Shown here: positions 1 to 64,000 of the stretch, in pieces
Layout of the letters: every line of letters begins with the position of its first letter
Position numbering within the stretch: position 1 is the first letter of the stretch
Source of the DNA: a virus
Taxonomy: Duplodnaviria; Heunggongvirae; Uroviricota; Caudoviricetes
DNA: 64,000 nt
Virus record (IMG/VR): IMGVR_UViG_3300047159_000064
Strand: one strand, 5' to 3'
The notes under the pieces: model-generated
What the model was told of the DNA's origin: nothing
The model's input: only the letters and a program-made list of their open reading frames with translations
Database searches by the model: none
Made by a program: the position numbers and the translations under genes

Positions 1-277
1 AGCTTTCGCCATCGTCCTCGAGCAAGTGCCAGTAATAAGAGCCGAAGTCTTTCTCTCTCTCGACGATCGGCATTTTCTTCGTGGCACACGAAGCGAACGA
101 TTTGTATTCTTCTTTTATCCAGGTCTTCATGTCTTTGACCGATTCGAAGTATTTCCGCTCGATGTAGCTTCCGTCGTCCGTGTAGGTCGTCGTCTTCTCC
201 AGCCAGCACTTAGAAGATTTTACGGCATGCGGGTAGCACTTGACACCGAACTCATCGAAGAATTTCGCTTTTGTCAT
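1..277 (-). CDS. hypothetical protein, partial (continues beyond window start); the + ORF 26-361 is its shadow
   Basis: Minus-strand ATG at 275-277 (MTKAKFFDEFGVKCYPHAV...) is open to position 1 and has a conserved promoter box upstream. Confidence 0.5.
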   Translation of the reverse strand, partial: MTKAKFFDEFGVKCYPHAVKSSKCWLEKTTTYTDDGSYIERKYFESVKDMKTWIKEEYKSFASCATKKMPIVEREKDFGSYYWHLLEDDGES

Positions 278-299
278 GATTTTTTTTACCTTTCCTTTA

Positions 300-358
300 T
301 TGATTATATTATAGGCCTTATGCCTTTAGATGTAAACGATTTCCCAAAGAAAATCTCA
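300..358 (-). promoter_or_regulatory. early promoter box copy 1 (TTTACA -35, TATAAT-like -10, conserved CTTCGGAAAACCG upstream element)
   Basis: plus strand tgtaaacgatttcccaaagaaaatc with an attatatta -10 about 17 nt away on the minus strand. Confidence 0.55.
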
Positions 359-359
359 T

Positions 360-860
360 GAGGCCGAGAGCGGATAAATAGCATCGGGCGAATCCGCTCC
401 TGACTTCAGACTAATGCGACGATGTCGGGCACATCGCATCGATGTGTCGTACATGTCACACAGCAGGCTCAGATATATGACATCGCATCCGAGATCCGCC
501 GCATCGGAGATCCCGTCATCGGGCTGCCGTGACTAATTTCATCGAAGGTGCTATGCGGGGCTCGCATCGATGTGTCGTCGAAGAGTCGCACGGCGAAGCT
601 CGGATGCACGGCATCGTATCCGAGATCCGCCAACCGCCTCATACTAATTTCATCGATGGCACGATACGAGCCCTGCATCGGCGAATTCGACGAAAGCCTT
701 CGTTCGACTGAGCGACTAATCAGGCCAGATGACGATCGATGACGGGCATCCCGTCCGACGGGCCCGTCGGGCATGAGAAAAGGCGAGAGTCTCCTCTCGC
801 CCATCGATTTCGCAGATCGCTGTTTTTCCTCCTGGCAGCGGTCTCGAGCCAGACTCCGGC
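360..860. repeat. non-coding mosaic of direct repeats and palindromes (GACTAAT x4, CATCGCATCGATGTGTCGT x2, ATCCGAGATCCGCC x2, GACTAATTTCATCGAnGG x2)
   Basis: Repeated units occur in different reading frames, and the ORFs here (469-804, 529-711, 548-742) are low-complexity or Arg-rich. Confidence 0.55.
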
Positions 861-1111
861 TAGCAGTTCGCCCGCTGAATGTAGAACGAAACTCCGTTGT
901 CGCAGTTGTAAGTCTTGTCGTGCCTGTCGTCCCAGATCTCTCTGATGACCAAGCCCCGCTTGCCTACGATCGAGTACATCTTCTGCTCCGCCGCTTCTCG
1001 GCTTGCGAACAACTCTGACACATTATTCCCAAGGCCCACTGATGCGAGCGAGTAGACATGCCCCTCCGGATTACAGAACATCATCATGCTTTTAGCCTCC
1101 CTGATTTCCAT
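860..1111 (-). CDS. hypothetical protein (83 aa)
   Basis: ORF track; TAG stop; AT-rich -10 region upstream. Confidence 0.5.
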   Translation of the reverse strand: MEIREAKSMMMFCNPEGHVYSLASVGLGNNVSELFASREAAEQKMYSIVGKRGLVIREIWDDRHDKTYNCDNGVSFYIQRANC

Positions 1112-1200
1112 AATTAGTTTATTGTCGTTTCGGACATGAGGCCAAATTTGACGATTCGTCTCAACTTGTTATTTTAGCTTATTATTATACATCTAAAAAT

Positions 1201-1233
1201 GAAAAAACATGTCTTTTTGCGACATGTTTTTAC
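1201..1233. terminator. bidirectional rho-independent terminator (AAAAACATGTC-loop-GACATGTTTTT)
   Basis: Perfect inverted repeat flanked by an A-run and a T-run, downstream of gene 1276-1557. Confidence 0.5.
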
Positions 1234-1275
1234 GAAAATTCAATGTAACCGCTTACAATGACGAATTCTGATGCC

Positions 1276-1557
1276 CTAATCTGACAGAAGGTCTTCGGCT
1301 TCCTGAAGAAGCACTTTCTTTTCTACCGCGTTTGCGGCTAGCTTCACTGCGAGCAAGCTGGCCTTCGTTTTGTTGTAGACCGAGCTGAGCGAGTCGATTT
1401 CTTTCGCCGTGAGCCCCGATTTGTCTTCGTCTCCCGGGTCCGGGATGACCTTGGCCAACCCGTCTAATTTGACGGACAGGTCTTCGGCCTGCTTGTTGAG
1501 CTTTCCGAGCTTGTCGCAATCAGAAAGGTACTTCTTGAGATCCTCTTTGTTCTTCAT
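1276..1557 (-). CDS. hypothetical coiled-coil protein (start at internal Met MKNKEDLKK; upstream part of ORF 1276-1686 is Arg-rich overlap)
   Basis: ORF track; SD AAGGGGGAG immediately before ATG; TAG stop. Confidence 0.5.
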   Translation of the reverse strand: MKNKEDLKKYLSDCDKLGKLNKQAEDLSVKLDGLAKVIPDPGDEDKSGLTAKEIDSLSSVYNKTKASLLAVKLAANAVEKKVLLQEAEDLLSD

Positions 1558-1568
1558 CACTCTCCCCC

Positions 1569-1889
1569 TTATGCCTGAGCGACTTTCTCCGGCTCGGCTT
1601 CGGCGGGCTTGGCTTCTTCGGCGGGGGCGATGAGCTCGCCGTTCTCGTCGAACTTCGGTGCCGACGGATCTTCTTGGGCGAACCATTTCTGGTCGAGCGG
1701 ATAGGCGAAAAGCCGTTTCGATCCGTCTCCGAATTCGACTTCCGCGTAGCTCAAGCCGTTCGTCATGCTGTAGGCCTCGACGATCTTACCGCTCCCGAAG
1801 GTCGAATGGACGACCTCTTTGCCAGCGGCTTCTTCGATGACTGCTGTTTTCTTGGGGGCGATGTAGCCTGCGTTCTTAGTTTCTTCCAT
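1569..1889 (-). CDS. hypothetical protein (106 aa)
   Basis: ORF track; TAA stop; promoter box upstream. Confidence 0.5.
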   Translation of the reverse strand: MEETKNAGYIAPKKTAVIEEAAGKEVVHSTFGSGKIVEAYSMTNGLSYAEVEFGDGSKRLFAYPLDQKWFAQEDPSAPKFDENGELIAPAEEAKPAEAEPEKVAQA

Positions 1890-1917
1890 GATTTGTTATC
1901 TCCTTTTTCCTTATGAA

Positions 1918-1968
1918 ACAATCATATCGCTTTCTTTGACCGTTGTAAACGGTTTTCAGAAGAAAATC
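1918..1968 (-). promoter_or_regulatory. early promoter box copy 2
   Basis: minus strand TTTACA-17-TATGAT preceded by CTTCTGAAAACCG. Confidence 0.6.
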
Positions 1969-2316
1969 TTATCGGATGAAACCGGCATAGACGATGAAGT
2001 GGCGGATCTCGTTCCGCTTGGCCGAAGAGTATTTGGCTTTGTTGGTCGGATAGCTCTTCCCGCCGGCGATCACGGCATCGACATAGGCATTGAGCTGTTT
2101 GGTGGAGTGCATGGCATAAAGGGCATGGACGTATCGCTTAGCCGTTGTGCCTTCCATCTTGCATTCTGAATAGATGAGGTCGATTGCTTTCTTCTGCTTC
2201 GTCTTGAACGAAGAGCCGTTCTTGGAGACGATCTCCTTGCGATGCTTCTTGAAGACGTAAGACACAGACCCTTCCTTCTGATCGTACGTAATCGCTCGCT
2301 TGCTGTTCTTTTTCAT
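1969..2316 (-). CDS. hypothetical basic protein (115 aa)
   Basis: ORF track; TAA stop. Confidence 0.5.
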   Translation of the reverse strand: MKKNSKRAITYDQKEGSVSYVFKKHRKEIVSKNGSSFKTKQKKAIDLIYSECKMEGTTAKRYVHALYAMHSTKQLNAYVDAVIAGGKSYPTNKAKYSSAKRNEIRHFIVYAGFIR

Positions 2317-2339
2317 GGTTTCATTTACCTCTTGTGATT

Positions 2340-2392
2340 ATATTGTATCGCTTCTCTTCAGGCTTGTAAACCTTTTTCCGAAGTATTTTTTC
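2340..2392 (-). promoter_or_regulatory. early promoter box copy 3
   Basis: minus strand CTTCGGAAAAAGGTTTACA-17-TACAAT about 30 nt before ATG. Confidence 0.6.
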
Positions 2393-2759
2393 CGAGAAGC
2401 GGACCTTCTTTCAGAATGAAGATGTCATGGTCGGAAGAGAACGGAGCTTCGGCATAAGTCTTGATGTCCAGCTTCGTTTCGGTGGAATCGTCTTCGAATC
2501 TCGTGCAGACTCCTTTCCACTTGTAATAGCTGGAGTTGGAGTTCAGGATCTGGGCATGCACTCTGGCCAATGCTTTCTTGGCATCGTCCACGGTGTGGAA
2601 GCTGAAGACTTTGTCGACGTTCCAAGGTCGGTCTTTGCATTTGTCGCAGAGCAGGCTCTCCGACTTCCAGATGATCACGGCTCCTGCATCAGGATCGGCT
2701 TCTTCTGCGCACTCGATCCGGCCGAACATCGTCTGGCGAGCGTATTTGCTGTACTTCAT
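2358..2759 (-). CDS. hypothetical protein (133 aa); ends with TGA
   Basis: ORF track. Confidence 0.5.
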   Translation of the reverse strand: MKYSKYARQTMFGRIECAEEADPDAGAVIIWKSESLLCDKCKDRPWNVDKVFSFHTVDDAKKALARVHAQILNSNSSYYKWKGVCTRFEDDSTETKLDIKTYAEAPFSSDHDIFILKEGPLLGKNTSEKGLQA

Positions 2760-2783
2760 GTTTTGTTATCTCCTTTGATTGAT

Positions 2784-2835
2784 AATATTATAGCATGCAC
2801 ATATGGCAAAGTAAACGAAAAACCAAAGAATATTT
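2784..2835 (-). promoter_or_regulatory. early promoter box copy 4 (degenerate upstream element)
   Basis: TTTACT...TATAAT on minus strand. Confidence 0.4.
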
Positions 2836-2855
2836 TTTAAAGAATCAAGAATATT

Positions 2856-3113
2856 TTATTTATCGCACAAGACGAGAATCGCCGAAGGATACTGCTCTCT
2901 GAGTTTCGACTGGACCCAAGCGACGAAAGACGGATCTCCGTAGAGTTCGGCGTACCAGGAATCCGGCTTCTTCACCGCTTCCTCCAAAGTCAGCCCTGAG
3001 TACTCCATGACGTCTTCGTACCACACCTCGTGGCCTTCCGGCAGATCGCCTTCCCCTTTGACTCCGTACTCGAACACGTAATCCGTCTCCTTGACGTCAG
3101 AATCCTGTCTCAT
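2856..3113 (-). CDS. hypothetical protein (85 aa)
   Basis: ORF track. Confidence 0.5.
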   Translation of the reverse strand: MRQDSDVKETDYVFEYGVKGEGDLPEGHEVWYEDVMEYSGLTLEEAVKKPDSWYAELYGDPSFVAWVQSKLREQYPSAILVLCDK

Positions 3114-3129
3114 GACCTGTCCTCCCTAC

Positions 3130-3175
3130 TGATATAATTATAACGAAAAAGAACCCGCTTGTAAACGGGTTCTCT
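3130..3175 (-). terminator. terminator hairpin (GAACCCG-loop-CGGGTTC plus T-run) whose loop contains the TTTACA -35 of the next promoter; a TATAAT -10 follows
   Basis: Inverted repeat gaacccgcttgtaaacgggttc; on the minus strand it is followed by TTTTTCG then TATAAT. Confidence 0.45.
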
Positions 3176-3194
3176 GAGATTATTCGCCGGAAGT

Positions 3195-3757
3195 CTATCT
3201 GTCGCTCAAGCGAGGCTCGACCGTGCCGACCCCCGAGATCAGCCGTTTGCGGACGTCTGCGTCGACTTTCCCGCAGAGGATCTCCTTCGCCCTCTCAGGC
3301 CTGCAGGACAAAATCAGCGTTTTCGCCGGAATCCAGTATTCCTCCGGGCCGATGGTCGGATCGTACGTCGCTTTGATCGTCGTGTACTTGACTCTTGGGC
3401 CGAATGGGGTCAGCGCCACGTCGGAGTACCAGACTTTCTTCTTGTAGTACGCGAATCGGTAGCTCTCCGGAGCCGCTTTGATCGGAATCAGGCAGTTCTC
3501 GTCCTCGTAGAAGTCGGTCGTCTTCTCGAAGGGGATCGGCCTGACACGAAGCAGCTCGTAGACGTACAGATCGCCGGAACCTTTCGGAAATTTTCGTCAT
3601 CATCACGGCTTATCTTGGCATAAGGATAAAACGACACTCCTTTTCGTTTGATAATCAGCGCCTTTGCTTTTTCCGATAAATCAAATCCGCCATAATTTTT
3701 ATTAAGAATAATTTCCATATACTTCCTCTTTTTATATAAAACAATTATTTCATCCAA
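3195..3757 (-). pseudogene. hypothetical protein interrupted by a 1-nt frame break near 3590-3600 (ORFs 3488-3757 and 3195-3419); about 185 aa if repaired
   Basis: Protein-like sequence switches from one frame to the -1 frame at a T-run (gaaaatttcc); the downstream frame carries TGATGATGA. Confidence 0.5.
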
Positions 3758-3761
3758 CCGA

Positions 3762-4157
3762 TCATGCGTCTTCGCAATAAAGGCCTTTGATCACGCATTC
3801 ATCCACACCTCCGGGCTTATGGACGAAGACATTAATGTCATTCGTATAATATCCGTTTTGCTTGGAATAACATGGAATGAAATAACCATTGATCCGAAAT
3901 CCATACCCCGCTTCTTCGATTTTTAGCGTTTTAGCGTTCACAGTCTTGTCTTGCCAAAAACCCGTATCATTCAAAGCTGACCAGTCGGCGTAGTTGAAAC
4001 AGGTATTCCCTGTGTCGTTTTCAGGCCCATCATAGCTAATAATTGTCCCATCGGCCAATATCAGACTATCGCCATTGCCACTTACATGGTGAATTCCGGA
4101 CTCATCGGTTTCTTCATGAGCTGACGTCAATCCATCATACATATCTGCCATTCTCAT
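3762..4157 (-). CDS. hypothetical protein (131 aa); ends with TGA
   Basis: ORF track. Confidence 0.5.
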   Translation of the reverse strand: MRMADMYDGLTSAHEETDESGIHHVSGNGDSLILADGTIISYDGPENDTGNTCFNYADWSALNDTGFWQDKTVNAKTLKIEEAGYGFRINGYFIPCYSKQNGYYTNDINVFVHKPGGVDECVIKGLYCEDA

Positions 4158-4219
4158 AGGTTTTCTCCTTTGTTATGAAACAGTTCTTTCATCTAACTAA
4201 TTTAAAATAAAAACAAATA

Positions 4220-4408
4220 TTAATCTTCTCCCGAAATATTTTTTCTATCTATTGGTTTGACCCGTCTATAATAATACCAACCGCAACTGGGGCCACACTC
4301 ATCACAACGCCAATCACCAGATTGATAAATGCATTTTCCGCAACTAGGTTCTTCCTCATCGGCAGTAAAAGCAAAATACGGTTTGTCTTTTATCCAAACT
4401 ATTTCCAT
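4220..4408 (-). CDS. small Cys-rich zinc-ribbon-like protein (CGKC...CDEC)
   Basis: ORF track; two CxxC pairs. Confidence 0.45.
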   Translation of the reverse strand: MEIVWIKDKPYFAFTADEEEPSCGKCIYQSGDWRCDECGPSCGWYYYRRVKPIDRKNISGED

Positions 4409-4677
4409 CTTACCTTTCCTTTTCTAGACAGGCGGACGTTCTTCGGATCGCTCGGGACGTAATGGGCGAATTTGCCGATCTCGAACTTCGCCACGACCTT
4501 GCCGTTGCAGACGGTCTTCGGATTCGGCCAATTCTTCCGCTTAGTCAGGAAGAAAGGCTCGTATTTTAGATCCGGGCATCCGACGTAGCTCTCCGGACCC
4601 AGCACGTTCTTGACCAGCGTGCCTCCGCGCTTGACGACGTACAGCCTGCATTCTCCGTCCCACTCGATTTCTCCCAT
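4399..4677 (-). CDS. hypothetical protein (92 aa)
   Basis: ORF track; TAG stop. Confidence 0.45.
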   Translation of the reverse strand: MGEIEWDGECRLYVVKRGGTLVKNVLGPESYVGCPDLKYEPFFLTKRKNWPNPKTVCNGKVVAKFEIGKFAHYVPSDPKNVRLSRKGKVRWK

Positions 4678-4678
4678 G

Positions 4679-5203
4679 CTACTTGTCCTCCTCCGAGTCT
4701 TCTGAGCCTGCGCCGCTTTCGCGGTCGCGCAGCTCTCCGAAATAGATCCCCCAGCTCTCCGGCCTCTGATCAGGCGCCAGATCGTAGTCTAACCATTCGT
4801 TCGACCACACTTTGACGTCGTACAGCTTGCTGCCGAGCCTGAGGTTCCAGTCGTGGATCGTGCGAAGGTGATCCCAGCTGTATTCCCCTGATTCGCTCCT
4901 GAGCACGATTATCCAGTTTCCTGAGTCGTACTTGCCGTGATCGCCGTCGGCGTACTTGAATTTGTCGAACGGAATGTACGATCCGACGATCGTCAGCCCT
5001 CTCGCCTTCAGCCTGGCCAGCGTCTCGAACGGATCGGATTCGACTATCCACGAATCGTCGTCTTCCCGCTGCTGCCTGGTCAGCGTTTCGGGATCGAACG
5101 ATTCAGCCGTGCCTTCGTGGTTGATCGCGAGATACATGTCCCAGTAAGCCCTGTACTCGGCGATCAGCCCGTCAAGCTCCGCTTTCGTCTTAGGATTAGC
5201 CAT
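4679..5203 (-). CDS. hypothetical protein (174 aa)
   Basis: ORF track; TAG stop directly followed by the next ATG. Confidence 0.5.
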   Translation of the reverse strand: MANPKTKAELDGLIAEYRAYWDMYLAINHEGTAESFDPETLTRQQREDDDSWIVESDPFETLARLKARGLTIVGSYIPFDKFKYADGDHGKYDSGNWIIVLRSESGEYSWDHLRTIHDWNLRLGSKLYDVKVWSNEWLDYDLAPDQRPESWGIYFGELRDRESGAGSEDSEEDK

Positions 5204-5599
5204 CTATCCAGCCACGTTCGTCGGGGTCGGGACGTACCAGGTGATGACCCAATGATACGGATCTGTGGTGGTGTTCTTCGCCTGCTCGATGACGTAGACG
5301 ACGTTGGCGGCGACGGAGAAGTAGTCCATCTTGAATTCGCTGGGGCCGACCTTGAAGATAAGGCCGATTTCGGAATACGCATCCTGGCTGTCCGTGGTCT
5401 GCACGGAGAAATAGCCTTCCGCCTGATAGAGCATCTTGTCCGTGCGGAGGTTGACGAAAGTCATCCGCCGATAGACCGAGAACTTGTCCGCGTCCTCTTG
5501 GATGTTGTGCTTGACGGTCTCAGCCTCGTTGCATGCGGTCAGAGACGTAGCCGCGGCCAAAGCCGCGAACGCCAAAACGAGCTTCTTCATGAATTTCAT
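5204..5599 (-). CDS. putative lipoprotein (signal peptide MKFMKKLVLAFAALAAATSLTAC lipobox)
   Basis: N-terminal hydrophobic segment followed by an LTAC lipobox. Confidence 0.55.
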   Translation of the reverse strand: MKFMKKLVLAFAALAAATSLTACNEAETVKHNIQEDADKFSVYRRMTFVNLRTDKMLYQAEGYFSVQTTDSQDAYSEIGLIFKVGPSEFKMDYFSVAANVVYVIEQAKNTTTDPYHWVITWYVPTPTNVAG

Positions 5600-5644
5600 C
5601 TTAGTGAAATCCTCCTGTTTTCGCGATAGCCGTGAGGCCTCGCC

Positions 5645-6268
5645 TTATTTGATGGCGCCGCTCTCCTTGAGGGCGTCGATGACGTAGCGATAAGTCATCT
5701 TCTTCGCTGCGGCAATGTCTCCCGCAGCCAAGGCTTCGCGGATCTTGGTGCTGGACACGCAGGCGTATCTCGCCTTGCGTTTATAGAACCTGAAATTCCT
5801 CAGATAAGGCCCCAAGAACTGACATCCCGCCAGAATCGACCCGACGTCGTCCTCGTCTCTCCTGATAACCTCGAATTCAAACTCGCCGAGCAGCTTCTGC
5901 CACTCATGCCACCTGCTCAGCTCGCTCAGCTTGTCCGTCCCGAACGCCAGAATTATCCTGTCGCCGGGATTCTCAGCCCTGATCGCCGACAAGGTGTCGT
6001 AAGTCGACCGGCTTCTGCCAGACGTCTCGATGTCAGACACGGAAGCCCACGGGTTTCTGCGGCAGAACTCCGCCAAAGCCTCTTCCCTGGCCTCGACCGG
6101 GACGATGCTGCCGTCGTCGAACTTCTTCCACGATCTGAGGAACCTGTCCGCGGCCGGGACTATGACGACTCTGTCCGCACCTGCGGCTTTCTTGGCCGAT
6201 CGCATCATCTCGCCGTGCGCTTTGCTGAGGGGGTTGAACGCCCCGCCTACGACGACGATTACGCTCAT
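5645..6268 (-). CDS. nucleotidyltransferase, NadD/NMNAT-like (GGAFNPLSKAHGEM = HxGH motif; SSTKIREAL = SxT.IR motif)
   Basis: Motif match to nicotinate/nicotinamide mononucleotide adenylyltransferases; real start is MSVIVVVGG in an ATGA overlap with the upstream gene. Confidence 0.5.
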   Translation of the reverse strand: MSVIVVVGGAFNPLSKAHGEMMRSAKKAAGADRVVIVPAADRFLRSWKKFDDGSIVPVEAREEALAEFCRRNPWASVSDIETSGRSRSTYDTLSAIRAENPGDRIILAFGTDKLSELSRWHEWQKLLGEFEFEVIRRDEDDVGSILAGCQFLGPYLRNFRFYKRKARYACVSSTKIREALAAGDIAAAKKMTYRYVIDALKESGAIK

Positions 6269-6672
6269 TGATCGCCTTCCGCCAGCTCTGACTTGATCCC
6301 CTCGAGCTCGCTCTTGACGTCGGCCACGAGGGAATCGAAATCGCACGTCACGTAATCGCTGGCCGACTGCTGGAGCTTGATGAGCCTGTCGAGCTGATCG
6401 TTCAGCTCTTCGACTCCGTCCTTGGCGTCTTTGAGCGCCTTGGCGAGAAGCTCTCGCTCGTTGTTCTTCTTATAGGCCTCGAGGAGCTCTTTCGTCGGCA
6501 CCTCGAATCTGGTGAACTCGTATCGGTCGAACTTGCTTCGGCCCTCGAGGGTCTTCTTGTCGATGAGGTAGTCCCAATCGGTCTTGTAGCTGTTGGGGTA
6601 CACCCTGACGATGCGGACCATCTGATCGTGCGTCTCGCTGATGAGGTAATCGCCTGCTTTGAGATCTTCCAT
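6265..6672 (-). CDS. hypothetical coiled-coil protein (135 aa); TGA stop inside an ATGA overlap, with TAA one codon later
   Basis: ORF track. Confidence 0.5.
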   Translation of the reverse strand: MEDLKAGDYLISETHDQMVRIVRVYPNSYKTDWDYLIDKKTLEGRSKFDRYEFTRFEVPTKELLEAYKKNNERELLAKALKDAKDGVEELNDQLDRLIKLQQSASDYVTCDFDSLVADVKSELEGIKSELAEGDQ

Positions 6673-6735
6673 GGCCTAAGCCCTCCTTATCCTTATTATA
6701 ATACCGCGCGCTGGGAAGAGAAACGAGAGGTTTCT

Positions 6736-6885
6736 CTATCGCTCTTCCGCGCCTTGGTGCTTGGCCTTGCGGCTGTACTTGGTGCGGTCGCGGAACGTCT
6801 GGCTCTTGCATCTGCCCCACATCGCTCTGGCGTTGGGGTCTTGGACCTTGCCTTCGCCTCTGACCTTAAGAACAATCTTGTCCAT
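6736..6885 (-). CDS. small basic protein (49 aa, MDKIVLKVRGEGKVQDPNARAMWGRCKSQTFRDRTKYSRKAKHQGAEER), not in ORF track
   Basis: ATG with protein-like composition, TAG stop, promoter box upstream. Confidence 0.35.
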   Translation of the reverse strand: MDKIVLKVRGEGKVQDPNARAMWGRCKSQTFRDRTKYSRKAKHQGAEER

Positions 6886-6911
6886 GGTTCGTTCCTCCGT
6901 TTCTCATTGAC

Positions 6912-6966
6912 GTTATTATTATGCCGCGCTTGATCCGATTTGTAAACGGAAAAACGAAGAAAATTC
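6912..6966 (-). promoter_or_regulatory. early promoter box copy 5
   Basis: tgtaaacggaaaaacgaagaaaattc with a ttattattatg -10. Confidence 0.5.
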
Positions 6967-7189
6967 GCAGAGCTTCCAAGAATCTGATCGCGGCGCCGCC
7001 GAAATCCGACTAATCTCGGCGTCGAAAAAGATCAGGTGCGGTTCTGCACCCGATCCGCACCCCGCACACCGGATCCTCGCAGGATCGAGACAGGATCCTG
7101 ACAGGGTCGGACATCGAGTCGAGCAGCCGCCATTAGTCGCAGATAATACGATGACGGAGCGGCCGAAATCCGTCATCGCCTCGAAAAAG

Positions 7190-7226
7190 GCGCAAAAAAA
7201 AGCCCCTCATTGACTGTAAGGGGGCT
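7190..7226 (-). terminator. rho-independent terminator (GCCCCCTTACAGTCAATGAGGGGC plus T8 on minus strand)
   Basis: GC-rich hairpin with a U-run downstream of gene 7463-7933. Confidence 0.6.
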
Positions 7227-7462
7227 ATGGCGAAGGCTGCATGCTCTTTCGCGCGGTCTATAGGAGGCAGCGAGGACAGGGTTTTGAGCAAAAACCTAGA
7301 TAAGCCTGCGTCCGTGTCTACCCTAATGCAGCCGGGCGGGATTGCTGTACGCAGATGACCCATGGCGTTATCACAAGAAGGAAGTGCGACCTTTCGGCCT
7401 GGACGAATAATTTCATCCTTAGCTTCTCTTGTATTTTAATATACGACGTTTTTTTTAAAATT

Positions 7463-7933
7463 CTACAAATCGAATCTCAGCATGACGACTTCGACGGTCT
7501 TCTCCGATCGGTCGATGATGTCGGCGTAGGCTCCTGACTCGCCTGCCGAAGCGGCGGCGTGAGAAGCGGCGTCCTGAGCGAAGATCTTAGCCTGCTTGGC
7601 TGTCGAGAAATCGTATCCGGACTCGATCGTCTTTCCTGCCGCGTGGACGATGTATTTGTACTCGCCTTTGCCGAACGGGACGGCGACGTCGGCGAGATCC
7701 AGCGATTCGTACGCGAGGCGCTGAGATCCTCCGGCCACTCCCTTGCCTGCGGCTGCGGCCCAGTCGAACGAGCCGCTCAGCACGCTGTCTTTAACGTATT
7801 TGACCAGCTCTGGCGTCCAAGTCAGGTAATATGCCTCGTCCTTGAGCTCGAGCTTCTTCTTTTCGCCGGTGAAATCCGAGATGGAATCCCCTTCCGGCGT
7901 ATAGTCCGTGAACGTGATATGGATGTCTTTCAT
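7463..7933 (-). CDS. hypothetical protein (156 aa)
   Basis: ORF track. Confidence 0.5.
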   Translation of the reverse strand: MKDIHITFTDYTPEGDSISDFTGEKKKLELKDEAYYLTWTPELVKYVKDSVLSGSFDWAAAAGKGVAGGSQRLAYESLDLADVAVPFGKGEYKYIVHAAGKTIESGYDFSTAKQAKIFAQDAASHAAASAGESGAYADIIDRSEKTVEVVMLRFDL

Positions 7934-7945
7934 GTTATTCTCCTT

Positions 7946-8812
7946 TTATGCCGCCCTCAGCAGGTTCTTGCCGGTGCTCAGGCTCAGCATGATCTTCAGC
8001 ATCAGCGCCTCTTTGTCTTCGGGATTGTGGAACACGATCCTTATGCTTCCGCCGCATTTGCAGTAGTCGTTCGGAATGCCGAAATCCTGCGCCATCATCA
8101 GGCTGGCCAGCAACGCGCTGGGAAGCTCGGTCGGCACGAGCTGGTAGAACTCGGTCTCTTCGTGGCAGCTGTCGCAGACGATCTTGATTACCCACTCGCC
8201 GTCGTTGGCCGCTTTGAATCTGCCGAAGTTGGCGTCTGTCGGATGGGCTTCTACCGGAACGGCCGGAGCGAGCTCGGAATTCACCTTGCGGACGTATTTA
8301 AGCCAGCATTCGGAATGGCCTTGGTCCGATCCGTTGAAATACTCCGCCATCTTCGGGTCGGCTCTCATTGCGGCCGATCCGCCTTCCGATATGTAGTAGA
8401 ACCCGGCGGCTATGGCCTCCTGATTCTGAAGCACGTGGCACAGCTCGTGGAGCACGACGTTCTCGATCATGTCCTCAAGCCCGACTTTGGCCAGGTGCCT
8501 GTTGATGGACACCTCCTGCCTGAAGCCGTCTGCGTAGCTTCCGTTCAGCGTCGTCATCCCGAGGATGTTGGTTCCGTTGAACATCTCTTTCTTTATCTCG
8601 CATCTGCTCCAGTCTATCTTGAAGTCGGGCCCCAGGGATTCGATCCCCTTGACGCAGCTCCTGATTATCTCGTCCAGCCTCTGATCCGGCAGCGGATCCG
8701 CCGACTCAAGCAGCCTCATAGCCGCCTCGATGTCCATGTCCATGCTTTTAATCTCTCTTTCGCACAGATAATTTAGCGCTGGATTAGAACGCGGTTCCTC
8801 CGCCTTTGGCAA
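7946..8812 (-). CDS. zinc metallopeptidase-like protein (HELCH = HExxH), SprT/WLM-like
   Basis: VVLHELCHVLQ motif plus C-terminal Cys pairs. Confidence 0.4.
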   Translation of the reverse strand: MPKAEEPRSNPALNYLCEREIKSMDMDIEAAMRLLESADPLPDQRLDEIIRSCVKGIESLGPDFKIDWSRCEIKKEMFNGTNILGMTTLNGSYADGFRQEVSINRHLAKVGLEDMIENVVLHELCHVLQNQEAIAAGFYYISEGGSAAMRADPKMAEYFNGSDQGHSECWLKYVRKVNSELAPAVPVEAHPTDANFGRFKAANDGEWVIKIVCDSCHEETEFYQLVPTELPSALLASLMMAQDFGIPNDYCKCGGSIRIVFHNPEDKEALMLKIMLSLSTGKNLLRAA

Positions 8813-9548
8813 CAGGAGCAGGATTCTGCCGCTGCGGGGCGACTAACGACGGGTTCTTGGCGATCTCGCTTACGCAGATCTTGATCGCGTACGCGGCGTC
8901 CTTCCAGAAATTGGCGGCGCACTTGCCGATGACGTACAGAGTCGTCTGCTTGTCGAGCTTCGCCGCCTGGATCGTCGACACGAAAGTCTCGACGGTCACG
9001 TGGTTGATCCGAGATCCGCTGACGAGCGCCTCGATCCAGCGCTTGTACGCCACTTTGAGATCCTCGTCCGGCTCGACGACGTAAGCCGACAGCCCCGATA
9101 CCATGCCCAGCCTCTTGGCTTCCTTCTTTGCCGCTTTCTTGGCGGCGTCGCGATCATTCAAAGCGGCGGCTTTGGCTTTGTCGACCGTGTCGATGTAGTC
9201 TCCGTCGACTATCAAGGCCAGCACCCCGCTTGAATCCACGCACAGGCGATCCGGGTTGGCTTCGTCCACGAGCATGTATCCGGCGTCGACGAGCAGCCTG
9301 TCGCACTTCCTCTGCTGCTCAGGAGTCAGAGTCGTCTTCTCCTCGACGTATCCGCGATCCAGAAGGAAGAACCCCTGAGGATCGTATTTGCCCTTCTTCA
9401 TGACCTGCCACAGCACGAAAGACAAGGCGTCCCAGTAAACGGCCGCCTCGAGCGAGCCCAAAGCCCTGGCCAAAGACAGATTGAACCCGCCGCGGTTGGC
9501 CGGGCTGAGGGCGGCCAGAGCCGACATCCTGAAATCTTCAGCTGACAT
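8784..9548 (-). CDS. hypothetical protein (254 aa)
   Basis: ORF track. Confidence 0.5.
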   Translation of the reverse strand: MSAEDFRMSALAALSPANRGGFNLSLARALGSLEAAVYWDALSFVLWQVMKKGKYDPQGFFLLDRGYVEEKTTLTPEQQRKCDRLLVDAGYMLVDEANPDRLCVDSSGVLALIVDGDYIDTVDKAKAAALNDRDAAKKAAKKEAKRLGMVSGLSAYVVEPDEDLKVAYKRWIEALVSGSRINHVTVETFVSTIQAAKLDKQTTLYVIGKCAANFWKDAAYAIKICVSEIAKNPSLVAPQRQNPAPVAKGGGTAF

Positions 9549-9596
9549 TCCTATGCTCCTCCTAGGCTTCTAAGCCTATCTATACTATAATACGGC

Positions 9597-9625
9597 AAAA
9601 GGCCGCCTCGCGACGGCCTTTTAAG
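9597..9625. terminator. bidirectional terminator hairpin (GGCCG-loop-CGGCC with A/T runs)
   Basis: aaaaggccgcctcgcgacggcctttt. Confidence 0.5.
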
Positions 9626-9640
9626 ACGAAATCTCCCTGA

Positions 9641-10498
9641 TTACGCCTTCGACGCTGTCAGGCTGAGCCTGAGCGACTTGATGGTGGAATCGACGTACTT
9701 GTAGAGACGCTGGTTGTTGGCGTTTCTCACCGCTTGCACGGCGGCTCTGAGCTCGTCCGCCGAAATCTCGTATTTCTCGGCGAAATAGGCTTCGTAGTCG
9801 TCGGGGAGCTGGCTGAGGATCTGAACGACGCGGTACGGCCAGAACTGGGTGTACTCTTCCGAGCTCTTGACCTCGTTGCCGCTCTCGTCGACGCCTTTCT
9901 TCGTCTCTTTGGTGCGCTTCTCGCAGTCGTTGAAGGCGATGGTGTCCATGACGATGGCCTCGACGGGCTTCTTGGAATCGATGTACTTCTGGATGATGAG
10001 CTTCGCGCTGATCTTGTCCTTCTCGAGCTCGTCCGAGTCGTCGTGGACGGTGTCCAACAGCGTGCTGTCGCCGTCTTCCCCATCCAAAGGCTCGTCGAAG
10101 CTGACGGTCTGGAAATTCGCGCGGTGCTTGTCCAGGTTGGCCTGATAGTAGTGCTGGAGGCGGATGGTCTCGATGCACTGGTTGATGGCCTGCTGGGCGT
10201 TGCACTTCTTCGCCGGATTCTGCCACGCTCTGTACTTGCACGCGTAGTTGATGGCTTCGGCGAGCCACATGAAGAACTCTTCGTAATCGAGGTTGATGCC
10301 GGGGCTTTTGACGGCCATCTTGTCGATGGTGTACCAGAAGCGGAGGATCAAGGCCGAGAAGTAGGCCGACTTCATAGACTCGTCGCCTTCGTCCAATGCC
10401 TTGCAGTATCCGTTGGCCAGATCGTCGCAGCTAATGGACTGATAGTCTCCCAAAAGCTTGGCGTATCTGATGCAGTCCTGTCTTGCGTCTTGAATCAT
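9641..10498 (-). CDS. hypothetical protein (285 aa); candidate regulator (speculative)
   Basis: ORF track; the GAAATCTCCCTGATT palindromic motif overlaps its stop codon. Confidence 0.45.
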   Translation of the reverse strand: MIQDARQDCIRYAKLLGDYQSISCDDLANGYCKALDEGDESMKSAYFSALILRFWYTIDKMAVKSPGINLDYEEFFMWLAEAINYACKYRAWQNPAKKCNAQQAINQCIETIRLQHYYQANLDKHRANFQTVSFDEPLDGEDGDSTLLDTVHDDSDELEKDKISAKLIIQKYIDSKKPVEAIVMDTIAFNDCEKRTKETKKGVDESGNEVKSSEEYTQFWPYRVVQILSQLPDDYEAYFAEKYEISADELRAAVQAVRNANNQRLYKYVDSTIKSLRLSLTASKA

Positions 10499-10526
10499 GA
10501 TGCCGACCTCCTTTCTTTAGCTGTCT

Positions 10527-10895
10527 TTATAAAACGTGGATGATGTTCTGAATGAGATAGCTGTTGTGCTCGACGGCGCATTCCTTGGCGGCCAAGGTGC
10601 GCTGCATGTCGTTGCCGGAGCGGACCAGGCGGCAGAGAGCGTGGCCGCTGAGGATCATGGCCATGTCGTGGCCGTACTTGGTCTTCTTGAGGATGTAGCG
10701 GAAGTCGCGGGTGCCGTAGCGCTCGAAGCCTGAGACGGTCCAGCCGTCCACGGTCTTGCCGAGGTACTTGCTGATGCCGCGCGGGCGGCCGCGCTTGACG
10801 GCGGGTTTCGCGACGAAGGCGATTTTCTTGCCTTTGGCGAAGTTCTTCTTGTTGGCGTTCTTGCGGCTGATGGTGAGTTTCTTGTCTGCTTTCAT
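10527..10895 (-). CDS. basic putative DNA-binding protein (GRPRG AT-hook-like)
   Basis: Lys/Arg-rich N-terminus. Confidence 0.45.
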   Translation of the reverse strand: MKADKKLTISRKNANKKNFAKGKKIAFVAKPAVKRGRPRGISKYLGKTVDGWTVSGFERYGTRDFRYILKKTKYGHDMAMILSGHALCRLVRSGNDMQRTLAAKECAVEHNSYLIQNIIHVL

Positions 10896-10919
10896 GGATT
10901 TTCTCCTTTTCCTTATGGT

Positions 10920-10972
10920 TTTATTATATCAGGCTTTTCGCCCGATGTAAACGATTTTCCGAAGTTTTTTTT
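10920..10972 (-). promoter_or_regulatory. early promoter box copy 6
   Basis: tgtaaacgattttccgaag with a ttattatat -10. Confidence 0.6.
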
Positions 10973-10976
10973 TCAC

Positions 10977-11147
10977 TTCGCTTCGACGGGCACGACGTAG
11001 CATCTGCATTCGCCGTCCGTGTCCTCGCGGCGCTGCTTCACGGCTTTGTTGGCCTCAGGCTTGGTGTCGAACTGGCCGAGCGATTCGTGGTTGCCCTCGT
11101 AGTCGTCGAAGGCCTCGAATTTCTTTTTCTCGCCCATAGGCTACTCC
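10977..11147 (-). CDS. small hypothetical protein (about 56 aa, MGEKKKFEAFDDYEGNHE...), TGA stop
   Basis: Manual translation; coordinates approximate. Confidence 0.3.
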
Positions 11148-11476
11148 CTGCCGAGCACTTTCGCCGTGGCCTCGTAGACGGTCCCGACGTTCTGCTCTTC
11201 TCCGTCGACTTCAACGACCGTCTCGACCTGAAGCATGACGTAGCTAACGCCGTCCGGGACGTCCAGCTTCTGAGCCAGCGCCTCGACGTCGAGATCGACC
11301 GCGGCGCTCACGGCTTCGTCGGGATCAGGCCATTCGCTGATGAACTGCTCGTAGTCGGTGACGTTCATCTTTTTGTCGTAGCCCAAAGCCCAGATCTGAT
11401 ACTTAGGCTTCTGCTCGGCGAAATCCGGGATGTCCTCAGCCATCTTCTCGGCTTCGTCTTTCTTTTCTTCGGCCAT
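11141..11476 (-). CDS. acidic hypothetical protein (start MAEEKKDEAEK)
   Basis: SD AAGGAGGA before ATG; TAG stop. Confidence 0.5.
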   Translation of the reverse strand: MAEEKKDEAEKMAEDIPDFAEQKPKYQIWALGYDKKMNVTDYEQFISEWPDPDEAVSAAVDLDVEALAQKLDVPDGVSYVMLQVETVVEVDGEEQNVGTVYEATAKVLGRE

Positions 11477-11478
11477 GA

Positions 11479-12210
11479 TCAGTCCTCCTTGATCCACATG
11501 AATCTGCCGTCTTCGCTCTTCTCGACCCGGCATCCGCTCTTGTCGGTCCGCGAAAGCAGATCGGCGAACGCGTCGGTCAGGCTCTTGAGGACAGAGATCC
11601 CCGAGACGTCGACTTTGCCGTCCTTGACCTCGAGCGGCTTGATGCCCAAAGCGGCGAGATCCTTAGAGTAATCGCAGTTGAAATCGGACACGGCGGAATT
11701 CATGGCATCTCCCGAGAAGCTCATCTTCGACAGGTCGTTGGCGTAGTCGCGGATGTCGTCGCAGAGCTTGTCGAAATCTCGGACGAGCTTCGTCATGGCG
11801 ACGAGGTTGCCGTGCCAGTCCGCGACTCGCTCGCCTTCGGCCTTGACGGCCTCTTTGAACGAGCCGTAGTCGTCGAACTCGGTGACGTAATCGTCGAGGA
11901 CGTTCTTCATGTCCCGCTCGTTGTAGAGGACGAGGTAGCCGCTCGATCGGCCGTTGAAGCCGACCTTGTAGCCTTTGTGGTCGTACTCCCAGTCTTCGAT
12001 CATCTGATTGACAGTGGCGTATTCCTCTTCCTCGAGGAACTTGAGGGCGGTCCAGCAATCGCCTTCCAAGCCCAAAGAATAGATCTTGACTTTGTTGGCG
12101 ACGCTGTACAGGCCGTTCCACGAGTTGAGCGTGGAATACGTGAAGTGGTCGTGCAAGAACTGCCACATCTCTTTGTCTTTGGTGATGTCGACTCCGGTTT
12201 TGTAGAACAT
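11479..12210 (-). CDS. hypothetical protein (243 aa); genuine TGA stop (junk follows in frame)
   Basis: ORF track. Confidence 0.55.
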   Translation of the reverse strand: MFYKTGVDITKDKEMWQFLHDHFTYSTLNSWNGLYSVANKVKIYSLGLEGDCWTALKFLEEEEYATVNQMIEDWEYDHKGYKVGFNGRSSGYLVLYNERDMKNVLDDYVTEFDDYGSFKEAVKAEGERVADWHGNLVAMTKLVRDFDKLCDDIRDYANDLSKMSFSGDAMNSAVSDFNCDYSKDLAALGIKPLEVKDGKVDVSGISVLKSLTDAFADLLSRTDKSGCRVEKSEDGRFMWIKED

Positions 12211-12227
12211 GTTTGTTTTCCTCCAAC

Positions 12228-12285
12228 TGTTATTATTATAGGCCTGCGAAAGCTGAAAGTAAACGGTTTTCCGAAGATTATCTTC
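12228..12285 (-). promoter_or_regulatory. early promoter box copy 7
   Basis: agtaaacggttttccgaag with a ttattattata -10. Confidence 0.6.
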
Positions 12286-12604
12286 GGCCGCCGTTGTGGG
12301 CGAATTCGTCGTCCAGCCGGACGCCCATGCCGGAGCCTCTCATGTAGGCGTTGTACACGTACTCGACCAGCTGGGTCTTGCCGTGCTTCGCTTTGACGTT
12401 GTCCACGAAATTGCGAAGGGCGATGGTGTCGTTGGCTCCGCTGACCACGGAAAGGATGAGGCTTCTGAACTCTTCTTCGCCGACCGAGCCGTCCGCATAG
12501 GCTTCGTTGATCTTCTGCATGCCGTCGCCGAGGCACTTCGAGTAAGTGCCTTTGGTCTCAGACAGGTCTCTGCAGCGTTTCTTCGTGTCGATGATGACTG
12601 ACAT
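12278..12604 (-). CDS. hypothetical protein (108 aa)
   Basis: ORF track. Confidence 0.5.
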   Translation of the reverse strand: MSVIIDTKKRCRDLSETKGTYSKCLGDGMQKINEAYADGSVGEEEFRSLILSVVSGANDTIALRNFVDNVKAKHGKTQLVEYVYNAYMRGSGMGVRLDDEFAHNGGRR

Positions 12605-12624
12605 TTTGGTGTTCCTCTTTTCTT

Positions 12625-12685
12625 ATGATATCATTATAAGCTGGAAAAACCGTTTTGTAAACGGTTTTCCTGAGAAAATTGACGC
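12625..12685 (-). promoter_or_regulatory. early promoter box copy 8
   Basis: tgtaaacggttttcctgag with a cattataag -10. Confidence 0.6.
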
Positions 12686-12689
12686 GACC

Positions 12690-12986
12690 TTAGGCCTTGT
12701 CGGCCTTATGCCAGTCGCCGTGCTCGTCCTGCTTGATCTCGCCGGCCTTCTCGAGATAGCCGATGGCTTCCGAGCTGGCGTCCGAGAACTCAGGGCAGGA
12801 ATCCTGGACTTTGCTGCGGTGCCGGTCTTCCGGATCGTCTGTGTGGAAGATGTCCTGATTCCAGTCGACTCCGACGTCATTGCCTTCGATCCACACGTTC
12901 ATCCAGTACAGCTTGCGGTCCTGGGACCTCCGCATGCGGACGGCCCATTGCCCGTTCTGCTTCTCGAGCTTGTCTGCCTTGTACAT
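12690..12986 (-). CDS. hypothetical protein (98 aa)
   Basis: ORF track. Confidence 0.5.
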   Translation of the reverse strand: MYKADKLEKQNGQWAVRMRRSQDRKLYWMNVWIEGNDVGVDWNQDIFHTDDPEDRHRSKVQDSCPEFSDASSEAIGYLEKAGEIKQDEHGDWHKADKA

Positions 12987-13142
12987 AGCCGATTCCTCCT
13001 TCGCCTGCCCTATCAGGGGTGGCTGTGCTCTTTCATCCAGGCGGTTCTGATCTGCTTGGCTTTCTCTCCGACTGTCATCGGCTTCTTGGCCGACGAATGA
13101 TGGTATCTGCTCTTTGTCATCGTTTCAATGACCTCCTATTGA

Positions 13143-13200
13143 TGCTATCATATCGCGCTCGATTCGGAAAGTAAACCGTTTTCCGAGGTTTATTTTCGGC
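13143..13200 (-). promoter_or_regulatory. early promoter box copy 9
   Basis: agtaaaccgttttccgagg with a tatcatatcg -10. Confidence 0.55.
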
Positions 13201-13438
13201 CGAGCTTTTTGCGGAGCTGATCCAAAGTGCCGCTGAAGAGCTCTTTCGAGCCGTAGCCGGAAGACGAGCCTTCCGCGACCTCAAGTGTCACGTTGAGCTT
13301 GCCGTCCGCGTCGTAGCTGAGCCTGGTGATGACCGAGCCGTCCCAGGACTGAGCGGCTACCTTGAGCCCGCTGTTCTTGGTGCCGCAGCGAGTGGCTTCT
13401 CCGCGAGAACCGACGATAGAACCGTAGAATGCTGACAT
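13190..13438 (-). CDS. hypothetical protein (82 aa)
   Basis: ORF track. Confidence 0.5.
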   Translation of the reverse strand: MSAFYGSIVGSRGEATRCGTKNSGLKVAAQSWDGSVITRLSYDADGKLNVTLEVAEGSSSGYGSKELFSGTLDQLRKKLGRK

Positions 13439-13461
13439 AGTGATTTCCTCCTCACTTGATT

Positions 13462-13510
13462 CTATTATATGCCTGCCTGATTGAGATGTAAACGGTTTTC
13501 CGAAGAAAAA
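13462..13510 (-). promoter_or_regulatory. early promoter box copy 10 (TTTACA-17-TATAAT exact)
   Basis: minus strand cttcggaaaaccgTTTACAtctcaatcaggcaggcaTATAAT. Confidence 0.65.
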
Positions 13511-13550
13511 AAAAACAAAGCCCGATATCAGGAGGAATTGATATCGGGCC
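13506..13550 (-). terminator. rho-independent terminator (GCCCGATATCA-loop-TGATATCGGGC plus T-run)
   Basis: 11-bp stem followed by TTTGTTTTTTTTTT on the minus strand. Confidence 0.6.
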
Positions 13551-13613
13551 GACTTCGTGCCTTCCCTATGCCCTCACCGGCTGGGACAGGCGGTCTGTTT
13601 GGTTTTCTTTTTT

Positions 13614-13814
13614 TTAGCGAAGCTCCGGCCTGAGCAAGTCGGAAAGCTCGGCGATGTTCGCGAGGAGGCTCTTGCCCGCCGGGTTCATCCCGCCTAGGCT
13701 GGCCATCCCTTTCTTGAGCTCGAAATAAGCGTCTCCGTAAGGATGTGCGACGTCGAGCCCGTAGCGCTCAGCGAGCGTCTTGAGCACGAGATCGAAGATT
13801 TCTTTGTCTTGCAT
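13614..13814 (-). CDS. hypothetical protein (66 aa)
   Basis: ORF track. Confidence 0.45.
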   Translation of the reverse strand: MQDKEIFDLVLKTLAERYGLDVAHPYGDAYFELKKGMASLGGMNPAGKSLLANIAELSDLLRPELR

Positions 13815-13864
13815 TGCTTGCCTCTCTTATATTATACGGCGAATCGATCTGAAGAACGGCCTTT

Positions 13865-14579
13865 TTACGCGACTTTCTTCTCGCAGTATCCGCGAAGCAC
13901 CCTGAGCACGGTCTGGCTGGTGATCGTCCCTACGGCGAAGCCCGACGACACGCCGGCCCATTTGACGCCGCAGTAATTGGCAGAATGCCGCATCTTGTCC
14001 CTGAACGCGCTTTCCTTGATAGTCGAATCGGCCAGGCCTTCGAGAACCATGACGTCGCGGAATTCCTTGACTTTGCCCTCGGGGACCTTGAGCGTGACGC
14101 CGGTCAGCTCGAACGCTTCGGCGACAGGCGCCTCGGACGCCTGAGAGGACTCGGAGACCTGCGCGACTTCGGTCTGAGCGGACTCCGGATGCGGGCCTGC
14201 CGTCAGCGTGAGATCGCAGAGGCTCAAGGGCGAACTTAGACGAAGACGGGATGGCCGGAAGGCTGTCGATTTCGGACAGGTTGCCGGCTATGGCTTTGAC
14301 GTCCGACCGATAGCTGAGGTATCTCTTGATCAGCGAGACGAATTTCATCGTCTGGACCGGAGTCATGTTGCCCATGCCAAGGATGTGGTACAGGTCGATC
14401 ATGACTATGCGGCTCATGATGCCGGATTCCGCGCGGCAGAACGTCCGCAGCTTTAGCAGATCGGCGACGGTCATCTTAGACAGATCGTCCGTCGACTTGA
14501 CGTGATTGAGGTACATGCCGCAGAGCGAGACCCTGTCGGCCAAAGACTTCATGATAAGATCGTAGCTTTCTTTCTTCAT
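13865..14579 (-). pseudogene. hypothetical protein with an apparent frame break near 14215-14230 (N-part in frame of 13827-14579, C-part = ORF 13865-14227)
   Basis: Protein-like sequence changes frame; the continuation of the N-part frame is Arg-rich junk. Confidence 0.4.
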
Positions 14580-14824
14580 CGCATTGCCTCCTGGGCGTCA
14601 GCCTTCTTGACGAGGACGCCTCCGTCGTACTCCTGCTTCCAATAGTGGTAGTTGCCGCCTCGATCGTAGAACTCGATGAGGTAATGGCTTTCCGAATCCT
14701 TGTAGCTGTGGTAGTCCGTCGTGTCGCTGACTATGCGGAACATCTCGTAGAACCCGACGTGCCCGCAGATCCTGATTTTGACGAAATCGCCTTCTTCGGC
14801 TTTGACCAGCTTCTTGCCTTCCAT
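14576..14824 (-). CDS. hypothetical protein (82 aa); genuine TGA stop
   Basis: ORF track. Confidence 0.5.
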   Translation of the reverse strand: MEGKKLVKAEEGDFVKIRICGHVGFYEMFRIVSDTTDYHSYKDSESHYLIEFYDRGGNYHYWKQEYDGGVLVKKADAQEAMR

Positions 14825-14826
14825 GA

Positions 14827-15090
14827 TCAGACTCCCCTCACGTTGATGACTTTGGCTTCCACCTTGACGCCGGGGGCCGGAGAGAACCAGCCTTTGGCCA
14901 CGGTGAAGTCCGTGGCGGCCACCAAAGAGCTCGACAGGCTGCCGATGAACAGGTCTTCGTCGTCTATCTGAGCCAGGCCGTATTGCCAGCCTTCGTCGCA
15001 GAACACGACGATCTCCCCGACTTTCGTCTCGTGGAGCAGGTATTCGCCGACGGTCTTTCCGTTGTGGGCGATGTAGTGATCGATTTCCAT
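14827..15090 (-). CDS. hypothetical protein (87 aa); genuine TGA stop
   Basis: ORF track. Confidence 0.5.
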   Translation of the reverse strand: MEIDHYIAHNGKTVGEYLLHETKVGEIVVFCDEGWQYGLAQIDDEDLFIGSLSSSLVAATDFTVAKGWFSPAPGVKVEAKVINVRGV

Positions 15091-15557
15091 CAGTCCGCCT
15101 CCTTGGCCGCGGCCAGCTCGTTGAAGATGCCGTCTATCGCCTCGAACACGGCCGGCAGCATCAGCTCGTTGATCTTCTTGGCCTCGTCTTTGTCTTCGAC
15201 GGCCCGAAGGTAGGCTTTGCTCGTGTAGTTGCTCCCGCCCTTAAGCATGACCTCGGCGGCCGACTTAAGCGTGTAGAACGAGTCCATGAGGTCGCAGAGC
15301 TTCCAGAGGTCCTCGTCGGAAATCGACATGACTCTGAACTTCTTCTTCATGGCGTCGAACGCGCTTAGCCCAGAATCCGCGACCGTGCAATCCCAATGGG
15401 TGTGCGACTTGAACGACGGGCGCCCTGTGGCGTTGTATCCTTCGAGGTAGCCGAAGCCCCAGTACCAACCGCAGTCCCAGCTCGGCTTAGGCATATAGAC
15501 CTTCTCGCCGTCTTTCGTGACGCCGAGGTAATATCCTTTTTCTGTGATGAGTCCCAT
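15090..15557 (-). CDS. hypothetical protein (155 aa); genuine TGA stop
   Basis: ORF track. Confidence 0.5.
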   Translation of the reverse strand: MGLITEKGYYLGVTKDGEKVYMPKPSWDCGWYWGFGYLEGYNATGRPSFKSHTHWDCTVADSGLSAFDAMKKKFRVMSISDEDLWKLCDLMDSFYTLKSAAEVMLKGGSNYTSKAYLRAVEDKDEAKKINELMLPAVFEAIDGIFNELAAAKEAD

Positions 15558-15569
15558 GGTAAGCCCTCC

Positions 15570-15893
15570 TTAGCTGAGCTTGTATTCCGGATACGCGCAG
15601 AATCCGGACTGGCCGACTTTGCCCGTCGGACGAGCGATGCCGTTGTCCGCGAGGAACTTAGCCGCCCAAGGGCAGTTGTTGGTGTCCAGGAAGAAGCAGC
15701 CTTCTCCGGAAGGCTCGAAATCCGGCAGATTGACCGACAGCGCGGCGAACGGCTCTTCGCAGCCCCACTCAGGCACGTAGTCCCTGGCCTCGAGGGCCAA
15801 AGTCCCGTTGTTGGCGTACGATGCCGTGTGCAGGGTCACCTGGTATCTCTCGCCGAACGCGACGACCTCATATCTCTTTTTTGAATCCAGCAT
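15570..15893 (-). CDS. hypothetical protein (107 aa)
   Basis: ORF track. Confidence 0.5.
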   Translation of the reverse strand: MLDSKKRYEVVAFGERYQVTLHTASYANNGTLALEARDYVPEWGCEEPFAALSVNLPDFEPSGEGCFFLDTNNCPWAAKFLADNGIARPTGKVGQSGFCAYPEYKLS

Positions 15894-15914
15894 GAATCAA
15901 TCCTCCTTGATTCT

Positions 15915-15968
15915 GGATATATTATGCCGCCAATAAAGCCCGATGTAAACGATTTTCCGAACTTTATT
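15915..15968 (-). promoter_or_regulatory. early promoter box copy 11
   Basis: tgtaaacgattttccgaac with an atatattatgcc -10. Confidence 0.6.
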
Positions 15969-16701
15969 TCTGGACGACGTACTGATGGACGTTGACGACG
16001 CAGCACATCTTCCAGCGCTCGGTCATGCTCTCGTCGACCTCGGCTTTCCCGGTCTGCCAGTTGCGCCAGTAAGGATGGACGAAGACGATCTTGGCGCACG
16101 CCTTGATGACTTTGGCCACCGGCTCTTTGGTGTCGGCGTCCAGGATGACCGCGCCTGGGACTACGGTGGCGATGACCGCGTCTTTGGCGGCTTTATCGTC
16201 TTTCGCCCTGACGGCCTCGGCGAAGCTGGAATAGGCCGAGCTCGCGTCGTAGTAGGCCTTCTGCTTCTCGGCGACGCAGAGGTTGATGTAGTTGGAGGCG
16301 AAGACCGTGGCGATCTCCTTCTCGTTCTTGAACATGCTTCCGATGAGCTCCATCATGTCGACCTGGGCCGGATGGTCTTTGCGGCCGAAGTCGCCGATGG
16401 ACCCGACGTTGATCTTGATGCTGTCGAGATAGAGGTACATGTCGAAGTCGGCCCCGAATTCCGTCTTGCCGTCCGGAAGCAGCATGTCGACGCTGACCCT
16501 GGCGTACTGGGCCCCGAGGCAGAGATGAGAGTAATCGTAATCGTGGTCGAGGCGGTCGAAATGGAATTCCGCCTTATAGCCGAAAAGCGCCGTGGCCATC
16601 GCGGCAGCCACCGCGTCTTTGGCCGCTTTGTCGTATTCCTTGAACGCCTTGTCGGACGCGTCTTTGAGCTCGGCGATCTTAGCTTCTTCTTCTTTCGTCA
16701 T
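15964..16701 (-). CDS. hypothetical protein (245 aa)
   Basis: ORF track. Confidence 0.5.
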   Translation of the reverse strand: MTKEEEAKIAELKDASDKAFKEYDKAAKDAVAAAMATALFGYKAEFHFDRLDHDYDYSHLCLGAQYARVSVDMLLPDGKTEFGADFDMYLYLDSIKINVGSIGDFGRKDHPAQVDMMELIGSMFKNEKEIATVFASNYINLCVAEKQKAYYDASSAYSSFAEAVRAKDDKAAKDAVIATVVPGAVILDADTKEPVAKVIKACAKIVFVHPYWRNWQTGKAEVDESMTERWKMCCVVNVHQYVVQK

Positions 16702-16726
16702 GGTTGTTTCCTCCTCAACCTTACGA

Positions 16727-16785
16727 GAATATCATACGCCCATTCAAGGCAGTTGTAAACGGTTTTCCGCAATTTATTTTCTGCC
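16727..16785 (-). promoter_or_regulatory. early promoter box copy 12
   Basis: tgtaaacggttttccgcaa with an atatcatacg -10. Confidence 0.6.
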
Positions 16786-16802
16786 GCAGCAGGCCTGCCG
16801 CG

Positions 16803-16845
16803 GAAAAGAAAAGGCCGGCGCTCTGTCGGCCCTTCTTATTTTGGA
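16803..16845 (-). terminator. rho-independent terminator (GGCCG-loop-CGGCC with T-runs)
   Basis: gaaaagaaaaggccggcgctctgtcggcccttcttatttt. Confidence 0.5.
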
Positions 16846-16853
16846 TCCCGCGG

Positions 16854-17114
16854 CTAAAACCGATAGTCGTACGTCACGACGACCTCTTTGACGAACACCG
16901 AGCCCCATTGGCACTTTATCTCGCCGGTCGCTTTGTCGTACGTCCCGCCGTTCCCCGCGATGTAAGCCTGAGCAGCGAGCCCTGGCGAGCGGTAGAGCTT
17001 GGGCGAATTCGTCGCCTTGATCTCCTCGAGCGGCACGAAATGCCAGCTCCAGCTGCGGCAGCCTACCCCGCCTTCGCCGTTGACTATGCAGTATCTCTTG
17101 TACGTCCTGACCAT
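16854..17114 (-). CDS. hypothetical protein (86 aa, MVRTYKRYCIVNG...); the longer ORF 16854-17450 is Arg-rich overlap
   Basis: SD GGAGGCGG before the internal ATG. Confidence 0.45.
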   Translation of the reverse strand: MVRTYKRYCIVNGEGGVGCRSWSWHFVPLEEIKATNSPKLYRSPGLAAQAYIAGNGGTYDKATGEIKCQWGSVFVKEVVVTYDYRF

Positions 17115-17131
17115 CCTGCCGCCTCCTTGGG

Positions 17132-17701
17132 CTAATCGGCGATCCACCGGATTTCCGGCGAGCCCTTGAAGCCTTTCTCCCAGACCATCCAGCAATAGGC
17201 GACGGCCGAGCCTTCGGTGAAGTCGTCCTTCGCCGAGCAGACCTGCCGCTTGACGAACACGTAGACGGCCTTCGGCGGATTGTCTTTCATCAGGCGGTCG
17301 TATCTGCCTTGGCCTTCCAGGAACTGAAGCCGGAGGAACGCGGCGACCTTCCTGCCGTCTCCGACGAGGCTGAGCGCCTTTGACACGAATTTCTCCGCGT
17401 CGCAGTACGGCGGGTTCATCACGATGTCGCCGCCGAACGGCTCGCCGCACTTCAGGAAGTCTATCATCTCGTCTCCGAAGCCGTAATCGAAGATGTCCGA
17501 CGCCTTGACGTCGTAGCCTTTGGCCTTGAGCTCGTTCACGATGTTGTGATGGCCGGCTCCCGGCTCCCAGACCTCATGGCTGAACGACTCTCTTTCCAGA
17601 AGGCTGCGGACGGCCGACGGGTCGGTGCCGTAGTAATCCAAGGCGGATCTCTCTTTGTCGCTCAGATTCGACGCCCCTAACGTGTTGTTGACGGTGTTCA
17701 T
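17132..17701 (-). CDS. DNA N6-adenine methyltransferase (NPPY motif IV, EPGAGHH motif I)
   Basis: DIVMNPPY and EPGAGHHNI motifs. Confidence 0.6.
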   Translation of the reverse strand: MNTVNNTLGASNLSDKERSALDYYGTDPSAVRSLLERESFSHEVWEPGAGHHNIVNELKAKGYDVKASDIFDYGFGDEMIDFLKCGEPFGGDIVMNPPYCDAEKFVSKALSLVGDGRKVAAFLRLQFLEGQGRYDRLMKDNPPKAVYVFVKRQVCSAKDDFTEGSAVAYCWMVWEKGFKGSPEIRWIAD

Positions 17702-17729
17702 TTTAGTTGGCTCCTTTTTCTCTTAACGC

Positions 17730-17785
17730 CATTATTATGCCGCGGAACGGCTGCTTGTAAACGGTTTTCCGAAGTTTTTTTTCGG
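17730..17785 (-). promoter_or_regulatory. early promoter box copy 13
   Basis: tgtaaacggttttccgaag with a cattattatg -10. Confidence 0.6.
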
Positions 17786-17830
17786 CGGCCCCAAGCGGTT
17801 AGTCGGCCTTTTCTATTTCTTTTTTTCTAG

Positions 17831-18046
17831 CTACTCTTTGTCGAGCAGGTACCTGAACAGGCCCGGCTGGAACATCCAGACGGCCGGAAGCACGCAGAAC
17901 GCGGTCAGGCCTTCTATGACGACGTTCCAGACGCTGAGCCCCAGAAGCGGGATCATTATCGCGTTGGCTATCGTCGGGGCTAGCAGAATCGTCAGAGCGA
18001 TGAGCAGGTTGACGGAGAATTCGAGCAGTCTTTTAATTTTGTCCAT
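17831..18046 (-). CDS. small membrane protein with 2 TM helices (holin-like, speculative)
   Basis: Two hydrophobic helices in 71 aa. Confidence 0.45.
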   Translation of the reverse strand: MDKIKRLLEFSVNLLIALTILLAPTIANAIMIPLLGLSVWNVVIEGLTAFCVLPAVWMFQPGLFRYLLDKE

Positions 18047-18069
18047 ATGCGGGCTCCTTTAAGCCTCAT

Positions 18070-18125
18070 GAAAATATCATATCGCGGAAAAGCGGGTTCG
18101 TAAACGGCTTTCCGAAGAAAATCCG
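18070..18125 (-). promoter_or_regulatory. early promoter box copy 14
   Basis: cgtaaacggctttccgaag with an atatcatatcg -10. Confidence 0.55.
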
Positions 18126-18197
18126 CCGAGCGTCCGACGGGCCAGTCGGGCGGATCCGTCATCCGGCCGGACGGAAACGGCCTAGTCGAAAAGCTCA

Positions 18198-18241
18198 TGC
18201 GCATAAGTATTATAACAATAATACTTATGCGCATGAGGGAT
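18198..18241. repeat. 44-bp perfect palindrome CTCATGCGCATAAGTATTAT-AACA-ATAATACTTATGCGCATGAG
   Basis: Arms are exact reverse complements; shares the core AAGTATTAT with the palindrome at 22186. Confidence 0.6.
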
Positions 18242-18276
18242 CCCATTAGTCGAATCTGAATGCAATGGGATGGCCC

Positions 18277-18726
18277 CTAATCTGCCTCTCCGGAGGGGTA
18301 AGTCGCCGACAGCAGGGCCAGAGCCTCGGAGGCGACGTCGAAATCCCCCAGGCCGCAGCAGTCCAGCCAGACCTTCAGCGTCCTGCCCCAGCACACGAGC
18401 CTGCGATCCGAATGCCCGCCGTTCTGGAACCTCTCGACCCTGGCCCCAGGCCAATCCCTGAACCTGGCGACCGTGTCGAGCTCCGAGTCTATGACTTTCT
18501 CCATGTCGTCCTTGTATTGGGTGTTGCCCGAGCCGAACTCCAGCGTCCCGCCTTTCCACGCGGCGATCAGCTGGTCTCCCATGGGGTCCTCGAAGAAGTC
18601 GACTTCCTGTCCTCTGTAGCTGAGGTGATCGGCGGGCTTTTCCGAAATCCCCCTGATTGCCGAAGAGGCCGAAATCTCCCTGATTCCGCCCTGCCCGGAA
18701 ACCGAAATCTCCCTGATTTCGCCCAT
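18277..18726 (-). CDS. hypothetical protein; N-terminal 30 codons are encoded by three tandem copies of the palindromic GAAATCTCCCTGATT motif (true start may be the internal Met near 18582)
   Basis: ORF track; MGEIREISVSGQGGIREISASSAIRGISEK comes from the repeats. Confidence 0.4.
   Translation of the reverse strand: MGEIREISVSGQGGIREISASSAIRGISEKPADHLSYRGQEVDFFEDPMGDQLIAAWKGGTLEFGSGNTQYKDDMEKVIDSELDTVARFRDWPGARVERFQNGGHSDRRLVCWGRTLKVWLDCCGLGDFDVASEALALLSATYPSGEAD
18640..18725. repeat. three tandem copies of the palindromic motif CGAAATC-YCCCT-GATTYCG
   Basis: ccgaaatccccctgattgccg / gccgaaatctccctgattccg / accgaaatctccctgatttcg. Confidence 0.6.
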
Positions 18727-18730
18727 CCGC

Positions 18731-21131
18731 CTAAGCCTCCAGCACCATGCTCTTCAGCTGGTCCGAGAAACGCTCGTTAGGCACGTCGTCTATGACGTAA
18801 TCGCTGAGATCCTTCTTCTCGCCGACTATCTTCGCCACCCGCTCGTCTATCGTGCCGGCGCAAGAGAGCACCACGACGTTCGCCGGCCTCTGATTGGTGA
18901 CCCTCCATATGCGATCCGTGGCCTGAGAGAACTCCGAGTACGTGTAAGGGGTGTCCAAGGCTATCATGTAGCTGGCCGCGTTGAGCGTTATGCCGGTCGA
19001 GCATTTGCCGAACGTGCCGATGAACGCCTGCTCCTTCGGGTCGGTCTGGAACCTCTCGACGTCGGCGGAGAACACGTCGTCCGGCGTATCTCCAGTGTTT
19101 ATCGAGCCTTTGACCTTGCCTCTCAGCATGTCCGCCAGCTCGTATATCGATTCTTTGAACGTGCCGAAAACGACTACTTTCTCGCCCTGTGACGCGAGCT
19201 CCTCGACGAGCTCGGCGCAGCGCTCCAGCTTGGTGGCAGGTATCTGCTGGGAAGTCAGTATGCTCGGGCAGGACGTGGCCTGCCTGAGCCTGGTCGTGAG
19301 GGCCAGCAGGTTCGCCGGCTTCAGATCTATCTTGTCGGCCTCTTCGCGGACGCCGTCGGCGATCGCGTCGTAGAAGCGCCTGTGCTCGTCGTCCATGTCG
19401 AGCGATTCGTAGGTCACCGTCTTAGGCGGCAGAGAGTCCCTGACCTGGTCGAGCGTCCTCCTGAGGCTGCAGGAGTCGAGCTCCTCCTTCAGCAGATCGA
19501 GGTTCTTGTATCCGACTATCTGGCTGTCGTTGAATCCGCCGAATTCGCAGTATTGCGACTTGAACATCGTCAGCGTCGATCTGTCGTTCTCCGTCCACGA
19601 CAGCGGGACGTACATCGAAATCGGGCTGTTGGTCAGAAGGGTGCCGGTGGCTGCGACTTCGAACGGGGCCTTCAGCTTGAGCAGATTGGTGCCCTGGGTC
19701 GATGACTTAGTCGCGCAGTTATGGACTAAAATGCCGTTCGCATAGAAATTATGGTTGCCCTCGACCGCGAGATCGTAAACTGGCTCTGCTGCTATTACTT
19801 TTTTAGATACTAACTTTGCCATTTTTATGCCAGCTCCCGCCGCCGCTTAAGCCCAGATACCTATTTAATGCGCGAATTTGATTGTATGGGATAAGATAGA
19901 TAAGTTCCAGATGCCTATTAGGGCAATTGTTTTTGTATTTGAGATAATCTCGCTTATAATCTTCGATCTTTACGCCATGAGCCGATATAAAAGCTTCCCA
20001 GTGTAACTTTTTTCTTTCCTTGCCGGAAATCTTTGCGGCGTCTTTCATCCTTTGTCTGTACTCTGGCGTTTTTCACAGCTCTGCTGAGCGCTCTTGCATT
20101 GCGGCTATGCCTTTAGCAATCTTTATATCATCGTCCGCAGTTAAATCTTTTGCCTTTACCCAGCCGCGGTTGTTGGTGTATATCTTGTGCGACGCCGTGC
20201 ATTTTAGCTTTATTGTTCTGTTATCGTCGATCAAGGTCAGCTCCAGAAGCGGCTCTCTCGGCTGCGATTCCGTTACGGACGAAATCTGCCGAAATTCGTT
20301 TTGCCCTGTTTTCTTATTGTAGGAAAGCACCTTAGGCAGAGCTTTTAATTGGCTGATTTCGCCGATAGTAAATTTTCCGGCGTCGGTCAATACTACAGAA
20401 TCTCCGGTAAGGCATTTATGGATTTCGTCGACCGCTATCATGCCGAATTTCGTCTCTGACTTCAGGAAGGCCGCGGTCACCGCGGGGGACCTGAGCGTCT
20501 CGACGTTCGTGATCACGAAAAACTCGGCGATCTCGCCTTTGAGCTCTTTGGCCCTCTCAGGCAGAGACGCGTAATGCACCCTGCCCTTCTTGCTTATCCT
20601 CTCGCCTAAGATCCTGCAGCTCTCGTTCGAGAACCTGGAGATCTCTTTCTTCCAGTTCTGCTTGACCGCGTTGACCCCGCAGACTATGAAGCAGTGCTCT
20701 ATGGCCCCTCTGCGCTTGAGGGCTTCGGCCAGTCAGATTATTTCGGCAGTCTTGCCCAGGCCCATCGAGTCGAGCAGAAGCCACTTGGGGTGTTTTAGCC
20801 CGAAGTCGACCGCTTCTATCTGATGCCTGAACGGCGGCTGCTTGAGGCCGTCTATCTCTTCCTGGGACAGCGGGCGGAATCCCCCTGATTCCGACTCGCC
20901 TTCCGGCCAATCCAGGAGATTCAGCCTCACCTGATCGATGAAAACGGCCGAGTCCAGCAATTGGGCCAGGCAGCTCGCCGGTATCTCTCAGATCCGGTCT
21001 TTCTTGTGGTAGTATCAGTTCGGCAGGGCCTTCAGCGCGGCGACCAAGGCCTCGCTGTACTCCGACCTGACCACGAAGCTGGAAAGCCCGCTGACTTTGC
21101 CCGGCGGGCTGACTTCCGTAATCTCTATCAT
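18731..21131 (-). CDS. SNF2-family helicase containing an intein (with HNH-like endonuclease) after motif II; 4 in-frame TGA codons (about 21015, 20988, 20733, 20073) and a +1 frame break at an A5 run near 19822-19850
   Basis: GLGKT Walker A; DEIHK then CLTGDS intein N-terminus; VYDLAVEGNHNFYANGILVHN-C intein C-terminus; ATGTLLTNSP motif III; QATDRIWRVTNQ motif VI; ORFs 20733-20960, 20073-20579 and 19803-20048 share one frame, separated only by TGA. Confidence 0.65.
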
Positions 21132-21240
21132 GGCCTAAAGCCTCCTAAGAATCCTCGACGCTAAAAAGCGCCCAAAGGCGAAATCTCCCCGATTCCGGCT
21201 CCTTCGCGGCGCGCGAAAACGAAATCTCCCCGATTCCGCC

Positions 21241-21564
21241 TTAGTCTCCCAGTATGGAGGAATAAGGGGTCGTGAAATCGAGCTCTTCGTCCTCCGGCTT
21301 CGTCTTGACGGTCAGAGTCGCCTCTACGACGAACGGCTTCCCGCAGCTCTCGCACGTGAAGTGCTCGACCAGGGTCGGCTCGTCGCCTTCCTTGTATTCC
21401 TCGTAGATGATCTTGCCGAGGGCGTCCTTGATGACGGACGACGGCTTGCCCAGGATCTCCCCCGGCATGAACACCTCCGTCGGGTGGTACTCGCAGTGGC
21501 AGTAAGGGCAGACCACCGTGGCCTTCTTCTGCTGATCGGCTTTCTGGCCGTTTGATGCTGGCAT
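21241..21564 (-). CDS. zinc-ribbon protein (CPYCHC...CESCG)
   Basis: ORF track; two Cys pairs. Confidence 0.5.
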   Translation of the reverse strand: MPASNGQKADQQKKATVVCPYCHCEYHPTEVFMPGEILGKPSSVIKDALGKIIYEEYKEGDEPTLVEHFTCESCGKPFVVEATLTVKTKPEDEELDFTTPYSSILGD

Positions 21565-21720
21565 AGATAAAGTCTCCTTCGGGCCCGCGCTTGGGCGGGG
21601 CTATGGCGCAATCGCCTCTGATATACTATACGGCTTTCGCCTGCGCGGTATGGCCCGAAATTTGGCTGAATTCAGACATTCGCCTAGGCCGGAAAAACGA
21701 GATCTCCCCGATTTCGGCCT

Positions 21721-21835
21721 CGCATGCGCGCGCACGCATATATACGCGCGCCCGCGCGCGCCTCTTGTCTGGATCTATATGATCCAGCGCTATACGCGCG
21801 CACGCACGCGCGCGCCTCTTGTCTGGATCTATAGG
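21721..21835. repeat. two direct repeats of about 50 bp containing alternating CG tracts (cgcgcgcnCGCGCGCGCCTCTTGTCTGGATCTATA) plus the GGATCTATATGATCC palindrome
   Basis: Visible duplication; (CG)n stretches have Z-DNA potential. Confidence 0.55.
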
Positions 21836-21949
21836 ACTGGAGTATTATAATACAGACATACTAAAGATAGTTAATAATAAGTCATACGCTAAAGCGTATG
21901 ACGGGGGACAGGCCCCCGGGCCGCCTGCTTCAGCTCAGCCCTTTCCCTT

Positions 21950-22110
21950 CAGTTTTTAATAATTTAATAAATCATTAATTTAATAAATCATTAAGTCATT
22001 AAATTATTAGTTTAATAAATCATTAAATTATTAAGTCATTAAATTATTAATTTATTAAGTTAATAAATTATTAAGTCATTAAATTATTAAATCATTAAAA
22101 ACGCGAAAAC
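21950..22110. repeat. AT-rich tandem iteron array (units TTAATAAATCATTAA and ATTATTAAGTCATTAAATTATT)
   Basis: Nearly pure A/T tandem repeats inside a GC-rich genome; candidate origin or DNA-unwinding element. Confidence 0.6.
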
Positions 22111-22185
22111 ATCAGCCGAAATCTGACTAATTAGCCAATCGCAAAGAAAAGGCCTTTTCGAGAGATCGCCGTTTTCGGATTTTAA

Positions 22186-22217
22186 GTATTATTATTATCT
22201 ATAATAATAATACTTAC
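22186..22217. repeat. 32-bp palindrome AAGTATTATTATTAT-CTA-TAATAATAATACTT
   Basis: Exact inverted repeat. Confidence 0.55.
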
Positions 22218-22275
22218 CCATTGTATCATACCGCCTTTCGGGGCCAAAGTAAACGTTTTTCCGAAGAAAATCTCC
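22218..22275 (-). promoter_or_regulatory. early promoter box copy 15 (TTTACT-17-TATGAT) pointing into the repeat/origin region
   Basis: agtaaacgtttttccgaagaaaatctcc with an attgtatcatacc -10. Confidence 0.55.
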
Positions 22276-22552
22276 GGCTTCCCAGACCGGGCTCAGGAGC
22301 AGATTCGCGCAAACGGCTCGTTTTGGAGCGATTCGAGGCTCGGCAAGCAATTTATACTAGGAAGCCGACGAAACTCCCCACGGCTTGAATTAGGCTTGTT
22401 TTTGGAGGCTTCGGGGATATTTCCTTCCTGGCCGCGGGAGAGAAAAACGAAATTTCCTCGATTTCGGCATCAGAAAACGATGCCGGGCCAGGCCGAATCG
22501 CAAAATTCCCGAAAAGCCCTTTCGCGCGCGGGAGAACGCCGTATGATATGGT

Positions 22553-22891
22553 ATGAGCAAAACGAAGAAGGAATTCCTGGGGCTCAGACCCAAAAGGCGC
22601 AAAGGGCGCAAGCCGGACGCCGCGGACGAGTATGCGGCGAAGTCGGTGCCGGAAGGGCCGTACTGCGCGGACTGGCCGGTCTGCCCCTTCCACACCTACA
22701 GGAAGATGTCGAAAAAGGAATTCAGGAGATTCCGCGAGACGAGGCCGACGCCTTCGTGGTCTAGGCGGGAGCGCATGGAATACTGCGCCCTGCTCCATGA
22801 CTTCCTGTCCATCCAGGACGGCGTGAAGGACTGCGGCATAAACGACGACTGGCCTGAGGAGAAGCCGGAAAGCGGCGGGGAGAAAAAATAA
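22553..22891 (+). CDS. hypothetical protein (112 aa), plus-strand island
   Basis: ORF track; TAA stop overlaps the next ATG (TAATG). Confidence 0.5.
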   Translation: MSKTKKEFLGLRPKRRKGRKPDAADEYAAKSVPEGPYCADWPVCPFHTYRKMSKKEFRRFRETRPTPSWSRRERMEYCALLHDFLSIQDGVKDCGINDDWPEEKPESGGEKK

Positions 22892-23550
22892 TGGCTGATG
22901 AGAAAAGCGAGTCGGCGGCTGAAGGTTTCTACGAGCTGAACGGGGTCATGGCCAAAGACGTGGCGGGGATCCCGATGACCGTCGACGAGATAGCCAAAGC
23001 CTACGCGGAGGGGCTCAAAGACGGCTCGATGCCCTACATGTCCAGACCCCCGAAGCCGGCCGGAGAGAAGGAGCTCGCCGGGTATTTCGGGCTCTCGGCC
23101 AGGAGATGCCACGAAGGCTGGCTCGAGGCCAAGCGGGCGAACGGCTGGAAGTACGGGCCGAAGGCGGATCCGGCGGAGAAGACGAACCCCTACGTCGTCC
23201 CTTTCGACGATCTCCCGGCGGAGATAAAGGAATCCAACGAGGCTGGCTCCAAGGCAGCCTTAGAGGCTTTGTCCGATCTCGGGCTCATCCCGACCAAGGA
23301 GGGCGATCTCGCTTGGGCCATCGCCCAGAGGCTCCACGACGCCTGGTCCGAGAAAAAGCTCGAGCAAGGCTGGTCCTGCGGCCCGGTCAGGGACGATCGG
23401 AAGAAAATCCATCCCGATCTGCTGCCCTATTCGGCGCTGAGCGATGAGGATCGGTCGTATGACTACGAGGCGGCCTGCTCGGCGCTCAAGGCGCTCAGGG
23501 ATCAAGGTCTGGCGCTCGAGGCGAAGCTCATAGGCGGGCCGATAGGATAA
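22891..23550 (+). CDS. RyR-domain protein (two RyR-like repeats: HDAW...GW.YG...D..K.HP.L.PY..L)
   Basis: Motifs HEGWLEAKRANGWKYGP and HDAWSEKKLEQGWSCGPVRDDRKKIHPDLLPYSAL. Confidence 0.55.
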   Translation: MADEKSESAAEGFYELNGVMAKDVAGIPMTVDEIAKAYAEGLKDGSMPYMSRPPKPAGEKELAGYFGLSARRCHEGWLEAKRANGWKYGPKADPAEKTNPYVVPFDDLPAEIKESNEAGSKAALEALSDLGLIPTKEGDLAWAIAQRLHDAWSEKKLEQGWSCGPVRDDRKKIHPDLLPYSALSDEDRSYDYEAACSALKALRDQGLALEAKLIGGPIG

Positions 23551-23702
23551 GGCCCTCTCGGCGGTATCGTCAGGCGGGCGAGAGTCTGCGGATTCGGCGA
23601 TTCAGCGAGAGCTGGAGGATGCGGAAGCGCGCGGTCTGTCGGGCTAGAGTCAAATCAGGCGTATCGGACTAGGCTCAGTTAGGCCCATCATAAAGTCAGA
23701 AT

Positions 23703-23738
23703 AAAAAAAAAGAGTCAGGCTTTGCCTGGCTTTTTTTA
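23703..23738. terminator. bidirectional terminator (A9-hairpin-T7) closing the plus-strand island
   Basis: aaaaaaaaagagtcaggctttgcctggcttttttt. Confidence 0.55.
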
Positions 23739-23859
23739 TTTTACCGACGGAGCTCGGACGGTCGGCCCTTCCGCGGAGTCGGAGCCGAGCTCTCGAAGTC
23801 GCTCTCCCTTCGGATCGGACTTCGCATAGTTTAGCTTTCAATGTTTTAATGACTTGCCG

Positions 23860-24330
23860 CTGATAGGCCGCGAGCGGCGGATGAAAGCCTGCGCGACAGG
23901 CGAGAGCCCTTGACCGCGGATGCGTCAGACAAGCCTGCGTCTGATGAGCCCTGTCGTCGAGTGGCGCCGCAGAAGGGCGTCGAGCCGCCAGATGCCGATA
24001 TGCGATGTCGGCCGCGTCTGCCTAGTGTCATGCGATGAGCCATATGATATTATTCCTGAAGCGCCTGGATGAGCGCCTGCGAGCATGAAAGCCTGTGAGC
24101 GCCAGATGAGCGATGAGCCCGATGGCCTTTGCTTAGCCTGCGACGAAGCGCAGTCCGTGATGAGGGCGGTCTTAAGCCTGCCCATGAAGCCTGAGCCTGG
24201 CGCCCCATGATCTCCTGACCTGGCTAGCAGGCCTATGGCCGGATGAGCCTTTGGCCTGACGGCATTGCGTTATGCGAGCCATGCCTTATGCCTGATATGC
24301 GACGCTTGCCTCTGTGCTTATGGTTAACGC
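23860..24330. repeat. non-coding iteron-like region: GATGAGC at least 7 times plus ATGAAAGCCTG twice, in different frames
   Basis: Repeat units fall in all three frames, so this is DNA-level rather than protein-level repetition. Confidence 0.5.
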
Positions 24331-24621
24331 TTATGATGCCATGGCGGTATTATCCCTATATGATATTGCTTATTGAAGCCGCGGCTGACCAATGTCTGTT
24401 AGCCTGTAGGGATACGGATGTTTTCTCCGTGTTTTGTTCATGGCCGGGGAAAAAGAAAAAGGCCGGTCCAGCGCTTCGGTCCTTCATTCTGAGCCCGTCG
24501 GCTCGAAAACTTGGATCGGCCTTCCCGGTCGATGTTGCTTTATTATACGGCTTTTCCTAAAATTCGGTCGTCTTTATCCCCTTGCTCCTGGCTATGAGCA
24601 CGCAGTAGGAAGTCCCGCCGG

Positions 24622-24882
24622 TCAGCCCTTTGCCGGTATGCCAGAGCACCTCGTCCGCCTTCGGTCTTTGCCGACTGTTACGAATGTGAACGTCAGCGTC
24701 GTATGGCCTTCGTGGTATTTTCCTGACACCGACCCGTCTATCCTGAATTCGTCGAACGAGCCTTTTTCTATCAGAGCCCTGTCCATCAGCGCCCGTATCT
24801 TGTCGCAGACGTCTCCGACCTGATCGGACGACACCGTCATGTAGACGCAGCGCTCAGGCGCGCCTTCTTTAGCCTTATCCAT
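24622..24882 (-). CDS. hypothetical protein (86 aa); C-terminal residues look frame-shifted or junk
   Basis: ORF track. Confidence 0.4.
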   Translation of the reverse strand: MDKAKEGAPERCVYMTVSSDQVGDVCDKIRALMDRALIEKGSFDEFRIDGSVSGKYHEGHTTLTFTFVTVGKDRRRTRCSGIPAKG

Positions 24883-25243
24883 TTATCTGCTTAGAAAGCT
24901 CCGGGTTCTCGTAGACGTTGCCCAAAACCTCCAGATCCTCCAGCTCATGGACGCTGTACACGCCAGAGTCTCCCCAGTATTCCACTTTCTCGATGTAATA
25001 AGGCCGCATCGAGCTGTAGTCGATGCCTTTGACGACGTCGCCTTCGTAGATCTCTTTGCCGTGGACGTCTTTCATGCCGGTTGACTGCATGAGCACGCAA
25101 TCTCTTCCGACGACCTTCGAAAGCCCGTCGTAGTCGCTGTCTTCGCACGAGGTCTGGATTATGCCTCCGCCAGCCAGAAGCAAATCGCTGACTCCTACCA
25201 TCTTTTTCTCTTTGATGAGCCAAGCCCTGAATTTCAATGTCAT
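24875..25243 (-). CDS. YopX-like phage protein (C-terminal GNVYENPEL)
   Basis: C-terminal motif typical of the YopX family. Confidence 0.5.
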   Translation of the reverse strand: MTLKFRAWLIKEKKMVGVSDLLLAGGGIIQTSCEDSDYDGLSKVVGRDCVLMQSTGMKDVHGKEIYEGDVVKGIDYSSMRPYYIEKVEYWGDSGVYSVHELEDLEVLGNVYENPELSKQING

Positions 25244-25270
25244 GTTAAATCACTCCTGACAGATAATGGT

Positions 25271-25933
25271 TTATCTGTATTTTATCCCTGCGCCTCTGAT
25301 GCGGAAGTTTTTTATCTCGAGATCTCTGTCGCCGTTTCCGCATTCGCATGCCGCTTCAGGGCTGACCGTTAGGACGATCACCTTTTCGGCGGTCTCTTCT
25401 TCGTCTGTGTACCCTTCGCCTATGATGTTGCCCATCTCGTCTATCTGCTCGCGGTAGACAGGCACCAGGATCTTCCTGTAGGCGAAGCAATATCCGCGCG
25501 GCGCTTTGGTCAGCCGCTTAGCGCAGGCTTCGTCTTCGTACAGCTCCGTTATCCCGGTCTGCTCGATTTGGCTGAGCTTGCTCAGGCGGTACGCGAACAG
25601 GTCTTTGCCTTTGGCGTAGCTTCTCAGCTTTTCCAACGACGGCTTTCCGGTCCGCTCGTATGCCTCTTGCTGGCTTATCGACTGCGGCCTGAATCCGTGG
25701 CAGGTACCTAACGAGCATTCGTTTTTTATGGTGAACGCCTCTTCGCAATCGCCTTCCAGGCAGATAGACCCATTCAGCGGATAATAGTCCATAGAGATAT
25801 GGCTGCCGAATTTGCCGGCTGGGCATTTCAATAAGACAAGCCGATGCTTGCTTAGCGCGAATCCGCCTTTGCCGTTCCATTTCTTATAATGGAGGAACGG
25901 GCCTTTTTTGGCGCAATAGATCAAAGCTATCAT
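25271..25933 (-). CDS. hypothetical Cys-rich protein (220 aa)
   Basis: ORF track. Confidence 0.5.
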   Translation of the reverse strand: MIALIYCAKKGPFLHYKKWNGKGGFALSKHRLVLLKCPAGKFGSHISMDYYPLNGSICLEGDCEEAFTIKNECSLGTCHGFRPQSISQQEAYERTGKPSLEKLRSYAKGKDLFAYRLSKLSQIEQTGITELYEDEACAKRLTKAPRGYCFAYRKILVPVYREQIDEMGNIIGEGYTDEEETAEKVIVLTVSPEAACECGNGDRDLEIKNFRIRGAGIKYR

Positions 25934-26187
25934 TTCTGGTCTCCCTTTACGACGTCTCCGTTTTTTATCATGTCGAACAGCGCTTCCAGCGAATCGTCGT
26001 TAACTCTGGCGTCTTCTGTGCTTGTGTAGACGCTGATCCAGCAGCTATCTGAATACTCGACGTACAGCATGATCGCGCATCCGTCGTCGCACCGCAGCTT
26101 TCCGAACCCTGTGTCGCAGTCAAAGCTGAATTCGTACTTGTCTATGAATTCCTGCAGGCCTATTTTTTCGAGATTTACTTTAAGCAT
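25930..26187 (-). CDS. small hypothetical protein, paralog of 26439-26687 (ML.(I/V)N..KI...F..KY...NGDVV..GD)
   Basis: Shared N- and C-terminal motifs; TGA stop immediately followed by TAG. Confidence 0.5.
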   Translation of the reverse strand: MLKVNLEKIGLQEFIDKYEFSFDCDTGFGKLRCDDGCAIMLYVEYSDSCWISVYTSTEDARVNDDSLEALFDMIKNGDVVKGDQK

Positions 26188-26227
26188 CTATTTTATTATA
26201 CCGTGTTATGCTTCGCGCGTAAGCGTT

Positions 26228-26458
26228 TTATTGCTGTTTTTCCGTTTTTATCTTGTTTTTCTGAAACGCGCAGATGCTCGCAAGCCTGTTTGCCTGCTCA
26301 AACGATATTACAGACTGCTTGCCGCTGACGGCCGAGTTAAGCTCGCTCATCAGCTCTTCTGTGACGCAGATCGTCGACTCCTGAGAAGTCGCGCATGCGA
26401 CGTACAGCTCGTCGAAGCTTCCTATAGGTTTTTCCATTCTATCTGTCTCCTGTGACAA
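26228..26458 (-). CDS. hypothetical protein (76 aa)
   Basis: ORF track. Confidence 0.45.
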   Translation of the reverse strand: MSQETDRMEKPIGSFDELYVACATSQESTICVTEELMSELNSAVSGKQSVISFEQANRLASICAFQKNKIKTEKQQ

Positions 26459-26687
26459 CGACGTCTCCGTTTTCTATCATCGCGCCTAGCACGTCCAGAT
26501 CGTCCATGAAGATGTATCCTTCGACGGTGTCTCTGACGAGCACGTTGACTATGCCGAAGCATTTTGATATCTCTATCTGAACGTTTCCGTTTAGGCCCAG
26601 CGCGACCATGTAGGCGCCTTTTGACGCCATATGGTATTTCTCGGCGAAAGCCTTGTCGTCTATTTTGCTGTAGTTTATCCTAAGCAT
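26439..26687 (-). CDS. small hypothetical protein, paralog of 25930-26187
   Basis: ORF track. Confidence 0.5.
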   Translation of the reverse strand: MLRINYSKIDDKAFAEKYHMASKGAYMVALGLNGNVQIEISKCFGIVNVLVRDTVEGYIFMDDLDVLGAMIENGDVVVTGDR

Positions 26688-27048
26688 TCTGTTTTGTGGC
26701 CTCCCACAGTATCAGCAGTGAAATCGCTATCTGGGCGTAGTGCATCAGCTGATCTGCCATTAGGTTGGTCCTTCCGTCGTTTTTCGCCTTGTCTATGAAG
26801 AAGTGCGCCATGACGTTCACTGCGAACAGCAGAACCATCCACCAAGGCGAAGCGAAGCCGAGATACCATATGAACGGCATGAATACGCACAAGCCTCAGA
26901 TTAGGCAATGGCCTATGAGGACGAACGCTCAGCTCGTTTTGTCTTCTGCAGGTCAGCTGCTCTCTTTTTTGAACTTCGCCTGGAAATCGTTTTGAAAGAA
27001 GAAATCGCCTAACGCGTGGCCGCAAAAAGCCAGAACGCACACGGTCAT
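26680..27048 (-). CDS. Trp-rich membrane protein with 3 in-frame TGA codons (about 26953, 26929, 26896), all in one frame
   Basis: Manual translation: MTVCVLAFCGHALGDFFFQNDFQAKFKKESS*PAEDKTS*AFVLIGHCLI*GLCVFMPFIWYLGFASPWWMVLLFAVNVMAHFF...; the ORF track only gives its 3-prime 70 aa. Confidence 0.6.
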
Positions 27049-27058
27049 GAAATTCACG

Positions 27059-27343
27059 CTAGTCTTCCTCCAGTCTGTATAGCCTGCCGCTTTTGTCTTT
27101 GAGCAGCTCGGCAGGCTTGCCGAATCTGTCTAATATGGCCTTGAACGCGGCCTTGCTTTTTTCTGAGCTGAGCTCGCTCATGAACGAGCGCCCGTCCGAC
27201 CAAACGTCTTTCATCAGCCTGTCGTATTCGGCGCTTCCGTCGGAGCTTTCGCAGCACAGGCCGTCGTCACGGCATGAGCAAGCGCCGTCCTTGTTGTAAG
27301 GGCATTTCCATTCGTTGCAGGATTCTACGTATACCTTACGCAT
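27059..27343 (-). CDS. Cys-rich small protein (94 aa)
   Basis: ORF track; CNEWKCPYNKDGACSCRDDGLCC. Confidence 0.45.
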   Translation of the reverse strand: MRKVYVESCNEWKCPYNKDGACSCRDDGLCCESSDGSAEYDRLMKDVWSDGRSFMSELSSEKSKAAFKAILDRFGKPAELLKDKSGRLYRLEED

Positions 27344-28172
27344 CTTTTTTGTCCTCGACTATCTGCGGCTCTTTCTCATGCCGCTTGTCGTATTCTTTTT
27401 GGATGTCTTCGCAGCTCTTGGCCGAGAATATCCTCTTCATGCCATCCTGATCGAACAAGCCGGCGAACGCGATGGCCGAAGCTGTCTCTCTGCTTTTTTC
27501 GTCGTCGTTGAAAAACCACTTCTTGCCGCTTTCGTAATCGTCGCGCTCTTTGCCTTGGAAGCTTTCTGAATCGTAAGAATAGCAGCCGCCGAAAAGCCCT
27601 TTTTCCAGCAGATAGCTTATCACTCCAGCTTTTCTGGCTATCTCTGTGTCGTAGTCTGGGAAAGCGTCTTCGAGCAGCATGAGCTTGGCTGACAAAAGGC
27701 CGGCCTTCATCATCGCCATGTATTCTACCGAGAACTTGAAGGCCTTGTATTTTTTATGCAGGTCTTCTATGTTCTGCCGGTCCCAGCAAAGCCACGCCTC
27801 GTCGTTTAGGCCTGCGTGCCTGACTATGGTCGTGAGATGGGTCATCAGAAGCAAATCGCAGCCGTTTCCGCGGAGGTCGGCGCTGAGCGGCTGAAGGAGA
27901 TCGACGTCAAGCCAATTGAGCGTTATCTTCAATGAGTCCGCCTTGCCTTTCAGAATGCCGAAAAGCCTAAGCGCTTTGTTGTAGCCGGTGTTTTTGTAGC
28001 CGTCAGGCATGTATTCAGCGCTTTCGTAGGCGACGGTTATCTCAGAATATCTGCAGCTTTCTATCAGCTTGAGCAGAACGGCGGTGCTGTCGTATCCGCC
28101 CGAGAAAAGCAAAAAAGCCTTCTTTGCTTTTTCCTGCACGACTTCTTTTACTTCTTTGCAGTCTTCGCTCAT
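27336..28172 (-). CDS. PP-loop ATP pyrophosphatase family protein (SGGxDS), QueC/ExsB-like candidate
   Basis: LLFSGGYDST motif near the N-terminus. Confidence 0.45.
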   Translation of the reverse strand: MSEDCKEVKEVVQEKAKKAFLLFSGGYDSTAVLLKLIESCRYSEITVAYESAEYMPDGYKNTGYNKALRLFGILKGKADSLKITLNWLDVDLLQPLSADLRGNGCDLLLMTHLTTIVRHAGLNDEAWLCWDRQNIEDLHKKYKAFKFSVEYMAMMKAGLLSAKLMLLEDAFPDYDTEIARKAGVISYLLEKGLFGGCYSYDSESFQGKERDDYESGKKWFFNDDEKSRETASAIAFAGLFDQDGMKRIFSAKSCEDIQKEYDKRHEKEPQIVEDKKDA

Positions 28173-28174
28173 GG

Positions 28175-28900
28175 CTACTCGCCTGCCTTTCCGTCTTTTC
28201 TTGAGGCCAATTCTTCAGTCAAAGCTTTTTCGGCGGCTTCGAATGCGTCGAAGTCGCATCCGGCTATTCCCTTTCTGTTCTCCTCGGAATAGCGAGACGG
28301 CAAGACGCTCTTTATTTCATCGGCGAAAAACGCTAGATTTTCAGCATTCATGCCTTTGGCGTACTTTTTAGAGAAGTCTTCGCATAGCGCGCTGACATAG
28401 GTAAAACGGCCCATGGCGTAGTCTAATGCGTCTCCAAACAGCATTTTGAGCTCTGCCTGAGTCAGCGTTTCTTTCTTATCAAGCTCTCTGTCGAAATCGT
28501 CGCCGAAATCAAGGTTTGAGAATTCTTTTGACGCTTTTTCAAGCACTTTGCTTTGGTCGGCTACGCTGTACCATTCTGCGGCGCCTCTGTCGAAGCATGC
28601 AGCTCTGCAAAATCCGCCGAGCCGTCTGACGGCGTCGACGTTCTCTTGCTGGTAGCCGCTGAAGTCATAAAATACTTTCTCTTGGTTGTCTACCTCTTCT
28701 GCGGCGTCGCGCTGGAGTCCGCCGAGGTCGCGGCCTGATATCGCCTTTATATGCTTTTTTAGGAACTCAAGCATCGCCAGGATTTCTTTGTCGTCTTTTC
28801 TGAACGAGTCTCTTACGGCCTGAAATAGGATATTAGACAGGTCGTTGTAGCCGATCTCTATCGTCTCTGCTTTGTTTTTTGCCGTTGTCTTTTTTTTCAT
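28175..28900 (-). CDS. hypothetical protein (241 aa)
   Basis: ORF track. Confidence 0.5.
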   Translation of the reverse strand: MKKKTTAKNKAETIEIGYNDLSNILFQAVRDSFRKDDKEILAMLEFLKKHIKAISGRDLGGLQRDAAEEVDNQEKVFYDFSGYQQENVDAVRRLGGFCRAACFDRGAAEWYSVADQSKVLEKASKEFSNLDFGDDFDRELDKKETLTQAELKMLFGDALDYAMGRFTYVSALCEDFSKKYAKGMNAENLAFFADEIKSVLPSRYSEENRKGIAGCDFDAFEAAEKALTEELASRKDGKAGE

Positions 28901-28901
28901 G

Positions 28902-30539
28902 TTAGTTATTCCTCTTGTAAGTCAAGTCCATGGATTTGTAGCGCGTGGTGTCTAAGAAGCCAAGCTTTTCCCAGTCCTGCTTTTTGCGATTGTAGAATTC
29001 GTGCGCTATGACGTTGTCCTCGTCGATCATGAGATAATGGTGTATCTTGGCGCCGTCGCTCCAAGATCCTTCATTGTCGCGCACCGAGTATTCAGGCGCA
29101 TCAGAGAACGTGTTGGCGAGCAATTTGCCTCCAGGCTTAAGCATGCTCTCAGCCACGGCTATTTCTTCGTTCGTAAGATAGTTTATGGAATCTTCTGCGA
29201 TGATGAGATCGAGCTTGCCGCTTAGTTTTTTAGCCGCGCTTATGCAAGTGTCGAAATCGCTTCCTTTGACGAATGGGTCTATGGAATACGTCGTTCTTTT
29301 TGGCGCTGTGTTTCCGCCTATTTCCGCAGACGTCAAATGAAAGCAGTTCGCCACCTCAGCAGCAGAGGCCAGCCTTTCGTTCTTTTTGCTGAAATACCGA
29401 GAAGGGAAATCTTCGTAGTATCTGCTCCAATCGACGCTTTTGAAATCATGGGCGGCGATATAGCCGTGGTACTTTTCCATCAGCGCGGTTTTGCCCGACG
29501 AAAAAGCGGACGATACCGTTTCTTCTTCCTCTTTGGTGCCTGGGAAAACGTATTCGGCAGTTTTTTCAGCTTTTATCTCTTCGTGTTTGTGAATGACGTA
29601 ATCGTGGCCGTTCAAGGCTGCGGCCAAAGCAGGCGCGTTCAACGTAGGTTTGCCGTCTGCTTTCACCGTCAGCGTGTTTTTGTCTACGCTCATCACCCAG
29701 ACAGGATCCCCGACGTGGCCTCTGCTCGTTGTCACGAAGCCTTCGCTCTCTTTCAGCTTTATGGCTATCGTGCCGTATTTCGCCGTTCTTCTTTCTTCGT
29801 ATTCGCTTACAACGCCTTTCGCGAAGCTGAGCTCGTTCTTTGCGGCTTGGCTCATGTCGGCAGGCGCATCAACGACGTCTGTCTTGTAGTATTCCTGATT
29901 TATGGCGCGGATCATGAATTTTATGTGATCATCGAAAGACATCGGAATAACGGAGCCATCTTGCGTGAGCGCTATCTTTTTTATTTTCGCGTCAATCGGC
30001 CTATTGGCGAAAATCACGTTGGCTTTGGAATCCTCTAACGTTTTTTCGGCGGCCGAGATCAGCTCTTCGTCTGTCGCTGCATCGAACAGCTTATAGCCTA
30101 TGAGGCAGCATCTTTTGTTCTTCTTTTTTATGACGTCTATCGCTCTAGGCGCGATGGTGAATTCTATGTTGAACTTCGCGCCTTCTTTGTACAAGTGAGA
30201 AGGAAATTTTGAATCGTAAGGATGAGTAGGAGCCAAATTAGCCACGGCTGCGGCCATAACGAAAGCATCATAATTCTCTGCGTTATTGCTGAACCATTTA
30301 AAGTAATCGTAAACATCAGATACGCTTACTGTACGTATGATGTCATTGCAAGCGCTCGGCAATTCTGTTCGCTCCCATTTGACGATGGTCACGTTCAGCC
30401 CGGCGGCGGCGAGGCGCCTTGCAGTTTCGAAAGCCAATCCGCCTTTGAATACGTTAGTAAGATATTTAACTGAATCAAGCTTCGCCGGGATAGGCCCGCA
30501 GCTCACTACGACGTTTTTAGCTAATTTGTTGATATACAT
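28902..30539 (-). CDS. two-domain enzyme: N-terminal CoaB/DFP-like nucleotide-binding domain fused to a C-terminal methyltransferase-like domain; possibly leaderless (ATG 7 nt after TATAATATA)
   Basis: VVVSCGPIPAKLDSVKYLTNVFKGGLAFETARRLAAAGLNVTIV matches the DFP/CoaB pattern; C-terminal LDLIIAED...GGKLLANTF. Confidence 0.4.
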   Translation of the reverse strand: MYINKLAKNVVVSCGPIPAKLDSVKYLTNVFKGGLAFETARRLAAAGLNVTIVKWERTELPSACNDIIRTVSVSDVYDYFKWFSNNAENYDAFVMAAAVANLAPTHPYDSKFPSHLYKEGAKFNIEFTIAPRAIDVIKKKNKRCCLIGYKLFDAATDEELISAAEKTLEDSKANVIFANRPIDAKIKKIALTQDGSVIPMSFDDHIKFMIRAINQEYYKTDVVDAPADMSQAAKNELSFAKGVVSEYEERRTAKYGTIAIKLKESEGFVTTSRGHVGDPVWVMSVDKNTLTVKADGKPTLNAPALAAALNGHDYVIHKHEEIKAEKTAEYVFPGTKEEEETVSSAFSSGKTALMEKYHGYIAAHDFKSVDWSRYYEDFPSRYFSKKNERLASAAEVANCFHLTSAEIGGNTAPKRTTYSIDPFVKGSDFDTCISAAKKLSGKLDLIIAEDSINYLTNEEIAVAESMLKPGGKLLANTFSDAPEYSVRDNEGSWSDGAKIHHYLMIDEDNVIAHEFYNRKKQDWEKLGFLDTTRYKSMDLTYKRNN

Positions 30540-30574
30540 ATTATATTATACGATTGAACGCGCCTATTGGAGGC

Positions 30575-30607
30575 CAAAATAAAAGCGCCGCTGCTATGCG
30601 GCGCCGC
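30575..30607 (-). terminator. rho-independent terminator (GCGCCGC-loop-GCGGCGC plus T-run)
   Basis: Hairpin followed by TTTTATTTTGG on the minus strand. Confidence 0.55.
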
Positions 30608-30754
30608 TGTCGTGCTCTTTTTTTGATAAGCAGGATTCAAGGCTTGGTCTGAGCAGCTTCATGGCGGCATGCCAGGCTACTCGGTCTTCTTCGGTTCTTA
30701 TTCCGGCGTAAGACAGCTTAGCTATCGTATTCCAGGCGTCAAGTTTTTCCATGA

Positions 30755-31153
30755 TTATTTTTTGGAAGTCGCCGCGGCTCTGGCGAACAGATACAAAGCC
30801 CCTAAGCCGATTAGCGCGGTTTTCTGATCGACCGGCTTCACGCGCTCTTCGATGACCGTTTTGGTTTTGTAGACAGGGACTTCTTTGACGACCTCTACCG
30901 GCACCTTCACCTCTTTGGTGACCTCTTTGATCACCTCTACGGGTTTTTCGACTATCTTTTCTACGACCTTAGGCTCAGAGAACGTGATTTTCTGCGCTTC
31001 GTAGACAGATTTCAAATTCGACAGCATCTGAAGGAATTCTCTTCGCATATAGGCGCTGTTTTTGTTTCTCATAGCCAAATCGGCCTCATACGCAGACTGT
31101 TCTGCGACGATGCAAGATCCGAGCTCTTGTTCGAATTTATCAGTTTTGTCCAT
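30755..31153 (-). CDS. hypothetical protein with a C-terminal TM anchor and Lys/Val/Glu repeats
   Basis: ORF track. Confidence 0.5.
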   Translation of the reverse strand: MDKTDKFEQELGSCIVAEQSAYEADLAMRNKNSAYMRREFLQMLSNLKSVYEAQKITFSEPKVVEKIVEKPVEVIKEVTKEVKVPVEVVKEVPVYKTKTVIEERVKPVDQKTALIGLGALYLFARAAATSKK

Positions 31154-31220
31154 TTGAAAACCGCCTTTGATTTTTAATAGGCCTTCGGTTATAGAGCGAA
31201 GGCCTTAGCCTCTTTAGGTG

Positions 31221-32774
31221 TTACTTTTTCGACTTGTCGTCGACCGGCTTGACTTCAGTGGTCGTCGCGCCTTTAGGCGAATCGGCGGCCAGGCTTCCGC
31301 CTAAGAAACCTGAGATAACTGATTTGACGTCGATGCCCAACGCGTTATTGAGCCCTTCGAGAATCTGCGTGCCGTTGTTGGTCATCTCTCCGACGAGCTT
31401 CGAAGAATTGCCTTCTCCGTACATCGTGATGTTGCCTACCTTGGCCATGGCCTCTGCCATAGGCTTGCTGTAGGCCTCGACGACCTGCGGGATGATGCCG
31501 GAATCCAAGACGAGTTTCAAGGTAGCGGCTTCGCCGTATTGCTTCATGGCGTCCGCCTTCTTTTGGATGGCTTCGGCTTCGGCTTTGCCTTTGGCTTCGA
31601 TTCCAGTTGCTTCTGCCAACGCTGCCTGTTTGGCGGCTTCGGCCTTTGCGATTTGGGCGTTTGCTTCTGCTTTGGCCTGGATTTCCAAGGCGGCTGCGGT
31701 CTGCGCTTTAGCTTCTTTGTCGGCGATGGCTTGGATCTTTTGCATTTCTGCTTTTTGTTCAAGCTCGTACTTTTCGGCTTCGGCCGCTTTCTGGCGCTCG
31801 AATAACTCGGCTTGCGCTTTAGTTTCAGCGGCGTACCGGTCGGCGTCTGCCTTCTTTTTGATTTCGGCGGTAAGTTGGTTCTCGCGAACGGCGGCTTGCT
31901 GCTCAGACAACGCTACTTCGCGCTCTGTCTTGGCGATTTCCGCGTTGGTCGTCGCGACGGCGATTTCCTTGTTGCGGTTTTGCTTTTCGAGATCGTAGGC
32001 GGCGTCGGCTTCGGCTTTGGCCGTATCAGATTTGACTTTGAGCTCTGCGGTCTTCAAAGCGAGGTTGGTGTTCTGCTCGACGATTGTGGTCTGAGAGGTG
32101 ACATTCGCCTCATTGGCCTCTTTGTCCGCCTGAGCTTGGGCGATGGCGACATCGCGGTTGGCGTTTGCCTTCGCGATGGCGGCGTCTTTAGAAATCTGAG
32201 AGATGTTGTCGATGCCTAAGTTTTCGATAACGTGGTTGTCGTCGGTGAAGTTCTGGATGTTGAAATTGACGACTTCCATTCCGATTTTTTCCATGTCCGG
32301 AACGACGTTGGCGATGACTTTATCGGCGATTCCTTTTCGGTCTTGGACCATGTCGCGAATCGCGGATGAGCCGACGATTTCACGAATGTTGCCTTCGAGA
32401 ACCTGAATGACCTGATTGTTGATCTCTTCTTGGGATTTGCCTAACAACGATTCTGCTGCGCGCTCCAGCAATTCCGGCTTCGACGAAATCTTGATGTTCG
32501 CCACGGCGTCGACGTTGATGTTGATGAACTCTCGCGTCGGTACGCTGCTTCGCGTTTTGATGTCGACGCTGATCAACGACAGCGACAGCACGTTTTTCTT
32601 CTGGAAGAACGGCAGACGCATGCCTGCCTTGCCGATTAGGATTTTGCGCTTACCTAACCCTGTGATGATGATTGCTTCGTCTGTGCTGGCTTTAGTGTAG
32701 CCGCATGCGAAGTAGATTGCCGCGAGGACCAAGAGGGCGCCGACGACAATGCCTACGATTAGCCATGGATTCAT
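31221..32774 (-). CDS. SPFH/band-7 (flotillin-like) protein: N-terminal TM, SPFH domain, long Ala/Glu/Lys coiled coil
   Basis: Domain architecture visible in the translation. Confidence 0.55.
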   Translation of the reverse strand: MNPWLIVGIVVGALLVLAAIYFACGYTKASTDEAIIITGLGKRKILIGKAGMRLPFFQKKNVLSLSLISVDIKTRSSVPTREFININVDAVANIKISSKPELLERAAESLLGKSQEEINNQVIQVLEGNIREIVGSSAIRDMVQDRKGIADKVIANVVPDMEKIGMEVVNFNIQNFTDDNHVIENLGIDNISQISKDAAIAKANANRDVAIAQAQADKEANEANVTSQTTIVEQNTNLALKTAELKVKSDTAKAEADAAYDLEKQNRNKEIAVATTNAEIAKTEREVALSEQQAAVRENQLTAEIKKKADADRYAAETKAQAELFERQKAAEAEKYELEQKAEMQKIQAIADKEAKAQTAAALEIQAKAEANAQIAKAEAAKQAALAEATGIEAKGKAEAEAIQKKADAMKQYGEAATLKLVLDSGIIPQVVEAYSKPMAEAMAKVGNITMYGEGNSSKLVGEMTNNGTQILEGLNNALGIDVKSVISGFLGGSLAADSPKGATTTEVKPVDDKSKK

Positions 32775-32860
32775 TTTTTAAGTTCCTTTCTTGCTAAAAT
32801 AAATCTAAGATATTATACAGCCCTTATTTCGCAGAATCGCGCGATTTCTCGGCTTTTGCA

Positions 32861-32890
32861 ATAAAAAACCCAGGGCCAAACCCTGGGCTT
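32861..32890 (-). terminator. rho-independent terminator (CCCAGGG-loop-CCCTGGG plus T6)
   Basis: aaaaaacccagggccaaaccctgggctt. Confidence 0.6.
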
Positions 32891-32912
32891 ATTGCGTACG
32901 CATTATATGCTG

Positions 32913-33398
32913 TTAGCTTATCTTTCTTGCTTTTTGGTTGTCGCTGACGAGCCAGATGCCGAGCGTTTCGTCGAAAACCTTAGGCCTGTTCGGAACGTAA
33001 CGGCCGAATTTGACGATGATGTTGTCGAACGCGGACAGCTCTTTGATCTGATCGGCGACTTCTTGCTCGTAATAGCCTGTGTAGATGACGACGTCGTCAT
33101 GACAGCCGTAATCCGTTCTCAGCTTCTTGATGAAGCCGTACAGCTCGTCGTATTGCTTAAACGGCTCTAATCCGCCAAACACGATCGCTTCGGTTATGTC
33201 GTTGGCGATGAATCGCTTTATGAGCGCATCGTCAGGGCAGTCTATGACTTTTGATTTTGCCAGCGCGTTATTCTGGCATACCGTTTCAGGGAAGCCGCCG
33301 TCATGGCAGCATTTCCAATCGCATATGCAGGTGCCGATGAACATCGAAGGCTTTTTGTAATTGACGAAATCTTCGTCAAGCAGTTGTTTTATCTTCAT
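32913..33398 (-). CDS. nrdG: anaerobic ribonucleotide reductase activating protein (NrdG-like)
   Basis: DFVN..P..F..C.C...CC cluster motif and VFGGLEP, like T4 NrdG; located next to nrdD. Confidence 0.5.
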   Translation of the reverse strand: MKIKQLLDEDFVNYKKPSMFIGTCICDWKCCHDGGFPETVCQNNALAKSKVIDCPDDALIKRFIANDITEAIVFGGLEPFKQYDELYGFIKKLRTDYGCHDDVVIYTGYYEQEVADQIKELSAFDNIIVKFGRYVPNRPKVFDETLGIWLVSDNQKARKIS

Positions 33399-33401
33399 TG
33401 A

Positions 33402-33851
33402 CTAATCCAATGAGCCCACGTCTTCCCAAGTGTCTAATTTGTATCCGTTGCGCACGCAATCTTTGCAGATTCTGCCGACGAACGGCTCGAATAAAGCTTC
33501 GTCTGCCGGAACCCATTTTCCGCAGTTGTTGCATTTGCATTCGATGTCGGCGTTCTCATTATGCTTGCTTTTGATTCTGAGATAGTCTTCGGCGAAAGCC
33601 TTGCGCCCAACTTTGTCGTTTTTATACTCGAACAGCATGACGCCGCTTTTGAACCAGGCGTCGAAGGTCTTGCCGCCAGTGGAGTTCGTCGCGCTGTAGC
33701 CGATGGTAAGCCCGTTGTCTGTCGTGAACGTGAAATCGTCAGTCGTGTCAGAAGCGAAATAGCGCTTAGGCTGGCATTTGATTCCAACGGCCTCTAAATC
33801 ATCCATGAATTCTTGCTGGCCTTCAGTAAGCTTTAGATTTTCTGGGTTCAT
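33402..33851 (-). CDS. hypothetical protein with C-terminal zinc ribbon (CKCNNCG...CKDC)
   Basis: ORF track. Confidence 0.5.
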   Translation of the reverse strand: MNPENLKLTEGQQEFMDDLEAVGIKCQPKRYFASDTTDDFTFTTDNGLTIGYSATNSTGGKTFDAWFKSGVMLFEYKNDKVGRKAFAEDYLRIKSKHNENADIECKCNNCGKWVPADEALFEPFVGRICKDCVRNGYKLDTWEDVGSLD

Positions 33852-33903
33852 TCGCGTTTCTTCTTTCTTTTTAATTATACGGCTTAAGCTATGCCTTTTT
33901 TAA

Positions 33904-35883
33904 TTAATCTATAAGCGATTTCTGGTCTTCTGCGTATTTGTACCATTGACGCGCCGTGAATTCCTTGAAGCGCTCTTTGCTGTAGCTCTGAGACGGCGTC
34001 AGGAAGCCTACGATACGCTGCCAGGTGTCGGCGACTGGCTCTCCGCAGATCGGGCAGACGTCGGTGCCTACGAAGCCATGGTTGTGCTTGCAGGAGTTTA
34101 TCTTCGTGTTGAACGCGAAGTAGATGACGCCGGCGTGCATTATCTTGTTCAGCATGCTCCATGCCACGTCGGTATTCGGGAAGTTGTTCTCGAGGTTGAT
34201 GTGGGCTATGGCGCCACCTCCGCATTTAGGATCGAGGATGGCGGACAGCTTTATCTTCTCGTCTATCGTGCATTTGGCCGTAAGCGGTATCCATTGGTTG
34301 GAATATATCGAGTCTTCGTGTCTATCGAACAAGAGATTGTCTTTAGCGCAAAGCACTACTGCTGCTTTCTCGGCCGGGACAGATTCGATGTTGAACGAAT
34401 AGTCGGCACCGAACGCGTCTTTAGTCTCGTTGATGACCCGCATGATGTCTTCGGCGAATGCGATGCCGTCGTCGGTGTAGCTGACGCAGCCGAATTCGTC
34501 GGTTTTTGTGTTGCCGAAGAATTTGATGACTTCGTATAAGCCGAGGATGCCGACGGTCGAATACTGCTTTTTGATGTCGATTCCGCCGTCGACGTAGTTG
34601 GGCAAAAGCCCCTTCTCTACGTTGCGCATGATGATGTGCCGCTGGATATCTAGCGTCTTGCAGCACAGATTGACTCTGGCCTTAAGCCTCTTCAGATAGT
34701 CTTTCTTGTCGCTCGATTCTAGCGCTATGCGCATCAGGTTTATCGTGTTGACTTTTATCGAGCCGATCGAAAGCGCGGTCCCGCCGATGCTGTTGACGAA
34801 AGCGTCGAGCTTCGACGTGTCGCTCAATAGGCGGCAGCAGTTGGAAAGCGTGTTGACGTTCTCGCTTCCGAAGAAGTTCGAATCGTTCCACTTGGTGTTG
34901 TGATCCGAGCACCATCTCGCGAAATCGTTGTCTTTGAACAGCTTGTAGTCGTGCGTGTGCTCCATCTCTTTCCATTCTTCGTCCGTCACGTCGTCTCTCT
35001 TGAGGAGCGAATACGTGAGCACCGGATAGGTGAACATGTTCTGCGCGCGGATGTCCGATACGACGTCCATGAACACCTTTTCGTGATTGATGAAGCCATC
35101 TATGTCGTCGACGACCATCGATCCGTCAGGGTAGACAACGCCGCCGAACAGCGATTCTACGTAATAGCGGTCGAATATGGAGACGTTGGTGAACGAGCTC
35201 TGCGTTATCCTCAAGAACGGCTGATTGAGCCTGTAGATGAGCTTTTGGAAGCATTGCTTGAGATAGTAGTCCGGATCTTTGATGTAGTATCCTTCGGCGA
35301 CGTCTTTCTTCCAGAAGTAATATGTCCAGATCAGGACGTTGGGGATTCCGACGGCTCCGGCGCTTCTGTTGCTGAAGAAGCTGATGTACTCGATAAGCAT
35401 GTCCAAGAAGCTGGACAGATGCTTCGGGCCTTGGTGGTTGTAGTTGTCTAAGAAGAAAAGGCCGTCTGTGGCGAGCCTGGTAAGGTCATAGGCGTAGCAA
35501 TACGGAAGATACGTCGAAGTGTGCGCGTCATGGAGATAGAACGCCCCAGACCATTCGTCTTCGAGCCATTCTTTGGCGGTCTTCAGGCCGTACTTTTTCT
35601 TCATCTCGTAGAAGATTTTGTTGAACGCGAAAATCTTGTCTTCAGACTTGTCTTTCTCTGACTTGAACGACACGATGTCTTTGGCTCTGGCGTTTGCCGA
35701 GCCGTCTATCGTGGCGTCAGCTGCCGTCTTGACGTTCTTATCGATGAAATTGTCGATGAACTCAGAATAGTCCAGCTGGCTTTCGGCCACGCCGTTAAGA
35801 ATCTCGAAGTCATGCCCGTATTTGTCTTTCAGGTTGTTGACCGTTCTCTCGAAGTCAGTGTCTAATTTTAAAGAAATTTCCAT
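33904..35883 (-). CDS. nrdD: anaerobic ribonucleoside-triphosphate reductase (class III)
   Basis: C-terminal glycyl-radical motif QRIVGFLTP and zinc ribbon CKHNHGF...CPICG; 659 aa. Confidence 0.7.
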   Translation of the reverse strand: MEISLKLDTDFERTVNNLKDKYGHDFEILNGVAESQLDYSEFIDNFIDKNVKTAADATIDGSANARAKDIVSFKSEKDKSEDKIFAFNKIFYEMKKKYGLKTAKEWLEDEWSGAFYLHDAHTSTYLPYCYAYDLTRLATDGLFFLDNYNHQGPKHLSSFLDMLIEYISFFSNRSAGAVGIPNVLIWTYYFWKKDVAEGYYIKDPDYYLKQCFQKLIYRLNQPFLRITQSSFTNVSIFDRYYVESLFGGVVYPDGSMVVDDIDGFINHEKVFMDVVSDIRAQNMFTYPVLTYSLLKRDDVTDEEWKEMEHTHDYKLFKDNDFARWCSDHNTKWNDSNFFGSENVNTLSNCCRLLSDTSKLDAFVNSIGGTALSIGSIKVNTINLMRIALESSDKKDYLKRLKARVNLCCKTLDIQRHIIMRNVEKGLLPNYVDGGIDIKKQYSTVGILGLYEVIKFFGNTKTDEFGCVSYTDDGIAFAEDIMRVINETKDAFGADYSFNIESVPAEKAAVVLCAKDNLLFDRHEDSIYSNQWIPLTAKCTIDEKIKLSAILDPKCGGGAIAHINLENNFPNTDVAWSMLNKIMHAGVIYFAFNTKINSCKHNHGFVGTDVCPICGEPVADTWQRIVGFLTPSQSYSKERFKEFTARQWYKYAEDQKSLID

Positions 35884-35909
35884 AATGCTGTTTTTGCCTT
35901 TGCCAATCC

Positions 35910-36125
35910 TTACATCGCCTGCTGCGAATTAACCCATTTCACGGCGGTCATGAAATCCATCATCTCGCCGTTCAGGCTGAGCTGCGGCGCGCTGGTTATG
36001 CCTAATTTTATCATCTCGTCTATGTTGTCTACCTCGGTGTAGCCGATGTTCTTCTGCTTCAGCTTCATTTCCAATACCCTGCATTTCGGGCAGTGGCTAG
36101 AATAGAATACGATTTTGTTTTCCAT
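35910..36125 (-). CDS. nrdH: glutaredoxin-like protein (NrdH-like, CPKC)
   Basis: 71 aa, CPKC redox motif, directly upstream of nrdD. Confidence 0.55.
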   Translation of the reverse strand: MENKIVFYSSHCPKCRVLEMKLKQKNIGYTEVDNIDEMIKLGITSAPQLSLNGEMMDFMTAVKWVNSQQAM

Positions 36126-36172
36126 TACTGCTTTTCCTTTTTTAATGGCTTATTAAAACCCTCATAAGATAG

Positions 36173-36198
36173 CAAAACCCCACGTCGAATGGGGTTCT
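36173..36198 (-). terminator. terminator-like hairpin (CCCCA-loop-TGGGG plus T-run) between late promoter motif 1 and nrdH
   Basis: ccccacgtcgaatgggg followed by ttttg on the minus strand. Confidence 0.4.
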
Positions 36199-36213
36199 GA
36201 AGCTCATTTGAAT

Positions 36214-36243
36214 CTGTATATAGTTTAGCAGATTATTATACGG
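36214..36243 (-). promoter_or_regulatory. late promoter motif copy 1 (minus strand AATCTGCTAAACTATATAC)
   Basis: tatatagtttagcagattattata. Confidence 0.45.
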
Positions 36244-36821
36244 TTTTATCCATCAGTATTTTTTAAGCTGAAGCTTAAAAAAGCAAGATAATATCTATAT
36301 AAATAGCTATATAAAATAATAATTATAATAATGCTTATTATTAATATTATTTATATAATAATACAGTATTCTTTATCTATAAAGCGCGTTCTTTTTTGTA
36401 TTCGGCGTAGATCGCGTCGCGCTGCTTGCTCGTCAGCGAGAATCTGCCGTTGTCTATGTAGCACTCGAATATCTTGCTCAGATACACGTGCTTGGCGTCC
36501 ATGGCGTCTGCCAGCGGCTGAAGCTTCTTAAGATGCTCTAGTCGTGAACCCACCTGCCGAGCAGAACTGCGGGCATAGGAAAGTGCAAAGCTGCATCGGG
36601 CAGAATGTTCTGTAGCCGCTTTTCTGCGCCGTCAGGCAATACGCTATGTATTCGTCCGGAGTCATTCGCTTTCAGATGAACACGTCGAACAAATCGAACA
36701 AACGCTCTTTATCGAAAGCGTCAGTCGCATAATCGTTCAATGCGATGAAATCGAAGTCGTGCGGCTCGAAGTCAGCGTAGCTTGAAAAAAACAAGCTAGA
36801 TCCCGTCAGCATGTATTTCAT

Positions 36822-39800
36822 TTATTTCTCTCCCAGCCTGGCTTTAAGCTCTTCGACTTCTTTTTTAAGCTTTTGTATTTCGTAGATCTCTAAGGCGTGA
36901 AGGTCGGTGTAGTTAAGCGCATAGACGCTCTTGCCGTCAATGAAGTTTTTCGACACTATGCCGAAATCAGTCGGGTTAAGTCCTGCCGCGCTCATCGCGC
37001 TTTCGACGTCTTGGGCAACGAAGCCGAATCTAGTCTTGGCTCTGTTGTTTTTGAATCTGAATGACGCAGGCTTAAGCCCGTCGAATAAAGCGTCATATCC
37101 AGATAAGGCGTATTCTATGCCTGTTTTCAGCCTTCTATCAGATGTGTTAGATACCGAATCGGCGGTAAGCTCATTGACCCTTATGGCAGCTTTTTTGCTG
37201 TCTGTGCCGAAGCGTATGCCGTTTATCAGCGCGCCGTCAAGCGAAATTGTTTTTTCTGTCGCTGATATAAGCTGATAGTCTTTTGTTATGCTTATGGTGT
37301 CGAAGCTAATGCTGGCTACTCCAATTACTGTGCCGTTCGACGGTGGAGTTATGTCGCAGTATAGGCTTGTCGGCGTATAAACGTAATTGTTTAATAGCGC
37401 GCTATACGGCATATAGAAGACTTTTGTTTGAGCTGATGTCGCGGTGCTGTATGATGTGCCGGCCGATGTTGTTCCTGCTGCATATTTGTATGCGTAGATT
37501 ATCGTCATTTTTACAGCTATGTTTCCTGAAGTGTTTATTGTTCCGAAACCGAAGTTATCAGCGCCGAGGGCATTGCCGTTGTAGCTGTAGTCATTTAATG
37601 AATTTTGGCGCGTCGTGCTGCTGTCTTTTACATTCTTTATGCTGCCTATTGTTACTCTGTTGTTTACGCACTCATAACCAGCGATTGTCGGCGTCGTTAC
37701 GTAGATTAGTGATATTACATTATTAGTGGTAGAGACATAAGCAGAAATAGGTAAATCGCAGATTGTTGTGCTTGTATCGCTATTGCCAGCGATATTGGCG
37801 CCGGTTATGTTGGCGCGATTTATGTCAAGGCCTGTCATGAATTCTCCGCCGTCTAATGCCAAAGTTGATCCGCTGGCGGTCAGTATACCGTCCAACATTG
37901 TCAGTTTTGGCAAGGCATTTGTGACTGCGTAATCTAAGACATTGTGCATTTTCAGTGTAACAGAATCACCAAAAGTAACCTCAGTTGTAGGATCTCCTAC
38001 TGCAGGCTTTTTAGGCGCGACGATAAATCCGTTTTTTCCGCCTATTACGAGCGTGCCTGGAAGATATAAATCATTATCTTTTGATATGGCACCTTCGCCG
38101 CCTTGTATTGAAAAAAGGTAGTCTCTTGTATTTATGCTGTCTCAACTGCTTACTTTAACGAATACTTCATTTTCGCAATCCCATCTGTAGTAGCATCCAT
38201 CTGTGCTGTTTAAATAGCAAGCAGTGACTTTTTCTGTTATGTCTGTTCCAGTGCTATTTTTAAAAGTTGTGCCGTTTTGCTCCGGTTTGCTGCCGAATAA
38301 ATCGGTGCCAAATCATTCTCAGTCTTGCGTTGTCCCGCTTGATTCTACATTCTTAGCGGCTTGAGTTATGGTATGTGATACCAAATACGGAGCTATGTTT
38401 ATATTTCCTGTCTCAGTAAGCTGCGTAGAATAAACTCTTTGCGTCACTAAAAACCATTGATTGTCGTTTTCTAACGGTACGTTTTCTGACGGCAGGCCAA
38501 ATGATTCTTTTTTGTCCTTTACGTCGCCGCTGCTGTCTGTTTCTTGTATTAGTCCTATTCTGACCGAGCCGTTTTTCACGTCTAAATTGTTGATGTTGGC
38601 GTTGTTCGCGTAAAGGTTTCCTAAATTGTTCACGCCGAAATTATCGCCAGCCGCGAATACTAGGTTAGAAACTTTATTGTCGTTTATGCTGAGGTACTTT
38701 GTTCCGGTGCCGGTCGACATCAAAACGGCGCCGTTTGTGCTGCTGTTTAGCGTTATGGCGCTGTTGTCAGCCTTAGGAAGCGTATAGCCGTTTTGAAGTA
38801 TATTGGCGCCTATTTCGAAGCCGCCTATTCATTTGTTATTTTTTTTATCGAAGCTGGCGCCTATTTGTCCGTGTTCTGCTATTATGTTTCCGGTGATGTT
38901 GGCGTTGTTCGCGTAAAGGTTTCCTAAATTGTTCACGCCGAAATTATTGCCTGCGGCGAATACCAGGTTAGAAACGTTGTTGTCGTTTATGCTGAGGTAC
39001 TTTGTTCCGGTGCCTGTCGACATCAAAACGGCGCCGTTTGTGCTGCTGTTTAGCGTTATGGCGCTGTTGTCAGCCTTAGGAAGCGTATAGCCGTTTTGAA
39101 GCACGCTATCGCCTATTTCGAAGCCGCCAGCACCTGAGGAGTCAGCGCCTATTTGTCCGGATTTTGCCACTATTTTGCCAAATACACTGAGCCCTTCGCT
39201 GTTGGCAACCAGTATGTCTTTCTGAATCTGATCCCCATTTTCATCCGCTATTTTTGCATAGACGGTTCATTCGCTGGCGTCAAGGTTCCATCCGAACCCT
39301 GTCACGTCATTTTTTTTGTTCAGTTTTGCGTCTACCGCTGCGTTTGTGCTTTCTATGCTTGTGGCGTTGGCATCAGCCTTTTTATCCACCGTAGTTACTT
39401 CACTGCGTATGCTTTTAGCCGTTTGCTCTATTAGGCTGGTTATATTTTTGTTTTGATTGTCCTGCGAGGTGATTACCTGCTTGAATCTGTTGCCGTAGTC
39501 TCTGTCCATCTGCCCGAGGTCTTTGTCGAGCGTGCTGACTTTTGCCGTAAGGCTTGACAGCGAAAAATAAGGCGCCGTCGTATTAGGCGTGTCTTTGTCT
39601 AGGCTGCTGCTCATTTTCGTGTCGAACGGTATGGTCGCCGATTTGCTGGTCGCCGACGTTTCGACGTTTATCGTTCCTCTTGGGTCAGCTTTTTCTAATT
39701 CTGCGCCTAGGTAGAGCTTTCCTATCACGACGGGCAGCTCCATTAGGTTGTTTTCGAAAGCTACCCAGACCACGTCGCCGACTTTGTAGCCGTTGTAGCT

Positions 39801-39929
39801 TCCAGGCGTATTGGATATGGTCGCTACGCCGTTTATCTCATCGTTTCCCGCGGATTCGAAGAACGGCATCCTGACGGAGCAGGTGTTGCCGCTTAAGTCT
39901 ATAGAAGTTATCTGGCCTTTTGTAATCAT
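36822..39929 (-). CDS. tail fibre protein (about 1035 aa) with tandem repeats of about 165 aa and a C-terminal S74 intramolecular chaperone domain; about 6 in-frame TGA codons (about 39267, 38829, 38319, 38313, 38142)
   Basis: ORFs 39267-39929, 38829-39170, 38319-38723 and 36822-37949 share one frame and are separated only by TGA; C-terminus SDRRLKTGIEY...GFVAQDVE...LKKEVEELKARL. Confidence 0.65.
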
Positions 39930-39954
39930 TTTCTGTTTAAACCTGCTCGATTTT

Positions 39955-39977
39955 CATATAATTTAGCAGATATTGCC
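39955..39977 (-). promoter_or_regulatory. late promoter motif copy 2 (minus strand ATATCTGCTAAATTATATG), 26 nt before the fibre ATG
   Basis: catataatttagcagatattgcc. Confidence 0.5.
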
Positions 39978-40009
39978 AATAATAGATTTAATAAATTTAT
40001 TCGGCGCAT

Positions 40010-40042
40010 TAAAAAAGCCGACCACAACGGCCGGCTTTTAGT
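40010..40042. terminator. bidirectional terminator hairpin (A6...GCCG/CGGC...T4)
   Basis: aaaaaagccgaccacaacggccggctttta. Confidence 0.4.
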
Positions 40043-40053
40043 CTGTGTTCCTG

Positions 40054-40731
40054 CTATGACAGCTCGCTTATCGCGGATTCTAGCTCGCTTTTGAGCTCGG
40101 CTATGAACTGCTCTTTGGTGAATATGCGCCCTGTCTCTTCTATTATGCCGGTTATTCCGCGGCACAGCGCGTATTTTCCCGTCAGCCTTTTGAAGATGTC
40201 CTTCTCAGGCGAGTATTCCAGCGTTATTACCAGGTCTTCTGACAAAACGCCGTTTTCTAAGGCATACTCGTTGCCCATGAACTTTTTGTTCTCGTACAGC
40301 ACGTCGTTGCCTATTTTTTTAAGCTTCGATCCGTCTGCGCCTAATTTCACGAGCGTTGAGCAGATCGTGTCCGCCGCCATCGTTCTGGCCTTTTGCAGAT
40401 CGTCCGGCGTTCATGAAGCATCGATTTTTATGTGGGCCGTGACTGGCACGGAGTTTTTATTGACCAGTATGTTATATCCTGTTTTGAAGCTGGCTTCGTG
40501 TTTTATGTAGGGAAGGTTGCAGCTGCGCAAGCCGTCTGGCTCCGTCTTTATCAGCGTGTCCGATTTGAGCGGCCGATTCCATCAGAACGGCTCTTGGACA
40601 TCGCCTATGGCTATGACGTTTTCGCCCAGGAACTTGCCTGTGTTCCTTCATTCGAATTGGTTCTTCAGGACGTCGGGTATGACGCCTTTAGAAGGCGCGA
40701 CTTTCTCGACCGTTACTTTTATGTTCTTCAT
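40054..40731 (-). CDS. hypothetical structural protein (about 225 aa) with 3 in-frame TGA codons, including a TGA-TGG pair
   Basis: Single frame from ATG 40731 to TAG 40054: ...KNQFE*RNTGKF...QEPF*WNRPL...IDAS*TPDDLQKARTMAADTICSTLVKLGADGSK... (ORF 40054-40380 is its C-terminus). Confidence 0.6.
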
Positions 40732-40732
40732 C

Positions 40733-41170
40733 CTAGGCCTTCTTTATTTTCTTAGGGTCGCCGAATATGCCTGATTTCTTCAGCCAGTCGTATTGGTCTT
40801 TCAGCGTGTCGGCCTTTCGCGCGAAGCTCCCGCGCTCGACAAGGCGCGGTATCGTGTCGCCTATGCTGCCTTCTACGCAAGCCTGCAGCAGCGGGTAGTC
40901 GCCGTTCGGGTTAAGGCTGGCGAAATTGTTGACGTAGCTCAGCTTTTCGTCAATCCACGGCTGCGCTTCTTTCATCGCGCCGTCTTGATCGTAGTGCATG
41001 CGCTCCTCGTCTCCGATTATCGCGCTTATTTTGCCGTCGTAGAGCTTCAGCACCTCGTCTTGCGTCAGCGCGTTTTTATTAGCCGTTCTGTCAGCTTTGC
41101 TCGCATAGATGTCGTAATTGCCGTTGAGGTCTATCTTTACGTAATTTCCGTTAGGTAGTAAAAGTGCCAT
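40733..41170 (-). CDS. hypothetical protein (start MALLLPNGN with SD AAGGAG)
   Basis: ORF track (start trimmed to ATG). Confidence 0.5.
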   Translation of the reverse strand: MALLLPNGNYVKIDLNGNYDIYASKADRTANKNALTQDEVLKLYDGKISAIIGDEERMHYDQDGAMKEAQPWIDEKLSYVNNFASLNPNGDYPLLQACVEGSIGDTIPRLVERGSFARKADTLKDQYDWLKKSGIFGDPKKIKKA

Positions 41171-41180
41171 TTTCAGCTCC

Positions 41181-42416
41181 TTAGTAAAAGAATACAGCGC
41201 AACCATTCGCGCCAGATTGGCTTGATGTTACTGTTGTTGTGTTTTTGCTGTAAAAATCGCCGCCGCCGCCGCCATACAATGGGTTTGTAGCGGCTTGTAC
41301 GATATCTTGCGATATTTCTGCATATCCTCCATTGCCGAAAGAGTTTCCGCCAGGCACACAGAATGTAAAATTCGCGCCATCAGCGTCTTTTAGCTTAGTC
41401 GTATCAGCTGGTATGGCATTGAGTTGTTTATTGATTTTTACAGCATCATTTTTTCCGCAGAATAACGGCCGTATCGTAGTTTGCTGGCTGATGTTTATGT
41501 TAGTATCGCCCTCATTATAACTGGCGTCAGATCCTGTTCCTCCGCATATGTAAGCAGTTTTAATTAGATGACTGCTGTCATATATCGTTATTTCGCCGCC
41601 TGCGCCGCCGGCAGCAGAAAGGAGAGTACTCTTATTACTATCGTCATAATTTCCGCCTTTGCCACCGCTTCCGCCATGGACAACCGCTATGACTTTTTCT
41701 CAATCGCAGCTGTCGCCTAAAAATATAGCAGAGTCTTCACCATTAATACCATTACTGCCATGCTGAGTATGCGTGGTGTAGGTTGCATTGTTTACGCCGG
41801 CTCCGCCTTTTCCTAGTTTTATTGTGTACTCGTAGTGTTCTACGTCCAATACAGCGATGAATATTCCTCCGCCTCCGCCTCCGGCGCCGGGAAATAATTT
41901 ATTTCTGCTGTCTCCACAACCGTCTTTGTTGCATCCGTCAGTGTCGGCCTCTGCGCTTCCTCCGCCGCTTCCTCCGCCGCCTACAAGAACAAGGCTTATA
42001 TATTTAATATCATCATCAGTTGTTCCGAAGTTTGTTCTGCCAATAGTTACTTGTTTTGTATTTTTGTCTTTAGTTATAGTAAAAATAGTATTATTTGCTA
42101 TATATTCTATTGCTTTCGTTATCGTAGATCCCTTTAGCTTTATGCGGCTGCCGTCGGTATTATCTGAGCACACGACAGGAAAAGTGCCTTTTTCTACGCC
42201 ATAAATAGGCGCAGAGTTTCCATTTTCTGCCTTTTGAAAACATGGTATGGCCTTTTGTCTCGCTATGCCGTTTCCATTGGCTGGGCTTTGCAGCTTTGCA
42301 TCTGGCATGTCTGCGTCATACCCTATGGCATGCAAATCTAAAGATTCCTCGCCGCTGTGCAGCGGTTCAAGATCTTTAGCGAAAGCGTTTGTGTCATTGT
42401 AATTGTAGTTGGCCAT
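41181..42416 (-). CDS. Gly-rich fibre-like protein (about 410 aa) with 1 in-frame TGA at 41700; extends 170 codons beyond the track ORF to a TAA just before the next RBS
   Basis: After ...GDSCD-TGA the same frame stays open: EKVIAVVHGGSGGKGGNYDDSN...LYGGGGGDFYSKNTTTVTSSQSGANGCAVFFY then TAA. Confidence 0.6.
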
Positions 42417-42418
42417 GT

Positions 42419-44974
42419 TTACGCTCCTTTAAGCGCGGATACCTCCTGCTTGAGCGATTTTACTTCTTGGAGCAGAAGATAGACGAGTTTGCTTTCTTCT
42501 ATAGAAAGATAGCCGTTTTCGTCCTCATGCACGATTTCTGGGCATATCTTTATCAGGTCTTGGGCGATGCAGCCTATGTGCTTCGTATGCGTTTCGTCTG
42601 AGATGTATTCGAATTCTTTCACAGGCAGATCTAAGATGGATTTGTCGCAGGCATAGTCTCGCACATTGGTCTTTTTTCTGATATCGGATGTCGCCGTGAA
42701 TGACTGGGCGGTGACAGTTCCGCTAGTATTGAGCGTTATGACAGTCGTGCCTGTAGCGTTGCTTACGCTTAAACCGCTTAACGCGGTTATCATGCCTTTT
42801 ACCGACAAGCTGTCCTTAAGCTCTACTGCTTTGCTTATCGCTAATCCTGTCGTGCTAAGGCTTAATAACGCTGTCGTACCGTCAGCCGCGTTTATCGACA
42901 GGCTATTCTCGTTTATCGTCATGCCTGTGTTGCTGGCTGAGACGAATGTTTTGCTGTCTTTGCTGAGGATTAAGCTTTGCCCCGTTATGCTTTCTCCGGC
43001 CGTCAGCGTCTTTGCTTTTATGGCGCCTGTGGCCGTCAGGCCGGTGTCTACTGTGACTTTATTGAATGTTGCTGCGCCTGTTTCATCAATGCTGCAGCCT
43101 TTGCTCATGGTAAACTTCGAGACGCCGGTTAATTCTGCATTGGATAATTTTACGGCTTTGTTTATCGCGAAAACGTTGTTTGTTTTGTCATAGACTATGG
43201 ATGCGGCGGCATCGTCGCTGCCGAAATAATAGCCGTTCGGCGCGATGACTTTATCGTCTGTTGTTATCTTTAATTTGCTGTATGTTCCATTTCTTGTGAC
43301 GCTGAAATCGCTGTTGTGCGCGCCGAATTCGCCATCGGCATCTAAGTTTCCTTTTATGCTGGCGGCTTCTGCCTCTATGGTCAGCGCTTTTATTTTCGTT
43401 GTGCCGTCTTTCGATAAAGTTGCTCCGGCTTCTGTCGCGCTGAAAACAGCGACGGCCGGATATGCCGCGCCTGATTTATTCGTCAAAGTCGCGCTGCCGT
43501 TCGCCGTCAGCTTGCCTTTGGCGGCTATGTCGCCGTCGGCGGAGATGTCTTTTGTAGTTTTTATTCCGGCTTCATCGGCTTCGAAGCTGGTGACTCCGTC
43601 TTTGGCGACGCTGAATCCTGCAGCTGAGGTTATGCTTCCGGTCGCATCTACGGATTTCGCAGATATGCCGGCTTCCGCTTTCAGCGCTTTGGCGAAGTCT
43701 ATGCCATCGGCTGAGAATTCGGCTATCGGATCTTTAGACGCCGTTTGAATTTTGAAATCAAGCGTCGCTGTGACGCCTGTTTCGTCGGCGCCGATATTAG
43801 GCGCTGCAAAGGTGCCATCGGCCGTCAGCGCGCCTGCGATATGCGTTTTGCCCGCGATGTCTACGTCGCCTGTTTTGCTGGCTGAGAATACAGCCTTTCC
43901 TTTTTCGCCGTATACGGTTATGGCGCCGTATTCTCCGGCCGTCGCGCTGCCTAGCGTAAGCGTGTTGTCGCTCGCCCCAGAGGCTTTTATCGCGCCTTTG
44001 ACGTTGAGCGCGGTATTGACGTCGAAGCCGTCTGCTTTAAGCGCGAGCAGATTAGATCTGTCGTTCTCGCTTGTTCCGTTTCCTACCAGGAACAGCGCCG
44101 CGGCATCTATTAGGTTATAGCGTCCGAAGACCGCTTGGTTTTTGGCTTCGGCTTTCAGATACTCGCCGAAAGCGAATGAGTTTTCGGCGTCAGTTTGAGA
44201 ATAGTAGCCGCCTACGAACGAGTTTTTGCCGTTCTTTGTAGTTGTAGTCGTTTCGCCGCTTGATGCGGAATTTTCTCCGTTGGCAGTAGTTCCTTTGCCG
44301 ATGCCGAATGAATAATCGCCTATCGCTCTGCTGCTGTAGCTGACGTCCGCGATTGTCGCCCCGAGCATTCTCAGCGCGTAAGCGCCTTTGTCGGTGGCAA
44401 GCGCCATGTCGATCGGCATAGCGTTCCAATTCAGCGCGCCAGCGGCTGTAGAGAACGGCTGCAGCGTATAGCTTGCCGTTATTTTGCCTACGTCGTTTTG
44501 GCTGACTAAGCAAAGGCCGGCGAATACGTAGCTTGAGCCTGAAGCCACGTCCAGGTATTGAACCGCGTCGTCGATCCATGAGGCTAGCATCTCTGTTTTT
44601 CTGTTTGGATCTTCCGGCACCGTTGCTGCGGTCGTCATGTCGACGGTGCGCAGCCTTATGGCCAGCAGCCTAGGCGTGCCGTCTGCATCGAAGAAATCGG
44701 CGCTATCAGCGTTATAAAGCTCGAAATAATAGCCGCCGATTACCGCTTTTAGCGTTTTGGTAGCAGCGTCGAACGAAATAACGTAGCTCTCTCTGCTTTT
44801 GCCGAGCTTCGGTCTGGCGTTGACAAAATTATACTCGGTGCTGCTTCTGGCTTCCGGGTCGAATGTTTTGTTGTTTGTTTTGTTGCCTCTGTAAGCGCAA
44901 GGGAATACCTTGACGTCCGCGCTGCTTAGCAGTTTTATCGTGGCGTTTGAGTAAGTGTGATCTGTCAATGTCAT
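42419..44974 (-). CDS. tail fibre protein with C-terminal S74 intramolecular chaperone domain (851 aa, no TGA)
   Basis: C-terminus RKKTNVRDY...IGCIAQDLIKICPEIV...LLLQEVKSLKQEVSALKGA; Ala/Gly/Thr-rich body. Confidence 0.6.
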   Translation of the reverse strand: MTLTDHTYSNATIKLLSSADVKVFPCAYRGNKTNNKTFDPEARSSTEYNFVNARPKLGKSRESYVISFDAATKTLKAVIGGYYFELYNADSADFFDADGTPRLLAIRLRTVDMTTAATVPEDPNRKTEMLASWIDDAVQYLDVASGSSYVFAGLCLVSQNDVGKITASYTLQPFSTAAGALNWNAMPIDMALATDKGAYALRMLGATIADVSYSSRAIGDYSFGIGKGTTANGENSASSGETTTTTKNGKNSFVGGYYSQTDAENSFAFGEYLKAEAKNQAVFGRYNLIDAAALFLVGNGTSENDRSNLLALKADGFDVNTALNVKGAIKASGASDNTLTLGSATAGEYGAITVYGEKGKAVFSASKTGDVDIAGKTHIAGALTADGTFAAPNIGADETGVTATLDFKIQTASKDPIAEFSADGIDFAKALKAEAGISAKSVDATGSITSAAGFSVAKDGVTSFEADEAGIKTTKDISADGDIAAKGKLTANGSATLTNKSGAAYPAVAVFSATEAGATLSKDGTTKIKALTIEAEAASIKGNLDADGEFGAHNSDFSVTRNGTYSKLKITTDDKVIAPNGYYFGSDDAAASIVYDKTNNVFAINKAVKLSNAELTGVSKFTMSKGCSIDETGAATFNKVTVDTGLTATGAIKAKTLTAGESITGQSLILSKDSKTFVSASNTGMTINENSLSINAADGTTALLSLSTTGLAISKAVELKDSLSVKGMITALSGLSVSNATGTTVITLNTSGTVTAQSFTATSDIRKKTNVRDYACDKSILDLPVKEFEYISDETHTKHIGCIAQDLIKICPEIVHEDENGYLSIEESKLVYLLLQEVKSLKQEVSALKGA

Positions 44975-44994
44975 AAAGTTGTCTCCTTATTATT

Positions 44995-45516
44995 TTAATC
45001 TACGTTCTCGACCGTCATTTTCCAGTCTACTATCGTAGTCATGTTTCCGCCTGATTCTGGTATCGTGAATTGCTCTGATTCCGTCAGCGAGACATAGGCG
45101 AGCAGGTCGTTCTGCAGGCTTGATATCATCGGCGGATACAGGCATAGTTTTTTTATCGTGGCGCCCTGCTTCATGTACAAGAACGGTATTCTGAAGTGGA
45201 ATGTCACGCTTGTCTCTTTGTCTTTTACTTCGACGGTAGGCGCTGAATCGTATATGATGGCGGACGACGCGGGATAGTTGTAGAAATTATCGGTGTCGTC
45301 TCTGAACAGGACTATTTTGTTCGGCCGTTCGTTTTTGGCCGACGCTCAGTTGCCCTGCAGGCAGGAAGAAAAGAAATTGAATAGCTTTTTTGAGCCGGAG
45401 TTGCAGTAGCTGTTTGCCGCTATGAGCCTGCCGTTGTCAAGGAAGCTGACCGTCACTTTGCCTTGGTACAGCATGCCGTTATGATTGCTAAGCTCTTTTG
45501 TTTTTTCGTTGTCCAT
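44995..45516 (-). CDS. hypothetical structural protein (about 173 aa) with 1 in-frame TGA (about 45346)
   Basis: MDNEKTKELSNHNGMLYQGKVTVSFLDNGRLIAANSYCNSGSKKLFNFFSSCLQGN*ASAKNERPNKIVLFRDD... continuous with ORF 44995-45207. Confidence 0.5.
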
Positions 45517-45529
45517 TTTGCTTTCCTCG

Positions 45530-46204
45530 CTATTTCTGCGCCACTGTGCTGTTGGCTATCGCGCCGGGCAGTTTGGATATGCCTGCGTCCGGCAGGGCAT
45601 CGGTATCGCTGACCCTGGCTATCGCAGACAGCGTGCTCTCGTCGTATAACCCAACGACGGGCAGCTTCTGCTCGATGTTTTTGTATATTTCGACTTCGTC
45701 TTTCGTCGTGAATGTCGTGCTTGCTTCGTGCGTCTTAGAAATCTCTCTGACGAAGCTGCATCCCATGCCGGCCGGCAGAATATAGCTTATAAGATCCTGC
45801 AGCAGCGCCAAATCAGTCAGCTGCTGAGGAAGATACAGCGTTATCTTCTCTTTCGGCGCTATCGAATAATCCAGCGGCTGCGTCAGGCCTTCTGCGACGA
45901 GCATCGCGTTTACCGCGGTTATGATCGCGTTTAGGCTGCCTTTTTGCCTCATTATGATCGGCAGCACGCCGCATACGGCGGTCAGCTGCTTGGCGTTATA
46001 GGCGTGTCTCGTTTTGAATCCGAGGGACATCGACAATAAATTTAGCAGCGATTCGTTCATGCTTTTTCCGACAGGAAGGCTGTCGAGCGCGTCGGCGTTT
46101 GTTTTTGAGTAATTCAAAACGACGTCATAGAGCCTTCCTATGTATTGGAAGTCCCTAGATTGCTGGCAGTATACGGCCGGAGTCAGATCTTGCAGTCTTA
46201 TCAT
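45530..46204 (-). CDS. baseplate/tail-fibre-associated protein (224 aa)
   Basis: ORF track; position in the baseplate cluster. Confidence 0.4.
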   Translation of the reverse strand: MIRLQDLTPAVYCQQSRDFQYIGRLYDVVLNYSKTNADALDSLPVGKSMNESLLNLLSMSLGFKTRHAYNAKQLTAVCGVLPIIMRQKGSLNAIITAVNAMLVAEGLTQPLDYSIAPKEKITLYLPQQLTDLALLQDLISYILPAGMGCSFVREISKTHEASTTFTTKDEVEIYKNIEQKLPVVGLYDESTLSAIARVSDTDALPDAGISKLPGAIANSTVAQK

Positions 46205-46206
46205 CT

Positions 46207-48711
46207 TTATGCCTTAGACGCTCTTGAGAGCGTTATTCCCGTGCTTAGGTAGTCGGCGTCTATTTCGGATATGACAAATTTGTTGTTGACGTTATTGGCG
46301 TCGTACCAGGTAAGAGGAGACGCGAGTGTATCGTCGGCTATGAGCTGGTTGAGCTCTATCGCGTTGTCGCTGTTTATCGGCACGTTGTAATAGAAATCGT
46401 CGGCCACATGCGTATTCGCTATGTCTTTCATCAGCGCGTCTATTCTGCCTTGCGCGGTCGTTATGGTCGTCGTGTCGTATTTGTAGTTGAGCTTGTAATT
46501 GATGTCGACTATAGGCGAAAGCTCTCCGAACACGATCATGCCCTTCAGATTGGCGTCTGGGTAGACCTCGATGGCTGTTACGGTTTTGCTGACTTGAATG
46601 ACGTTTATGCCTTCTTGCAGCGTATATGTCGCAGCCATTTCGGCGCTTGTGTTGAATTTCTTTATCCCAGATACGTCCGCTGCGGCGTTTTTGGCTCTTA
46701 GATAAGGCTTCGCCGCCGTCGTCGTGTCGTTGTTCTTATAGAAGAACATTATTAAGCCGTACTGCGACGTGCTAGGTATGTTGATGCTGAGATTAAACGC
46801 TTTCGTAGCGGCGGTGTAGCCTGAGATGTCTTTGAGATCCGAGAAGTTGAATTTAGTGAATTTCGCGCCGTTGTTCTCGTAGTTGTTCAGCGTGAGCTGC
46901 TTGGTGGTTGCCGCTATCTTTGGCGTATTCTTGCTCGTTATCTTTACTTTGAAGCTTCTGAGGATCGGGTTCGCCGCGAGATCGTATCCGCTGACGACCG
47001 TCGTCACGCTGTCTGTGGCGCTCTGGCAGACGTAATTCGAGTTGATCGAAAGATCGCCTTGCGTAGGTGCTAAAAGCCGCGTCGTTGCTTTATCAGGCGA
47101 CGTGCTGATGTCGCTTATGTTCTTTATGAACAGCGTTATGCTGTCGCCTGCGTGCAGCGTCTGAGCGGTAGTCGTGCTCATGTTGAAATCTAGCCTGCTC
47201 CTTACTTTCCAGCCGTTGTTCTCGGCGATGCCTGAGGTAGAAGAAAAGCTTACTTCTGGTAGGTCTTCGCTTGTGTCTTTTTCCGCGAACTTGTAGTTGG
47301 CTTTTACGACGCTTTTCCATTCGTTGTCGAGATCAAGCGCGATGTTTCCGTTGTTGTCGCTTCCGCTGTTGCTGAGGCTGTTGATCGTATCGCCTTCCGT
47401 CAGCGATATGTATTGGTTTTCTACTATCTTCAGCTTATGCGTCGAGCTGAAGTTGTATTGCTTCCATGGTATAGACGCCGCCAAGCCATAGGTCATTATG
47501 TCTTCTTCAGACACGTCACCGTCTGCCGTCTTCTTAGTAAGGTCGATGTCGTTTCCGGCGTCGGTTATCTTTATTATGGTCGTTCCTGCGCCGTAGTAGG
47601 CGATATCTGTTTTCTTCGCGTCGGTGTAGTAAAGGTGCTCGCCGTCTTTTAAGGTATAGGCGTTATTCGTGCCGTTGTCCCAGCTTTCGTCGAATTCGAA
47701 AGGCTGAGAGGCGCTGTCCGGTATCTCGTCGTTTCTTTCCCAATAGATGTTTGTTCCGGCTTCGTCAAGCTCGACGCTGACGAGCTCTCTTATGCAGATT
47801 TGCTCATTGGTGCCAAGCGTGAACATGCCTGGGCATTCGGGGACTTGCGCGAAATAGTAGTTGTCTTTCTTAGAATAGCTGTGGTTGACGTGGTACAGCT
47901 CGCTGCTCATTACGGCGAAGTTCGGGCTTATGACCGTGTCAGGTCCGTAGTATTTGTTGATGACTTTCTTGGTCTCTGTGCCGTCTGAGGTCGTCGAAGA
48001 GTCAGTGTAGTTTATCAGCAGATATTCGCCGGCCTTGAGCTGATAGTCTGAATTCACGCTAACCGTTTGGTTGTTTGCGTCTGAGCCTAAGCCGTCTTTC
48101 GTGTTATCGGCAGTTTCGGTCAAGGATGTTTTCTGTATGTATCTGTTGTCTATCAGCCTGGCGGTAGAAGACTGCGTCATCACCGTGGTGGCCAATGTGT
48201 ATTTTATCAGATCAATGTCGATGTATTTTCCGAATACGCGGCTGGTGTCTGCACCGAGCGATCTGTAGACGCCTGACAGCGTGACGCCGTTTATGACCTG
48301 GCTCTTTATCCAGGTGTAGAATTTGGCGTACGTGCCCTCGGTGAATTCGAATACGTAATAGGCTGCTTTGTCGAAAGCGGCAGGCGCTTCAGTTACAACG
48401 CTGTAGACGCCTTCGGCCGATTTAGCGAATATCGCCCCGTACAGCTTGACGGCGTCGTCATAGGTCTTCGCGCTGCTTGTTTCAGCGGCGGCTGAAAGGA
48501 GCGTCATGCTCGGACTTACGGTCTCGGCGTTGACGAAATCTTCCCATCTCTGCTTTCCGCTGCTTGAGGCCTCAGACATGAACGTTCTGATGGTTTCGAA
48601 CGTCGCCGGTATCGCGTTTTTAGTCGCTTCCGTCGTCGTCAGATGCAGATAGTAATTGACGTAAGCCGGATACGTTATCGTCGTTTTGAAGTTCGGGCGG
48701 CGGAATTGCAC
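46207..48711 (-). CDS. large baseplate/tail protein (834 aa; gpI/gp7-like by position)
   Basis: ORF track; synteny downstream of the J-like gene. Confidence 0.4.
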   Translation of the reverse strand: MQFRRPNFKTTITYPAYVNYYLHLTTTEATKNAIPATFETIRTFMSEASSSGKQRWEDFVNAETVSPSMTLLSAAAETSSAKTYDDAVKLYGAIFAKSAEGVYSVVTEAPAAFDKAAYYVFEFTEGTYAKFYTWIKSQVINGVTLSGVYRSLGADTSRVFGKYIDIDLIKYTLATTVMTQSSTARLIDNRYIQKTSLTETADNTKDGLGSDANNQTVSVNSDYQLKAGEYLLINYTDSSTTSDGTETKKVINKYYGPDTVISPNFAVMSSELYHVNHSYSKKDNYYFAQVPECPGMFTLGTNEQICIRELVSVELDEAGTNIYWERNDEIPDSASQPFEFDESWDNGTNNAYTLKDGEHLYYTDAKKTDIAYYGAGTTIIKITDAGNDIDLTKKTADGDVSEEDIMTYGLAASIPWKQYNFSSTHKLKIVENQYISLTEGDTINSLSNSGSDNNGNIALDLDNEWKSVVKANYKFAEKDTSEDLPEVSFSSTSGIAENNGWKVRSRLDFNMSTTTAQTLHAGDSITLFIKNISDISTSPDKATTRLLAPTQGDLSINSNYVCQSATDSVTTVVSGYDLAANPILRSFKVKITSKNTPKIAATTKQLTLNNYENNGAKFTKFNFSDLKDISGYTAATKAFNLSINIPSTSQYGLIMFFYKNNDTTTAAKPYLRAKNAAADVSGIKKFNTSAEMAATYTLQEGINVIQVSKTVTAIEVYPDANLKGMIVFGELSPIVDINYKLNYKYDTTTITTAQGRIDALMKDIANTHVADDFYYNVPINSDNAIELNQLIADDTLASPLTWYDANNVNNKFVISEIDADYLSTGITLSRASKA

Positions 48712-48725
48712 GACTTCGTTCTCTT

Positions 48726-50630
48726 TTAGCGTTCTTCCGCCTTAGAGCCGGCAGGTATCTCGAATTTCGACGTCATCTTAGAGATGTATTCGGTGCTCGG
48801 ATTCTCAGGATATTCTGATTTTACGCCGTCGTCTGAGTATTTCGATTCGCTGTAGTCTGTTTTGAAGTTGCTGTCGTACTGGAACGCGGCTATTCTTCCT
48901 GCGAGGATGTTTCTCAGCATCAGCTTGTTGTATTGCGCCTTTGCATCGTCGTCGCTTGACGTTACGTCGTATTCGTTGCCGTTGACGTCCTCTATCATCG
49001 TATAAAGCGTAGGCTCGTCGAGATTGACGTCCTTTATCCTCGAATCGGCGTTTTCTATCACGCTGAGTATCGTGTCGTAAGGTATCTCTTCGCCGAAGTC
49101 TATCTTATGCGCGTTGAAGTTGGCGTAAATCGCCGTATAGACATTCTGCAGGATCGTCGCTTCTTCGCCAGAGGTCACCTTTTTTGTCGTCGTTATCTTC
49201 GCCTTAAGCTTCAGATAATTTTTGATGCAGGCGATATCCGCGTCCGCCGGAGCCTTGAAATTGTGGGATATCGTTTTCGCGTCTTTGATGTCGTTGAGTA
49301 TCTCGGTGTTGTTCTCGGCGTTGTACTTGAACGAGTTCTCGTATTCGTCTTGCGTGTCCAAGCCGTAGACGGTCTTGAACGGATAGAGCATCAGATCGAA
49401 GTTGTCTATCATCGTTTTGCCGCTGTCGTCTTTCAGCGCGACGTCGTCGTAGCTTATTCCGTATTCGTTGAAAGAGCAGAGAGGCGTCGCTCTGTTTATG
49501 TCGTCGCGTATGTCCGACACAACCGCATTGGATACAAGCGGCGTCGTGTCGGTGTCGCTCTTGGTGAGCTGCAGTATCTTATTCATGTAGTCTCTGCAGG
49601 TGACCAGGGTATCGAATGTGCCGATTATCTTTTTGTAGCCGTTGTATGCGTCGGTCAAAGACTCAGGGTTAGCCCCGTTAGTGGCCGCGCTTGTGTTCGT
49701 CACAGAGAAATTGTCCGCCGTGAGCGACGCTATATTGGCGTAGCTGCTGTCCGTGCCGGAGCTCGCCGTGCTCCAAAGAGACGGGATTTCTAGCTTGCTC
49801 AGCGTCCTGGCCGATATGTTGCCTTTGGCCCCGTTTGTCCTGATGTATCTTATTCTTAAGCCGTCTTCTATCAGCTGGTCTATGTCGTCTGGGAATTGCA
49901 GGTAAGGCAGGCTCGTCTTGGAATCGAAGCCGAATTTGTAGACGCACGATCCAGGCAGCTGCGTATTCAGGTTGTCTACCTGCTTCCACAGGGCTGATTC
50001 GCTGTCGTCGCTTATGTTTATCACGAAAACGCCGTTTTCGGCTATTCCGGCCTCAGGCAGGATGTAGCGCTTGCTGTCGTCCAATTGCGTCAGCGATACG
50101 ATGTTGTCGTTGTCGGTTTCGCATTCGATCAGCTCGCCTTCCGCGACGGCCACGCTTCTCGAAGGCTCTGCTTCTTTCAGCGTGAAATCCTCGAGCGTCA
50201 CGTAGTTTATGTCTTCTTCTTTGTTTTTGAGGTTGACGAATTTCGGGAAGTATATCCCTCCGGCCGTTTCGAAATCGTCTATCGTCAGGTCATTGGCGTC
50301 TTTGAAAGATATCAAAGCCGTGCATGTGGCGGCTCTGTAGTATTTCATGCTGTAGCCCATCATCTCGGTGAGCTTGCGCATAGACTCTTCTTGCGTCGCG
50401 CTCGGCATGAAGGCCTCGAGCGTGTTTTTGTCTATGTTGTAGTTAAGCTTGTCGGCTATGGCCGTTAATGCCTTAAGCAGCACTATGCCGGGATCCGATT
50501 CGTTTGTGGATTCAGGCGACCATCTGTCAGAGAGCTTGTCGGCCAGCTCCATCAGCTCATTCCAGATCTGATAGTAGTCTTTCTTGGTCGGCGATAAAGA
50601 AACTTCGCTAATTTCTTTTTCTGTAATCAT
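48726..50630 (-). CDS. baseplate wedge protein (baseplate J / gp6-like, by size and synteny after gp25/W-like)
   Basis: 634 aa immediately after the W-like gene. Confidence 0.4.
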   Translation of the reverse strand: MITEKEISEVSLSPTKKDYYQIWNELMELADKLSDRWSPESTNESDPGIVLLKALTAIADKLNYNIDKNTLEAFMPSATQEESMRKLTEMMGYSMKYYRAATCTALISFKDANDLTIDDFETAGGIYFPKFVNLKNKEEDINYVTLEDFTLKEAEPSRSVAVAEGELIECETDNDNIVSLTQLDDSKRYILPEAGIAENGVFVINISDDSESALWKQVDNLNTQLPGSCVYKFGFDSKTSLPYLQFPDDIDQLIEDGLRIRYIRTNGAKGNISARTLSKLEIPSLWSTASSGTDSSYANIASLTADNFSVTNTSAATNGANPESLTDAYNGYKKIIGTFDTLVTCRDYMNKILQLTKSDTDTTPLVSNAVVSDIRDDINRATPLCSFNEYGISYDDVALKDDSGKTMIDNFDLMLYPFKTVYGLDTQDEYENSFKYNAENNTEILNDIKDAKTISHNFKAPADADIACIKNYLKLKAKITTTKKVTSGEEATILQNVYTAIYANFNAHKIDFGEEIPYDTILSVIENADSRIKDVNLDEPTLYTMIEDVNGNEYDVTSSDDDAKAQYNKLMLRNILAGRIAAFQYDSNFKTDYSESKYSDDGVKSEYPENPSTEYISKMTSKFEIPAGSKAEER

Positions 50631-50645
50631 GTGTCCGTTGTCTCC

Positions 50646-51038
50646 TTATTTGCTTGTCTCTGTCTCATCGAACAGCACCAATGAGTAGGTGTTTATTCTG
50701 TAGTCTATCTGGTTGATGCCAGAGAATTTGCAGTACAGCTTGCCTTTTTCTCTGTCTTGCACTATCGAGATGTTCTTTCTCTCTATGTGCAGCTGCGGCA
50801 GGAATTTCGCCAGCTGGACGTAAATCATGTCTATTATCTGGTCTTTGAGGACGTAGTTGTTCTGATCGAACATGAAATGGCGCAGCAGCAGGCCGAAGTA
50901 AGGGTCGCCTATCAGCTCGCCGCGCTCGCAGTGGAGCAGCAGCTTGGCGTTTTGATCCGTTGCCTGAAGGTATTCCGACGACTTCCACACGTTGGTGCCG
51001 TTCGTCGAGAACATCGAAGGGAATTTTATGCTTCTCAT
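50646..51038 (-). CDS. baseplate wedge protein gp25 / GPW-like (RGE..GDPYFG motif)
   Basis: HCERGELIGDPYFGLLLRHF matches the gp25/W family signature. Confidence 0.55.
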   Translation of the reverse strand: MRSIKFPSMFSTNGTNVWKSSEYLQATDQNAKLLLHCERGELIGDPYFGLLLRHFMFDQNNYVLKDQIIDMIYVQLAKFLPQLHIERKNISIVQDREKGKLYCKFSGINQIDYRINTYSLVLFDETETSK

Positions 51039-51060
51039 TCTTGCGCTTTCCTCTGTCTCA

Positions 51061-51087
51061 AATCATATAATTTAGCAGATTATGATG
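51061..51087 (-). promoter_or_regulatory. late promoter motif copy 3 (minus strand CATAATCTGCTAAATTATATGA)
   Basis: aatcatataatttagcagattatgatg, about 30 nt before the ATG of 50646-51038. Confidence 0.5.
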
Positions 51088-51120
51088 ATATTTTTAATAA
51101 ATATATTTTAGGTCGAAGCT

Positions 51121-51165
51121 AAACAAAAACGGCGCGCGTTTGTTGGCGTTTGCGCCGTTTGTGCT
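51121..51165. terminator. bidirectional terminator hairpin (AAACGGCGC-loop-GCGCCGTTT)
   Basis: aaaaacggcgcgcgtttgttggcgtttgcgccgtttgt. Confidence 0.45.
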
Positions 51166-51476
51166 TTTAGTAGGTAGTGACGGAGTCGTCTCCTGCTATT
51201 CTCGTCATGCTGAGCGTCGTTCTGTAGCCGCTCTCGTTTATGACGTCTTGCTGCTGCGTCACGAGGTAAAGTCCAGACGATATGTGCTTTCTTCCTCCTG
51301 GGAATATGACGTTGAGCCTGACGTAGTTCATCAGTATCGCCGGTCTCAGCAGAGCCTTGGACCGTTATCGTCGCCTTTATGGGGAATTTGGTGACTTTTG
51401 TCCACCAGGTGATGTCAGACGGCCTGGTGATGAAGTTGTCGTTCTTCGAGGTTATCGTAGGCGCCCAAACGTCCTC

Positions 51477-52469
51477 TCATTGGCCTTTGCCGTTTATTCG
51501 CTGCACGTATTGGTCTTGAACCAGCTTGTCGTTGTATTCGTACAGCAGCGAGTAGTTCTCGTCGTCGACGACGGAGAAGCTGGTGACGATCGTTCCGGTG
51601 TTGCCGAAGCCTATGTCTATCTCGAAAGCGTCTGATTTGTTGGTTTTATACGAGACGCGCTCGACTCTGAAATAGGCGCCTTTTATGTCTTGATCCGCCA
51701 GCGTTTTCTCGTCGTATATCGTGTCGTCGTGCATGGTCAGCACGTAGATGTCGGAGCTTGAGTTCTGCAGCGTCGTGAAGCCTGCGGGAAGCATGCAGCT
51801 GACGAGATAGGTAACGTAGTCTATCGCCGAGATGTTCCTTTTGGCGTTGAGCTGAACGTATTTGTCGTCTCCGGCAATCAGATAATCCATGTTGTTGGCG
51901 TTCATGCCGCTGAACAGCGTCTGAAGGCCGTACTTGCCGTTTCTCAGCAGCTTCTTTATTTCGTCGCTCGGCTTTTTCACGCCGCCTTGGAACGTCCAGC
52001 TTCCCGCCGAGCTGAGCGAAGCGCTAGACACCGCGTATACGGTGTAGTTTATGACGCCGCCTTGCAGCGAGAAGCTTGAGGTGACCTTGGTTATCAGCGC
52101 CTCTTCGTTTTTGTAGACGTACGTAGGCATGCTCATGTCGCCGTAGCTGAAGATTATCTTTCTGGTGGCGCTGACGCTCGACAGCACCTTTTCAAAGAAG
52201 TTAGGGTCGTCGGTCTGCCTTACGGGGTAGCTGAGCGAAAGCGTGTATTGGTTTATCTGGCCGTTTATCTTTATTATCGACAGCGACTGCACGAAATTAG
52301 GATACTGGACATGATAAGCGGTATAATAAAAACCTTGGCTGTCTTTGGCCGTTTTCTCTGTTTTGCTGAATACGCCGAATGTGTATTCGCCGATCGTGAC
52401 TTTTATCCACGGAGCCTGGACTCTGGCGCTCGAGGACAGCAGCGATCTTCTTTCGTCGCTGAATGCCAT
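51477..52469 (-). CDS. baseplate protein (330 aa); ends at TGA and is followed in frame by about 50 protein-like codons (EDVWAPTITSKNDNFITRPSDITWWTKVTKFPIKATITVQGSAETGDT), then a frame switch into a 54-codon ORF ending near 51168
   Basis: ORF track plus manual translation of 51168-51476. Confidence 0.45.
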   Translation of the reverse strand: MAFSDERRSLLSSSARVQAPWIKVTIGEYTFGVFSKTEKTAKDSQGFYYTAYHVQYPNFVQSLSIIKINGQINQYTLSLSYPVRQTDDPNFFEKVLSSVSATRKIIFSYGDMSMPTYVYKNEEALITKVTSSFSLQGGVINYTVYAVSSASLSSAGSWTFQGGVKKPSDEIKKLLRNGKYGLQTLFSGMNANNMDYLIAGDDKYVQLNAKRNISAIDYVTYLVSCMLPAGFTTLQNSSSDIYVLTMHDDTIYDEKTLADQDIKGAYFRVERVSYKTNKSDAFEIDIGFGNTGTIVTSFSVVDDENYSLLYEYNDKLVQDQYVQRINGKGQ

Positions 52470-52470
52470 G

Positions 52471-52797
52471 TTATCTTAGATCTCCAAACGATATGTTTGT
52501 TATAGACGGTATTTTTATTATGTCGTATTTGTCTTTCAGCCGGATGAAGGCGTCTTGTATGTCGTTGAAATAGGCTATTATCCACCAGTACGTCGGGTTG
52601 TTGTAGTAGGTCAAAGCTAGTTTGTCTAGCGTGTCTTCGTCCGTGACCTTATGAGCCACCCACTGCGCGTCTTTAAGCATGTTCTTGCCGAGGCCGTAGA
52701 TCTCTTTCTTGTCTCGCGTGTTGTAGTAATATGGCACGCTCGCGTATCTCGACGTGTAGTCGAATTGCGCGTATCTTTTGTTAGTTAGATCATCCAT
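52471..52797 (-). CDS. LysM-like tail protein (P2 gpX-like)
   Basis: DTLDKLALTYYNNPTYWWIIAYFNDIQDAFIRLKDKYDIIKIP resembles a LysM fold motif. Confidence 0.45.
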   Translation of the reverse strand: MDDLTNKRYAQFDYTSRYASVPYYYNTRDKKEIYGLGKNMLKDAQWVAHKVTDEDTLDKLALTYYNNPTYWWIIAYFNDIQDAFIRLKDKYDIIKIPSITNISFGDLR

Positions 52798-52800
52798 CGG

Positions 52801-53391
52801 CTAATCCTCCAGATTCATGCCTTTCTTCAAGCTTTGGACTACTCCGCGGAACCCGCCGTTTTTATAGACCGTCGTAGAATCATAAGGGTCTACTTCTGAT
52901 ATCTGCAGCGACAGCGTTACCTGGGCGTATTTGCCGTTAGACAGTATAGGTTTTTTGAACTCTAAGCCTATGGCGCTTGACACGATGCCTTTTATGAATA
53001 TCTCATTGCCCAGCCTGAGCGCGACTATCGGCGGTTCTACCGCCTTGTTCTGCAGGTTGTATTTCGGTAAGGCTATGGCTTGCAAAGCGCGCAGGAGGTT
53101 GTCGACGTAGTCTTCGCCTTCTCCGAGTTTGGAATTGCTTATTCCGATGTTTATGTCGTCCATGATGTCTCTGTGCAGCGCTATCTGTACCTGAACCGTT
53201 CTTGGGCCAGCGTTGCTGAATGTGTAGACAGGCGCAGTTCTGCCCAGCGCGTTCGTAGGCTGGAAATTAGACTGCATGTTGTCGTTTATGGCGTCAGGCC
53301 ACATCGGCAGCTTCCAGAATTGGAACCCTTCGTCGAGATGGGATATGTACAGGTAGTTGTCGTCTAGCACCTGCATTGATGTCTTGTTCAT
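52801..53391 (-). CDS. tail/baseplate protein (196 aa)
   Basis: ORF track. Confidence 0.4.
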   Translation of the reverse strand: MNKTSMQVLDDNYLYISHLDEGFQFWKLPMWPDAINDNMQSNFQPTNALGRTAPVYTFSNAGPRTVQVQIALHRDIMDDINIGISNSKLGEGEDYVDNLLRALQAIALPKYNLQNKAVEPPIVALRLGNEIFIKGIVSSAIGLEFKKPILSNGKYAQVTLSLQISEVDPYDSTTVYKNGGFRGVVQSLKKGMNLED

Positions 53392-55565
53392 TATTGCGCA
53401 TCTCCTTCTTTAGGCGCGTAAAGGTCGATGTTCGACAGATTCACGCTCGATATGGTTTCGGTAACTTTTGTGCCGTCTTCTTTGACGCTGACGTTGGAAT
53501 ACAGTTTTTCGACGTCTTTGTCTACGTATCCCAGTATGTCGTGGTTGACGTCATTGACGTTATAATGCTTGTTTATGTAGGCGTAGAAAATCGCCCTGAG
53601 CGCAGGCTCCCACAAGTCGTCGGCCTGCATCGTTATCGGATCCAGGCTTCCGTCGTCGGCGAGCAGTTCGTTTTTCTGCACTATCGTCTTCGCGCGTTTT
53701 ATGTTATTGACGATTTCGTCGTCTGACGTTATGGCGTTGCCTGTCAGATACTCCGTCAGTCTGTCCGCGAACGGATAGCTGACGTCCGTGTTGGTTCTCA
53801 GCAGCTGCAGCGGCGTGATGAGCTTGTTTGCCAGCACGCTAAGATCGCCGTCGAAATTTATCGCCGTATGGTTCGTCAGCCTTCTTATCGTCGCTGATTT
53901 CTGCGCCAGGTTGGCGTAGGCGGCGTTGAGTCCGTCGCCGTTTGCCCCAAAAAGGCTCCTAACGATTGATTTAAGGCTCGCCAGCGTCTCTTTAGTGATA
54001 TCTTGCACGTCGGCTATTCTGTTCGCGCCGTTGGTGCTTATTTCGCTTTCGTAGTAGTTTAGGCCGGCCGTCGGGTATCCGGCGAGTATCGAGGCTATGC
54101 GGCTGTCTCCGCTCTTCGAATCGGCGAAAGGCCTTACCAGGTACCTCGTCAGCTTCTCTCCGTCGCTCACGAACGTAGGGTTTGCTTTCTGAAAGGCCGA
54201 CTTGAGCCTTTCTAGCTCTTGCTCGTCCGTCGTCTTCAGCAGCATATAGTCGTTGGATCCAGAGTAATCGCCTTCGAGCACGACGATGGACGATTTGTCG
54301 TTCATCGGCACTTTTATGAAAAGCTTGAGATCGTCTTCCAGCATGGCGAGCTCGGCTTTTTTGTCTTCGGTCATGACGCTGACCGCTTTGTTGAGCGCGT
54401 CATAGACGGCCGGCGAACGGAATTGCATGCTGTTGAAGCACGCGTAAGTGGCGGCAGGCAAGAACGAAAACGCGGCTCTGTCGTCCTGGTATTTGTTGTA
54501 TATGCCGCAGCACACCTCGATGGCGTAATTGCTGTCTATGGCTATCGTGTAGTCTTTGAACAGCTTGACGGGCAGCATGTATATCTTGTAATCTTGGTCG
54601 TCGCTTTTGAAGGCGGCCGTGTAATCGTCAGACACTTTCACCGACAGGCTGAGATTCGGCGCCATTCGGTCGCTGAAGCAGTTGTAAAGCGGCATGAGAT
54701 CTACGCCTTTGAAGTCTCTCTGGAATCTCAGGTAGTCGCCTAGATATTCGTGCGTGTAAGAATCGTATACGCCGTTTTTTACCAGCAGCGTCTTTGTGCC
54801 GTTTGAATCTTTTTGGCCGTAAGAGTAGTATTTAACTCCGGCTATTTTATGCAATACCTCATGACCGTCTTCGAAGGCTATGTGGCTGTCGTACCACTTG
54901 CCCCTAGTTATCTGATTGCCGAGCTGATCGGTCGTCTCCGTTACGACGTATTCTTGGATCTTTCCGTCTTTTATGTACGGGACGTAGCGCATATATTGCG
55001 GATATGATTCATGCTTGTCGCCTGACGCCGATTCCGACGAGCCGTCCTCAAGCTCACCGTAGGTCAGGGAGTCGTTGCGGTATTTTGTGCTTATGACGTT
55101 GAGCTCCGATTTGTTTTGCAGATCTGCCAGCGCCGCTTCGTCTTCGGCAAGTCTTTCTTCGAGCCTTGATAGCTCTTGGCTTTTGCTTATCAGCGACTGC
55201 AGCTCGCTCGGCGATTCGGCGCCGCCGCCCAAACCTATTGAGCTTAGATAGTCGGCGTCATTGGGAAGATTGCCTAGCTTTGTCTCCAGGCTGTCGCTTT
55301 TTTCGTTGTGGGTATTGTAGTATTTCACGTAGTCGGATATGAAAGCGTCGGTGACGTAGGCTTTGCCTATCTTGGTCGCTTTCAGCCTGGATATGCCTGT
55401 TTTCGCAGAATTTATGTCGAGAATCAGCTTTTCTTGCGCTTGCTCGTTTTTCTCGTGATACAGGCGCTGCTCTTCCGTGTATACTCTGTATTTCGGCAGA
55501 TTGAAAGAAGACAGCAGCTGCTTTATGTATCCGGTGAATATTCCGTCGTTGTTGAATTTGAACAT
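53391..55565 (-). CDS. large tail protein (724 aa), downstream of the tape measure (DNA-circulation/hub-like by synteny)
   Basis: ORF track; synteny. Confidence 0.4.
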   Translation of the reverse strand: MFKFNNDGIFTGYIKQLLSSFNLPKYRVYTEEQRLYHEKNEQAQEKLILDINSAKTGISRLKATKIGKAYVTDAFISDYVKYYNTHNEKSDSLETKLGNLPNDADYLSSIGLGGGAESPSELQSLISKSQELSRLEERLAEDEAALADLQNKSELNVISTKYRNDSLTYGELEDGSSESASGDKHESYPQYMRYVPYIKDGKIQEYVVTETTDQLGNQITRGKWYDSHIAFEDGHEVLHKIAGVKYYSYGQKDSNGTKTLLVKNGVYDSYTHEYLGDYLRFQRDFKGVDLMPLYNCFSDRMAPNLSLSVKVSDDYTAAFKSDDQDYKIYMLPVKLFKDYTIAIDSNYAIEVCCGIYNKYQDDRAAFSFLPAATYACFNSMQFRSPAVYDALNKAVSVMTEDKKAELAMLEDDLKLFIKVPMNDKSSIVVLEGDYSGSNDYMLLKTTDEQELERLKSAFQKANPTFVSDGEKLTRYLVRPFADSKSGDSRIASILAGYPTAGLNYYESEISTNGANRIADVQDITKETLASLKSIVRSLFGANGDGLNAAYANLAQKSATIRRLTNHTAINFDGDLSVLANKLITPLQLLRTNTDVSYPFADRLTEYLTGNAITSDDEIVNNIKRAKTIVQKNELLADDGSLDPITMQADDLWEPALRAIFYAYINKHYNVNDVNHDILGYVDKDVEKLYSNVSVKEDGTKVTETISSVNLSNIDLYAPKEGDAQ

Positions 55566-55568
55566 CCG

Positions 55569-57818
55569 CTAAGCTCCCATTCCAGACGATATGTTAGATA
55601 CGTCTAATGCTTTTCCAGGCTCTGTTTTTATGGTAAGAACCGCCGTGCCGTCTTTGAATTCGTGCAGCAGGTCGTATATGGCGACGATGTCTTTGTCTAC
55701 TTGGCTTATAGTCACGTCAGACGATTCGTCTGTCGCGCTGGCCGTCTGCGACTTGGCAGAATCGGTGGTGTCCGACATCGTTTTGTTGGTGACGTCGCTG
55801 CTGTCGGAATTGCCGATGAATGAGCCGGATTCAGATACGGTCGCGCCGCTCGTCGTCGATAAGCCGGCTCCGGTGCCTCTTGTGACCTGCGATATGCTGC
55901 TGTTTATTCCGGCCGCCTTCAAGATACCTGTTCCAGTGATTCCTCCGCCTCCGCCTGCGGCTATCATTTTTGCCATGCTGCTGATTATGCCGCCGGCCAT
56001 TACTCCGCCGCGCATGATATCGGGTACGCTGAATGTCATAGGAAGGCCGTTTCCCATCACCATAGGGACAGAGAAATCAAGGGCGCTGCCTACTGTGTCT
56101 TGCAGCATGCCGCTTATTTTGTACAGCGCGTAAAGGACGGGGCTGCTGGCTATGCCGGACGCCATTGAATATTTGACGTTGTCGAAGGCGTTTGTCATCA
56201 TTTCGCCGATGCTTGTTCTGTTGTACATGCTGCTGGCCATGCTGTTAAGCCTGTCTATGGCAGATGAGTATGTCAGGCCGTTTTTTGATACCGCGTTAGA
56301 TGATTTTGAAAGGTTTACGGCCGCTTTTAAATCAGACGCGGTTACGCCGTAAACACTGGCGAATTGCTGCTGTATTACTTTGCTGCTTCCGGCTTCGTTA
56401 TAGAGCTTGGCCATGTAGTCGACTATGGAGCTCAGCAATTCATTTGTCGTCGTGCTGTCTAATCCGTTATTGAGCAAGTCCGATATGTTCAAGCCTGCTT
56501 GATTCGCCGCCATGATGACCAGGTTGCCTTCTCCGCCTTGGGTTATGGCGTCCAATTGGCCTGCGGCGAGTTTGCCTAATACGTTGCTCAGCCCGTTTAC
56601 GGCCGTGTCTGACATGCCTACCGAGTACATAGAGCCGAGCCATTTCTGAACTTGATACTCGAACGACAGCGCGTTTTCTCCTGACATCAGCGACATGGCC
56701 TCATTGAGGCTGCTTCTTACTTCATTGGCGATATTCTGCATGTACTCTGTCGTTTCGTACATGTTGTTGAGGAACGCGGTTAGCGCGGATTCCATTCCGA
56801 GTCTGCCTGCCGTCGTGTCCTGCTGCTGTATTCTTACCAAGCGAAGCAGCGTTGCGTCAGTCGCGCTGAATGTGTCGGCTATTTTCTTTGATACGGTCTG
56901 CAGCACCGCTCTTTGCTCTACGTCGAAAGAGATGCCTTGCTTTACGAAGTCCGTGACGTTATCGGCGATGTCGCTTTGCTTTATCAAAGGCGAAACGCCG
57001 GCTATGCCGGTTATGTCGCTGCTTATCTTGTTCCAGTAAGAGCCGGAGTAGTCTTTTTGGTTCTTAGATCCCTGCAGCCTGGTGTCTATGGCTGATTTTT
57101 TTCCGGCTATTGTGTCTATCTGCGTTTCTAGTTGCTTAGAGAAATCGCTCAGCGCGGTAGTTAAATTAAGAAGCCCGGCGCCGAGGCTGAATTTAGTGCC
57201 TATGACGTTGCCGTTGCTGTCGAGCGTTCCGGCGGTGAACATGCTCTTGATGGCGCCAGCGCGCTCAGACGGTGTTTTGCCGGCTCCGAAGGCGTTGCTC
57301 GCTAGCTCTTCTTGATACTTTTTGCCGGCTTTTACGGCTTCTTGCCTGACTAGCTTCGCTTCGTTCTTCAGACGAGCGTCTTCTTGCTTTTTCTTATAGG
57401 CTATCTCGTCGTCTATCTGCTTCCTGCGAAGCTTTTCTTCCGCTTTTACTTTCTGCTTCGCCGCCTTGATGTCGACGCTGCTGTTGTTCTTGGCCTCTTT
57501 CGCCAGCGCTTTTCGCTTATCTGCCATTTCTATGGCCAAGGCCTGCTTTTTGGCGGCGCGTTCTTTGTTCAGCAGCGTATTGGCGGCAGCTTCCGCCTTT
57601 TTGGTTATTTCGCGCTCTTGCTGCAGTCTGAGCCTGCCGAGGTTCTGAACGTTGGTCATTCTCAGCTTGTTAAGCTCGTTCTCGTAGCCCTCTTGGTCGG
57701 ACTGCATTCCTTGGATTTGATTCAGCTGCTTCAAAAAGTCCGCGACCGTAGAGCCTTTGTTCTCTCTGTAGCCGTAGTCGTTGCTTTCATTTATGGCAGT
57801 CAGACGCTGTTTCGCCAT
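55569..57818 (-). CDS. tail tape measure protein (749 aa; coiled-coil N-terminal half, Gly-rich C-terminus)
   Basis: Composition and position between the chaperone and baseplate genes. Confidence 0.55.
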   Translation of the reverse strand: MAKQRLTAINESNDYGYRENKGSTVADFLKQLNQIQGMQSDQEGYENELNKLRMTNVQNLGRLRLQQEREITKKAEAAANTLLNKERAAKKQALAIEMADKRKALAKEAKNNSSVDIKAAKQKVKAEEKLRRKQIDDEIAYKKKQEDARLKNEAKLVRQEAVKAGKKYQEELASNAFGAGKTPSERAGAIKSMFTAGTLDSNGNVIGTKFSLGAGLLNLTTALSDFSKQLETQIDTIAGKKSAIDTRLQGSKNQKDYSGSYWNKISSDITGIAGVSPLIKQSDIADNVTDFVKQGISFDVEQRAVLQTVSKKIADTFSATDATLLRLVRIQQQDTTAGRLGMESALTAFLNNMYETTEYMQNIANEVRSSLNEAMSLMSGENALSFEYQVQKWLGSMYSVGMSDTAVNGLSNVLGKLAAGQLDAITQGGEGNLVIMAANQAGLNISDLLNNGLDSTTTNELLSSIVDYMAKLYNEAGSSKVIQQQFASVYGVTASDLKAAVNLSKSSNAVSKNGLTYSSAIDRLNSMASSMYNRTSIGEMMTNAFDNVKYSMASGIASSPVLYALYKISGMLQDTVGSALDFSVPMVMGNGLPMTFSVPDIMRGGVMAGGIISSMAKMIAAGGGGGITGTGILKAAGINSSISQVTRGTGAGLSTTSGATVSESGSFIGNSDSSDVTNKTMSDTTDSAKSQTASATDESSDVTISQVDKDIVAIYDLLHEFKDGTAVLTIKTEPGKALDVSNISSGMGA

Positions 57819-57861
57819 TTTGGCTTCCTCCCGAATCTAAATCCTTTCTTGCGTTTATGTT

Positions 57862-58843
57862 TTATGTATTGTGCTTTTCTTGCTTCTGCTTCATCTCGGC
57901 GATTGCTTTTTCAGTGGCTTGCTGTTTTTCTGTTATGTAGTCTATCAGATAAACGCGTTCTTGCACGCTGAGATCGAGCACGTCGGAGTAGCTGGTGTGA
58001 AGCTGATCGCTTATGAACCAGCACTCCTTGACGATGTCTTTGTAGCGCTTCGGGCCGTAAGGCTTGCCTTCTTTAGATAGTTGTGGGTCGAAAAAACTCT
58101 GATCCGAAGCGAAAAAATGTCTTTACTTCTCTCCCGCACTCAGGGCAGTCAAGTAATAATTCTGCCGATAGGCCGATGCAAGAATTTAGCGCATCGAGGT
58201 TGTTTATGATCTTGGTCATGTCTTTCGCGGGCAGCTTGTTTATGTACGATTCTGCGTTCATCGGATCGAGCTTCTCGCCGTTGACCTCGTCGATTATCTC
58301 TTCCAGCAAGACGAGCAGATCGAATTCGATGTCTGCTTCTCTGTATTTGCGCTTCATCTCTTTAGTCTTGGCCTCGATTTCGTCCAGCATCCTCGGCGTT
58401 TCGAATTTTATTTTGACGCTGTCGCCGGACACCGGAAGCGTGAACGATTGCAGGTCGTCGAATTTCTTTTGATCGAATTCTTTAACTTCGAGCTGCTCTA
58501 GGTCGGCCGTGGTTTCGAATTCTTTTCCGCAGTACGGGCAGGTCAGCGCCATTTTGTATTCTGGGCCGTAGGTGACGATTCTGAGCTTGTGCAGCAGGAA
58601 TTCGTAGTCGCCGAGCGCCATGTCGTATACGTGGATGGCTGGTTTTTCTATCATGCAGCCTTCGATGATGTCCGCCAGGCGCTTGAATTGCGTCGTAGAC
58701 GGAGAAAGGCGCTTCATTTCGTCTCTTGCGGTCATGCTTCTCAGCTCGACGTGAGAGTTTACTTTGTCGCTGTATATCTTGCCGCCTGATGGCAGCTCGT
58801 ATCCTTCTGCGACGGTGTAGTTTGTCTGTTTTGTCTCTTCCAT
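57862..58843 (-). CDS. tail assembly chaperone candidate (256 aa, 58073-58843) with an about 70-codon protein-like +1-frame extension (57862-58072) that lacks its own start: G/GT-like frameshift product
   Basis: The +1 frame after the T6 runs reads ...DPQLSKEGKPYGPKRYKDIVKECWFISDQLHTSYSDVLDLSVQERVYLIDYITEKQQATEKAIAEMKQKQEKHNT then TAA, with no ATG. Confidence 0.4.
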
Positions 58844-58869
58844 TTTGTTTTTTCCTTTTCTTGTTTTAT

Positions 58870-59034
58870 TTAGGCCCTATGGTCTTCGAAGAACTGCTCC
58901 AGTATGCCGCGTATCAGCGCTGATACAGTCATTCCTTGCTCTTTGGCGGCGTCGTTCAGCCTGACTTTTAGCGGCTTAGTCGTTTCGAAAGTCTGCATTA
59001 TCTTGTCGCTTCTGTCTATCTTTCTTCTTCCCAT
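58870..59034 (-). CDS. small DNA-binding-like protein (54 aa from internal Met MGRRKIDRS...; RHH-like)
   Basis: SD AAGGGA before the internal ATG; the late promoter motif lies inside the longer ORF. Confidence 0.35.
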   Translation of the reverse strand: MGRRKIDRSDKIMQTFETTKPLKVRLNDAAKEQGMTVSALIRGILEQFFEDHRA

Positions 59035-59081
59035 GATTGAATCCCTTTCATAATGAGCAAAGTTAGGTTTTCGCCTTCTTA

Positions 59082-59105
59082 CACTATAATTTAGCACATA
59101 AAGGC
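59082..59105 (-). promoter_or_regulatory. late promoter motif copy 4 (minus strand TGTGCTAAATTATAGTG)
   Basis: acactataatttagcacataaagg. Confidence 0.45.
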
Positions 59106-59135
59106 TCAATAGATTTATTAAATTTATTTCTGGCC

Positions 59136-59172
59136 ATAAAAAAAGCGCTTCGTTCAGAAGCGCTTGGTTTTT
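59136..59172. terminator. bidirectional terminator (A7-AGCGCTTC-loop-GAAGCGCT-T5) after the tube gene
   Basis: aaaaaaagcgcttcgttcagaagcgcttggttttt. Confidence 0.6.
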
Positions 59173-59181
59173 ACTGTGCAG

Positions 59182-59802
59182 CTACTGTGCAGCCGTTTCG
59201 TCGAGGCTCATGATGGCGCGATCGTACGAGATGCTTACGGTCAGCTGGCGTTTTGTGCCGCTGTCCTCTTCTTTGTTGAATTCGCTCTCTTCGATGCCCG
59301 TTATGAAGCAGCCTTCCAGCGTCCAATGGCGGATCTGCGTGTAGTCTTGCGTGTACTCGATGAGGGTGCACGTCTTCTTGTAGTCTTTCATGCGTCCGCC
59401 TTTTCTTGTGTGCGGATTGTACGCGAGATACAGCCAAGAATACAGGATTGATTTTGTGTCCAGGCCTACGACGTCGTCTACCGTTATAGAGCCGTCTGCG
59501 AACGTCGGCAGTCCGGCGAAATGGACAACGTCGTTGCCGCGTCTGTATTCGTCTTTGCTGACGGTGAAGTTAGGCACGCTCGATTTTACGACGTTGAGCC
59601 TGATGGCGTCAGACGCGACTTGGCCGTTGTACAAGGTCTTGTCGTCTTCTGTCGCCGTTCCTGAATCCGGATCGAAATCCGGGTGCAGCAGGTTAGTCAG
59701 CTCCTGCGGCGCTACGACGAATACGAAGAACGAGCTTCTGGCCGCTTCGTAATCGCGCAGGTTGGTGCTGATGTGTGTAGTATTTAAGCTTTGGTCAAAC
59801 AT
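59182..59802 (-). CDS. tail tube protein (206 aa)
   Basis: Position immediately downstream of the sheath gene; size. Confidence 0.5.
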   Translation of the reverse strand: MFDQSLNTTHISTNLRDYEAARSSFFVFVVAPQELTNLLHPDFDPDSGTATEDDKTLYNGQVASDAIRLNVVKSSVPNFTVSKDEYRRGNDVVHFAGLPTFADGSITVDDVVGLDTKSILYSWLYLAYNPHTRKGGRMKDYKKTCTLIEYTQDYTQIRHWTLEGCFITGIEESEFNKEEDSGTKRQLTVSISYDRAIMSLDETAAQ

Positions 59803-59815
59803 TGTTTATCTCCTT

Positions 59816-61405
59816 TTATTCAGCCTCTTCTTCATTGGCTGTCATTACGATGCCGGCCAAAGAATCTTCGAGGTAAATGCTGATGTCGAAATCTTCGACT
59901 GCTTCGATAGGCACTATTCTTATCTTGGCGGTGAGCAATGCTTTCTTGTCGTTTATCACGCGGGTCAGCTTGTATCCGCGGATGCCCTGGTCGGCTTTCA
60001 TGGCTTCTAGGGTAGGACGGATCGTGTTGACGAAGTTTATCCAGAGCAGGTCTGAGTTCGGATCGAACGTGAACTGCCTGAGCGCCGTGTAAAGATCCTG
60101 TTTTATCGTGCAGCAGAGCTGTCTGATATTGAGGAAGTGGCTGAACGTCAGCCCAGACGCATTGAGCGGCTCGGCCGTTCTGTTGCCCCACAGATAATAG
60201 CTGTTGTGCTCTTTGAGGATGAGGTTGACGGCTTTGGTCGCGTAGCTGTTTGTAATTCTAGGCGCGAGCGTGTTGATCGCGACTTCGCCGAGGGCGATTG
60301 TCGTGCGATCGATGCTATAGCTCGAAATGCCGCGCGTATAGCCAGCGACGGCGTACCATTCGGCGTATTTTTCGAACGCGTGAGCGGCGCATGCCAGATA
60401 ATGGAATGACGCCGGGAACGTGACGTTGTTGCCGAAATCCGAATCGACGGTCATGTTGTAAACGACCCTCGGTCCGAATATGGCGGTGTATTTATTGCCT
60501 TTGTCTATTTTGCCGATGTTTTTGCTTAATGCGCTTACGATGCTCGCCGTTGTCGTTCCAGACACTCCGGTTTCGTCGATGTCGCACAGGGCGATTATGT
60601 CGCCTCTGCCAGTCGAATTGCCGACTGTTTCGGCGGTCTCGAGCGTAACTTTGTTGTCGAAGTTAGCAAGCTGGGCGATTTGATTCATGACTGCGGCATC
60701 ATAGCAGCCGCCAGACATGACATATCTGAAATTGAATATCGATTTGTCTTTGAGCGGCTCCCAGAAAGAAGCGTCGCTCAGTTGCTGGATTGCGCTCTTC
60801 GCCGGATCTATCGCCTTGAACAGGACGGTGTAGCCTAAGCCGAGGAGGTTGTATGCGATCTGATTGCCGATGTGGTTGTCGCTTACCGCGTCGTTGCCGA
60901 CGGAGTCGAGCACGCAGAAGCTGCCTTGCGCGACGTTAGCGGTCCATGTTATGTCTTTGACGCTGCTTACTTTGATGAATCTGTAAGTGACAGCGTTTGA
61001 GTCAGTTCCTTCTGTCTTCAGCAGCTTTCCGTTTTTGCCGTAGTCAGGATCTGTGCTCGCGACTGTCTCAGGGGTGTATACCTTGTCGGCGTAATCTCCC
61101 AAGAATTGGTCCAGCGTTATCTTATTGGTGAACAGATATTTTGTTATGTCTGTGGCGCTTTCGTTGCCTATTTCTAGGGTCGGCGCCGCGGCATCCATCT
61201 TCTTGCCGGCGTGCTTGCCGATGTAGTTGAGGAATTCTGCCTGAGAGGTCAGTTTGTATACGCCGAATCCGCCGATTTCGATATCGGCAGGATCATAGCC
61301 GTTGGCCGGCGTTCCCATATATCCAGGTACTACTACCGTGAAATTAGAAGACGATAAAATACCGGTTGTTGAATTATCGTACTCTCTTGTGACAATTTTT
61401 GGCAT
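59816..61405 (-). CDS. tail sheath protein (529 aa)
   Basis: Size, Gly/Thr/Ser-rich composition and C-terminal NSYYLWGNRT-type sheath region. Confidence 0.55.
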   Translation of the reverse strand: MPKIVTREYDNSTTGILSSSNFTVVVPGYMGTPANGYDPADIEIGGFGVYKLTSQAEFLNYIGKHAGKKMDAAAPTLEIGNESATDITKYLFTNKITLDQFLGDYADKVYTPETVASTDPDYGKNGKLLKTEGTDSNAVTYRFIKVSSVKDITWTANVAQGSFCVLDSVGNDAVSDNHIGNQIAYNLLGLGYTVLFKAIDPAKSAIQQLSDASFWEPLKDKSIFNFRYVMSGGCYDAAVMNQIAQLANFDNKVTLETAETVGNSTGRGDIIALCDIDETGVSGTTTASIVSALSKNIGKIDKGNKYTAIFGPRVVYNMTVDSDFGNNVTFPASFHYLACAAHAFEKYAEWYAVAGYTRGISSYSIDRTTIALGEVAINTLAPRITNSYATKAVNLILKEHNSYYLWGNRTAEPLNASGLTFSHFLNIRQLCCTIKQDLYTALRQFTFDPNSDLLWINFVNTIRPTLEAMKADQGIRGYKLTRVINDKKALLTAKIRIVPIEAVEDFDISIYLEDSLAGIVMTANEEEAE

Positions 61406-61475
61406 GTCAATTTCTCCTTTGTTGACTTTCTAATAGGGCTTTATTTGAAGATCAGTCGTTTTTCAACTCTTAATC

Positions 61476-61493
61476 AATTAATTTAGCAAATGT
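61476..61493 (-). promoter_or_regulatory. late promoter motif copy 5 (minus strand CATTTGCTAAATTAATTG)
   Basis: caattaatttagcaaatg about 70 nt before the sheath ATG. Confidence 0.4.
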
Positions 61494-61519
61494 TTTTATC
61501 GGAAGTCATTCTGTTGGCA

Positions 61520-62251
61520 TTAGCTCTTTTTGAAGTTAACGCCTATATTATCTGATTCGACTACCGTATCTTCAGGCGTCAGGCCTTCGGCTACTTCGAA
61601 TACGCTGTATTCGTCTTGCGGCAGGAGGTCGGTGTCGGTGATGTAAAGCTTCCAATTGCGCTTGTAAGGCACGTCATACAGGAACGCGTCTTGCAGCTCG
61701 AACTGTATCGTCCAGCGCGAGAATTGCCCAGGGAACAGCCTTTCCGCCGTGTCGCTGGTGTCAGATATCGTGCTCAGTATCCTTATGTTGGCTATCTGCT
61801 CTATGTTGACGCCGTTGTACGGTATCGTTATCTTCAGAGACGGGTTGTTTATCAGCTTGAATAGGTATTGTCTGAGGTACTCTGAGCTTTCTTGCATCGT
61901 TTTCGTGTAAATGTCGAGCTGGTATTGCAGCTTGATGGGTATGGCGTTCATGAATGCCGTGCCGTCCGGCGTCTTGCCTTTTGCGGCCAATGAGACAACG
62001 TCTTCTTTGGTCGGCCAAAGCTTCAAGCCGTTGAACGATTGATGGTTCTTGACGTTGAGCAGCAGCTCTATGTCGTTGTTTCTTGACATGGCTATGAGCG
62101 GCAGCTGTATCGGCTTGTCGTCGGTGTCCATGGCGTGCTGCTCGAAAAGGCGCTTAGTCTCATCGGGCTTGAGTATGCGCAGCTTAGAGTCAGTCGGCAT
62201 CCATTTGGCCAATTTGGCCGCTATGATATCGTCGTAATATTCTACAGCCAT
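61520..62251 (-). CDS. hypothetical structural protein (243 aa; neck/tail-completion by position)
   Basis: ORF track. Confidence 0.4.
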   Translation of the reverse strand: MAVEYYDDIIAAKLAKWMPTDSKLRILKPDETKRLFEQHAMDTDDKPIQLPLIAMSRNNDIELLLNVKNHQSFNGLKLWPTKEDVVSLAAKGKTPDGTAFMNAIPIKLQYQLDIYTKTMQESSEYLRQYLFKLINNPSLKITIPYNGVNIEQIANIRILSTISDTSDTAERLFPGQFSRWTIQFELQDAFLYDVPYKRNWKLYITDTDLLPQDEYSVFEVAEGLTPEDTVVESDNIGVNFKKS

Positions 62252-62276
62252 ATGGCTCCTTTCTAACTGCGCATGA

Positions 62277-62589
62277 ATGCGTCTTTTAGTATGTCGCTGC
62301 CTTTTATTTCGCCGTTGCCGTAGGTTATCAGCGAAGCTAGCTTATCGGCTCGCCTGCTGTCGAACAGCGTTATTACCGTGCCGTCTTTGTCTTGGTATGT
62401 TTTGCAGTGCGCCAGCAAGATACAGGCTTGCCTTTATCAGATCGAGCCCTTCTGTGTCTATCAGATATCTGTTCAGTTTCTCTTCGCCGAGCGTTATGCT
62501 GTGAAGCAGTATCACCGTCTTGGCGTCCAGCTTAACTTTCAGTTTCATGAAGTCGTTGTTGGCCGCGCCGTTGTATTTGACGAACATCA
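62277..62589 (-). pseudogene. hypothetical protein with an apparent frame break near 62400 (MMFVKYNGAANN...LIKASLYLAG then ...AHCKTYQDKDGTVITLFDSRRADKLASLITYGNGEIKGSDILKDAFMRS)
   Basis: Protein-like sequence switches frame at gcaaaaca; the tail of ORF 62342-62926 in the first frame is Arg-rich. Confidence 0.35.
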
Positions 62590-64000
62590 TTATGGCGTCG
62601 GCCTTCCGTTTTTGCCGTCGAAGAAAGCCTTGGCAAGGCCTTTGGCGGCCGTGAAGCTCAGCGTCATGCCGAGCTGCGTCACTTTGTTGTTGAGCTTGTC
62701 CATCATCTTTATGAAGTCGTCGTCGATGACAGGGGCCGCGATTGATCCGTAGGTTTTGCGGATTTCGTCTCCTTGCTTGCCTGGGAATCTCAGAGACAGC
62801 CAGTACAGCGCCGTCGTGGCGTCTTTTTTGTTTGTTATCAGCTTGAGCAGCTCGTCTGATGCCGCGTCGTCCCATGGCATATGCGCTTCTGCCTGCCCTT
62901 CGAATCCGACGCAGGCTATGTATCATCTGTTTATGTCTTCCAGGTCGTTGAGCTTCAACGCCTCAGCAGAATCCGGCAGATCGTCGGCTTTGTTGCCTGC
63001 CGCGTCTAGCTTGCCGTACAAAAAGCCTTCCGTTACCTTGTCTTTAGAGCATTTGTAGATATTATCGGCTATCGTCTTCTTAAGCCCTGTCTCTATGGCT
63101 GGGTTTATGGAGCTTAGCTTTGATTCGGCGCTGTAATATATCGTGCGCTGCCATTTAAGGTAGTCTTTTATGTCGTCGGCGCTTTTTCTGTACAGGTCTT
63201 TGCAGAATATGGGATGCGTTTCTCCTAACGGGCCTTTGCCAGCGATGTCAGCCAGGCTCAGTCCTTCTTCGTTGGCCGTGGCGTCGTGCAGCGCGGTATA
63301 GGCGCTGGCTGAGATATCGAAAGCGATGAGGTACTTTTTCAGGAACCCTATGAACGGATTGGTGTCTTCAGTGAAGCCTAGCACGGTGCATTCTTGCTCG
63401 AACGGCATGCTGATCGCTTTTATTCTGCCTAATGCTTTCGGCCATACGGCGTTGAAATATTCGTCTCAGAATGCGTCCTTGTCTGCAGCGTTTTTGTATT
63501 TTTTGCCTCAATCGGTCGAAGCTATCTGCGCTTTTTCAGCCGCGTCTGCCTCATGCGTGTCGCCGGTGCTCTTGGCGACGCTATGCACTACGGCCGCCCA
63601 TTTCTCGTTGAACTTAGCCAGCTGTCCGTTGAAAGAGCCAGCCAGCGTTTTCGCGTTAGCTGTTTTTGTCGTGATGGCGGTTTTTAGCGCCAGCATTGAT
63701 CTATGAAGCGCATCAAGGTCTTCTTTGAATCCTGATTCTGCGGCGCCGCCTTGGCTTTCTAGCCTGCCGAACGCGCTTTTGTTCTTCGCCGCGTACGCTC
63801 TCGCCAAAGCGGGAACTTCGTTAAGCAGGTTTTTGACGCTTTCGATCGTGCCGTTTTTCTCGCCTTCGCCTACTGTTCCGTTGAATGACGTTTCTTCCAG
63901 CAGATTTTGTATCCTATCGACAGATTCTTTTATTTTTGCGATTGTCTTCTTTGACATATCGTCGCTTTCTATTTGTTTTCTTAAAGCGTCGAAAGCTATG
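62590..64000 (-). CDS. hypothetical structural protein, partial (continues beyond window end), with 3 in-frame TGA codons (about 63508, 63466, 62923); merges ORFs 63508-63957, 62923-63408 and 62590-62880
   Basis: All three ORFs share one frame: ...QIASTD*GKKYKNAADKDAF*DEYFNAVWPKALGRIKAISMPFEQ...LEDINR*YIACVGFEGQAEAHMPWDD...; no stop before 64000. Confidence 0.55.

What the first reader, a model, noticed from the sequence alone, without database searches (positions are those of the whole stretch)
26680..27048. Trp-rich small membrane protein that is readable only if TGA is a sense codon
From ATG near 27048 a single frame runs to TAG at 26680 with three TGA codons. Translating TGA as W gives hydrophobic helices flanked by aromatic residues (SWAFVLIGHCLIWGLCVFMPFIWYLGFASPWWMVLL). 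The ORF track saw only the last 70 codons. It lies at the early-to-middle boundary, so it may be an early-expressed recoded gene or a holin/spanin-like late function.
Basis: seen in the sequence. Interest (0 to 1): 0.6.

Follow-up and report, generated by a model that had tools for sequence, protein, structure and literature searches.

The report
Phage membrane-protein gene using TGA as tryptophan
This is a real 125-codon phage gene for a small four-helix membrane protein of the uncharacterised DUF3307 family, and it is complete only if its three in-frame TGA "stop" codons are read as tryptophan, which makes it a clean new example of the stop-codon recoding already described in large gut phages.

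Summary
On the minus strand one frame runs from 27057/27048 to the TAG at 26680. It has exactly three in-frame stops, all TGA.

- **Family:** the read-through product is a full-length DUF3307 / PHROG 2470 membrane protein. The family's invariant residues lie on both sides of the TGAs.
- **TGA reads as Trp:** in the closest homologues all three TGAs fall on Trp or aromatic columns.
- **Selection:** a strain 96% identical keeps all three TGAs. Of its 16 substitutions, 15 are at third codon positions (pN/pS about 0.04). It has also lost the internal ATG that gene callers used for the "C-terminal ORF".
- **Start:** the likely start is the GTG at 27057, with GGAGG 9 nt upstream.
- **Rest of the window:** other genes also carry in-frame TGAs at Trp columns (tail fibre, tail-module genes, SNF2 helicase). 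At least eight genes end at TGA with ATGA/TGATG start overlaps, two of them in the same operon. This fits a standard-code host with phage-driven TGA-to-Trp suppression, as in Borges et al.
- **Not found:** no suppressor tRNA is present in the sequence I could reach.
- **Holin/spanin idea:** not supported by homology or by neighbouring genes.

Verdict: a new member of a known kind, of modest interest.

The parts
26680..27057 (-). DUF3307-family membrane-protein gene: 125 codons plus a TAG stop, with three in-frame TGA codons read as Trp
   Evidence: The frame is shown. It matches Pfam PF11750 at 44 bits (cut-off 23) over profile positions 3-112 of 127, and PHROG 2470 at E=1e-22 over 7-116 of 119. 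Homologues are aligned.
27055..27057 (-). Probable GTG start codon. It lies 1 nt after the TAG of the upstream gene (27059-27061). The ATG at 27046-27048 is the alternative start.
   Evidence: the GTG has GGAGG at a 9-nt spacer, and the ATG has no Shine-Dalgarno sequence within 3-14 nt. The upstream ORF 27059-27343 is listed.
27067..27071 (-). Shine-Dalgarno sequence GGAGG
   Evidence: In this phage, 32 of 48 checked gene starts have a match of at least 4 nt to AGGAGG, mostly 7-10 nt upstream.
26953..26955 (-). In-frame TGA no. 1 (codon 35)
   Evidence: It aligns with W in 3 of the 4 closest full-length homologues, within the motif K-x-x-[FYW]-W.
26929..26931 (-). In-frame TGA no. 2 (codon 43)
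   Evidence: It aligns with an invariant W in 9 of 9 cultured-phage homologues. Among 31 homologues the column holds W 12, Y 17 and 2 gaps.
26896..26898 (-). In-frame TGA no. 3 (codon 54)
   Evidence: It aligns with W in 4 of the 4 closest homologues. Among 31 homologues the column holds W 24 and H 7.
26680..26687 (-). TAG stop (26680-26682), overlapped by the ATG (26685-26687) of the downstream 82-aa gene
   Evidence: The full-length frame fills the space between its neighbours exactly. With only the 70-aa ORF, about 165 nt would be left non-coding.
24622..30539 (-). Operon that holds the gene. In order: DFP-like 545 aa, 241 aa, PP-loop-like 278 aa, 94 aa, DUF3307, 82 aa, 76 aa, 85 aa, 220 aa, YopX 122 aa, 86 aa.
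   Evidence: ORFs are, and families. A terminator-like hairpin at 30605-30584 lies just upstream.
25930..26187 (-). Gene in the same operon that ends at a TGA. The TGA overlaps the next gene's ATG (ATGA) and is followed at once by TAG. TGA acts as a terminator here.
14576..15557 (-). Three consecutive genes (15090-15557, 14827-15090, 14576-14824), each ending at a TGA that overlaps or abuts the next start (TGATG, TGATCATG, ATGA). The read-through frames are non-coding junk.
   Evidence: The coding scores downstream of these TGAs are -15, -28 and -41.
36822..39929 (-). Tail-fibre gene (1035 codons, with a C-terminal Peptidase_S74 chaperone domain) carrying 5 in-frame TGAs. It is supporting evidence that TGA is a sense codon in this genome.
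19803..21131 (-). SNF2 helicase N-extein plus intein part, with 4 in-frame TGAs. Codon 48 is W in 31 of 32 homologues.
40054..40731 (-). Tail-module gene with 3 in-frame TGAs. Further TGA-bearing genes are 41181-42416, 44995-45516, 51108-52469 and 62590-63957.

Best explanation
The interval 26680-27057 (minus strand) is a functional gene of a large (about 200 kb) uncultivated myovirus. It encodes a 125-residue inner-membrane protein with four transmembrane segments, of the DUF3307 / PHROG 2470 family.

Shown:
- The three in-frame TGA codons (codons 35, 43 and 54) are decoded as an amino acid. That amino acid is almost certainly tryptophan, as in genetic code 4.
- The same genome uses TGA as tryptophan in several tail genes and in a helicase.
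- It also uses TGA as a true terminator in at least eight other genes, two of them in the same operon.

Inferred:
- The host uses the standard code.
- The phage supplies TGA suppression from a part of the genome outside this window, for example through a tRNA with anticodon UCA, possibly together with RF1 or TrpRS.
- Three TGAs within 20 codons mean that full-length protein appears only when suppression is efficient. Before that, translation ends after 34 residues.
- The gene is therefore gated at the level of translation, probably to late infection, independently of when its operon is transcribed.

The biochemical role of DUF3307 is unknown. The conserved residues are H-x3-D-x3-Q...K, H-x3-D-x2-K and D-Q-x2-H. 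They sit at the ends of the helices, facing the two Lys/Arg-rich loops. This suggests a metal-binding or catalytic site at the cytoplasmic face of the membrane, not a holin-type pore.
For: 1. Full-length family match only with read-through. Pfam DUF3307 scores 44 bits against a cut-off of 23, and PHROG 2470 gives E=1e-22. The 70-aa ORF alone scores 20.6 bits, below the cut-off.
2. Invariant family residues lie on both sides of the TGAs. In 122-aa numbering, H11, D15, Q19 and K27 lie upstream, and H82, D86, K89, D99, Q100 and H103 lie downstream.
3. The TGAs fall on Trp or aromatic columns.
   - Codon 43 is W in 9 of 9 cultured-phage homologues.
   - In the four closest full-length homologues, the three sites are W in 3 of 4, W in 2 of 4 (Y in the other two) and W in 4 of 4.
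   - Among 31 homologues, codon 54 is W 24 and H 7, and codon 43 is W 12 and Y 17.
   - In the SNF2 helicase, one TGA is W in 31 of 32 homologues.
   - Summed profile log-odds over six TGA columns: W +10.9, Y +7.2, H +2.4, G -8.6.
4. Purifying selection on the whole frame. Strains L056 and L057 (two samples, 96% identical) have 16 substitutions. Fifteen are at third codon positions (P=8e-7) and 14 are synonymous, giving pN/pS of 0.038. Four of them lie upstream of or between the TGAs. All three TGAs are kept.
5. Start and stop architecture. GGAGG lies 9 nt before GTG 27057, which is 1 nt after the upstream stop. The gene's stop overlaps the downstream ATG. The internal ATG at 26880 is lost in the sister strain.
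6. The TGAs are not a sequencing error. The sequence is 100% identical in five independent assemblies.
7. Genome-wide context.
   - There are 22 in-frame TGAs against 136 TGG codons in 48 curated genes. One of the 22 is the 25930 TGA, which I read as a terminator, so 21 TGAs in 8 genes are scored as sense.
   - Those 8 genes include essential tail genes.
   - Apart from the TGA-TAG tandem at 25930, no curated gene to the right of 26 kb ends in TGA.
   - Genuine TGA terminators with ATGA/TGATG overlaps and junk read-through frames are found elsewhere in the window.
8. The published model fits. Large gut phages (roughly 150-210 kb) that recode TGA to Trp and infect standard-code hosts have been described. 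Clade means for the share of genes with in-frame stops range from 26% to 71%, against 17% of the curated genes here. A suppressor tRNA was detectable in only 35% of those genomes (bioRxiv 10.1101/2021.08.26.457843).
Against: - No suppressor tRNA, RF1 or TrpRS was found in the window, in 10 kb to its left, or in the other loci of this phage. Only about 75 of roughly 200 kb could be inspected, so the decoding machinery is inferred.
- Against more distant cultured-phage homologues, the codon-54 column is His in 7 of 9. Trp there is a feature of a subfamily.
- The sister strain carries D102N at an otherwise invariant Asp.
- DUF3307 genes are visibly broken in some other large phages. The family is therefore dispensable and pseudogenes do occur.
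- The excess of TGA over TGG in this gene is only marginal (3 of 7 against 19 of 151, Fisher P=0.057).
- The timing ('late') and any toxicity are not shown by anything here.
- No protein-level evidence exists.
Confidence: 0.82

Rival explanations
1. Pseudogene: a decaying DUF3307 gene that has picked up three nonsense mutations and is no longer expressed as a full protein.
For: DUF3307 homologues in other large IMG/VR phages are sometimes broken. L046 has GGA changed to TGA at a conserved Gly. L052 and L053 have CAA changed to TAA plus a frameshift. The sister strain has D102N at an invariant Asp.
Against: - All three stops are TGA, all lie at Trp or aromatic columns, and there are no frameshifts or TAA/TAG stops. 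If the ancestor had TGG at these sites, the chance that three random single-step nonsense hits are all TGG to TGA is about 4e-3.
- In the 96% strain, 15 of 16 substitutions are third-position, pN/pS is 0.038, and this holds for the segments before and between the TGAs.
- Essential tail genes of the same phage carry the same kind of in-frame TGA.
Confidence: 0.04
2. Only the C-terminal 66-70-residue ORF (from TTG 26892 or ATG 26880) is translated, and the upstream part is untranslated leader.
For: Standard gene callers call exactly this. A weak GAGG lies 13 nt before ATG 26880.
Against: - The fragment lacks the invariant H-x3-D-x3-Q...K half of the family and falls below the Pfam cut-off.
- ATG 26880 is replaced by ATC in the sister strain, where the callers fall back to a 52-aa ORF.
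- TTG 26892 has no Shine-Dalgarno sequence.
- Substitutions in the supposed leader are all synonymous third-position changes in the read-through frame.
- This reading would leave about 165 nt non-coding in an operon whose genes otherwise abut or overlap.
Confidence: 0.03
3. TGA is a sense codon here but encodes something other than Trp: glycine (code 25, with a Gracilibacteria or Absconditabacteria host), cysteine or selenocysteine.
For: Phages using code 25 exist. One helicase TGA column has Gly in 9 of 39 homologues. One DUF3307 column is His in distant homologues.
Against: - Summed log-odds over six aligned TGA columns are W +10.9 against G -8.6 and C -3.2.
- The closest DUF3307 homologues have W at all three sites.
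- TGA is also used as a real terminator with start overlaps. That is not expected for a host in which TGA is always sense; code-25 phages average 90% of genes with in-frame TGA.
- I judge 21 Sec codons in tail and helicase genes implausible, and the aligned residues are not Cys. This is my judgement, not a tested result.
Confidence: 0.04
4. The protein is a holin, pinholin or spanin-type lysis effector. Its TGAs delay lysis, as proposed for recoded lysis genes.
For: The protein is small and has several transmembrane segments. It has the highest TGA density in the window, 24 per 1000 codons against 1.5 per 1000. Borges et al. found a strongly TGA-recoded transmembrane protein in the Agate lysis cassette. 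The 70-aa fragment gives a very weak Phage_holin_1 hit, E=0.12.
Against: - No endolysin or other lysis gene lies in the operon or next to it.
- The family has an enzyme-like set of invariant His, Asp, Gln and Lys residues. My recollection is that Pfam also lists it in bacteria outside phages; I did not check this here.
- Homologues in cultured and uncultured phages lie beside exonuclease, phosphoesterase, replication, nucleotide-kinase and methyltransferase genes.
- PHROGs files the family under 'moron, auxiliary metabolic gene and host takeover'.
Confidence: 0.1

Closest known systems
TGA-to-Trp (genetic code 4) recoded gut phages infecting standard-code hosts, such as the Jade, Sapphire and Agate clades (Borges et al., bioRxiv 10.1101/2021.08.26.457843)
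   Same: - The genome is large (a contig of about 200 kb).
- In-frame TGAs align with Trp.
- Only a minority of genes are recoded, mainly structural ones.
- Other genes are compatible with the standard code.
- A small transmembrane protein is strongly recoded.
- No suppressor tRNA is detectable, which was also true for 65% of the published code-4 genomes.
   Different: - Clade membership could not be tested, because the window holds no terminase and no relatives turned up in IMG/VR, GenBank phages or the metagenome scans.
- The recoded membrane protein here is a DUF3307 member in a non-lysis operon. It is not the holin/spanin-like family found in the Agate lysis cassette.
- Sense and terminator TGAs coexist in one operon here. 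I did not find that point stated in the parts of the paper I read.
Pfam DUF3307 (PF11750) / PHROG 2470 'membrane protein', including members in jumbo phages such as Phabio, RP12/RP31 and PA1C, and in Enterococcus Herelleviridae
   Same: The length, the four hydrophobic segments and all invariant residues are shared. The score is above the Pfam gathering threshold.
   Different: This member has TGA in place of TGG at three Trp positions. It belongs to a subfamily with Trp rather than His in the 'H-C-x-I-[HW]-G-L' motif. No function is known for any member.
Mollicutes-type code 4 and code 25 of Gracilibacteria/Absconditabacteria (host-wide TGA reassignment)
   Same: TGA is read as an amino acid.
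   Different: In this window TGA also terminates at least eight genes, with classical ATGA/TGATG coupling. GC content is 51%. The aligned residues point to Trp, not Gly. All of this fits phage-imposed, probably time-dependent suppression and not a recoded host.

Membership tests
DUF3307 (Pfam PF11750) / PHROG 2470 | Profile score above the curated threshold over most of the profile | tested here: met
   Pfam gives 44.0 bits with W and 44.9 bits with X, against a cut-off of 23, over profile positions 3-112 of 127. PHROG 2470 gives E=1e-22 over 7-116 of 119.
DUF3307 (Pfam PF11750) / PHROG 2470 | Conserved constellation H-x3-D-x3-Q...K in the N-terminal half, and H-x3-D-x2-K...D-Q-x2-H in the C-terminal half | tested here: met
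   All of these residues are present and invariant in the alignment with 9 cultured-phage homologues. They are also present in the alignments.
DUF3307 (Pfam PF11750) / PHROG 2470 | Small (about 110-130 aa) polytopic membrane protein | tested here: met
   The protein has 125 aa. Kyte-Doolittle hydrophobic segments lie at about residues 1-21, 43-66, 70-90 and 103-121.
Phage with TGA-to-Trp recoding on a standard-code host (Borges-type alternative coding) | In-frame TGAs inside genes whose homology and coding signal continue across them | tested here: met
   This holds for DUF3307, the SNF2 helicase, and the tail fibre and other tail genes.
Phage with TGA-to-Trp recoding on a standard-code host (Borges-type alternative coding) | TGA aligns best with Trp in homologues | tested here: met
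   W has the highest summed log-odds (+10.9), and G scores -8.6.
Phage with TGA-to-Trp recoding on a standard-code host (Borges-type alternative coding) | Phage-encoded TGA suppressor tRNA, possibly with RF1 or TrpRS | tested here: inconclusive
   ARAGORN found no tRNA in the window or in loci L010, L011 and L016-L018. The window has no Rfam hit.
Phage with TGA-to-Trp recoding on a standard-code host (Borges-type alternative coding) | The host uses the standard code, so part of the genome is standard-code compatible | tested here: inconclusive
   The evidence is indirect. At least eight genes end at TGA with ATGA/TGATG overlaps and junk read-through frames. The host itself was not identified. 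One helicase relative lies on a contig with SpoIIP, which hints at Firmicutes.
Holin / spanin lysis proteins | Location in a lysis cassette next to an endolysin | tested here: not met
   PHROGs, Pfam and PADLOC scans of the neighbouring genes found no lysis genes. Neighbours of homologues elsewhere are not lysis genes either.
Holin / spanin lysis proteins | Significant match to a known holin or spanin family | tested here: not met
   The only hit is Phage_holin_1 at E=0.12 and 13.3 bits (cut-off 22), on the 70-aa fragment. The full protein gives no such hit.
Holin / spanin lysis proteins | Lethal membrane permeabilisation on expression | not testable with these tools
   This needs expression of the allele with TGA changed to TGG.
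Code 25 (TGA = Gly) phage of a CPR host | TGA aligns with Gly, nearly all genes carry in-frame TGA, and TGA never terminates | tested here: not met
   Gly log-odds is -8.6. Only 8 of 48 curated genes carry sense TGAs. TGA terminators are present.
Selenoprotein gene (TGA = Sec) | A SECIS element after the TGA, and Cys or Sec at the aligned position in homologues | tested here: not met
   The aligned residues are W, Y or H, never C. I did not search specifically for SECIS elements. The Rfam scan of the window found nothing.

The most novel reading that the evidence does not exclude
Within one transcription unit the same codon has two roles. It terminates two genes (25930-26187 and 24622-24882) and encodes Trp three times in DUF3307.

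On this reading the phage uses a translational code switch to hold back one specific non-structural, non-lysis membrane protein while its operon neighbours are made. DUF3307 would then be a membrane effector harmful to the host, for example a metal-dependent membrane enzyme or a depolarising or exclusion factor, that must not appear before late infection.

If so, TGA density would serve as a per-gene timer that works independently of transcription. It would also give a first functional handle on DUF3307.
Probability: 0.25. Interest if true: 0.55.

Novelty: new member of a known kind. Interest (0 to 1): 0.3.

Why it matters
- **Annotation.** Every public gene call for this locus keeps only a 52-66-aa stump. 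The word-indexed protein database holds no relative of the full protein. Recoding-aware annotation is therefore needed to see this gene at all.
- **A test case for the code-switch model.** This compact example has three Trp-position TGAs within 20 codons of a conserved membrane protein, and it sits in an operon that also uses TGA as a terminator. The model of Borges et al. could be tested on it with a single small gene.
- **Scope of recoding.** It shows that gating by recoding is not confined to structural and lysis genes.
- **No new principle.** It adds nothing fundamental to what is already published on TGA-to-Trp phages.

Tried and rejected
- **Close relatives of the gene.** The word-indexed protein search, IMG/VR and both metagenome scans found nothing. 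The neighbouring 545-aa and 278-aa genes have no relatives other than the phage itself. No synteny-based comparison beyond strain level was therefore possible.
- **Nearest known phages.** Megablast of 24 kb against GenBank phages gave no hit. The tail sheath found only one weak hit, to a 484-kb uncultured phage.
- **TGA/TGG polymorphism among 96-99.9% strain variants.** None was found; every TGA is conserved.
- **Contigs of helicase relatives (L019-L021).** They hold no DUF3307 gene.
- **Fragment P0049.** It looked like a second recoded homologue but turned out to be uninformative, with a TAG and unrelated sequence upstream.
- **Suppressor tRNA.** It was absent from all the sequence I could reach.
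- **Structure prediction.** I used the 71-aa C-terminal piece instead.
- **PDB, NCBIfam and PADLOC.** These gave nothing informative.
- **Nucleotide after the TGA.** Among sense TGAs the next base is G in 10 of 21; among terminator TGAs it is T or A in 7 of 9. There are too few cases to draw a conclusion.
- **Early idea rejected.** I first thought that codon 54 aligning with His argued against Trp. Closer homologues removed that objection.
Full report
**1. The observation**

On the minus strand, the frame that starts at the ATG at 27048 runs to the TAG at 26682-26680. It contains exactly three internal stops. The raw sequence shows that all three are TGA, at 26955-26953, 26931-26929 and 26898-26896. 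The mechanical ORF list holds only the 70-aa ORF 26680-26892.

The frame is open three codons further upstream, to a GTG at 27057. This GTG lies one base after the TAG of the upstream gene (27059-27343) and has GGAGG nine bases upstream. In this phage, 32 of 48 checked starts carry a match of at least 4 nt to AGGAGG, mostly at 7-10 nt. The ATG at 27048 has no such match in range, and the internal ATG at 26880 has only GAGG at 13 nt. I therefore take the gene to be 26680-27057, 125 codons, with the TGAs at codons 35, 43 and 54. Its TAG overlaps the ATG (26687) of the next gene, so the full-length frame fills the space between its neighbours exactly.

**2. Is it a gene?**

- **Family match.** With the TGAs translated, the product matches Pfam DUF3307 (PF11750) at 44 bits against a curated cut-off of 23, over profile positions 3-112 of 127. 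It matches PHROG 2470 ("membrane protein") at E=1e-22 over positions 7-116 of 119. The 70-aa ORF alone scores 20.6 bits, below the cut-off.
- **Homologues span the TGAs.** tblastn finds homologues in 22 cultured standard-code phage records, and their alignments cross all three TGA positions. In an alignment with nine of them the invariant residues are H11, D15, Q19, A24, K27 and W40 (W40 being the column of the second TGA), then H82, D86, K89, D99, Q100 and H103, in 122-aa numbering. Half of the family signature lies upstream of the first TGA and half lies downstream of the last.
- **Not a sequencing error.** The DNA is 100% identical in five independent assemblies.
- **Strain comparison.** This is the strongest single piece of evidence. 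Two further assemblies, L056 and L057, come from a strain 96% identical in DNA. The gene differs at 16 positions, and 15 of them are third codon positions of the read-through frame. The binomial probability of this is 8e-7. Fourteen substitutions are synonymous, giving pN/pS of 0.038. Four lie before or between the TGAs, and all three TGAs are retained.
- **The internal start is not conserved.** One of the two amino-acid changes is M60I, which destroys the internal ATG at 26880 that gene callers used. In that strain the called ORF shrinks to 52 aa.

**3. What does TGA encode?**

- **Closest homologues.** An exhaustive search with the 71-aa C-terminal piece returned four full-length homologues at 29-41% identity. 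In these the three TGA columns read W in 3 of 4, W in 2 of 4 (Y in the other two), and W in 4 of 4.
- **Wider family.** With 27 IMG/VR loci added, codon 54 is W in 24 and H in 7 of 31 homologues. Codon 43 is W in 12 and Y in 17. Codon 35 corresponds to the second residue of a conserved [FYW]-W motif. MAFFT places gaps inconsistently in this loop, so I rely on the alignment there.
- **Helicase.** In the SNF2 helicase of the same window, one TGA column is W in 31 of 32 homologues. A second is W in the closest relatives, and a third is Y, A or F.
- **Profile scoring.** Profile emissions summed over six aligned TGA columns give W +10.9, Y +7.2, H +2.4 and G -8.6 bits.

Tryptophan is the best reading, and glycine (code 25) is excluded. 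An early concern was that codon 54 aligns with His in distant cultured-phage homologues. This turned out to be a subfamily difference.

**4. The genome around it**

The window is part of a large myovirus. It holds a tail sheath, baseplate and tail fibres, and NrdD, NrdG, glutaredoxin and a flotillin-like protein. It also holds a DFP-like fusion protein, YopX and an intein-containing SNF2 helicase. One assembly of the phage is a contig of 199,817 bp.

- **Sense TGAs.** In 48 curated genes (15,004 codons) there are 22 in-frame TGAs against 136 TGG codons. One of the 22 is the 25930 TGA that I read as a terminator. The other 21 lie in eight genes: the tail fibre (5), 40054-40731 (3), 62590-63957 (3), the helicase/intein (4), DUF3307 (3) and three genes with one each.
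- **Density.** DUF3307 has the highest TGA density, 24 per 1000 codons against 1.5 per 1000 for the set. The uncorrected Fisher P is 8e-4. Against TGG only, the comparison is marginal (P=0.057).
- **Terminator TGAs.** TGA also behaves as a true terminator elsewhere. Three consecutive genes at 15557-14576 end in TGA that overlaps or abuts the next start (TGATG, TGATCATG, ATGA). Genes ending at 11479, 10973, 6265 and 2358 do the same. In every case the frame beyond the TGA has strongly negative coding scores.
- **Both uses in one operon.** Two terminator TGAs lie in the DUF3307 operon itself. The gene 25930-26187 ends in TGA within an ATGA overlap, and that TGA is followed directly by TAG. The gene 24622-24882 also ends in TGA. 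That operon starts after a terminator-like hairpin at 30605-30584.

This double use is what the published model predicts for phages that infect standard-code hosts and impose TGA-to-Trp decoding part-way through infection (Borges et al., bioRxiv 10.1101/2021.08.26.457843). In that study:
- clade means for the share of genes with in-frame stops range from 26% to 71%;
- structural and lysis genes are the ones recoded;
- a suppressor tRNA was detected in only 35% of code-4 genomes;
- a strongly recoded transmembrane protein was noted in the Agate lysis cassette.

I found no tRNA and no Rfam family in the window, in 10 kb to its left or in the other loci of this phage. The rest of the genome was out of reach. 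The decoding machinery is therefore inferred, not shown.

**5. What the protein is**

Hydropathy gives four hydrophobic segments, at residues 1-21, 43-66, 70-90 and 103-121. The conserved polar residues sit at the helix ends that face the two longer loops. Those loops are rich in Lys and Arg, so by the positive-inside rule they are probably cytoplasmic; this is an inference. The pattern looks like a metal-binding or catalytic site, not a holin.

- No solved structure, NCBIfam model or defence model matches.
- Only one paper in the library mentions DUF3307, and only as an annotation.
- The operon neighbours include no lysis genes.
- Homologues elsewhere lie next to exonuclease, phosphoesterase, replication (Phage_rep_org_N, PcfJ/K), nucleotide-kinase and DNA-methyltransferase genes.

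The holin/spanin suggestion therefore has no support, although it cannot be excluded without an experiment.

**6. Mechanism proposed**

- **Shown:** the gene is intact and under selection only if TGA is decoded. The decoded residue fits Trp. The genome uses TGA both as a sense codon and as a stop.
- **Inferred:** the host reads TGA as stop. Early in infection, translation of this gene ends after 34 residues. Once phage-driven suppression is efficient, the full four-helix protein is made. Three TGAs within 20 codons make the yield depend steeply on suppression efficiency. This gates one gene of the operon at the level of translation while its neighbours are unaffected.

**7. Rivals**

- **Pseudogene.** This is unlikely given the selection signature and the exclusive TGA-at-Trp pattern (P about 4e-3 for three such hits). 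DUF3307 pseudogenes do exist in other phages, and the sister strain has D102N at an invariant Asp.
- **C-terminal ORF only.** This is rejected on start evidence, on conservation and on the loss of the internal ATG in the sister strain.
- **Gly, Cys or Sec decoding.** These are rejected by the aligned residues.

**8. Novelty**

TGA-to-Trp recoded phages and DUF3307 are both known. This is a well-supported new member that standard annotation had missed. The one point with some interest is that sense and terminator TGAs coexist in a single operon, with a non-lysis membrane protein as the most heavily gated gene.

Noticed in passing
window 51108-52469 (minus strand), around 51335: This baseplate-region gene has one in-frame TGA at 51479. 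Its frame then turns into Arg-rich junk after '...ATITVQGS'. Another frame continues with protein-like sequence ('ALLRPAILMNYVRLNVIFPGGRKHISSGLYLVTQQQDVINESGYRTTLSMTRIAGDD...TTY*'). This is an apparent frameshift, either programmed or an assembly error.
   Followed up: partly
window 18731-21131 (minus strand); L019, L020: The SNF2 helicase is split into two ORFs around an intein (Hint) segment. One TGA (20075) lies in the intein or endonuclease-like part. Relatives carry GIY-YIG or NUMOD homing-endonuclease ORFs at the same place. Borges et al. report a TGA-enriched intron endonuclease, which is a parallel case.
   Followed up: partly
window 1-24600 compared with 26000-64000: GC content is 53-58% over 4-24 kb but 43-51% over 26-64 kb. 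At 22-24 kb there is a strand switch (plus-strand genes 22553-23550, one with a RyR domain) and the AT and GC skews change sign. Terminator TGAs cluster in the GC-rich part.
   Followed up: partly
window 14576-15557, 11479-12210, 10973-11137, 6265-6672, 2358-2759, 24622-24882, 25930-26187: These genes end at TGA with ATGA/TGATG overlaps. If TGA is read as Trp late in infection, they would gain extensions of 1 to about 185 residues. Three of them have a TAA or TAG back-up stop within 11 codons.
   Followed up: yes
window 27336-30539 (minus strand): A 545-aa protein carries an N-terminal DFP/CoaB-like domain (PF04127), with a long C-terminal part that has no family match. It is followed by a 241-aa protein and a 278-aa protein with a weak QueC-like PP-loop hit. 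The 278-aa protein has no relatives other than itself among 5.8 billion proteins. This may be a nucleotide- or DNA-modification module.
   Followed up: partly
window 31221-32774 and 30755-31153 (minus strand): The phage encodes a flotillin/Band-7 (SPFH) protein with an N-terminal transmembrane segment. It is followed by a 132-aa protein with a C-terminal hydrophobic tail.
   Followed up: no
window 38591-39128 (tail-fibre gene 36822-39929): The gene contains an internal direct repeat of about 235 nt at 94% identity. One copy has a TGA ('NKwIGGFEIG') where the other reads 'SGAGGFEIG'.
   Followed up: no
L046 (about 3001-3360); L052/L053 (about 2900-3279): DUF3307 homologues in other large IMG/VR phages (contigs up to about 220 kb) are sometimes inactivated. 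L046 has GGA changed to TGA at a conserved Gly. L052 and L053 have CAA changed to TAA plus an upstream frameshift. The family is therefore dispensable.
   Followed up: partly
L016/L017 (10 kb to the left of the window): Genes there have Pfam hits to Tad8, HD_4, HNH and CTP_transf_like, and there is a Thg1-like (tRNA-His guanylyltransferase family) gene at the far end. No tRNA genes were found there.
   Followed up: no
L010 compared with window 23855-25290: Strain variation occurs around the YopX gene. In the 200-kb contig one 286-aa YopX-domain ORF is called where the window has separate 220-aa and 122-aa genes. The alignment to the window is interrupted there.
   Followed up: no

What the first reader, a model, noticed from the sequence alone, without database searches (positions are those of the whole stretch)
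36822..45516. In-frame TGA codons in late/structural genes: candidate stop-codon recoding, most likely TGA to Trp
At least 9 genes are split by the standard-code ORF track solely at TGA codons while keeping one reading frame and protein-like sequence on both sides. These are the tail fibre 36822-39929 (about 6 TGA), 40054-40731 (3 TGA), 41181-42416 (1 TGA, with a 170-codon Gly-rich extension ending at TAA just before the next RBS), 44995-45516 (1), 62590-64000 (3), the membrane protein 26680-27048 (3), SNF2 18731-21131 (4) and probably 51477-52469. No such interruption is TAA or TAG. In 27000-64000 every confidently annotated gene end is TAA or TAG (about 35 genes), and the only TGA ends (51477-52469 here; 24622 and 25930 near the region boundary) are ambiguous or backed by an immediate TAG. 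Early genes (1-17000) use TGA as a genuine stop at least 9 times (ATGA overlaps with junk after). Contexts favour Trp: tga-tgg gives PF-WW-NRP, plus AFWDEYFNAVW, SWAFVLIGHCLIWGLC and NWYYHK. This pattern matches phages that switch on suppressor-tRNA-mediated recoding for late genes. No suppressor tRNA or RF gene was recognised in this window.
Basis: partly seen in the sequence, partly recalled or inferred. Interest (0 to 1): 0.95.

Follow-up and report, generated by a model that had tools for sequence, protein, structure and literature searches.

The report
Phage reads TGA as tryptophan
This is part of a roughly 200-kb gut phage in which the stop codon TGA encodes tryptophan in some virion and other non-early genes but still ends early genes, a real but already described kind of phage code change.

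Summary
All genes lie on the minus strand. Twenty in-frame TGA codons sit inside nine genes: tail fibre, four other virion-module genes, a baseplate gene, a Gly-rich protein, a DUF3307 membrane protein and an SNF2 helicase. No gene is interrupted by TAA or TAG. The TGAs are identical in more than ten independent assemblies, so they are not sequencing errors.

TGA means Trp. In two AT-rich relatives, 21 of 27 TGAs align to window Trp. Four Trp positions toggle TGA/TGG between strains. DUF3307 homologues have Trp opposite two of that gene's TGAs.

The left 18 kb carries 13 conserved sigma70-type promoters, 80 TGG, no in-frame TGA and 7 TGA gene ends. The virion block has about 34 TAA/TAG ends and none clearly TGA. 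This matches the published code-4 phages of Borges et al.

The decoding agent was not found. About 111 kb of the genome was examined. It includes a 27-tRNA array that holds no tRNA(UCA), and no RF1 or TrpRS gene. The array runs off the available DNA.

Verdict: a new member of a known kind, with sparse and strain-polymorphic recoding.

The parts
36822..39929 (-). Tail fibre gene of 1035 codons. It has an OB-fold-like N-terminus, a 2 x 101-aa repeat and a C-terminal Peptidase_S74 chaperone domain. In-frame TGAs at 39269, 38831, 38321, 38315 and 38144; it also has 4 TGG.
   Evidence: TGA 39269 is also TGA in relative L002. All TGAs are kept in L013/L017/L019. In strain L013 the variable middle segment differs, yet the 1059-codon frame stays open. 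Two window TGG positions are TGA there.
40054..40731 (-). 225-codon gene with TGAs at 40650, 40584 and 40413 and only 1 TGG. It gives a weak LplA-B_cat match.
   Evidence: The TGAs are identical in up to 7 other assemblies (7 for 40650, 6 for 40584 and 40413). One JGI gene call gives the full 225 aa (L019).
41181..42416 (-). Glycine-rich tail-fibre-like protein of 411 codons, with a TGA at 41702.
   Evidence: Pfam Gly_rich_2 matches residues 134-410, across the TGA at residue 239 (profile positions 11-224 of 226). phrog_6202 tail fibre match. TGA kept in 8 assemblies.
44995..45516 (-). 173-codon gene with a TGA at 45348.
   Evidence: Strain L017 (ENA ERZ27239222, 95% identical) has TGG at this codon.
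51167..52469 (-). Baseplate-module gene, 433 aa in other strains, with a TGA at 51479. The window carries a private 1-nt insertion near 51354 that shifts the frame.
   Evidence: TGA 51479 is TGA in relatives L001 and L002, and the alignment runs on. It is TGG in strain L037. The extra T is absent from 10 of 10 other assemblies.
62590..64000 (-). Virion-module gene cut by the window edge, with TGAs at 63510, 63468 and 62925. The full gene is about 600 codons with a fourth TGA off-window.
   Evidence: 63510 aligns to W and 63468 to TGA in L001. The same TGAs are in L008. The upstream extension is seen in L021.
26680..27057 (-). DUF3307 membrane protein with TGAs at 26955, 26931 and 26898, and 4 TGG.
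   Evidence: Pfam DUF3307 and phrog_2470 (E = 1e-22) span all three TGAs. Homologues have W in 4 of 4 opposite 26898, and W or Y opposite 26931. TGAs kept in L042/L043.
20073..21131 (-). SNF2 helicase N-extein plus the N-terminal intein half. TGAs at 21017, 20990 and 20735 are inside. TGA 20075 ends it, or is read on into an 81-codon in-frame ORF that ends at 19803.
   Evidence: The spliced exteins align to SNF2 structure 1z63 across TGA 20735 and across the intein junction. TGAs are identical in up to 10 assemblies.
18731..19822 (-). C-terminal intein half (35 aa ending HN|C) plus the SNF2 C-extein, in another frame. It has no TGA.
   Evidence: (Intein_splicing, SNF2-rel_dom, Helicase_C).
1..17761 (-). 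Early block of 34 small genes with 80 TGG and no in-frame TGA. TGA is the gene end at 15092, 14829, 14578, 11481, 10975, 6267 and 2360. Several of these have a Shine-Dalgarno site and an ATG at the stop (for example TGATCATGG).
308..22253 (-). Fourteen copies of TTTAC[AT]-N16-17-[CT]AT[AG]AT. They start at 336, 1949, 2815, 3165, 6946, 10951, 12263, 12661, 13175, 13492, 15949, 16759, 17761 and 22253. These are sigma70/sigmaA-type early promoters.
   Evidence: 14 found, 0.05 expected, all on the coding strand, none above 22253; 25 promoter-like sites in 1-20000 against 9.7 expected; no excess in 36-56 kb.

Best explanation
The window is 64 kb of a roughly 200-kb T4-like contractile-tailed phage from anaerobic animal-gut communities. 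In this phage UGA is decoded as tryptophan (genetic code 4) in a subset of genes. These are virion and tail-fibre genes, a small membrane protein and an SNF2 helicase. In the promoter-dense early block, UGA is still the gene end.

The likely logic is the one proposed for alternatively coded phages. Early genes are transcribed from host-type promoters and translated in the host's standard code. Later, a phage-supplied UGA decoder makes UGA readable, perhaps helped by changes to termination. Only then can proteins with in-frame UGA be completed.

Shown here: TGA lies inside genes, it stands for Trp, it is a real stop in early genes, and it is real in the DNA. Inferred: the time switch, the standard-code host, and the decoder. 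The decoder was not found in the 56% of the genome I could read.

Recoding is sparse (20 TGA against 106 TGG) and drifts between strains. AT-rich relatives use TGA far more.
For: Coding through TGA:
- Frames and coding score continue past the TGAs.
- Domains span TGAs.
- The tail-fibre frame is kept through a swapped segment.

Trp identity:
- TGAs in L001/L002 align to window W 21 times, to window TGA 4 times and to other residues 6 times. Window TGAs align to W once and to TGA 4 times.
- TGG replaces TGA at 45348 in L017 and at 51479 in L037.
- Two window TGG codons are TGA in L013.
- DUF3307 homologues have W opposite 26898 and W or Y opposite 26931.

Not errors: the TGAs are identical in JGI, ENA and Logan assemblies from many samples.

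Dual use of TGA:
- 0 in-frame TGA among 80 Trp codons, and 7 TGA stops, in the early block.
- 14 TGA against 86 TGG, and 0-1 TGA stops, in the virion block.
- Conserved host-type promoters occur only at or below 22253.

Phage identity: sheath, baseplate hub and wedge, gp19, Gp23 capsid protein and S77 protease; contigs of 199,817 to 211,949 bp.

Published precedent: bioRxiv 10.1101/2021.08.26.457843.
Against: No tRNA(UCA), RF1 or TrpRS was found:
- None in the window.
- None in 10 kb to the right.
- None in 37.5 kb to the left, which includes 27 tRNAs.

The SNF2 gene with three TGAs lies downstream of an early-type promoter at 22253. The split is therefore not cleanly early versus late.

Timing is inferred from gene function and promoters, not measured. 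The host is unknown.
Confidence: 0.85

Rival explanations
1. The host itself uses code 4 (UGA = Trp everywhere), as in Mycoplasma and Spiroplasma. The phage would then simply share its host's code and there would be no switch.
For: No suppressor tRNA was found in 111 kb. Some NrdD-bearing relatives are binned in 'Bacilli' genome bins, but such binning of phage contigs is unreliable.
Against: Seven early genes end at TGA. Several have a Shine-Dalgarno site and an ATG placed at the stop. Coding score moves to another frame there. Reading on would add 10 to 184 non-coding-looking codons across the next genes. Early genes use TGG 80 times and TGA never. The genome is 51% G+C.
Confidence: 0.07
2. 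UGA is read not by a dedicated tRNA(UCA) but by the phage's own tRNA-Trp(CCA). That tRNA has a U11:A24 pair in its D stem, like the Hirsh UGA suppressor. It may act together with weakened RF2 action. This is a variant of the main mechanism.
For: The phage tRNA array holds tRNA-Trp(CCA) at L117:21477-21550 with D stem G10-C25, U11-A24, U12-G23, C13-G22. G24A in E. coli tRNA-Trp lets it read both UGG and UGA (PMC11805395). No UCA tRNA is among the 27 tRNAs seen. Sparse TGA use would suit an imperfect decoder.
Against: The array is cut at the end of the available DNA, so a tRNA(UCA) may lie just beyond it. From memory, A24 is the normal state of tRNA-Trp in some Gram-positive bacteria, so it may carry no special meaning. 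Five TGAs in one tail-fibre gene need efficient decoding.
Confidence: 0.12
3. TGA encodes glycine (code 25), as in phages of Absconditabacteria and Gracilibacteria.
For: This rival was considered for three reasons. In the tail-fibre repeat, the TGA-containing copy lines up loosely with Gly in the other copy. The SNF2 site after GLGKT is a small residue in distant homologues. One NrdD relative sits in an Absconditabacterales bin.
Against: No TGA of either genome aligns to Gly in the L001/L002 comparison, where 21 TGAs of the relatives align to window W. All four strain toggles are TGA/TGG. DUF3307 homologues have W.
Confidence: 0.01
4. The TGAs are true stops. On this view the genes are fragmented into separate small proteins or are pseudogenes, or the TGAs are sequencing errors, or they are sites of rare read-through or selenocysteine.
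For: Standard-code gene callers do split these genes. The window does carry two private indels.
Against: The same TGAs appear in more than ten assemblies. Single protein domains span them. Most fragments lack start codons and ribosome-binding sites after the TGA. There are no TAA/TAG interruptions. The TGAs align to Trp, not Cys or Sec. Five TGAs in one essential fibre gene rule out inefficient read-through.
Confidence: 0.01

Closest known systems
Code-4 (TGA to Trp) alternatively coded gut phages: the Agate, Jade and Sapphire clades of Borges et al. (bioRxiv 10.1101/2021.08.26.457843, later Nature Microbiology 2022)
   Same: It is a large gut phage. In-frame TGA aligns to Trp. TGA is concentrated in structural genes and in a small transmembrane protein. 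TGA is avoided as a stop in recoded modules. Other modules use the standard code. TGA/TGG differences occur between close relatives. A suppressor tRNA is often undetected: it was found in only 35% of code-4 genomes.
   Different: Clade membership was not tested, because no terminase tree was made. Recoding here is sparser: about 9 of 82 genes, against clade means of 26-71%. The genome is G+C-balanced at 51%. An SNF2 helicase gene is recoded. No tRNA(UCA), RF1 or TrpRS has been seen so far.
TAG to Gln (code 15) crAss-like and Lak phages (Ivanova et al. 2014, from memory; Peters et al. 2022, PMC9523058)
   Same: The logic is the same. A stop codon is reassigned in late genes of phages whose hosts use the standard code. 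For code 15 this has been validated by metaproteomics.
   Different: The codon and the amino acid differ. IMG/VR phages that share this phage's short-arm tRNA-Leu or its NrdD (L180, L197) carry tRNA(CUA), and L197 looks TAG-recoded.
Mycoplasma/Spiroplasma code 4, and phages that share it
   Same: UGA = Trp.
   Different: In those organisms UGA is never a stop and the genomes are AT-rich. Here UGA ends early genes and the genome is 51% G+C.
Hirsh suppressor tRNA-Trp(CCA) G24A
   Same: The phage tRNA-Trp(CCA) has A24 paired with U11.
   Different: There is no functional evidence. A24 may simply be the ancestral state of the donor lineage.

Membership tests
Stop-codon-recoded (code 4) phage of the Borges et al. 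type | In-frame TGA inside genes whose homologues are uninterrupted. | tested here: met
Stop-codon-recoded (code 4) phage of the Borges et al. type | TGA positions align to tryptophan. | tested here: met
   21 of 27 TGAs in relatives align to W. Four TGA/TGG toggles occur between strains. DUF3307 homologues have W.
Stop-codon-recoded (code 4) phage of the Borges et al. type | Recoding is concentrated in structural or lysis genes and absent from genes translated in the host code. TGA is depleted as a stop in recoded modules. | tested here: met
   Fisher p = 4e-5 and p = 0.005-0.025; early promoters. Exception: SNF2 and DUF3307 are also recoded.
Stop-codon-recoded (code 4) phage of the Borges et al. 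type | Phage-encoded suppressor tRNA with anticodon UCA. | tested here: inconclusive
   None in the window. None in 47 kb of flanks, which include 27 tRNAs. About 44% of the genome is unseen and the array is cut at the locus end.
Stop-codon-recoded (code 4) phage of the Borges et al. type | Phage RF1 and/or TrpRS. This is optional; it was seen in two Jade genomes. | tested here: inconclusive
   No such Pfam hit among the called genes of the loci. The genome is incomplete.
Stop-codon-recoded (code 4) phage of the Borges et al. type | The host uses the standard code. | not testable with these tools
   Inferred only, from TGA stops with coupled starts and sigma70/sigmaA-type promoters. NrdD is nearest to Clostridia.
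Phage of a natively code-4 host (Mollicutes type) | TGA never terminates genes. | tested here: not met
   Seven early genes end at TGA and the coding frame switches there.
Code 25 phage (TGA = Gly) | TGA aligns to glycine. | tested here: not met
   No Gly is found opposite TGA.
T4-like contractile-tailed phage (morphogenesis module) | Gp23-type capsid protein, S77 prohead protease, sheath, gp19 tube, and baseplate hub and wedge. | tested here: met
   The capsid protein is only about 30% identical to the nearest GenBank phages.

The most novel reading that the evidence does not exclude
The phage has no dedicated opal-suppressor tRNA. Instead UGA would be read by its own Hirsh-like tRNA-Trp(CCA, U11:A24), made in quantity from the 27-plus tRNA array that sits next to a tRNA-repair gene cluster. 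Sparse, strain-variable TGA codons would then act as a tunable brake on tail-fibre, membrane-protein and helicase production, not as a full code change.
Probability: 0.12. Interest if true: 0.7.

Novelty: new member of a known kind. Interest (0 to 1): 0.45.

Why it matters
The practical point is annotation. Standard-code annotation of this widespread gut phage cuts at least nine genes into fragments, and public gene calls already do so. Re-annotation with code 4 is needed.

The scientific point is that this is a clean natural test case for the 'code switch as timer' idea. One genome holds a promoter-marked early block where TGA stops. It also holds later genes where TGA is Trp. Only about 16% of Trp codons outside the early block are recoded, and TGA/TGG polymorphism among circulating strains is ongoing. 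AT-rich relatives sit much further along the same path.

If the complete genome proves to lack a tRNA(UCA), the question of how UGA is read becomes open and testable.

Tried and rejected
- Megablast of 36-46 kb against GenBank phages: no match.
- An exact 33-mer in IMG/VR: no match.
- Exact-protein look-ups for the 243-aa and 851-aa genes failed, probably because of start or strain differences.
- A word-indexed homologue search with the X-masked DUF3307 protein found nothing. I used the 71-aa C-terminal fragment instead.
- The metagenome scan gave only relatives at 39-49% identity, with no tRNAs.
- An IMG/VR scan with the 834-aa protein found nothing.

Ideas rejected or left uninformative:
- NrdD as a host marker. 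Most hits are 100-260 kb contigs binned into genome bins of many phyla, probably mis-binned phages. The 80 IMG/VR NrdD loci hold no tRNA(UCA).
- The odd tRNA L117:17483-17558, with a 6-nt anticodon loop CUCAAC, as the opal suppressor. Its D arm, variable loop and acceptor match short-arm phage 'tRNA-Leu(CAA)' genes whose loop is CUCAAAC.
- The glycine reading.
- The T4 late-promoter motif TATAAATA is not enriched. No other motif upstream of late genes appeared beyond the ribosome-binding site.
- The ilvD/integrase junction on the 113-kb contig as a clue to the host code. It is a truncated gene at a G+C break, probably a chimeric assembly, and it has no Trp codons to read.
- Distant SNF2 structures are uninformative about the residue at TGA 20735; they have Ala there.
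Full report
**What is in the window.** The sequence is 51% G+C with a strong A/T skew. Nearly all genes are on the minus strand. The one exception is a RyR-domain gene at 22891-23550.

Protein-family scans identify these genes:
- a contractile tail sheath (59816-61405)
- a gp19-type tube
- a baseplate hub and a baseplate wedge
- tail fibres with Peptidase_S74 ends
- a Gly_rich_2 protein
- anaerobic ribonucleotide reductase NrdD with its activase
- a Band_7 protein
- a DUF3307 membrane protein
- an SNF2 helicase

Exact-protein look-ups find the same phage, at 95-100% DNA identity, in many JGI, ENA and Logan assemblies. These include contigs of 113, 200, 201 and 212 kb. DNA just right of the window encodes an S77 prohead protease and a Gp23-type major capsid protein. 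So this is a T4-like phage of about 200 kb. Its capsid protein is only about 30% identical to any GenBank phage. Relatives come from animal-gut samples.

**Checking the observation.** They contain 20 in-frame TGAs in nine genes. A codon-usage score trained on long TGA-free genes stays positive in the same frame beyond these TGAs. A gene model that may stop or continue at every TGA prefers to continue in six of the nine genes. The total score rises and nine fragments merge. The Gly-rich gene scores poorly by codon usage, but a single Pfam domain covers both sides of its TGA. The same holds for the membrane protein. No gene is interrupted by TAA or TAG. Neighbouring same-frame genes separated by TAA or TAG are also separate genes in relatives.

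**The TGAs are real.** Every TGA that other assemblies cover is TGA there too, apart from the TGG cases described below. These assemblies come from different samples and pipelines.

The window itself is not perfect. A private 1-nt insertion near 51354 and a private 2-nt insertion near 48740 break two genes. These genes are intact in 9-10 other assemblies.

**Which amino acid.** I compared TAA/TAG-delimited ORFs with two AT-rich IMG/VR relatives, L001 and L002. They are 31% G+C and their sheath is about 45% identical. Their many TGAs fall opposite window Trp 21 times, opposite window TGA 4 times, and opposite Tyr, Phe, Thr, Ser or Asn 6 times in all. They never fall opposite Gly. Window TGAs fall opposite Trp once and opposite TGA four times.

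Among close strains, TGA and TGG alternate at four Trp positions:
- 45348 (TGG in L017)
- 51479 (TGG in L037)
- two tail-fibre positions that are TGG in the window and TGA in L013

No other substitution was seen at a TGA site. Distant DUF3307 homologues have Trp in 4 of 4 opposite TGA 26898, and Trp or Tyr opposite 26931. TGA therefore means Trp. I considered Gly because of a loose repeat alignment and an SNF2 motif, and rejected it.

**Two regimes in one genome.** The motif TTTAC[AT]-N16-17-[CT]AT[AG]AT occurs 14 times, against 0.05 expected by chance. It is always on the coding strand. Thirteen copies lie at or below 17761 and one at 22253. The virion block shows no excess of promoter-like sites.

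| Block | Genes | TGG | In-frame TGA | TGA gene ends |
|---|---|---|---|---|
| Left (1-17.7 kb), promoter-rich | 34 small, mostly ORFan | 80 | 0 | 7 of 33 |
| Middle (17.7-27 kb) | 12 | 20 | 6 | 3 |
| Virion (27-64 kb) | 36 | 86 | 14 | 1 doubtful (49-aa ORF); 34 TAA/TAG |

In the left block, several TGA ends have a Shine-Dalgarno site and an ATG at the stop, and the coding frame switches there. In the middle block, one TGA end is a TGA-TAG tandem. Fisher tests give p = 4e-5 for sense use and p = 0.005-0.025 for stop use.

This is the pattern described for code-4 phages by Borges et al.. Those authors also report a strongly recoded tail protein and a strongly recoded small transmembrane protein. 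The parallel here is the tail fibre (5 TGA, 4 TGG), its neighbour (3 TGA, 1 TGG) and the DUF3307 protein (3 TGA, 4 TGG).

The split is not strictly early versus late. The SNF2 gene carries three TGAs and lies downstream of the promoter at 22253.

**The search for the decoder.** The window has no tRNA by ARAGORN and no Rfam family hit. I walked along the genome through exact-protein look-ups.
- Ten kb to the right has no tRNA.
- To the left come small early genes, then HNH, HD and Tad8 genes.
- Next is a tRNA-repair set: a Thg1-like gene, an Rnl2-like RNA ligase, and a kinase-phosphatase-Rnl1 fusion.
- Then comes a DNA ligase, and finally a tRNA array.

On the 199,817-bp contig the array holds 25 tRNAs by ARAGORN, plus Gly(UCC) and Gly(GCC) found by Rfam. 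None has anticodon UCA. The array runs off the end of the DNA I could fetch.

One tRNA has a 6-nt anticodon loop, CUCAAC. It looked like a damaged UCA tRNA. However, its D arm, variable loop and acceptor match short-arm phage tRNA-Leu(CAA) genes whose loop is CUCAAAC. I do not count it as a suppressor.

The array does include tRNA-Trp(CCA) with a U11:A24 pair. That is the state created by the Hirsh G24A mutation, which lets tRNA-Trp read UGA. It is a possible alternative decoder, but it may be only ancestral.

No RF1, RF2 or TrpRS domain appears among the called genes of the loci examined. About 111 of about 200 kb has been read. Borges et al. found suppressor tRNAs in only 35% of code-4 genomes.

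**Host.** No direct evidence exists. Canonical -35/-10 promoters suggest a standard-code Gram-positive anaerobe, possibly Clostridia. So do real TGA stops, an anaerobic NrdD nearest to Clostridia sequences, and distant capsid similarity to Listeria and Bacillus phages. A natively code-4 host is unlikely because early genes end at TGA.

**Verdict.** The thing is a new, sparsely recoded member of the known class of alternatively coded gut phages. The mechanism of UGA decoding is the one open point.

Noticed in passing
window 18731-21131 (minus strand): The SNF2 helicase is a fractured gene with a split intein inserted after the DEIHK motif. The N part runs ...DEIHK|CLTGDSVVLT... The C part starts MAKLVSKKVIAAEPVYDLAVEGNHNFYANGILVHN|CATKSS in another frame and overlaps the end of an 81-codon ORF. 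The same 168 + 81 + 363 aa layout is found in 10 assemblies. The spliced exteins align to SNF2 structures across the junction.
   Followed up: partly
window ~51354 and ~48740: The window has two private small insertions, +1 nt and +2 nt. They break a 433-aa baseplate gene and a 1473-aa gene (seen here as 634 + 834 aa). Both genes are intact in 9-10 other assemblies. The cause is either assembly errors or a defective strain.
   Followed up: yes
window 308-22253, minus strand: Fourteen near-identical sigma70/sigmaA-type promoters (TTTACA-N17-TATAAT class) lie upstream of small genes. Only 0.05 are expected by chance, and none lies above 22.3 kb.
   Followed up: yes
window 38129-39178: The tail fibre holds a 303-nt x 2 tandem repeat (38592-39178). 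Next to it, a segment at about 38129-38534 is replaced by different sequence in other strains, while the reading frame is preserved.
   Followed up: partly
L117 (JGI 3300051656 Ga0527076_0061, contig 116191-138143), about 15-37 kb beyond the window's left end: An array of at least 27 tRNAs lies beside a tRNA-repair gene set: a Thg1-like gene, an Rnl2-like ligase, and a 737-aa kinase-phosphatase-Rnl1 fusion. It includes tRNA-Trp(CCA) with U11:A24, a tRNA with a 6-nt anticodon loop (17483-17558), and a YrlA/Y-RNA-like tRNA-like element (16575-16655, 39.5 bits, below threshold).
   Followed up: partly
L180, L182, L178, L184, L186, L187 (IMG/VR): A family of phage tRNAs with anticodon CAA or UAA has a short variable arm, unlike bacterial tRNA-Leu. 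They share the D arm TAATCCAACTGGCAGAGAT with the odd tRNA of this phage.
   Followed up: no
L180 and L197 (IMG/VR): Other IMG/VR phages, found through the shared tRNA D arm (L180) and the NrdD search (L197), carry a tRNA with anticodon CUA (amber suppressor). L197 gains ORF length when TAG is recoded. Both TAG and TGA recoding therefore occur among these phages.
   Followed up: no
L042 19100-21092 (JGI 3300059061 Ga0574372_00519, 113 kb): This contig joins the phage early region to 35% G+C DNA. That DNA carries a truncated ilvD and an integrase-like gene. It is probably a chimeric assembly and not a prophage junction.
   Followed up: partly
window 22000-24600: A strain-variable island has reversed skew. 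It holds the only plus-strand gene, a RyR-domain protein at 22891-23550. Most indels between strains fall here and near 16.8 kb.
   Followed up: no
window 25930-25935: Gene 25930-26187 ends with a tandem TGA-TAG. It would therefore terminate under either code.
   Followed up: no

What the first reader, a model, noticed from the sequence alone, without database searches (positions are those of the whole stretch)
36822..39929. A 1035-aa tail fibre built from tandem repeats of about 165 aa, with TGA codons at the repeat boundaries
Two near-identical repeat units (IGGFEIG..LQNGYTLPKADNSAITLNSSTNGAVLMSTGTGTKYLSINDN.VSNLVFAAG.NFGVNNLGNLYANNANI) occur, each followed by a TGA in the same frame; further TGAs follow (QD*E*FGTDLF, KVSS*DSINTRDY). 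The C-terminus is an S74-type autoproteolytic chaperone domain. Duplication of a module that includes the recoded codon suggests recent receptor-binding-domain expansion.
Basis: seen in the sequence. Interest (0 to 1): 0.65.

Follow-up and report, generated by a model that had tools for sequence, protein, structure and literature searches.

The report
Phage spike-fibre gene reading TGA as tryptophan
This is one intact 1035-codon tail spike/fibre gene of an uncultured T4-like phage that reads the stop codon TGA as tryptophan, a known phage habit, so it is a clear but ordinary example and not a broken or new kind of gene.

Summary
Minus strand 36822-39929 is one frame of 1035 codons. It has five in-frame stops, all TGA, and ends in TAA. 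TGA encodes Trp here. At TGA-221 at least 90% of 69 aligned homologues have W. TGAs in five other window genes align to W in related phages. The nearest relatives carry many in-frame TGAs that align to TGG in the window. Strain-level contigs keep four of the five TGAs; the fifth recurs in the one other contig that carries the second repeat copy. One strain has TGA where the window has TGG. dN/dS stays at 0.15-0.19 downstream of the TGAs.

The C-terminal S74 chaperone domain is confirmed, with the Ser930/Lys935 motif. The repeat claim is only partly right. There are two copies of about 100 aa (303 nt), not 165 aa, and they make up 19% of the protein. The second copy is present in two strains and absent from three. 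Only TGA-367 lies in the repeat, in the diverged linker of copy 2, so no recoded codon was duplicated.

The N-terminus is an OB fold like those of central spikes. Two early genes still appear to stop at TGA, which fits the published standard-to-code-4 switch. No suppressor tRNA was found, so the decoding machinery is inferred. This is a new member of a known kind.

The parts
36822..39929 (-). Whole gene: 1035 sense codons (five of them TGA) plus the TAA stop at 36822-36824. It encodes a spike/fibre protein.
   Evidence: Codon-usage log-odds are positive in this frame for every segment between TGAs and negative in the other frames. dN/dS against strain L049 is 0.07 for aa 1-220 and 0.18 for aa 222-1035.
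39267..39269 (-). TGA codon 221, read as Trp.
   Evidence: The query carried X at this position. 78 BLAST alignments place W there, and the column is W in at least 90% of 69 aligned homologues. P0001 has TGG at this position. The TGA is conserved in strains L049 and L053.
38829..38831 (-). TGA codon 367, in the diverged linker at the start of repeat unit 2 (NNK-W-IGGFEIG).
   Evidence: The same linker with the same TGA is present in the independent JGI contig L050. The linker and its TGA are absent from the one-unit strains. No homologue alignment is informative at this position.
38313..38321 (-). TGA-GAA-TGA, codons 537-539 (W-E-W).
   Evidence: Both TGAs are conserved in L049, L051, L053 and L054, while the codon between them varies between E and K.
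38142..38144 (-). TGA codon 596.
   Evidence: Conserved in L049, L051, L053 and L054.
39705..39929 (-). N-terminal OB-fold domain (aa 1-75), resembling the OB domain of central spikes of contractile tails.
   Evidence: The AlphaFold model shows five strands with pLDDT of 63-88. Seven of the top 15 Foldseek hits are central-spike or baseplate chains of PVC, AFP, AlgoCIS, the Streptomyces and Anabaena contractile injection systems and R2 pyocin; the best E-value is 4e-4. The Pfam Phage_base_V hit is weak, 14.7 bits against a cut-off of 23.8.
39180..39704 (-). Rest of the conserved N-terminal region (aa 76-250), with a predicted helix at aa 124-145 and the FGW..D..W motif.
   Evidence: The 101 homologues share 40-60% identity over about the first 260 aa and then diverge.
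38892..39179 (-). Repeat unit 1 (aa 251-346, 96 aa).
   Evidence: Tandem Repeats Finder reports period 303, 2.0 copies, 85% matches. The repeat finder family D1 is 235 nt at 94% identity. Protein alignment.
38589..38891 (-). Repeat unit 2 (aa 347-447, 101 aa). It corresponds to a 300-nt in-frame insertion relative to strain L049, which the alignment places at 38585-38884.
   Evidence: The unit is absent from L049, L053 and L054 and present in L050.
37143..38588 (-). Distal variable region (aa 448-929), presumed to bind the receptor. GC3 is 0.43 here against 0.58-0.69 in neighbouring genes.
   Evidence: Strain L050 carries a different cassette over about aa 495-600, with TGA where the window has TGG at W492 and W583.
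36825..37142 (-). Peptidase S74 intramolecular chaperone domain (aa 930-1035). The predicted self-cleavage site is before Ser930, in the motif S930-D-R-R-L-K935.
   Evidence: Pfam PF13884 matches with E = 2.4e-9. S, D and K are invariant in 14 homologous C-termini. A profile of these C-termini hits PDB 3GUD (chain begins SDERHK), 6F45, 7DC3, 6EU4 and 8HQZ.

Best explanation
The region is a single late gene of an uncultured T4-like myovirus. It encodes a 1035-residue protein, presumably trimeric, with these parts in order:
- an N-terminal OB-fold domain that probably docks on the baseplate hub,
- a conserved stalk,
- a shaft module of about 100 aa, present in two copies in this strain,
- a variable distal region,
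- a C-terminal S74 chaperone that should cut itself off before Ser930 after folding.

The five in-frame TGAs are translated as tryptophan. This phage and its nearest relatives use TGA as a Trp codon in middle and late genes, while at least two early genes still appear to end at TGA.

The most likely way it works (inferred, not shown) is this. Early genes are read with the host's standard code. Later a phage-supplied opal suppressor tRNA (anticodon UCA, charged with Trp), possibly helped by other factors, makes UGA a sense codon. A gene with five UGAs can then be completed only late in infection.

Shown here: it is one ORF, TGA equals Trp, selection acts across the TGAs, the S74 motif is present, and repeat copy number varies between strains. 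Inferred: the suppressor tRNA, the timing, trimerisation, self-cleavage, and the position on the tail axis.
For: TGA means Trp:
- All five internal stops are TGA, and the frame has no TAA or TAG over 1035 codons (chance about 1e-16).
- With X placed at the TGAs, position 221 aligns to W in 78 BLAST alignments and is W in at least 90% of 69 homologues. P0001 has TGG there.
- In other minus-strand genes, window TGAs align to W in related loci. These are 40411, 40582 and 40648 in L008; 51477 in seven loci; 63466 and 63508 in L002; and 20733 and 20988 in L001. One aligns to F.
- The Gly_rich_2 domain spans the TGA in gene 41181-42416.
- The nearest relatives L002, L003, L008 and L009 carry many in-frame TGAs, for example 23 TGA against 22 TGG in L002. 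These align to window TGG in 26 of 34 cases.
- Their orthologues of this gene carry 5-25 TGAs.

Translation continues past the TGAs:
- The coding score is positive in every segment between TGAs.
- Against strain L049 (96.6% nt identity) there are 62 synonymous and 22 non-synonymous codon differences. dN/dS is 0.15 for aa 222-536 and 0.185 for aa 540-1035, against pN/pS of 1.4-1.9 in the off-frames.
- The TGAs are conserved in independent assemblies, and L050 has TGA where the window has TGG at W492 and W583.

TGA as a stop:
- Thirty late genes called as code-4 ORFs end in TAA or TAG, and the sequence after every in-frame TGA stays coding.
- The early gene 11479-12336 ends at TGA between an AAGGAGGA motif and the ATG of the next gene, and its in-frame extension has a negative coding score.

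Other points:
- S74 evidence.
- The pattern matches published TGA-recoded phages (bioRxiv 10.1101/2021.08.26.457843; PMC11210395).
Against: - No tRNA of any kind was found in the window, in about 10 kb beyond each end, or in 28 loci from relatives. There were no Rfam hits. No RF1 or TrpRS domain turned up among the window proteins scanned. The decoding machinery is therefore unseen.
- Positions 367, 537, 539 and 596 lie in variable sequence, so Trp there rests on extension from other sites and on conservation between strains, not on homologue alignment.
- The SNF2 helicase gene also carries TGA as W (20733, 20988), so recoding is not strictly confined to late structural genes.
- The window has three apparent frame breaks (about 51355, about 36530, about 19800). 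This shows its consensus is imperfect, although the TGAs themselves are confirmed in other assemblies.
Confidence: 0.9

Rival explanations
1. The host itself uses genetic code 4, as mycoplasmas and spiroplasmas do. The phage then simply shares its host's code, and there is no switch and no phage suppressor.
For: No suppressor tRNA was found. Most cultured code-4 phages infect Mycoplasma or Spiroplasma (PMC11210395). The nearest relatives have 29-34% GC.
Against: At least two early genes look terminated by TGA. One has the TGA sitting between a Shine-Dalgarno motif and the next start codon, and its in-frame extension looks non-coding. The window has 49-58% GC and GC3 up to 0.86 in early genes, unlike known code-4 bacteria (my own knowledge). 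TGA makes up only about 15% of Trp codons in late genes.
Confidence: 0.07
2. The gene is a decaying pseudogene, or a set of four independently translated fibre fragments separated by real stops.
For: Gene callers using code 11 split it into fragments of 220, 113-183 and 338-402 aa in every assembly. The window holds other frame breaks.
Against: All five stops are TGA and none is TAA or TAG. dN/dS is 0.15-0.19 downstream of the stops. The internal candidate starts lack ribosome-binding motifs and would leave 32-64 conserved codons untranslated. Homologues are single polypeptides with the same N-terminus and the same S74 end. Fragments without the N-terminal domain would have nothing to attach them to the tail (inference).
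Confidence: 0.02
3. TGA encodes another residue (Gly as in code 25, or selenocysteine), or is skipped.
For: Some gut phages use code 25. Four of the five sites have no informative homologue alignment.
Against: W predominates wherever a window TGA can be aligned, with one F and never G or C at real-frame sites. The reciprocal test gives 26 W of 34. TGG and TGA interchange between strains. No SECIS-like element or other Rfam hit was found.
Confidence: 0.01

Closest known systems
TGA-recoded (code 4) gut phages such as the Agate and Jade clades (Borges et al., bioRxiv 10.1101/2021.08.26.457843)
   Same: In-frame TGA aligns to Trp. TGA is abandoned as a terminator. Recoding is concentrated in structural genes, with standard-code early genes. 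Close relatives differ in how far they are recoded. A tail protein is among the most recoded genes. A suppressor tRNA is often not detectable (35% and 15% of code-4 genomes).
   Different: Clade membership was not tested, because the window holds no terminase gene. This genome has 49-58% GC, while its recoded relatives have about 31%. Only about 15% of late-gene Trp codons are TGA. A helicase gene is recoded as well. No code-change module (tRNA, TrpRS, RF1) was seen in the 64 kb.
Peptidase S74 intramolecular chaperone domains of endosialidases, tail spikes and fibres (Pfam PF13884; PDB 3GUD, 6F45, 8HQZ)
   Same: The domain sits at the extreme C-terminus. The S-D-x-x-x-K motif is at the domain start. 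The GF(I/V)AQD core and a terminal coiled coil are present. The profile matches solved chaperone domains.
   Different: Self-cleavage and trimer folding were not tested. The window's other S74 fibre (42419-44974) has no TGA.
Central spike proteins of contractile tails (P2 gpV, R2 pyocin spike, Afp8/Pvc8, T4 gp5 OB domain; Pfam PF04717)
   Same: The N-terminus is a predicted OB fold whose best structural matches are spikes of contractile injection systems. Short homologues of 148-265 aa lie between the hub gene and the gp25-like gene in relatives, and a long homologue occupies that slot in L003/L025.
   Different: The Pfam score is below threshold. In the window the gene lies at the far end of the tail module, about 10.7 kb from the gp6-like gene. 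It carries about 960 further residues ending in an S74 domain, so it would be an axial fibre and not a short needle.

Membership tests
Stop-codon-recoded phage, TGA to Trp (code 4) | In-frame TGA in conserved genes aligns with Trp in homologues. | tested here: met
   Reciprocal test: 26 W of 34.
Stop-codon-recoded phage, TGA to Trp (code 4) | The reading frame stays under coding selection across the recoded codons. | tested here: met
   Coding score. dN/dS of 0.15-0.19 downstream of the TGAs, against 1.4-1.9 in off-frames.
Stop-codon-recoded phage, TGA to Trp (code 4) | TGA is not used as a terminator in the recoded module. | tested here: met
   Thirty late genes, called as code-4 ORFs, end in TAA (22) or TAG (8), and the sequence after every in-frame TGA stays coding. 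The TGA at 62923 can be read either way.
Stop-codon-recoded phage, TGA to Trp (code 4) | Early genes are written in the standard code (mixed-code genome). | tested here: met
   Genes 11479-12336 and 15090-15569 end at TGA followed by non-coding sequence in frame. In the first, the TGA lies between an SD motif and the next ATG. This rests on coding statistics and gene arrangement, not on homologues.
Stop-codon-recoded phage, TGA to Trp (code 4) | A phage-encoded suppressor tRNA (Sup-TCA) or other code-change genes. | tested here: inconclusive
   None in the window, in about 10 kb on each side, or in the loci from relatives. Most of the genome was not available.
Stop-codon-recoded phage, TGA to Trp (code 4) | The host uses the standard code. 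| not testable with these tools
   The host is unknown. Shine-Dalgarno motifs and high GC give only indirect hints.
Peptidase S74 intramolecular chaperone (PF13884) | Pfam match above the gathering score at the C-terminus. | tested here: met
   37.8 bits against a cut-off of 22, aa 930-984.
Peptidase S74 intramolecular chaperone (PF13884) | Conserved Ser and Lys (S-D-x-x-x-K) at the cleavage site. | tested here: met
   S930 and K935 are invariant in 14 sequences. They align to the SDERHK start of PDB chain 3GUD_A.
Peptidase S74 intramolecular chaperone (PF13884) | Autoproteolytic release after trimer folding. | not testable with these tools
   This needs biochemistry.
Central spike of contractile tails (gpV/gp5/VgrG OB domain, PF04717) | Pfam Phage_base_V match above threshold. 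| tested here: not met
   14.7 bits against a cut-off of 23.8. Homologue P0005 carries a precomputed PF04717 hit.
Central spike of contractile tails (gpV/gp5/VgrG OB domain, PF04717) | N-terminal OB fold structurally like known spikes. | tested here: inconclusive
   The model has mean pLDDT 69, and 63-88 over aa 1-70. The best Foldseek hits are spikes of contractile injection systems, but the best E-value is 4e-4, TM-scores are low, and generic OB folds score similarly.
Central spike of contractile tails (gpV/gp5/VgrG OB domain, PF04717) | The gene lies next to the baseplate hub gene. | tested here: not met
   In the window, and in L002/L017 and L008/L018, it lies at the end of the tail module. 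In L003/L025 and L010-13 the homologue does lie in the spike slot.
Fibre built from tandem repeats of about 165 aa | Several head-to-tail units of about 165 aa covering most of the protein. | tested here: not met
   Two units of 96 and 101 aa, 19% of the protein.

The most novel reading that the evidence does not exclude
This phage may be an evolutionary intermediate: a GC-rich offshoot of an AT-rich, heavily TGA-recoded T4-like clade. On this reading UGA is both a stop (early genes) and Trp (middle and late genes). TGG and TGA still flip between strains. The spike/fibre gene keeps the highest TGA load because its distal part is exchanged with AT-rich, more heavily recoded relatives. Its five UGAs would make the host-range protein the gene most dependent on the code switch.
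Probability: 0.3. Interest if true: 0.45.

Novelty: new member of a known kind. Interest (0 to 1): 0.3.

Why it matters
For annotation, standard-code gene calling splits this gene into four or more pieces in every public assembly seen. It does the same to at least six other genes in the window. Code 4 is therefore needed to recover the phage's host-recognition proteins.

For biology, the window adds a well-documented case to the known picture of phage stop-codon recoding. A T4-like phage of about 50% GC uses TGA both as a stop and as Trp. There is strain-level evidence of TGG/TGA interchange, and a shaft module is gained or lost between strains. It does not change the picture.

Tried and rejected
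Searches that found nothing:
- blastn of the gene against GenBank phages gave no match. tblastn of the sheath protein found only a 24% match to an uncultured 484-kb phage.
- PHROGs and a PDB sequence search with the whole protein gave no hits.
- The search for related loci with the 834-aa protein and with the 220-aa N-terminus alone found nothing. The alignment-based scan worked.
- The exact-sequence look-up of the 851-aa fibre was not on record. An exact 36-mer from the window end is absent from metagenome contigs and genome contigs.
- tRNA searches of the window, both flanks and 28 loci from relatives found none, and Rfam found nothing.
- Pfam found nothing in most early-region proteins.
- A second literature search for recoded myoviruses returned nothing relevant.

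Ideas considered and rejected:
- That the duplication is an assembly artefact. The same two-unit junction occurs in an independent JGI contig, L050.
- That the TGAs are sequencing errors. They are conserved in Logan and JGI assemblies.
- That ORF 62342-62926 is a real gene whose ATG overlaps the TGA at 62923. That ORF did not pass the coding-score filter, while the read-through frame scores 0.72. Even so, the TGA at 62923 stays ambiguous, because a 96-aa ORF starts 43 nt downstream.

Not attempted:
- A pattern scan of IMG/VR for Sup-TCA tRNAs. The expected number of hits would exceed what could be filtered for relatives.
Full report
**What is in the sequence**

The feature lies on the minus strand; the plus-strand translation is full of stops. 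Read on the minus strand, 36822-39929 is one frame of 1035 sense codons ending in TAA. It has five internal stops, all TGA, at codons 221, 367, 537, 539 and 596. Off-frames of the window's genes carry TAA or TAG at 3.5% of codons. A 1035-codon stretch without either therefore has a chance probability of about 1e-16.

**Are the TGAs translated, and as what?**

I searched the protein database with X at the five positions, so the search could not be biased towards any residue. It returned 101 homologues of about 600-1750 aa. They share the first 260 or so residues with the query and then diverge.
- At codon 221, 78 BLAST alignments place W.
- In a 70-sequence alignment that column is W in at least 90% of sequences, within a conserved FGW..D..W motif.
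- The best hit, P0001, uses TGG there and has no TGA in its gene.

A codon-usage log-odds model trained on 13 long intact genes gives 0.27-0.69 per codon for every segment between TGAs. The other two frames give -0.15 to -1.0, and the training genes give 0.47-0.80.

**Is this a property of the whole genome?**

I compared six-frame translations of the window, with TGA as X, against loci fetched from IMG/VR. TGAs in real minus-strand frames align as follows:

| Window TGA(s) | Gene | Aligned residue and locus |
|---|---|---|
| 40411, 40582, 40648 | 40054-40731 | W in L008 |
| 51477 | 51167-52469 (hub-like) | W in seven loci |
| 63466, 63508 | 62590-63957 | W in L002 |
| 20733, 20988 | 19803-21131 (SNF2 helicase) | W in L001 |
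| 45346 | 44995-45516 | F in L008 |

The Gly_rich_2 Pfam domain also spans the TGA in gene 41181-42416.

The nearest relatives (L002, L003, L008, L009) are 60-82% identical to the window in baseplate proteins and have about 31% GC. They are themselves full of in-frame TGAs, for example 23 TGA against 22 TGG in L002. More distant relatives use only TGG. TGAs in relatives align to window TGG-Trp in 26 of 34 cases, to window TGA in 3, and to Y or F in 3. Their orthologues of this gene are open frames of 756 to more than 2100 codons, with 5-25 TGAs and no TAA or TAG.

Across 30 late genes of the window there are 14 TGA and 82 TGG codons. These genes were called as code-4 ORFs and so end in TAA or TAG by construction; the sequence after every in-frame TGA stays coding. 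This gene holds 5 of the 14 TGAs, against 4 TGG (Fisher p = 0.003).

**Strain-level evidence**

Exact-protein look-ups found contigs 96-100% identical to the window in JGI and Logan assemblies.
- TGA-221, 537, 539 and 596 are conserved in every strain that covers them, while neighbouring residues vary.
- Strain L050 has a different cassette over about aa 495-600. It has TGA where the window has TGG at W492 and W583.
- Against L049 (96.6% nt identity) there are 62 synonymous and 22 non-synonymous codon differences.
- dN/dS against L049 is 0.07 for aa 1-220, 0.15 for aa 222-536 and 0.185 for aa 540-1035. The same differences read in the off-frames give pN/pS of 1.4-1.9.

Selection therefore acts on this frame beyond every TGA.

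The alternative of independently started fragments fails. The next possible starts after the TGAs are 32-64 codons downstream and lack any ribosome-binding motif, whereas most genes here have AAGGAG-like motifs.

**A mixed code**

The low-coordinate part of the window (about 1-18 kb) holds small genes of unknown function, presumed early, with GC3 of 0.78-0.86. Two genes there look terminated by TGA.
- Gene 11479-12336 ends ...WIKED-TGA. The TGA lies between an AAGGAGGA motif and the ATG of the next gene. Its in-frame continuation is 181 codons with coding scores of -0.25 to -0.48.
- Gene 15090-15569 behaves similarly.

This matches the published model for phages that infect standard-code hosts: early genes in the standard code, structural and lysis genes recoded, TGA abandoned as a terminator, and a suppressor tRNA detectable in only a minority of code-4 genomes.

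I found no tRNA in the window, in about 10 kb beyond either end, or in 28 loci from relatives. Rfam gave no hit, and no RF1 or TrpRS domain appeared among the proteins scanned. The decoding machinery is therefore inferred, not shown.

A code-4 host is the main rival. It is disfavoured by the TGA-terminated early genes, by the 49-58% GC, and by the low share of TGA among Trp codons.

**The repeats**

- The period is 303 nt, or 101 aa. There are two copies: a 235-nt core at 94% identity, plus a 35-nt stretch at 80% offset by a 15-nt indel.
- Unit 1 is aa 251-346 and unit 2 is aa 347-447. Together they make up 19% of the protein.
- The figure of 165 aa is the spacing between TGAs, not a repeat length.
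- TGA-367 is the 21st codon of unit 2, in the diverged linker (GNIIAEHGQIGASFDKKNNK-W-IGGFEIG). Unit 1 has Ala/Gly at that position, so no recoded codon was copied.
- Strains L049, L053 and L054 have a single unit; L049 lacks exactly 300 nt.
- The independent contig L050 has both units, with the same linker and the same TGA. The duplication is therefore real, recent and polymorphic in the population.
- In the window, unit 1 matches the L054 allele and unit 2 matches the L049/L053 allele at the variable sites. This points to unequal recombination between alleles and not to simple slippage. That last step is inference.
- The module lies in the shaft, not in the distal region.

**Architecture and likely place on the virion**

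The C-terminus is a bona fide S74 chaperone domain.
- Pfam gives 37.8 bits against a cut-off of 22.
- S930, D931 and K935 are invariant in 14 homologous C-termini.
- A profile of those C-termini hits solved chaperone domains: 3GUD, 6F45, 7DC3, 6EU4 and 8HQZ. The processed 3GUD chain starts at the aligned SDERHK.

The N-terminal 72 residues are predicted as a five-stranded OB fold. Its best structural matches are central spikes of contractile injection systems, but the scores are weak.

Gene position varies among relatives. Short homologues of 148-265 aa sit between the hub-like gene and the gp25-like gene. In L003/L025 a long homologue fills that slot. In the window, and in its two nearest relatives, the slot is empty and the long gene lies at the end of the tail module.

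I therefore think the protein docks on the hub as an axial spike-fibre (confidence about 0.5). The Pfam spike model is not met, so I do not file it as a member of that family.

The phage itself is T4-like. Gp23, an S77 prohead protease, gp13, gp19 and T4_baseplate families occur on strain contigs that overlap and extend the window, and there are sheath and baseplate wedge hits.

**Verdict**

The repeat geometry and the idea of a duplicated recoded codon are wrong. The phenomenon is already described for gut phages, so this is a new member of a known kind and of modest interest. The window's consensus has three apparent frame breaks, so single-base details should be checked against reads. The TGAs themselves are confirmed in independent assemblies.

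Noticed in passing
window 57871-58119 and 58073-58843 (minus strand); also L002, L003, L008, L011: The T4_baseplate-family gene ends ...FRFGSEFFRPTTI*. A frame of about 80 codons with no start codon, shifted by +1, overlaps its end. That frame is 64-70% identical in four relatives, and all share a run GAGTTTTTT(A/C)GACCC. This is a candidate conserved programmed +1 (or -2) frameshift.
   Followed up: partly
window about 51355, in the hub-like gene 51167-52469 (minus strand): The gene continues in another frame after ...ITVQG. In L002, L003 and L008 the homologue is one continuous ORF. The window has one extra base here, either a consensus error or a real frameshift.
   Followed up: partly
window 36378-36821 (minus strand): The gene just downstream of the fibre is a single 147-aa ORF with a conserved in-frame TGA (36672-36674) in strains L049, L051, L053 and L054. 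The window has a cluster of +T, -A and +A changes near 36530 that breaks the frame.
   Followed up: yes
window 18731-21131 (minus strand): An SNF2-type helicase is interrupted by an intein inserted right after its DEIHK motif. The Intein_splicing N-terminal part is aa 246-354 of ORF 19803-21131, and the C-terminal motif is aa 13-35 of ORF 18731-19822. The two halves are in different frames. The gene carries four TGAs; two align to W and one to F in L001, and the fourth lies in the intein with no homologue alignment.
   Followed up: partly
whole window: Codon composition comes in three tiers. GC3 is 0.78-0.86 in the presumed early genes (1-18 kb), 0.58-0.69 in structural genes and 0.43 in the distal fibre segment. 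The nearest relatives have only about 31% GC overall.
   Followed up: partly
window 36822-39929 compared with L049: Divergence is mosaic. Synonymous divergence is 0.40 for aa 1-220 but 0.048 for aa 222-1035. This suggests a recent exchange of one part of the gene between strains.
   Followed up: no
window 42419-44974 (minus strand): A second fibre protein of 851 aa also ends in a Peptidase_S74 domain (aa 763-815). It has no TGA and only two TGG codons.
   Followed up: no
window 62923-62925 (minus strand): This TGA can be read either as Trp, in which case the 110 codons after it score as coding, or as a stop followed 43 nt later by a 96-aa ORF that gene callers annotate separately in strain contigs.
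   Followed up: partly
window 22891-23550 (+), 28902-30539, 31221-32774 and 32913-36125 (minus strand): Auxiliary genes found here: a RyR-domain protein on the opposite strand, a DFP/CoaBC-like flavoprotein, an SPFH/flotillin-like protein, and an NrdH-like (CPKC motif), NrdD and NrdG-like anaerobic ribonucleotide reductase set.
   Followed up: no
window 36130-36330: A strongly AT-rich stretch of about 200 nt with no ORF lies between the fibre module and the nrd genes. It may be a promoter or terminator region.
   Followed up: no
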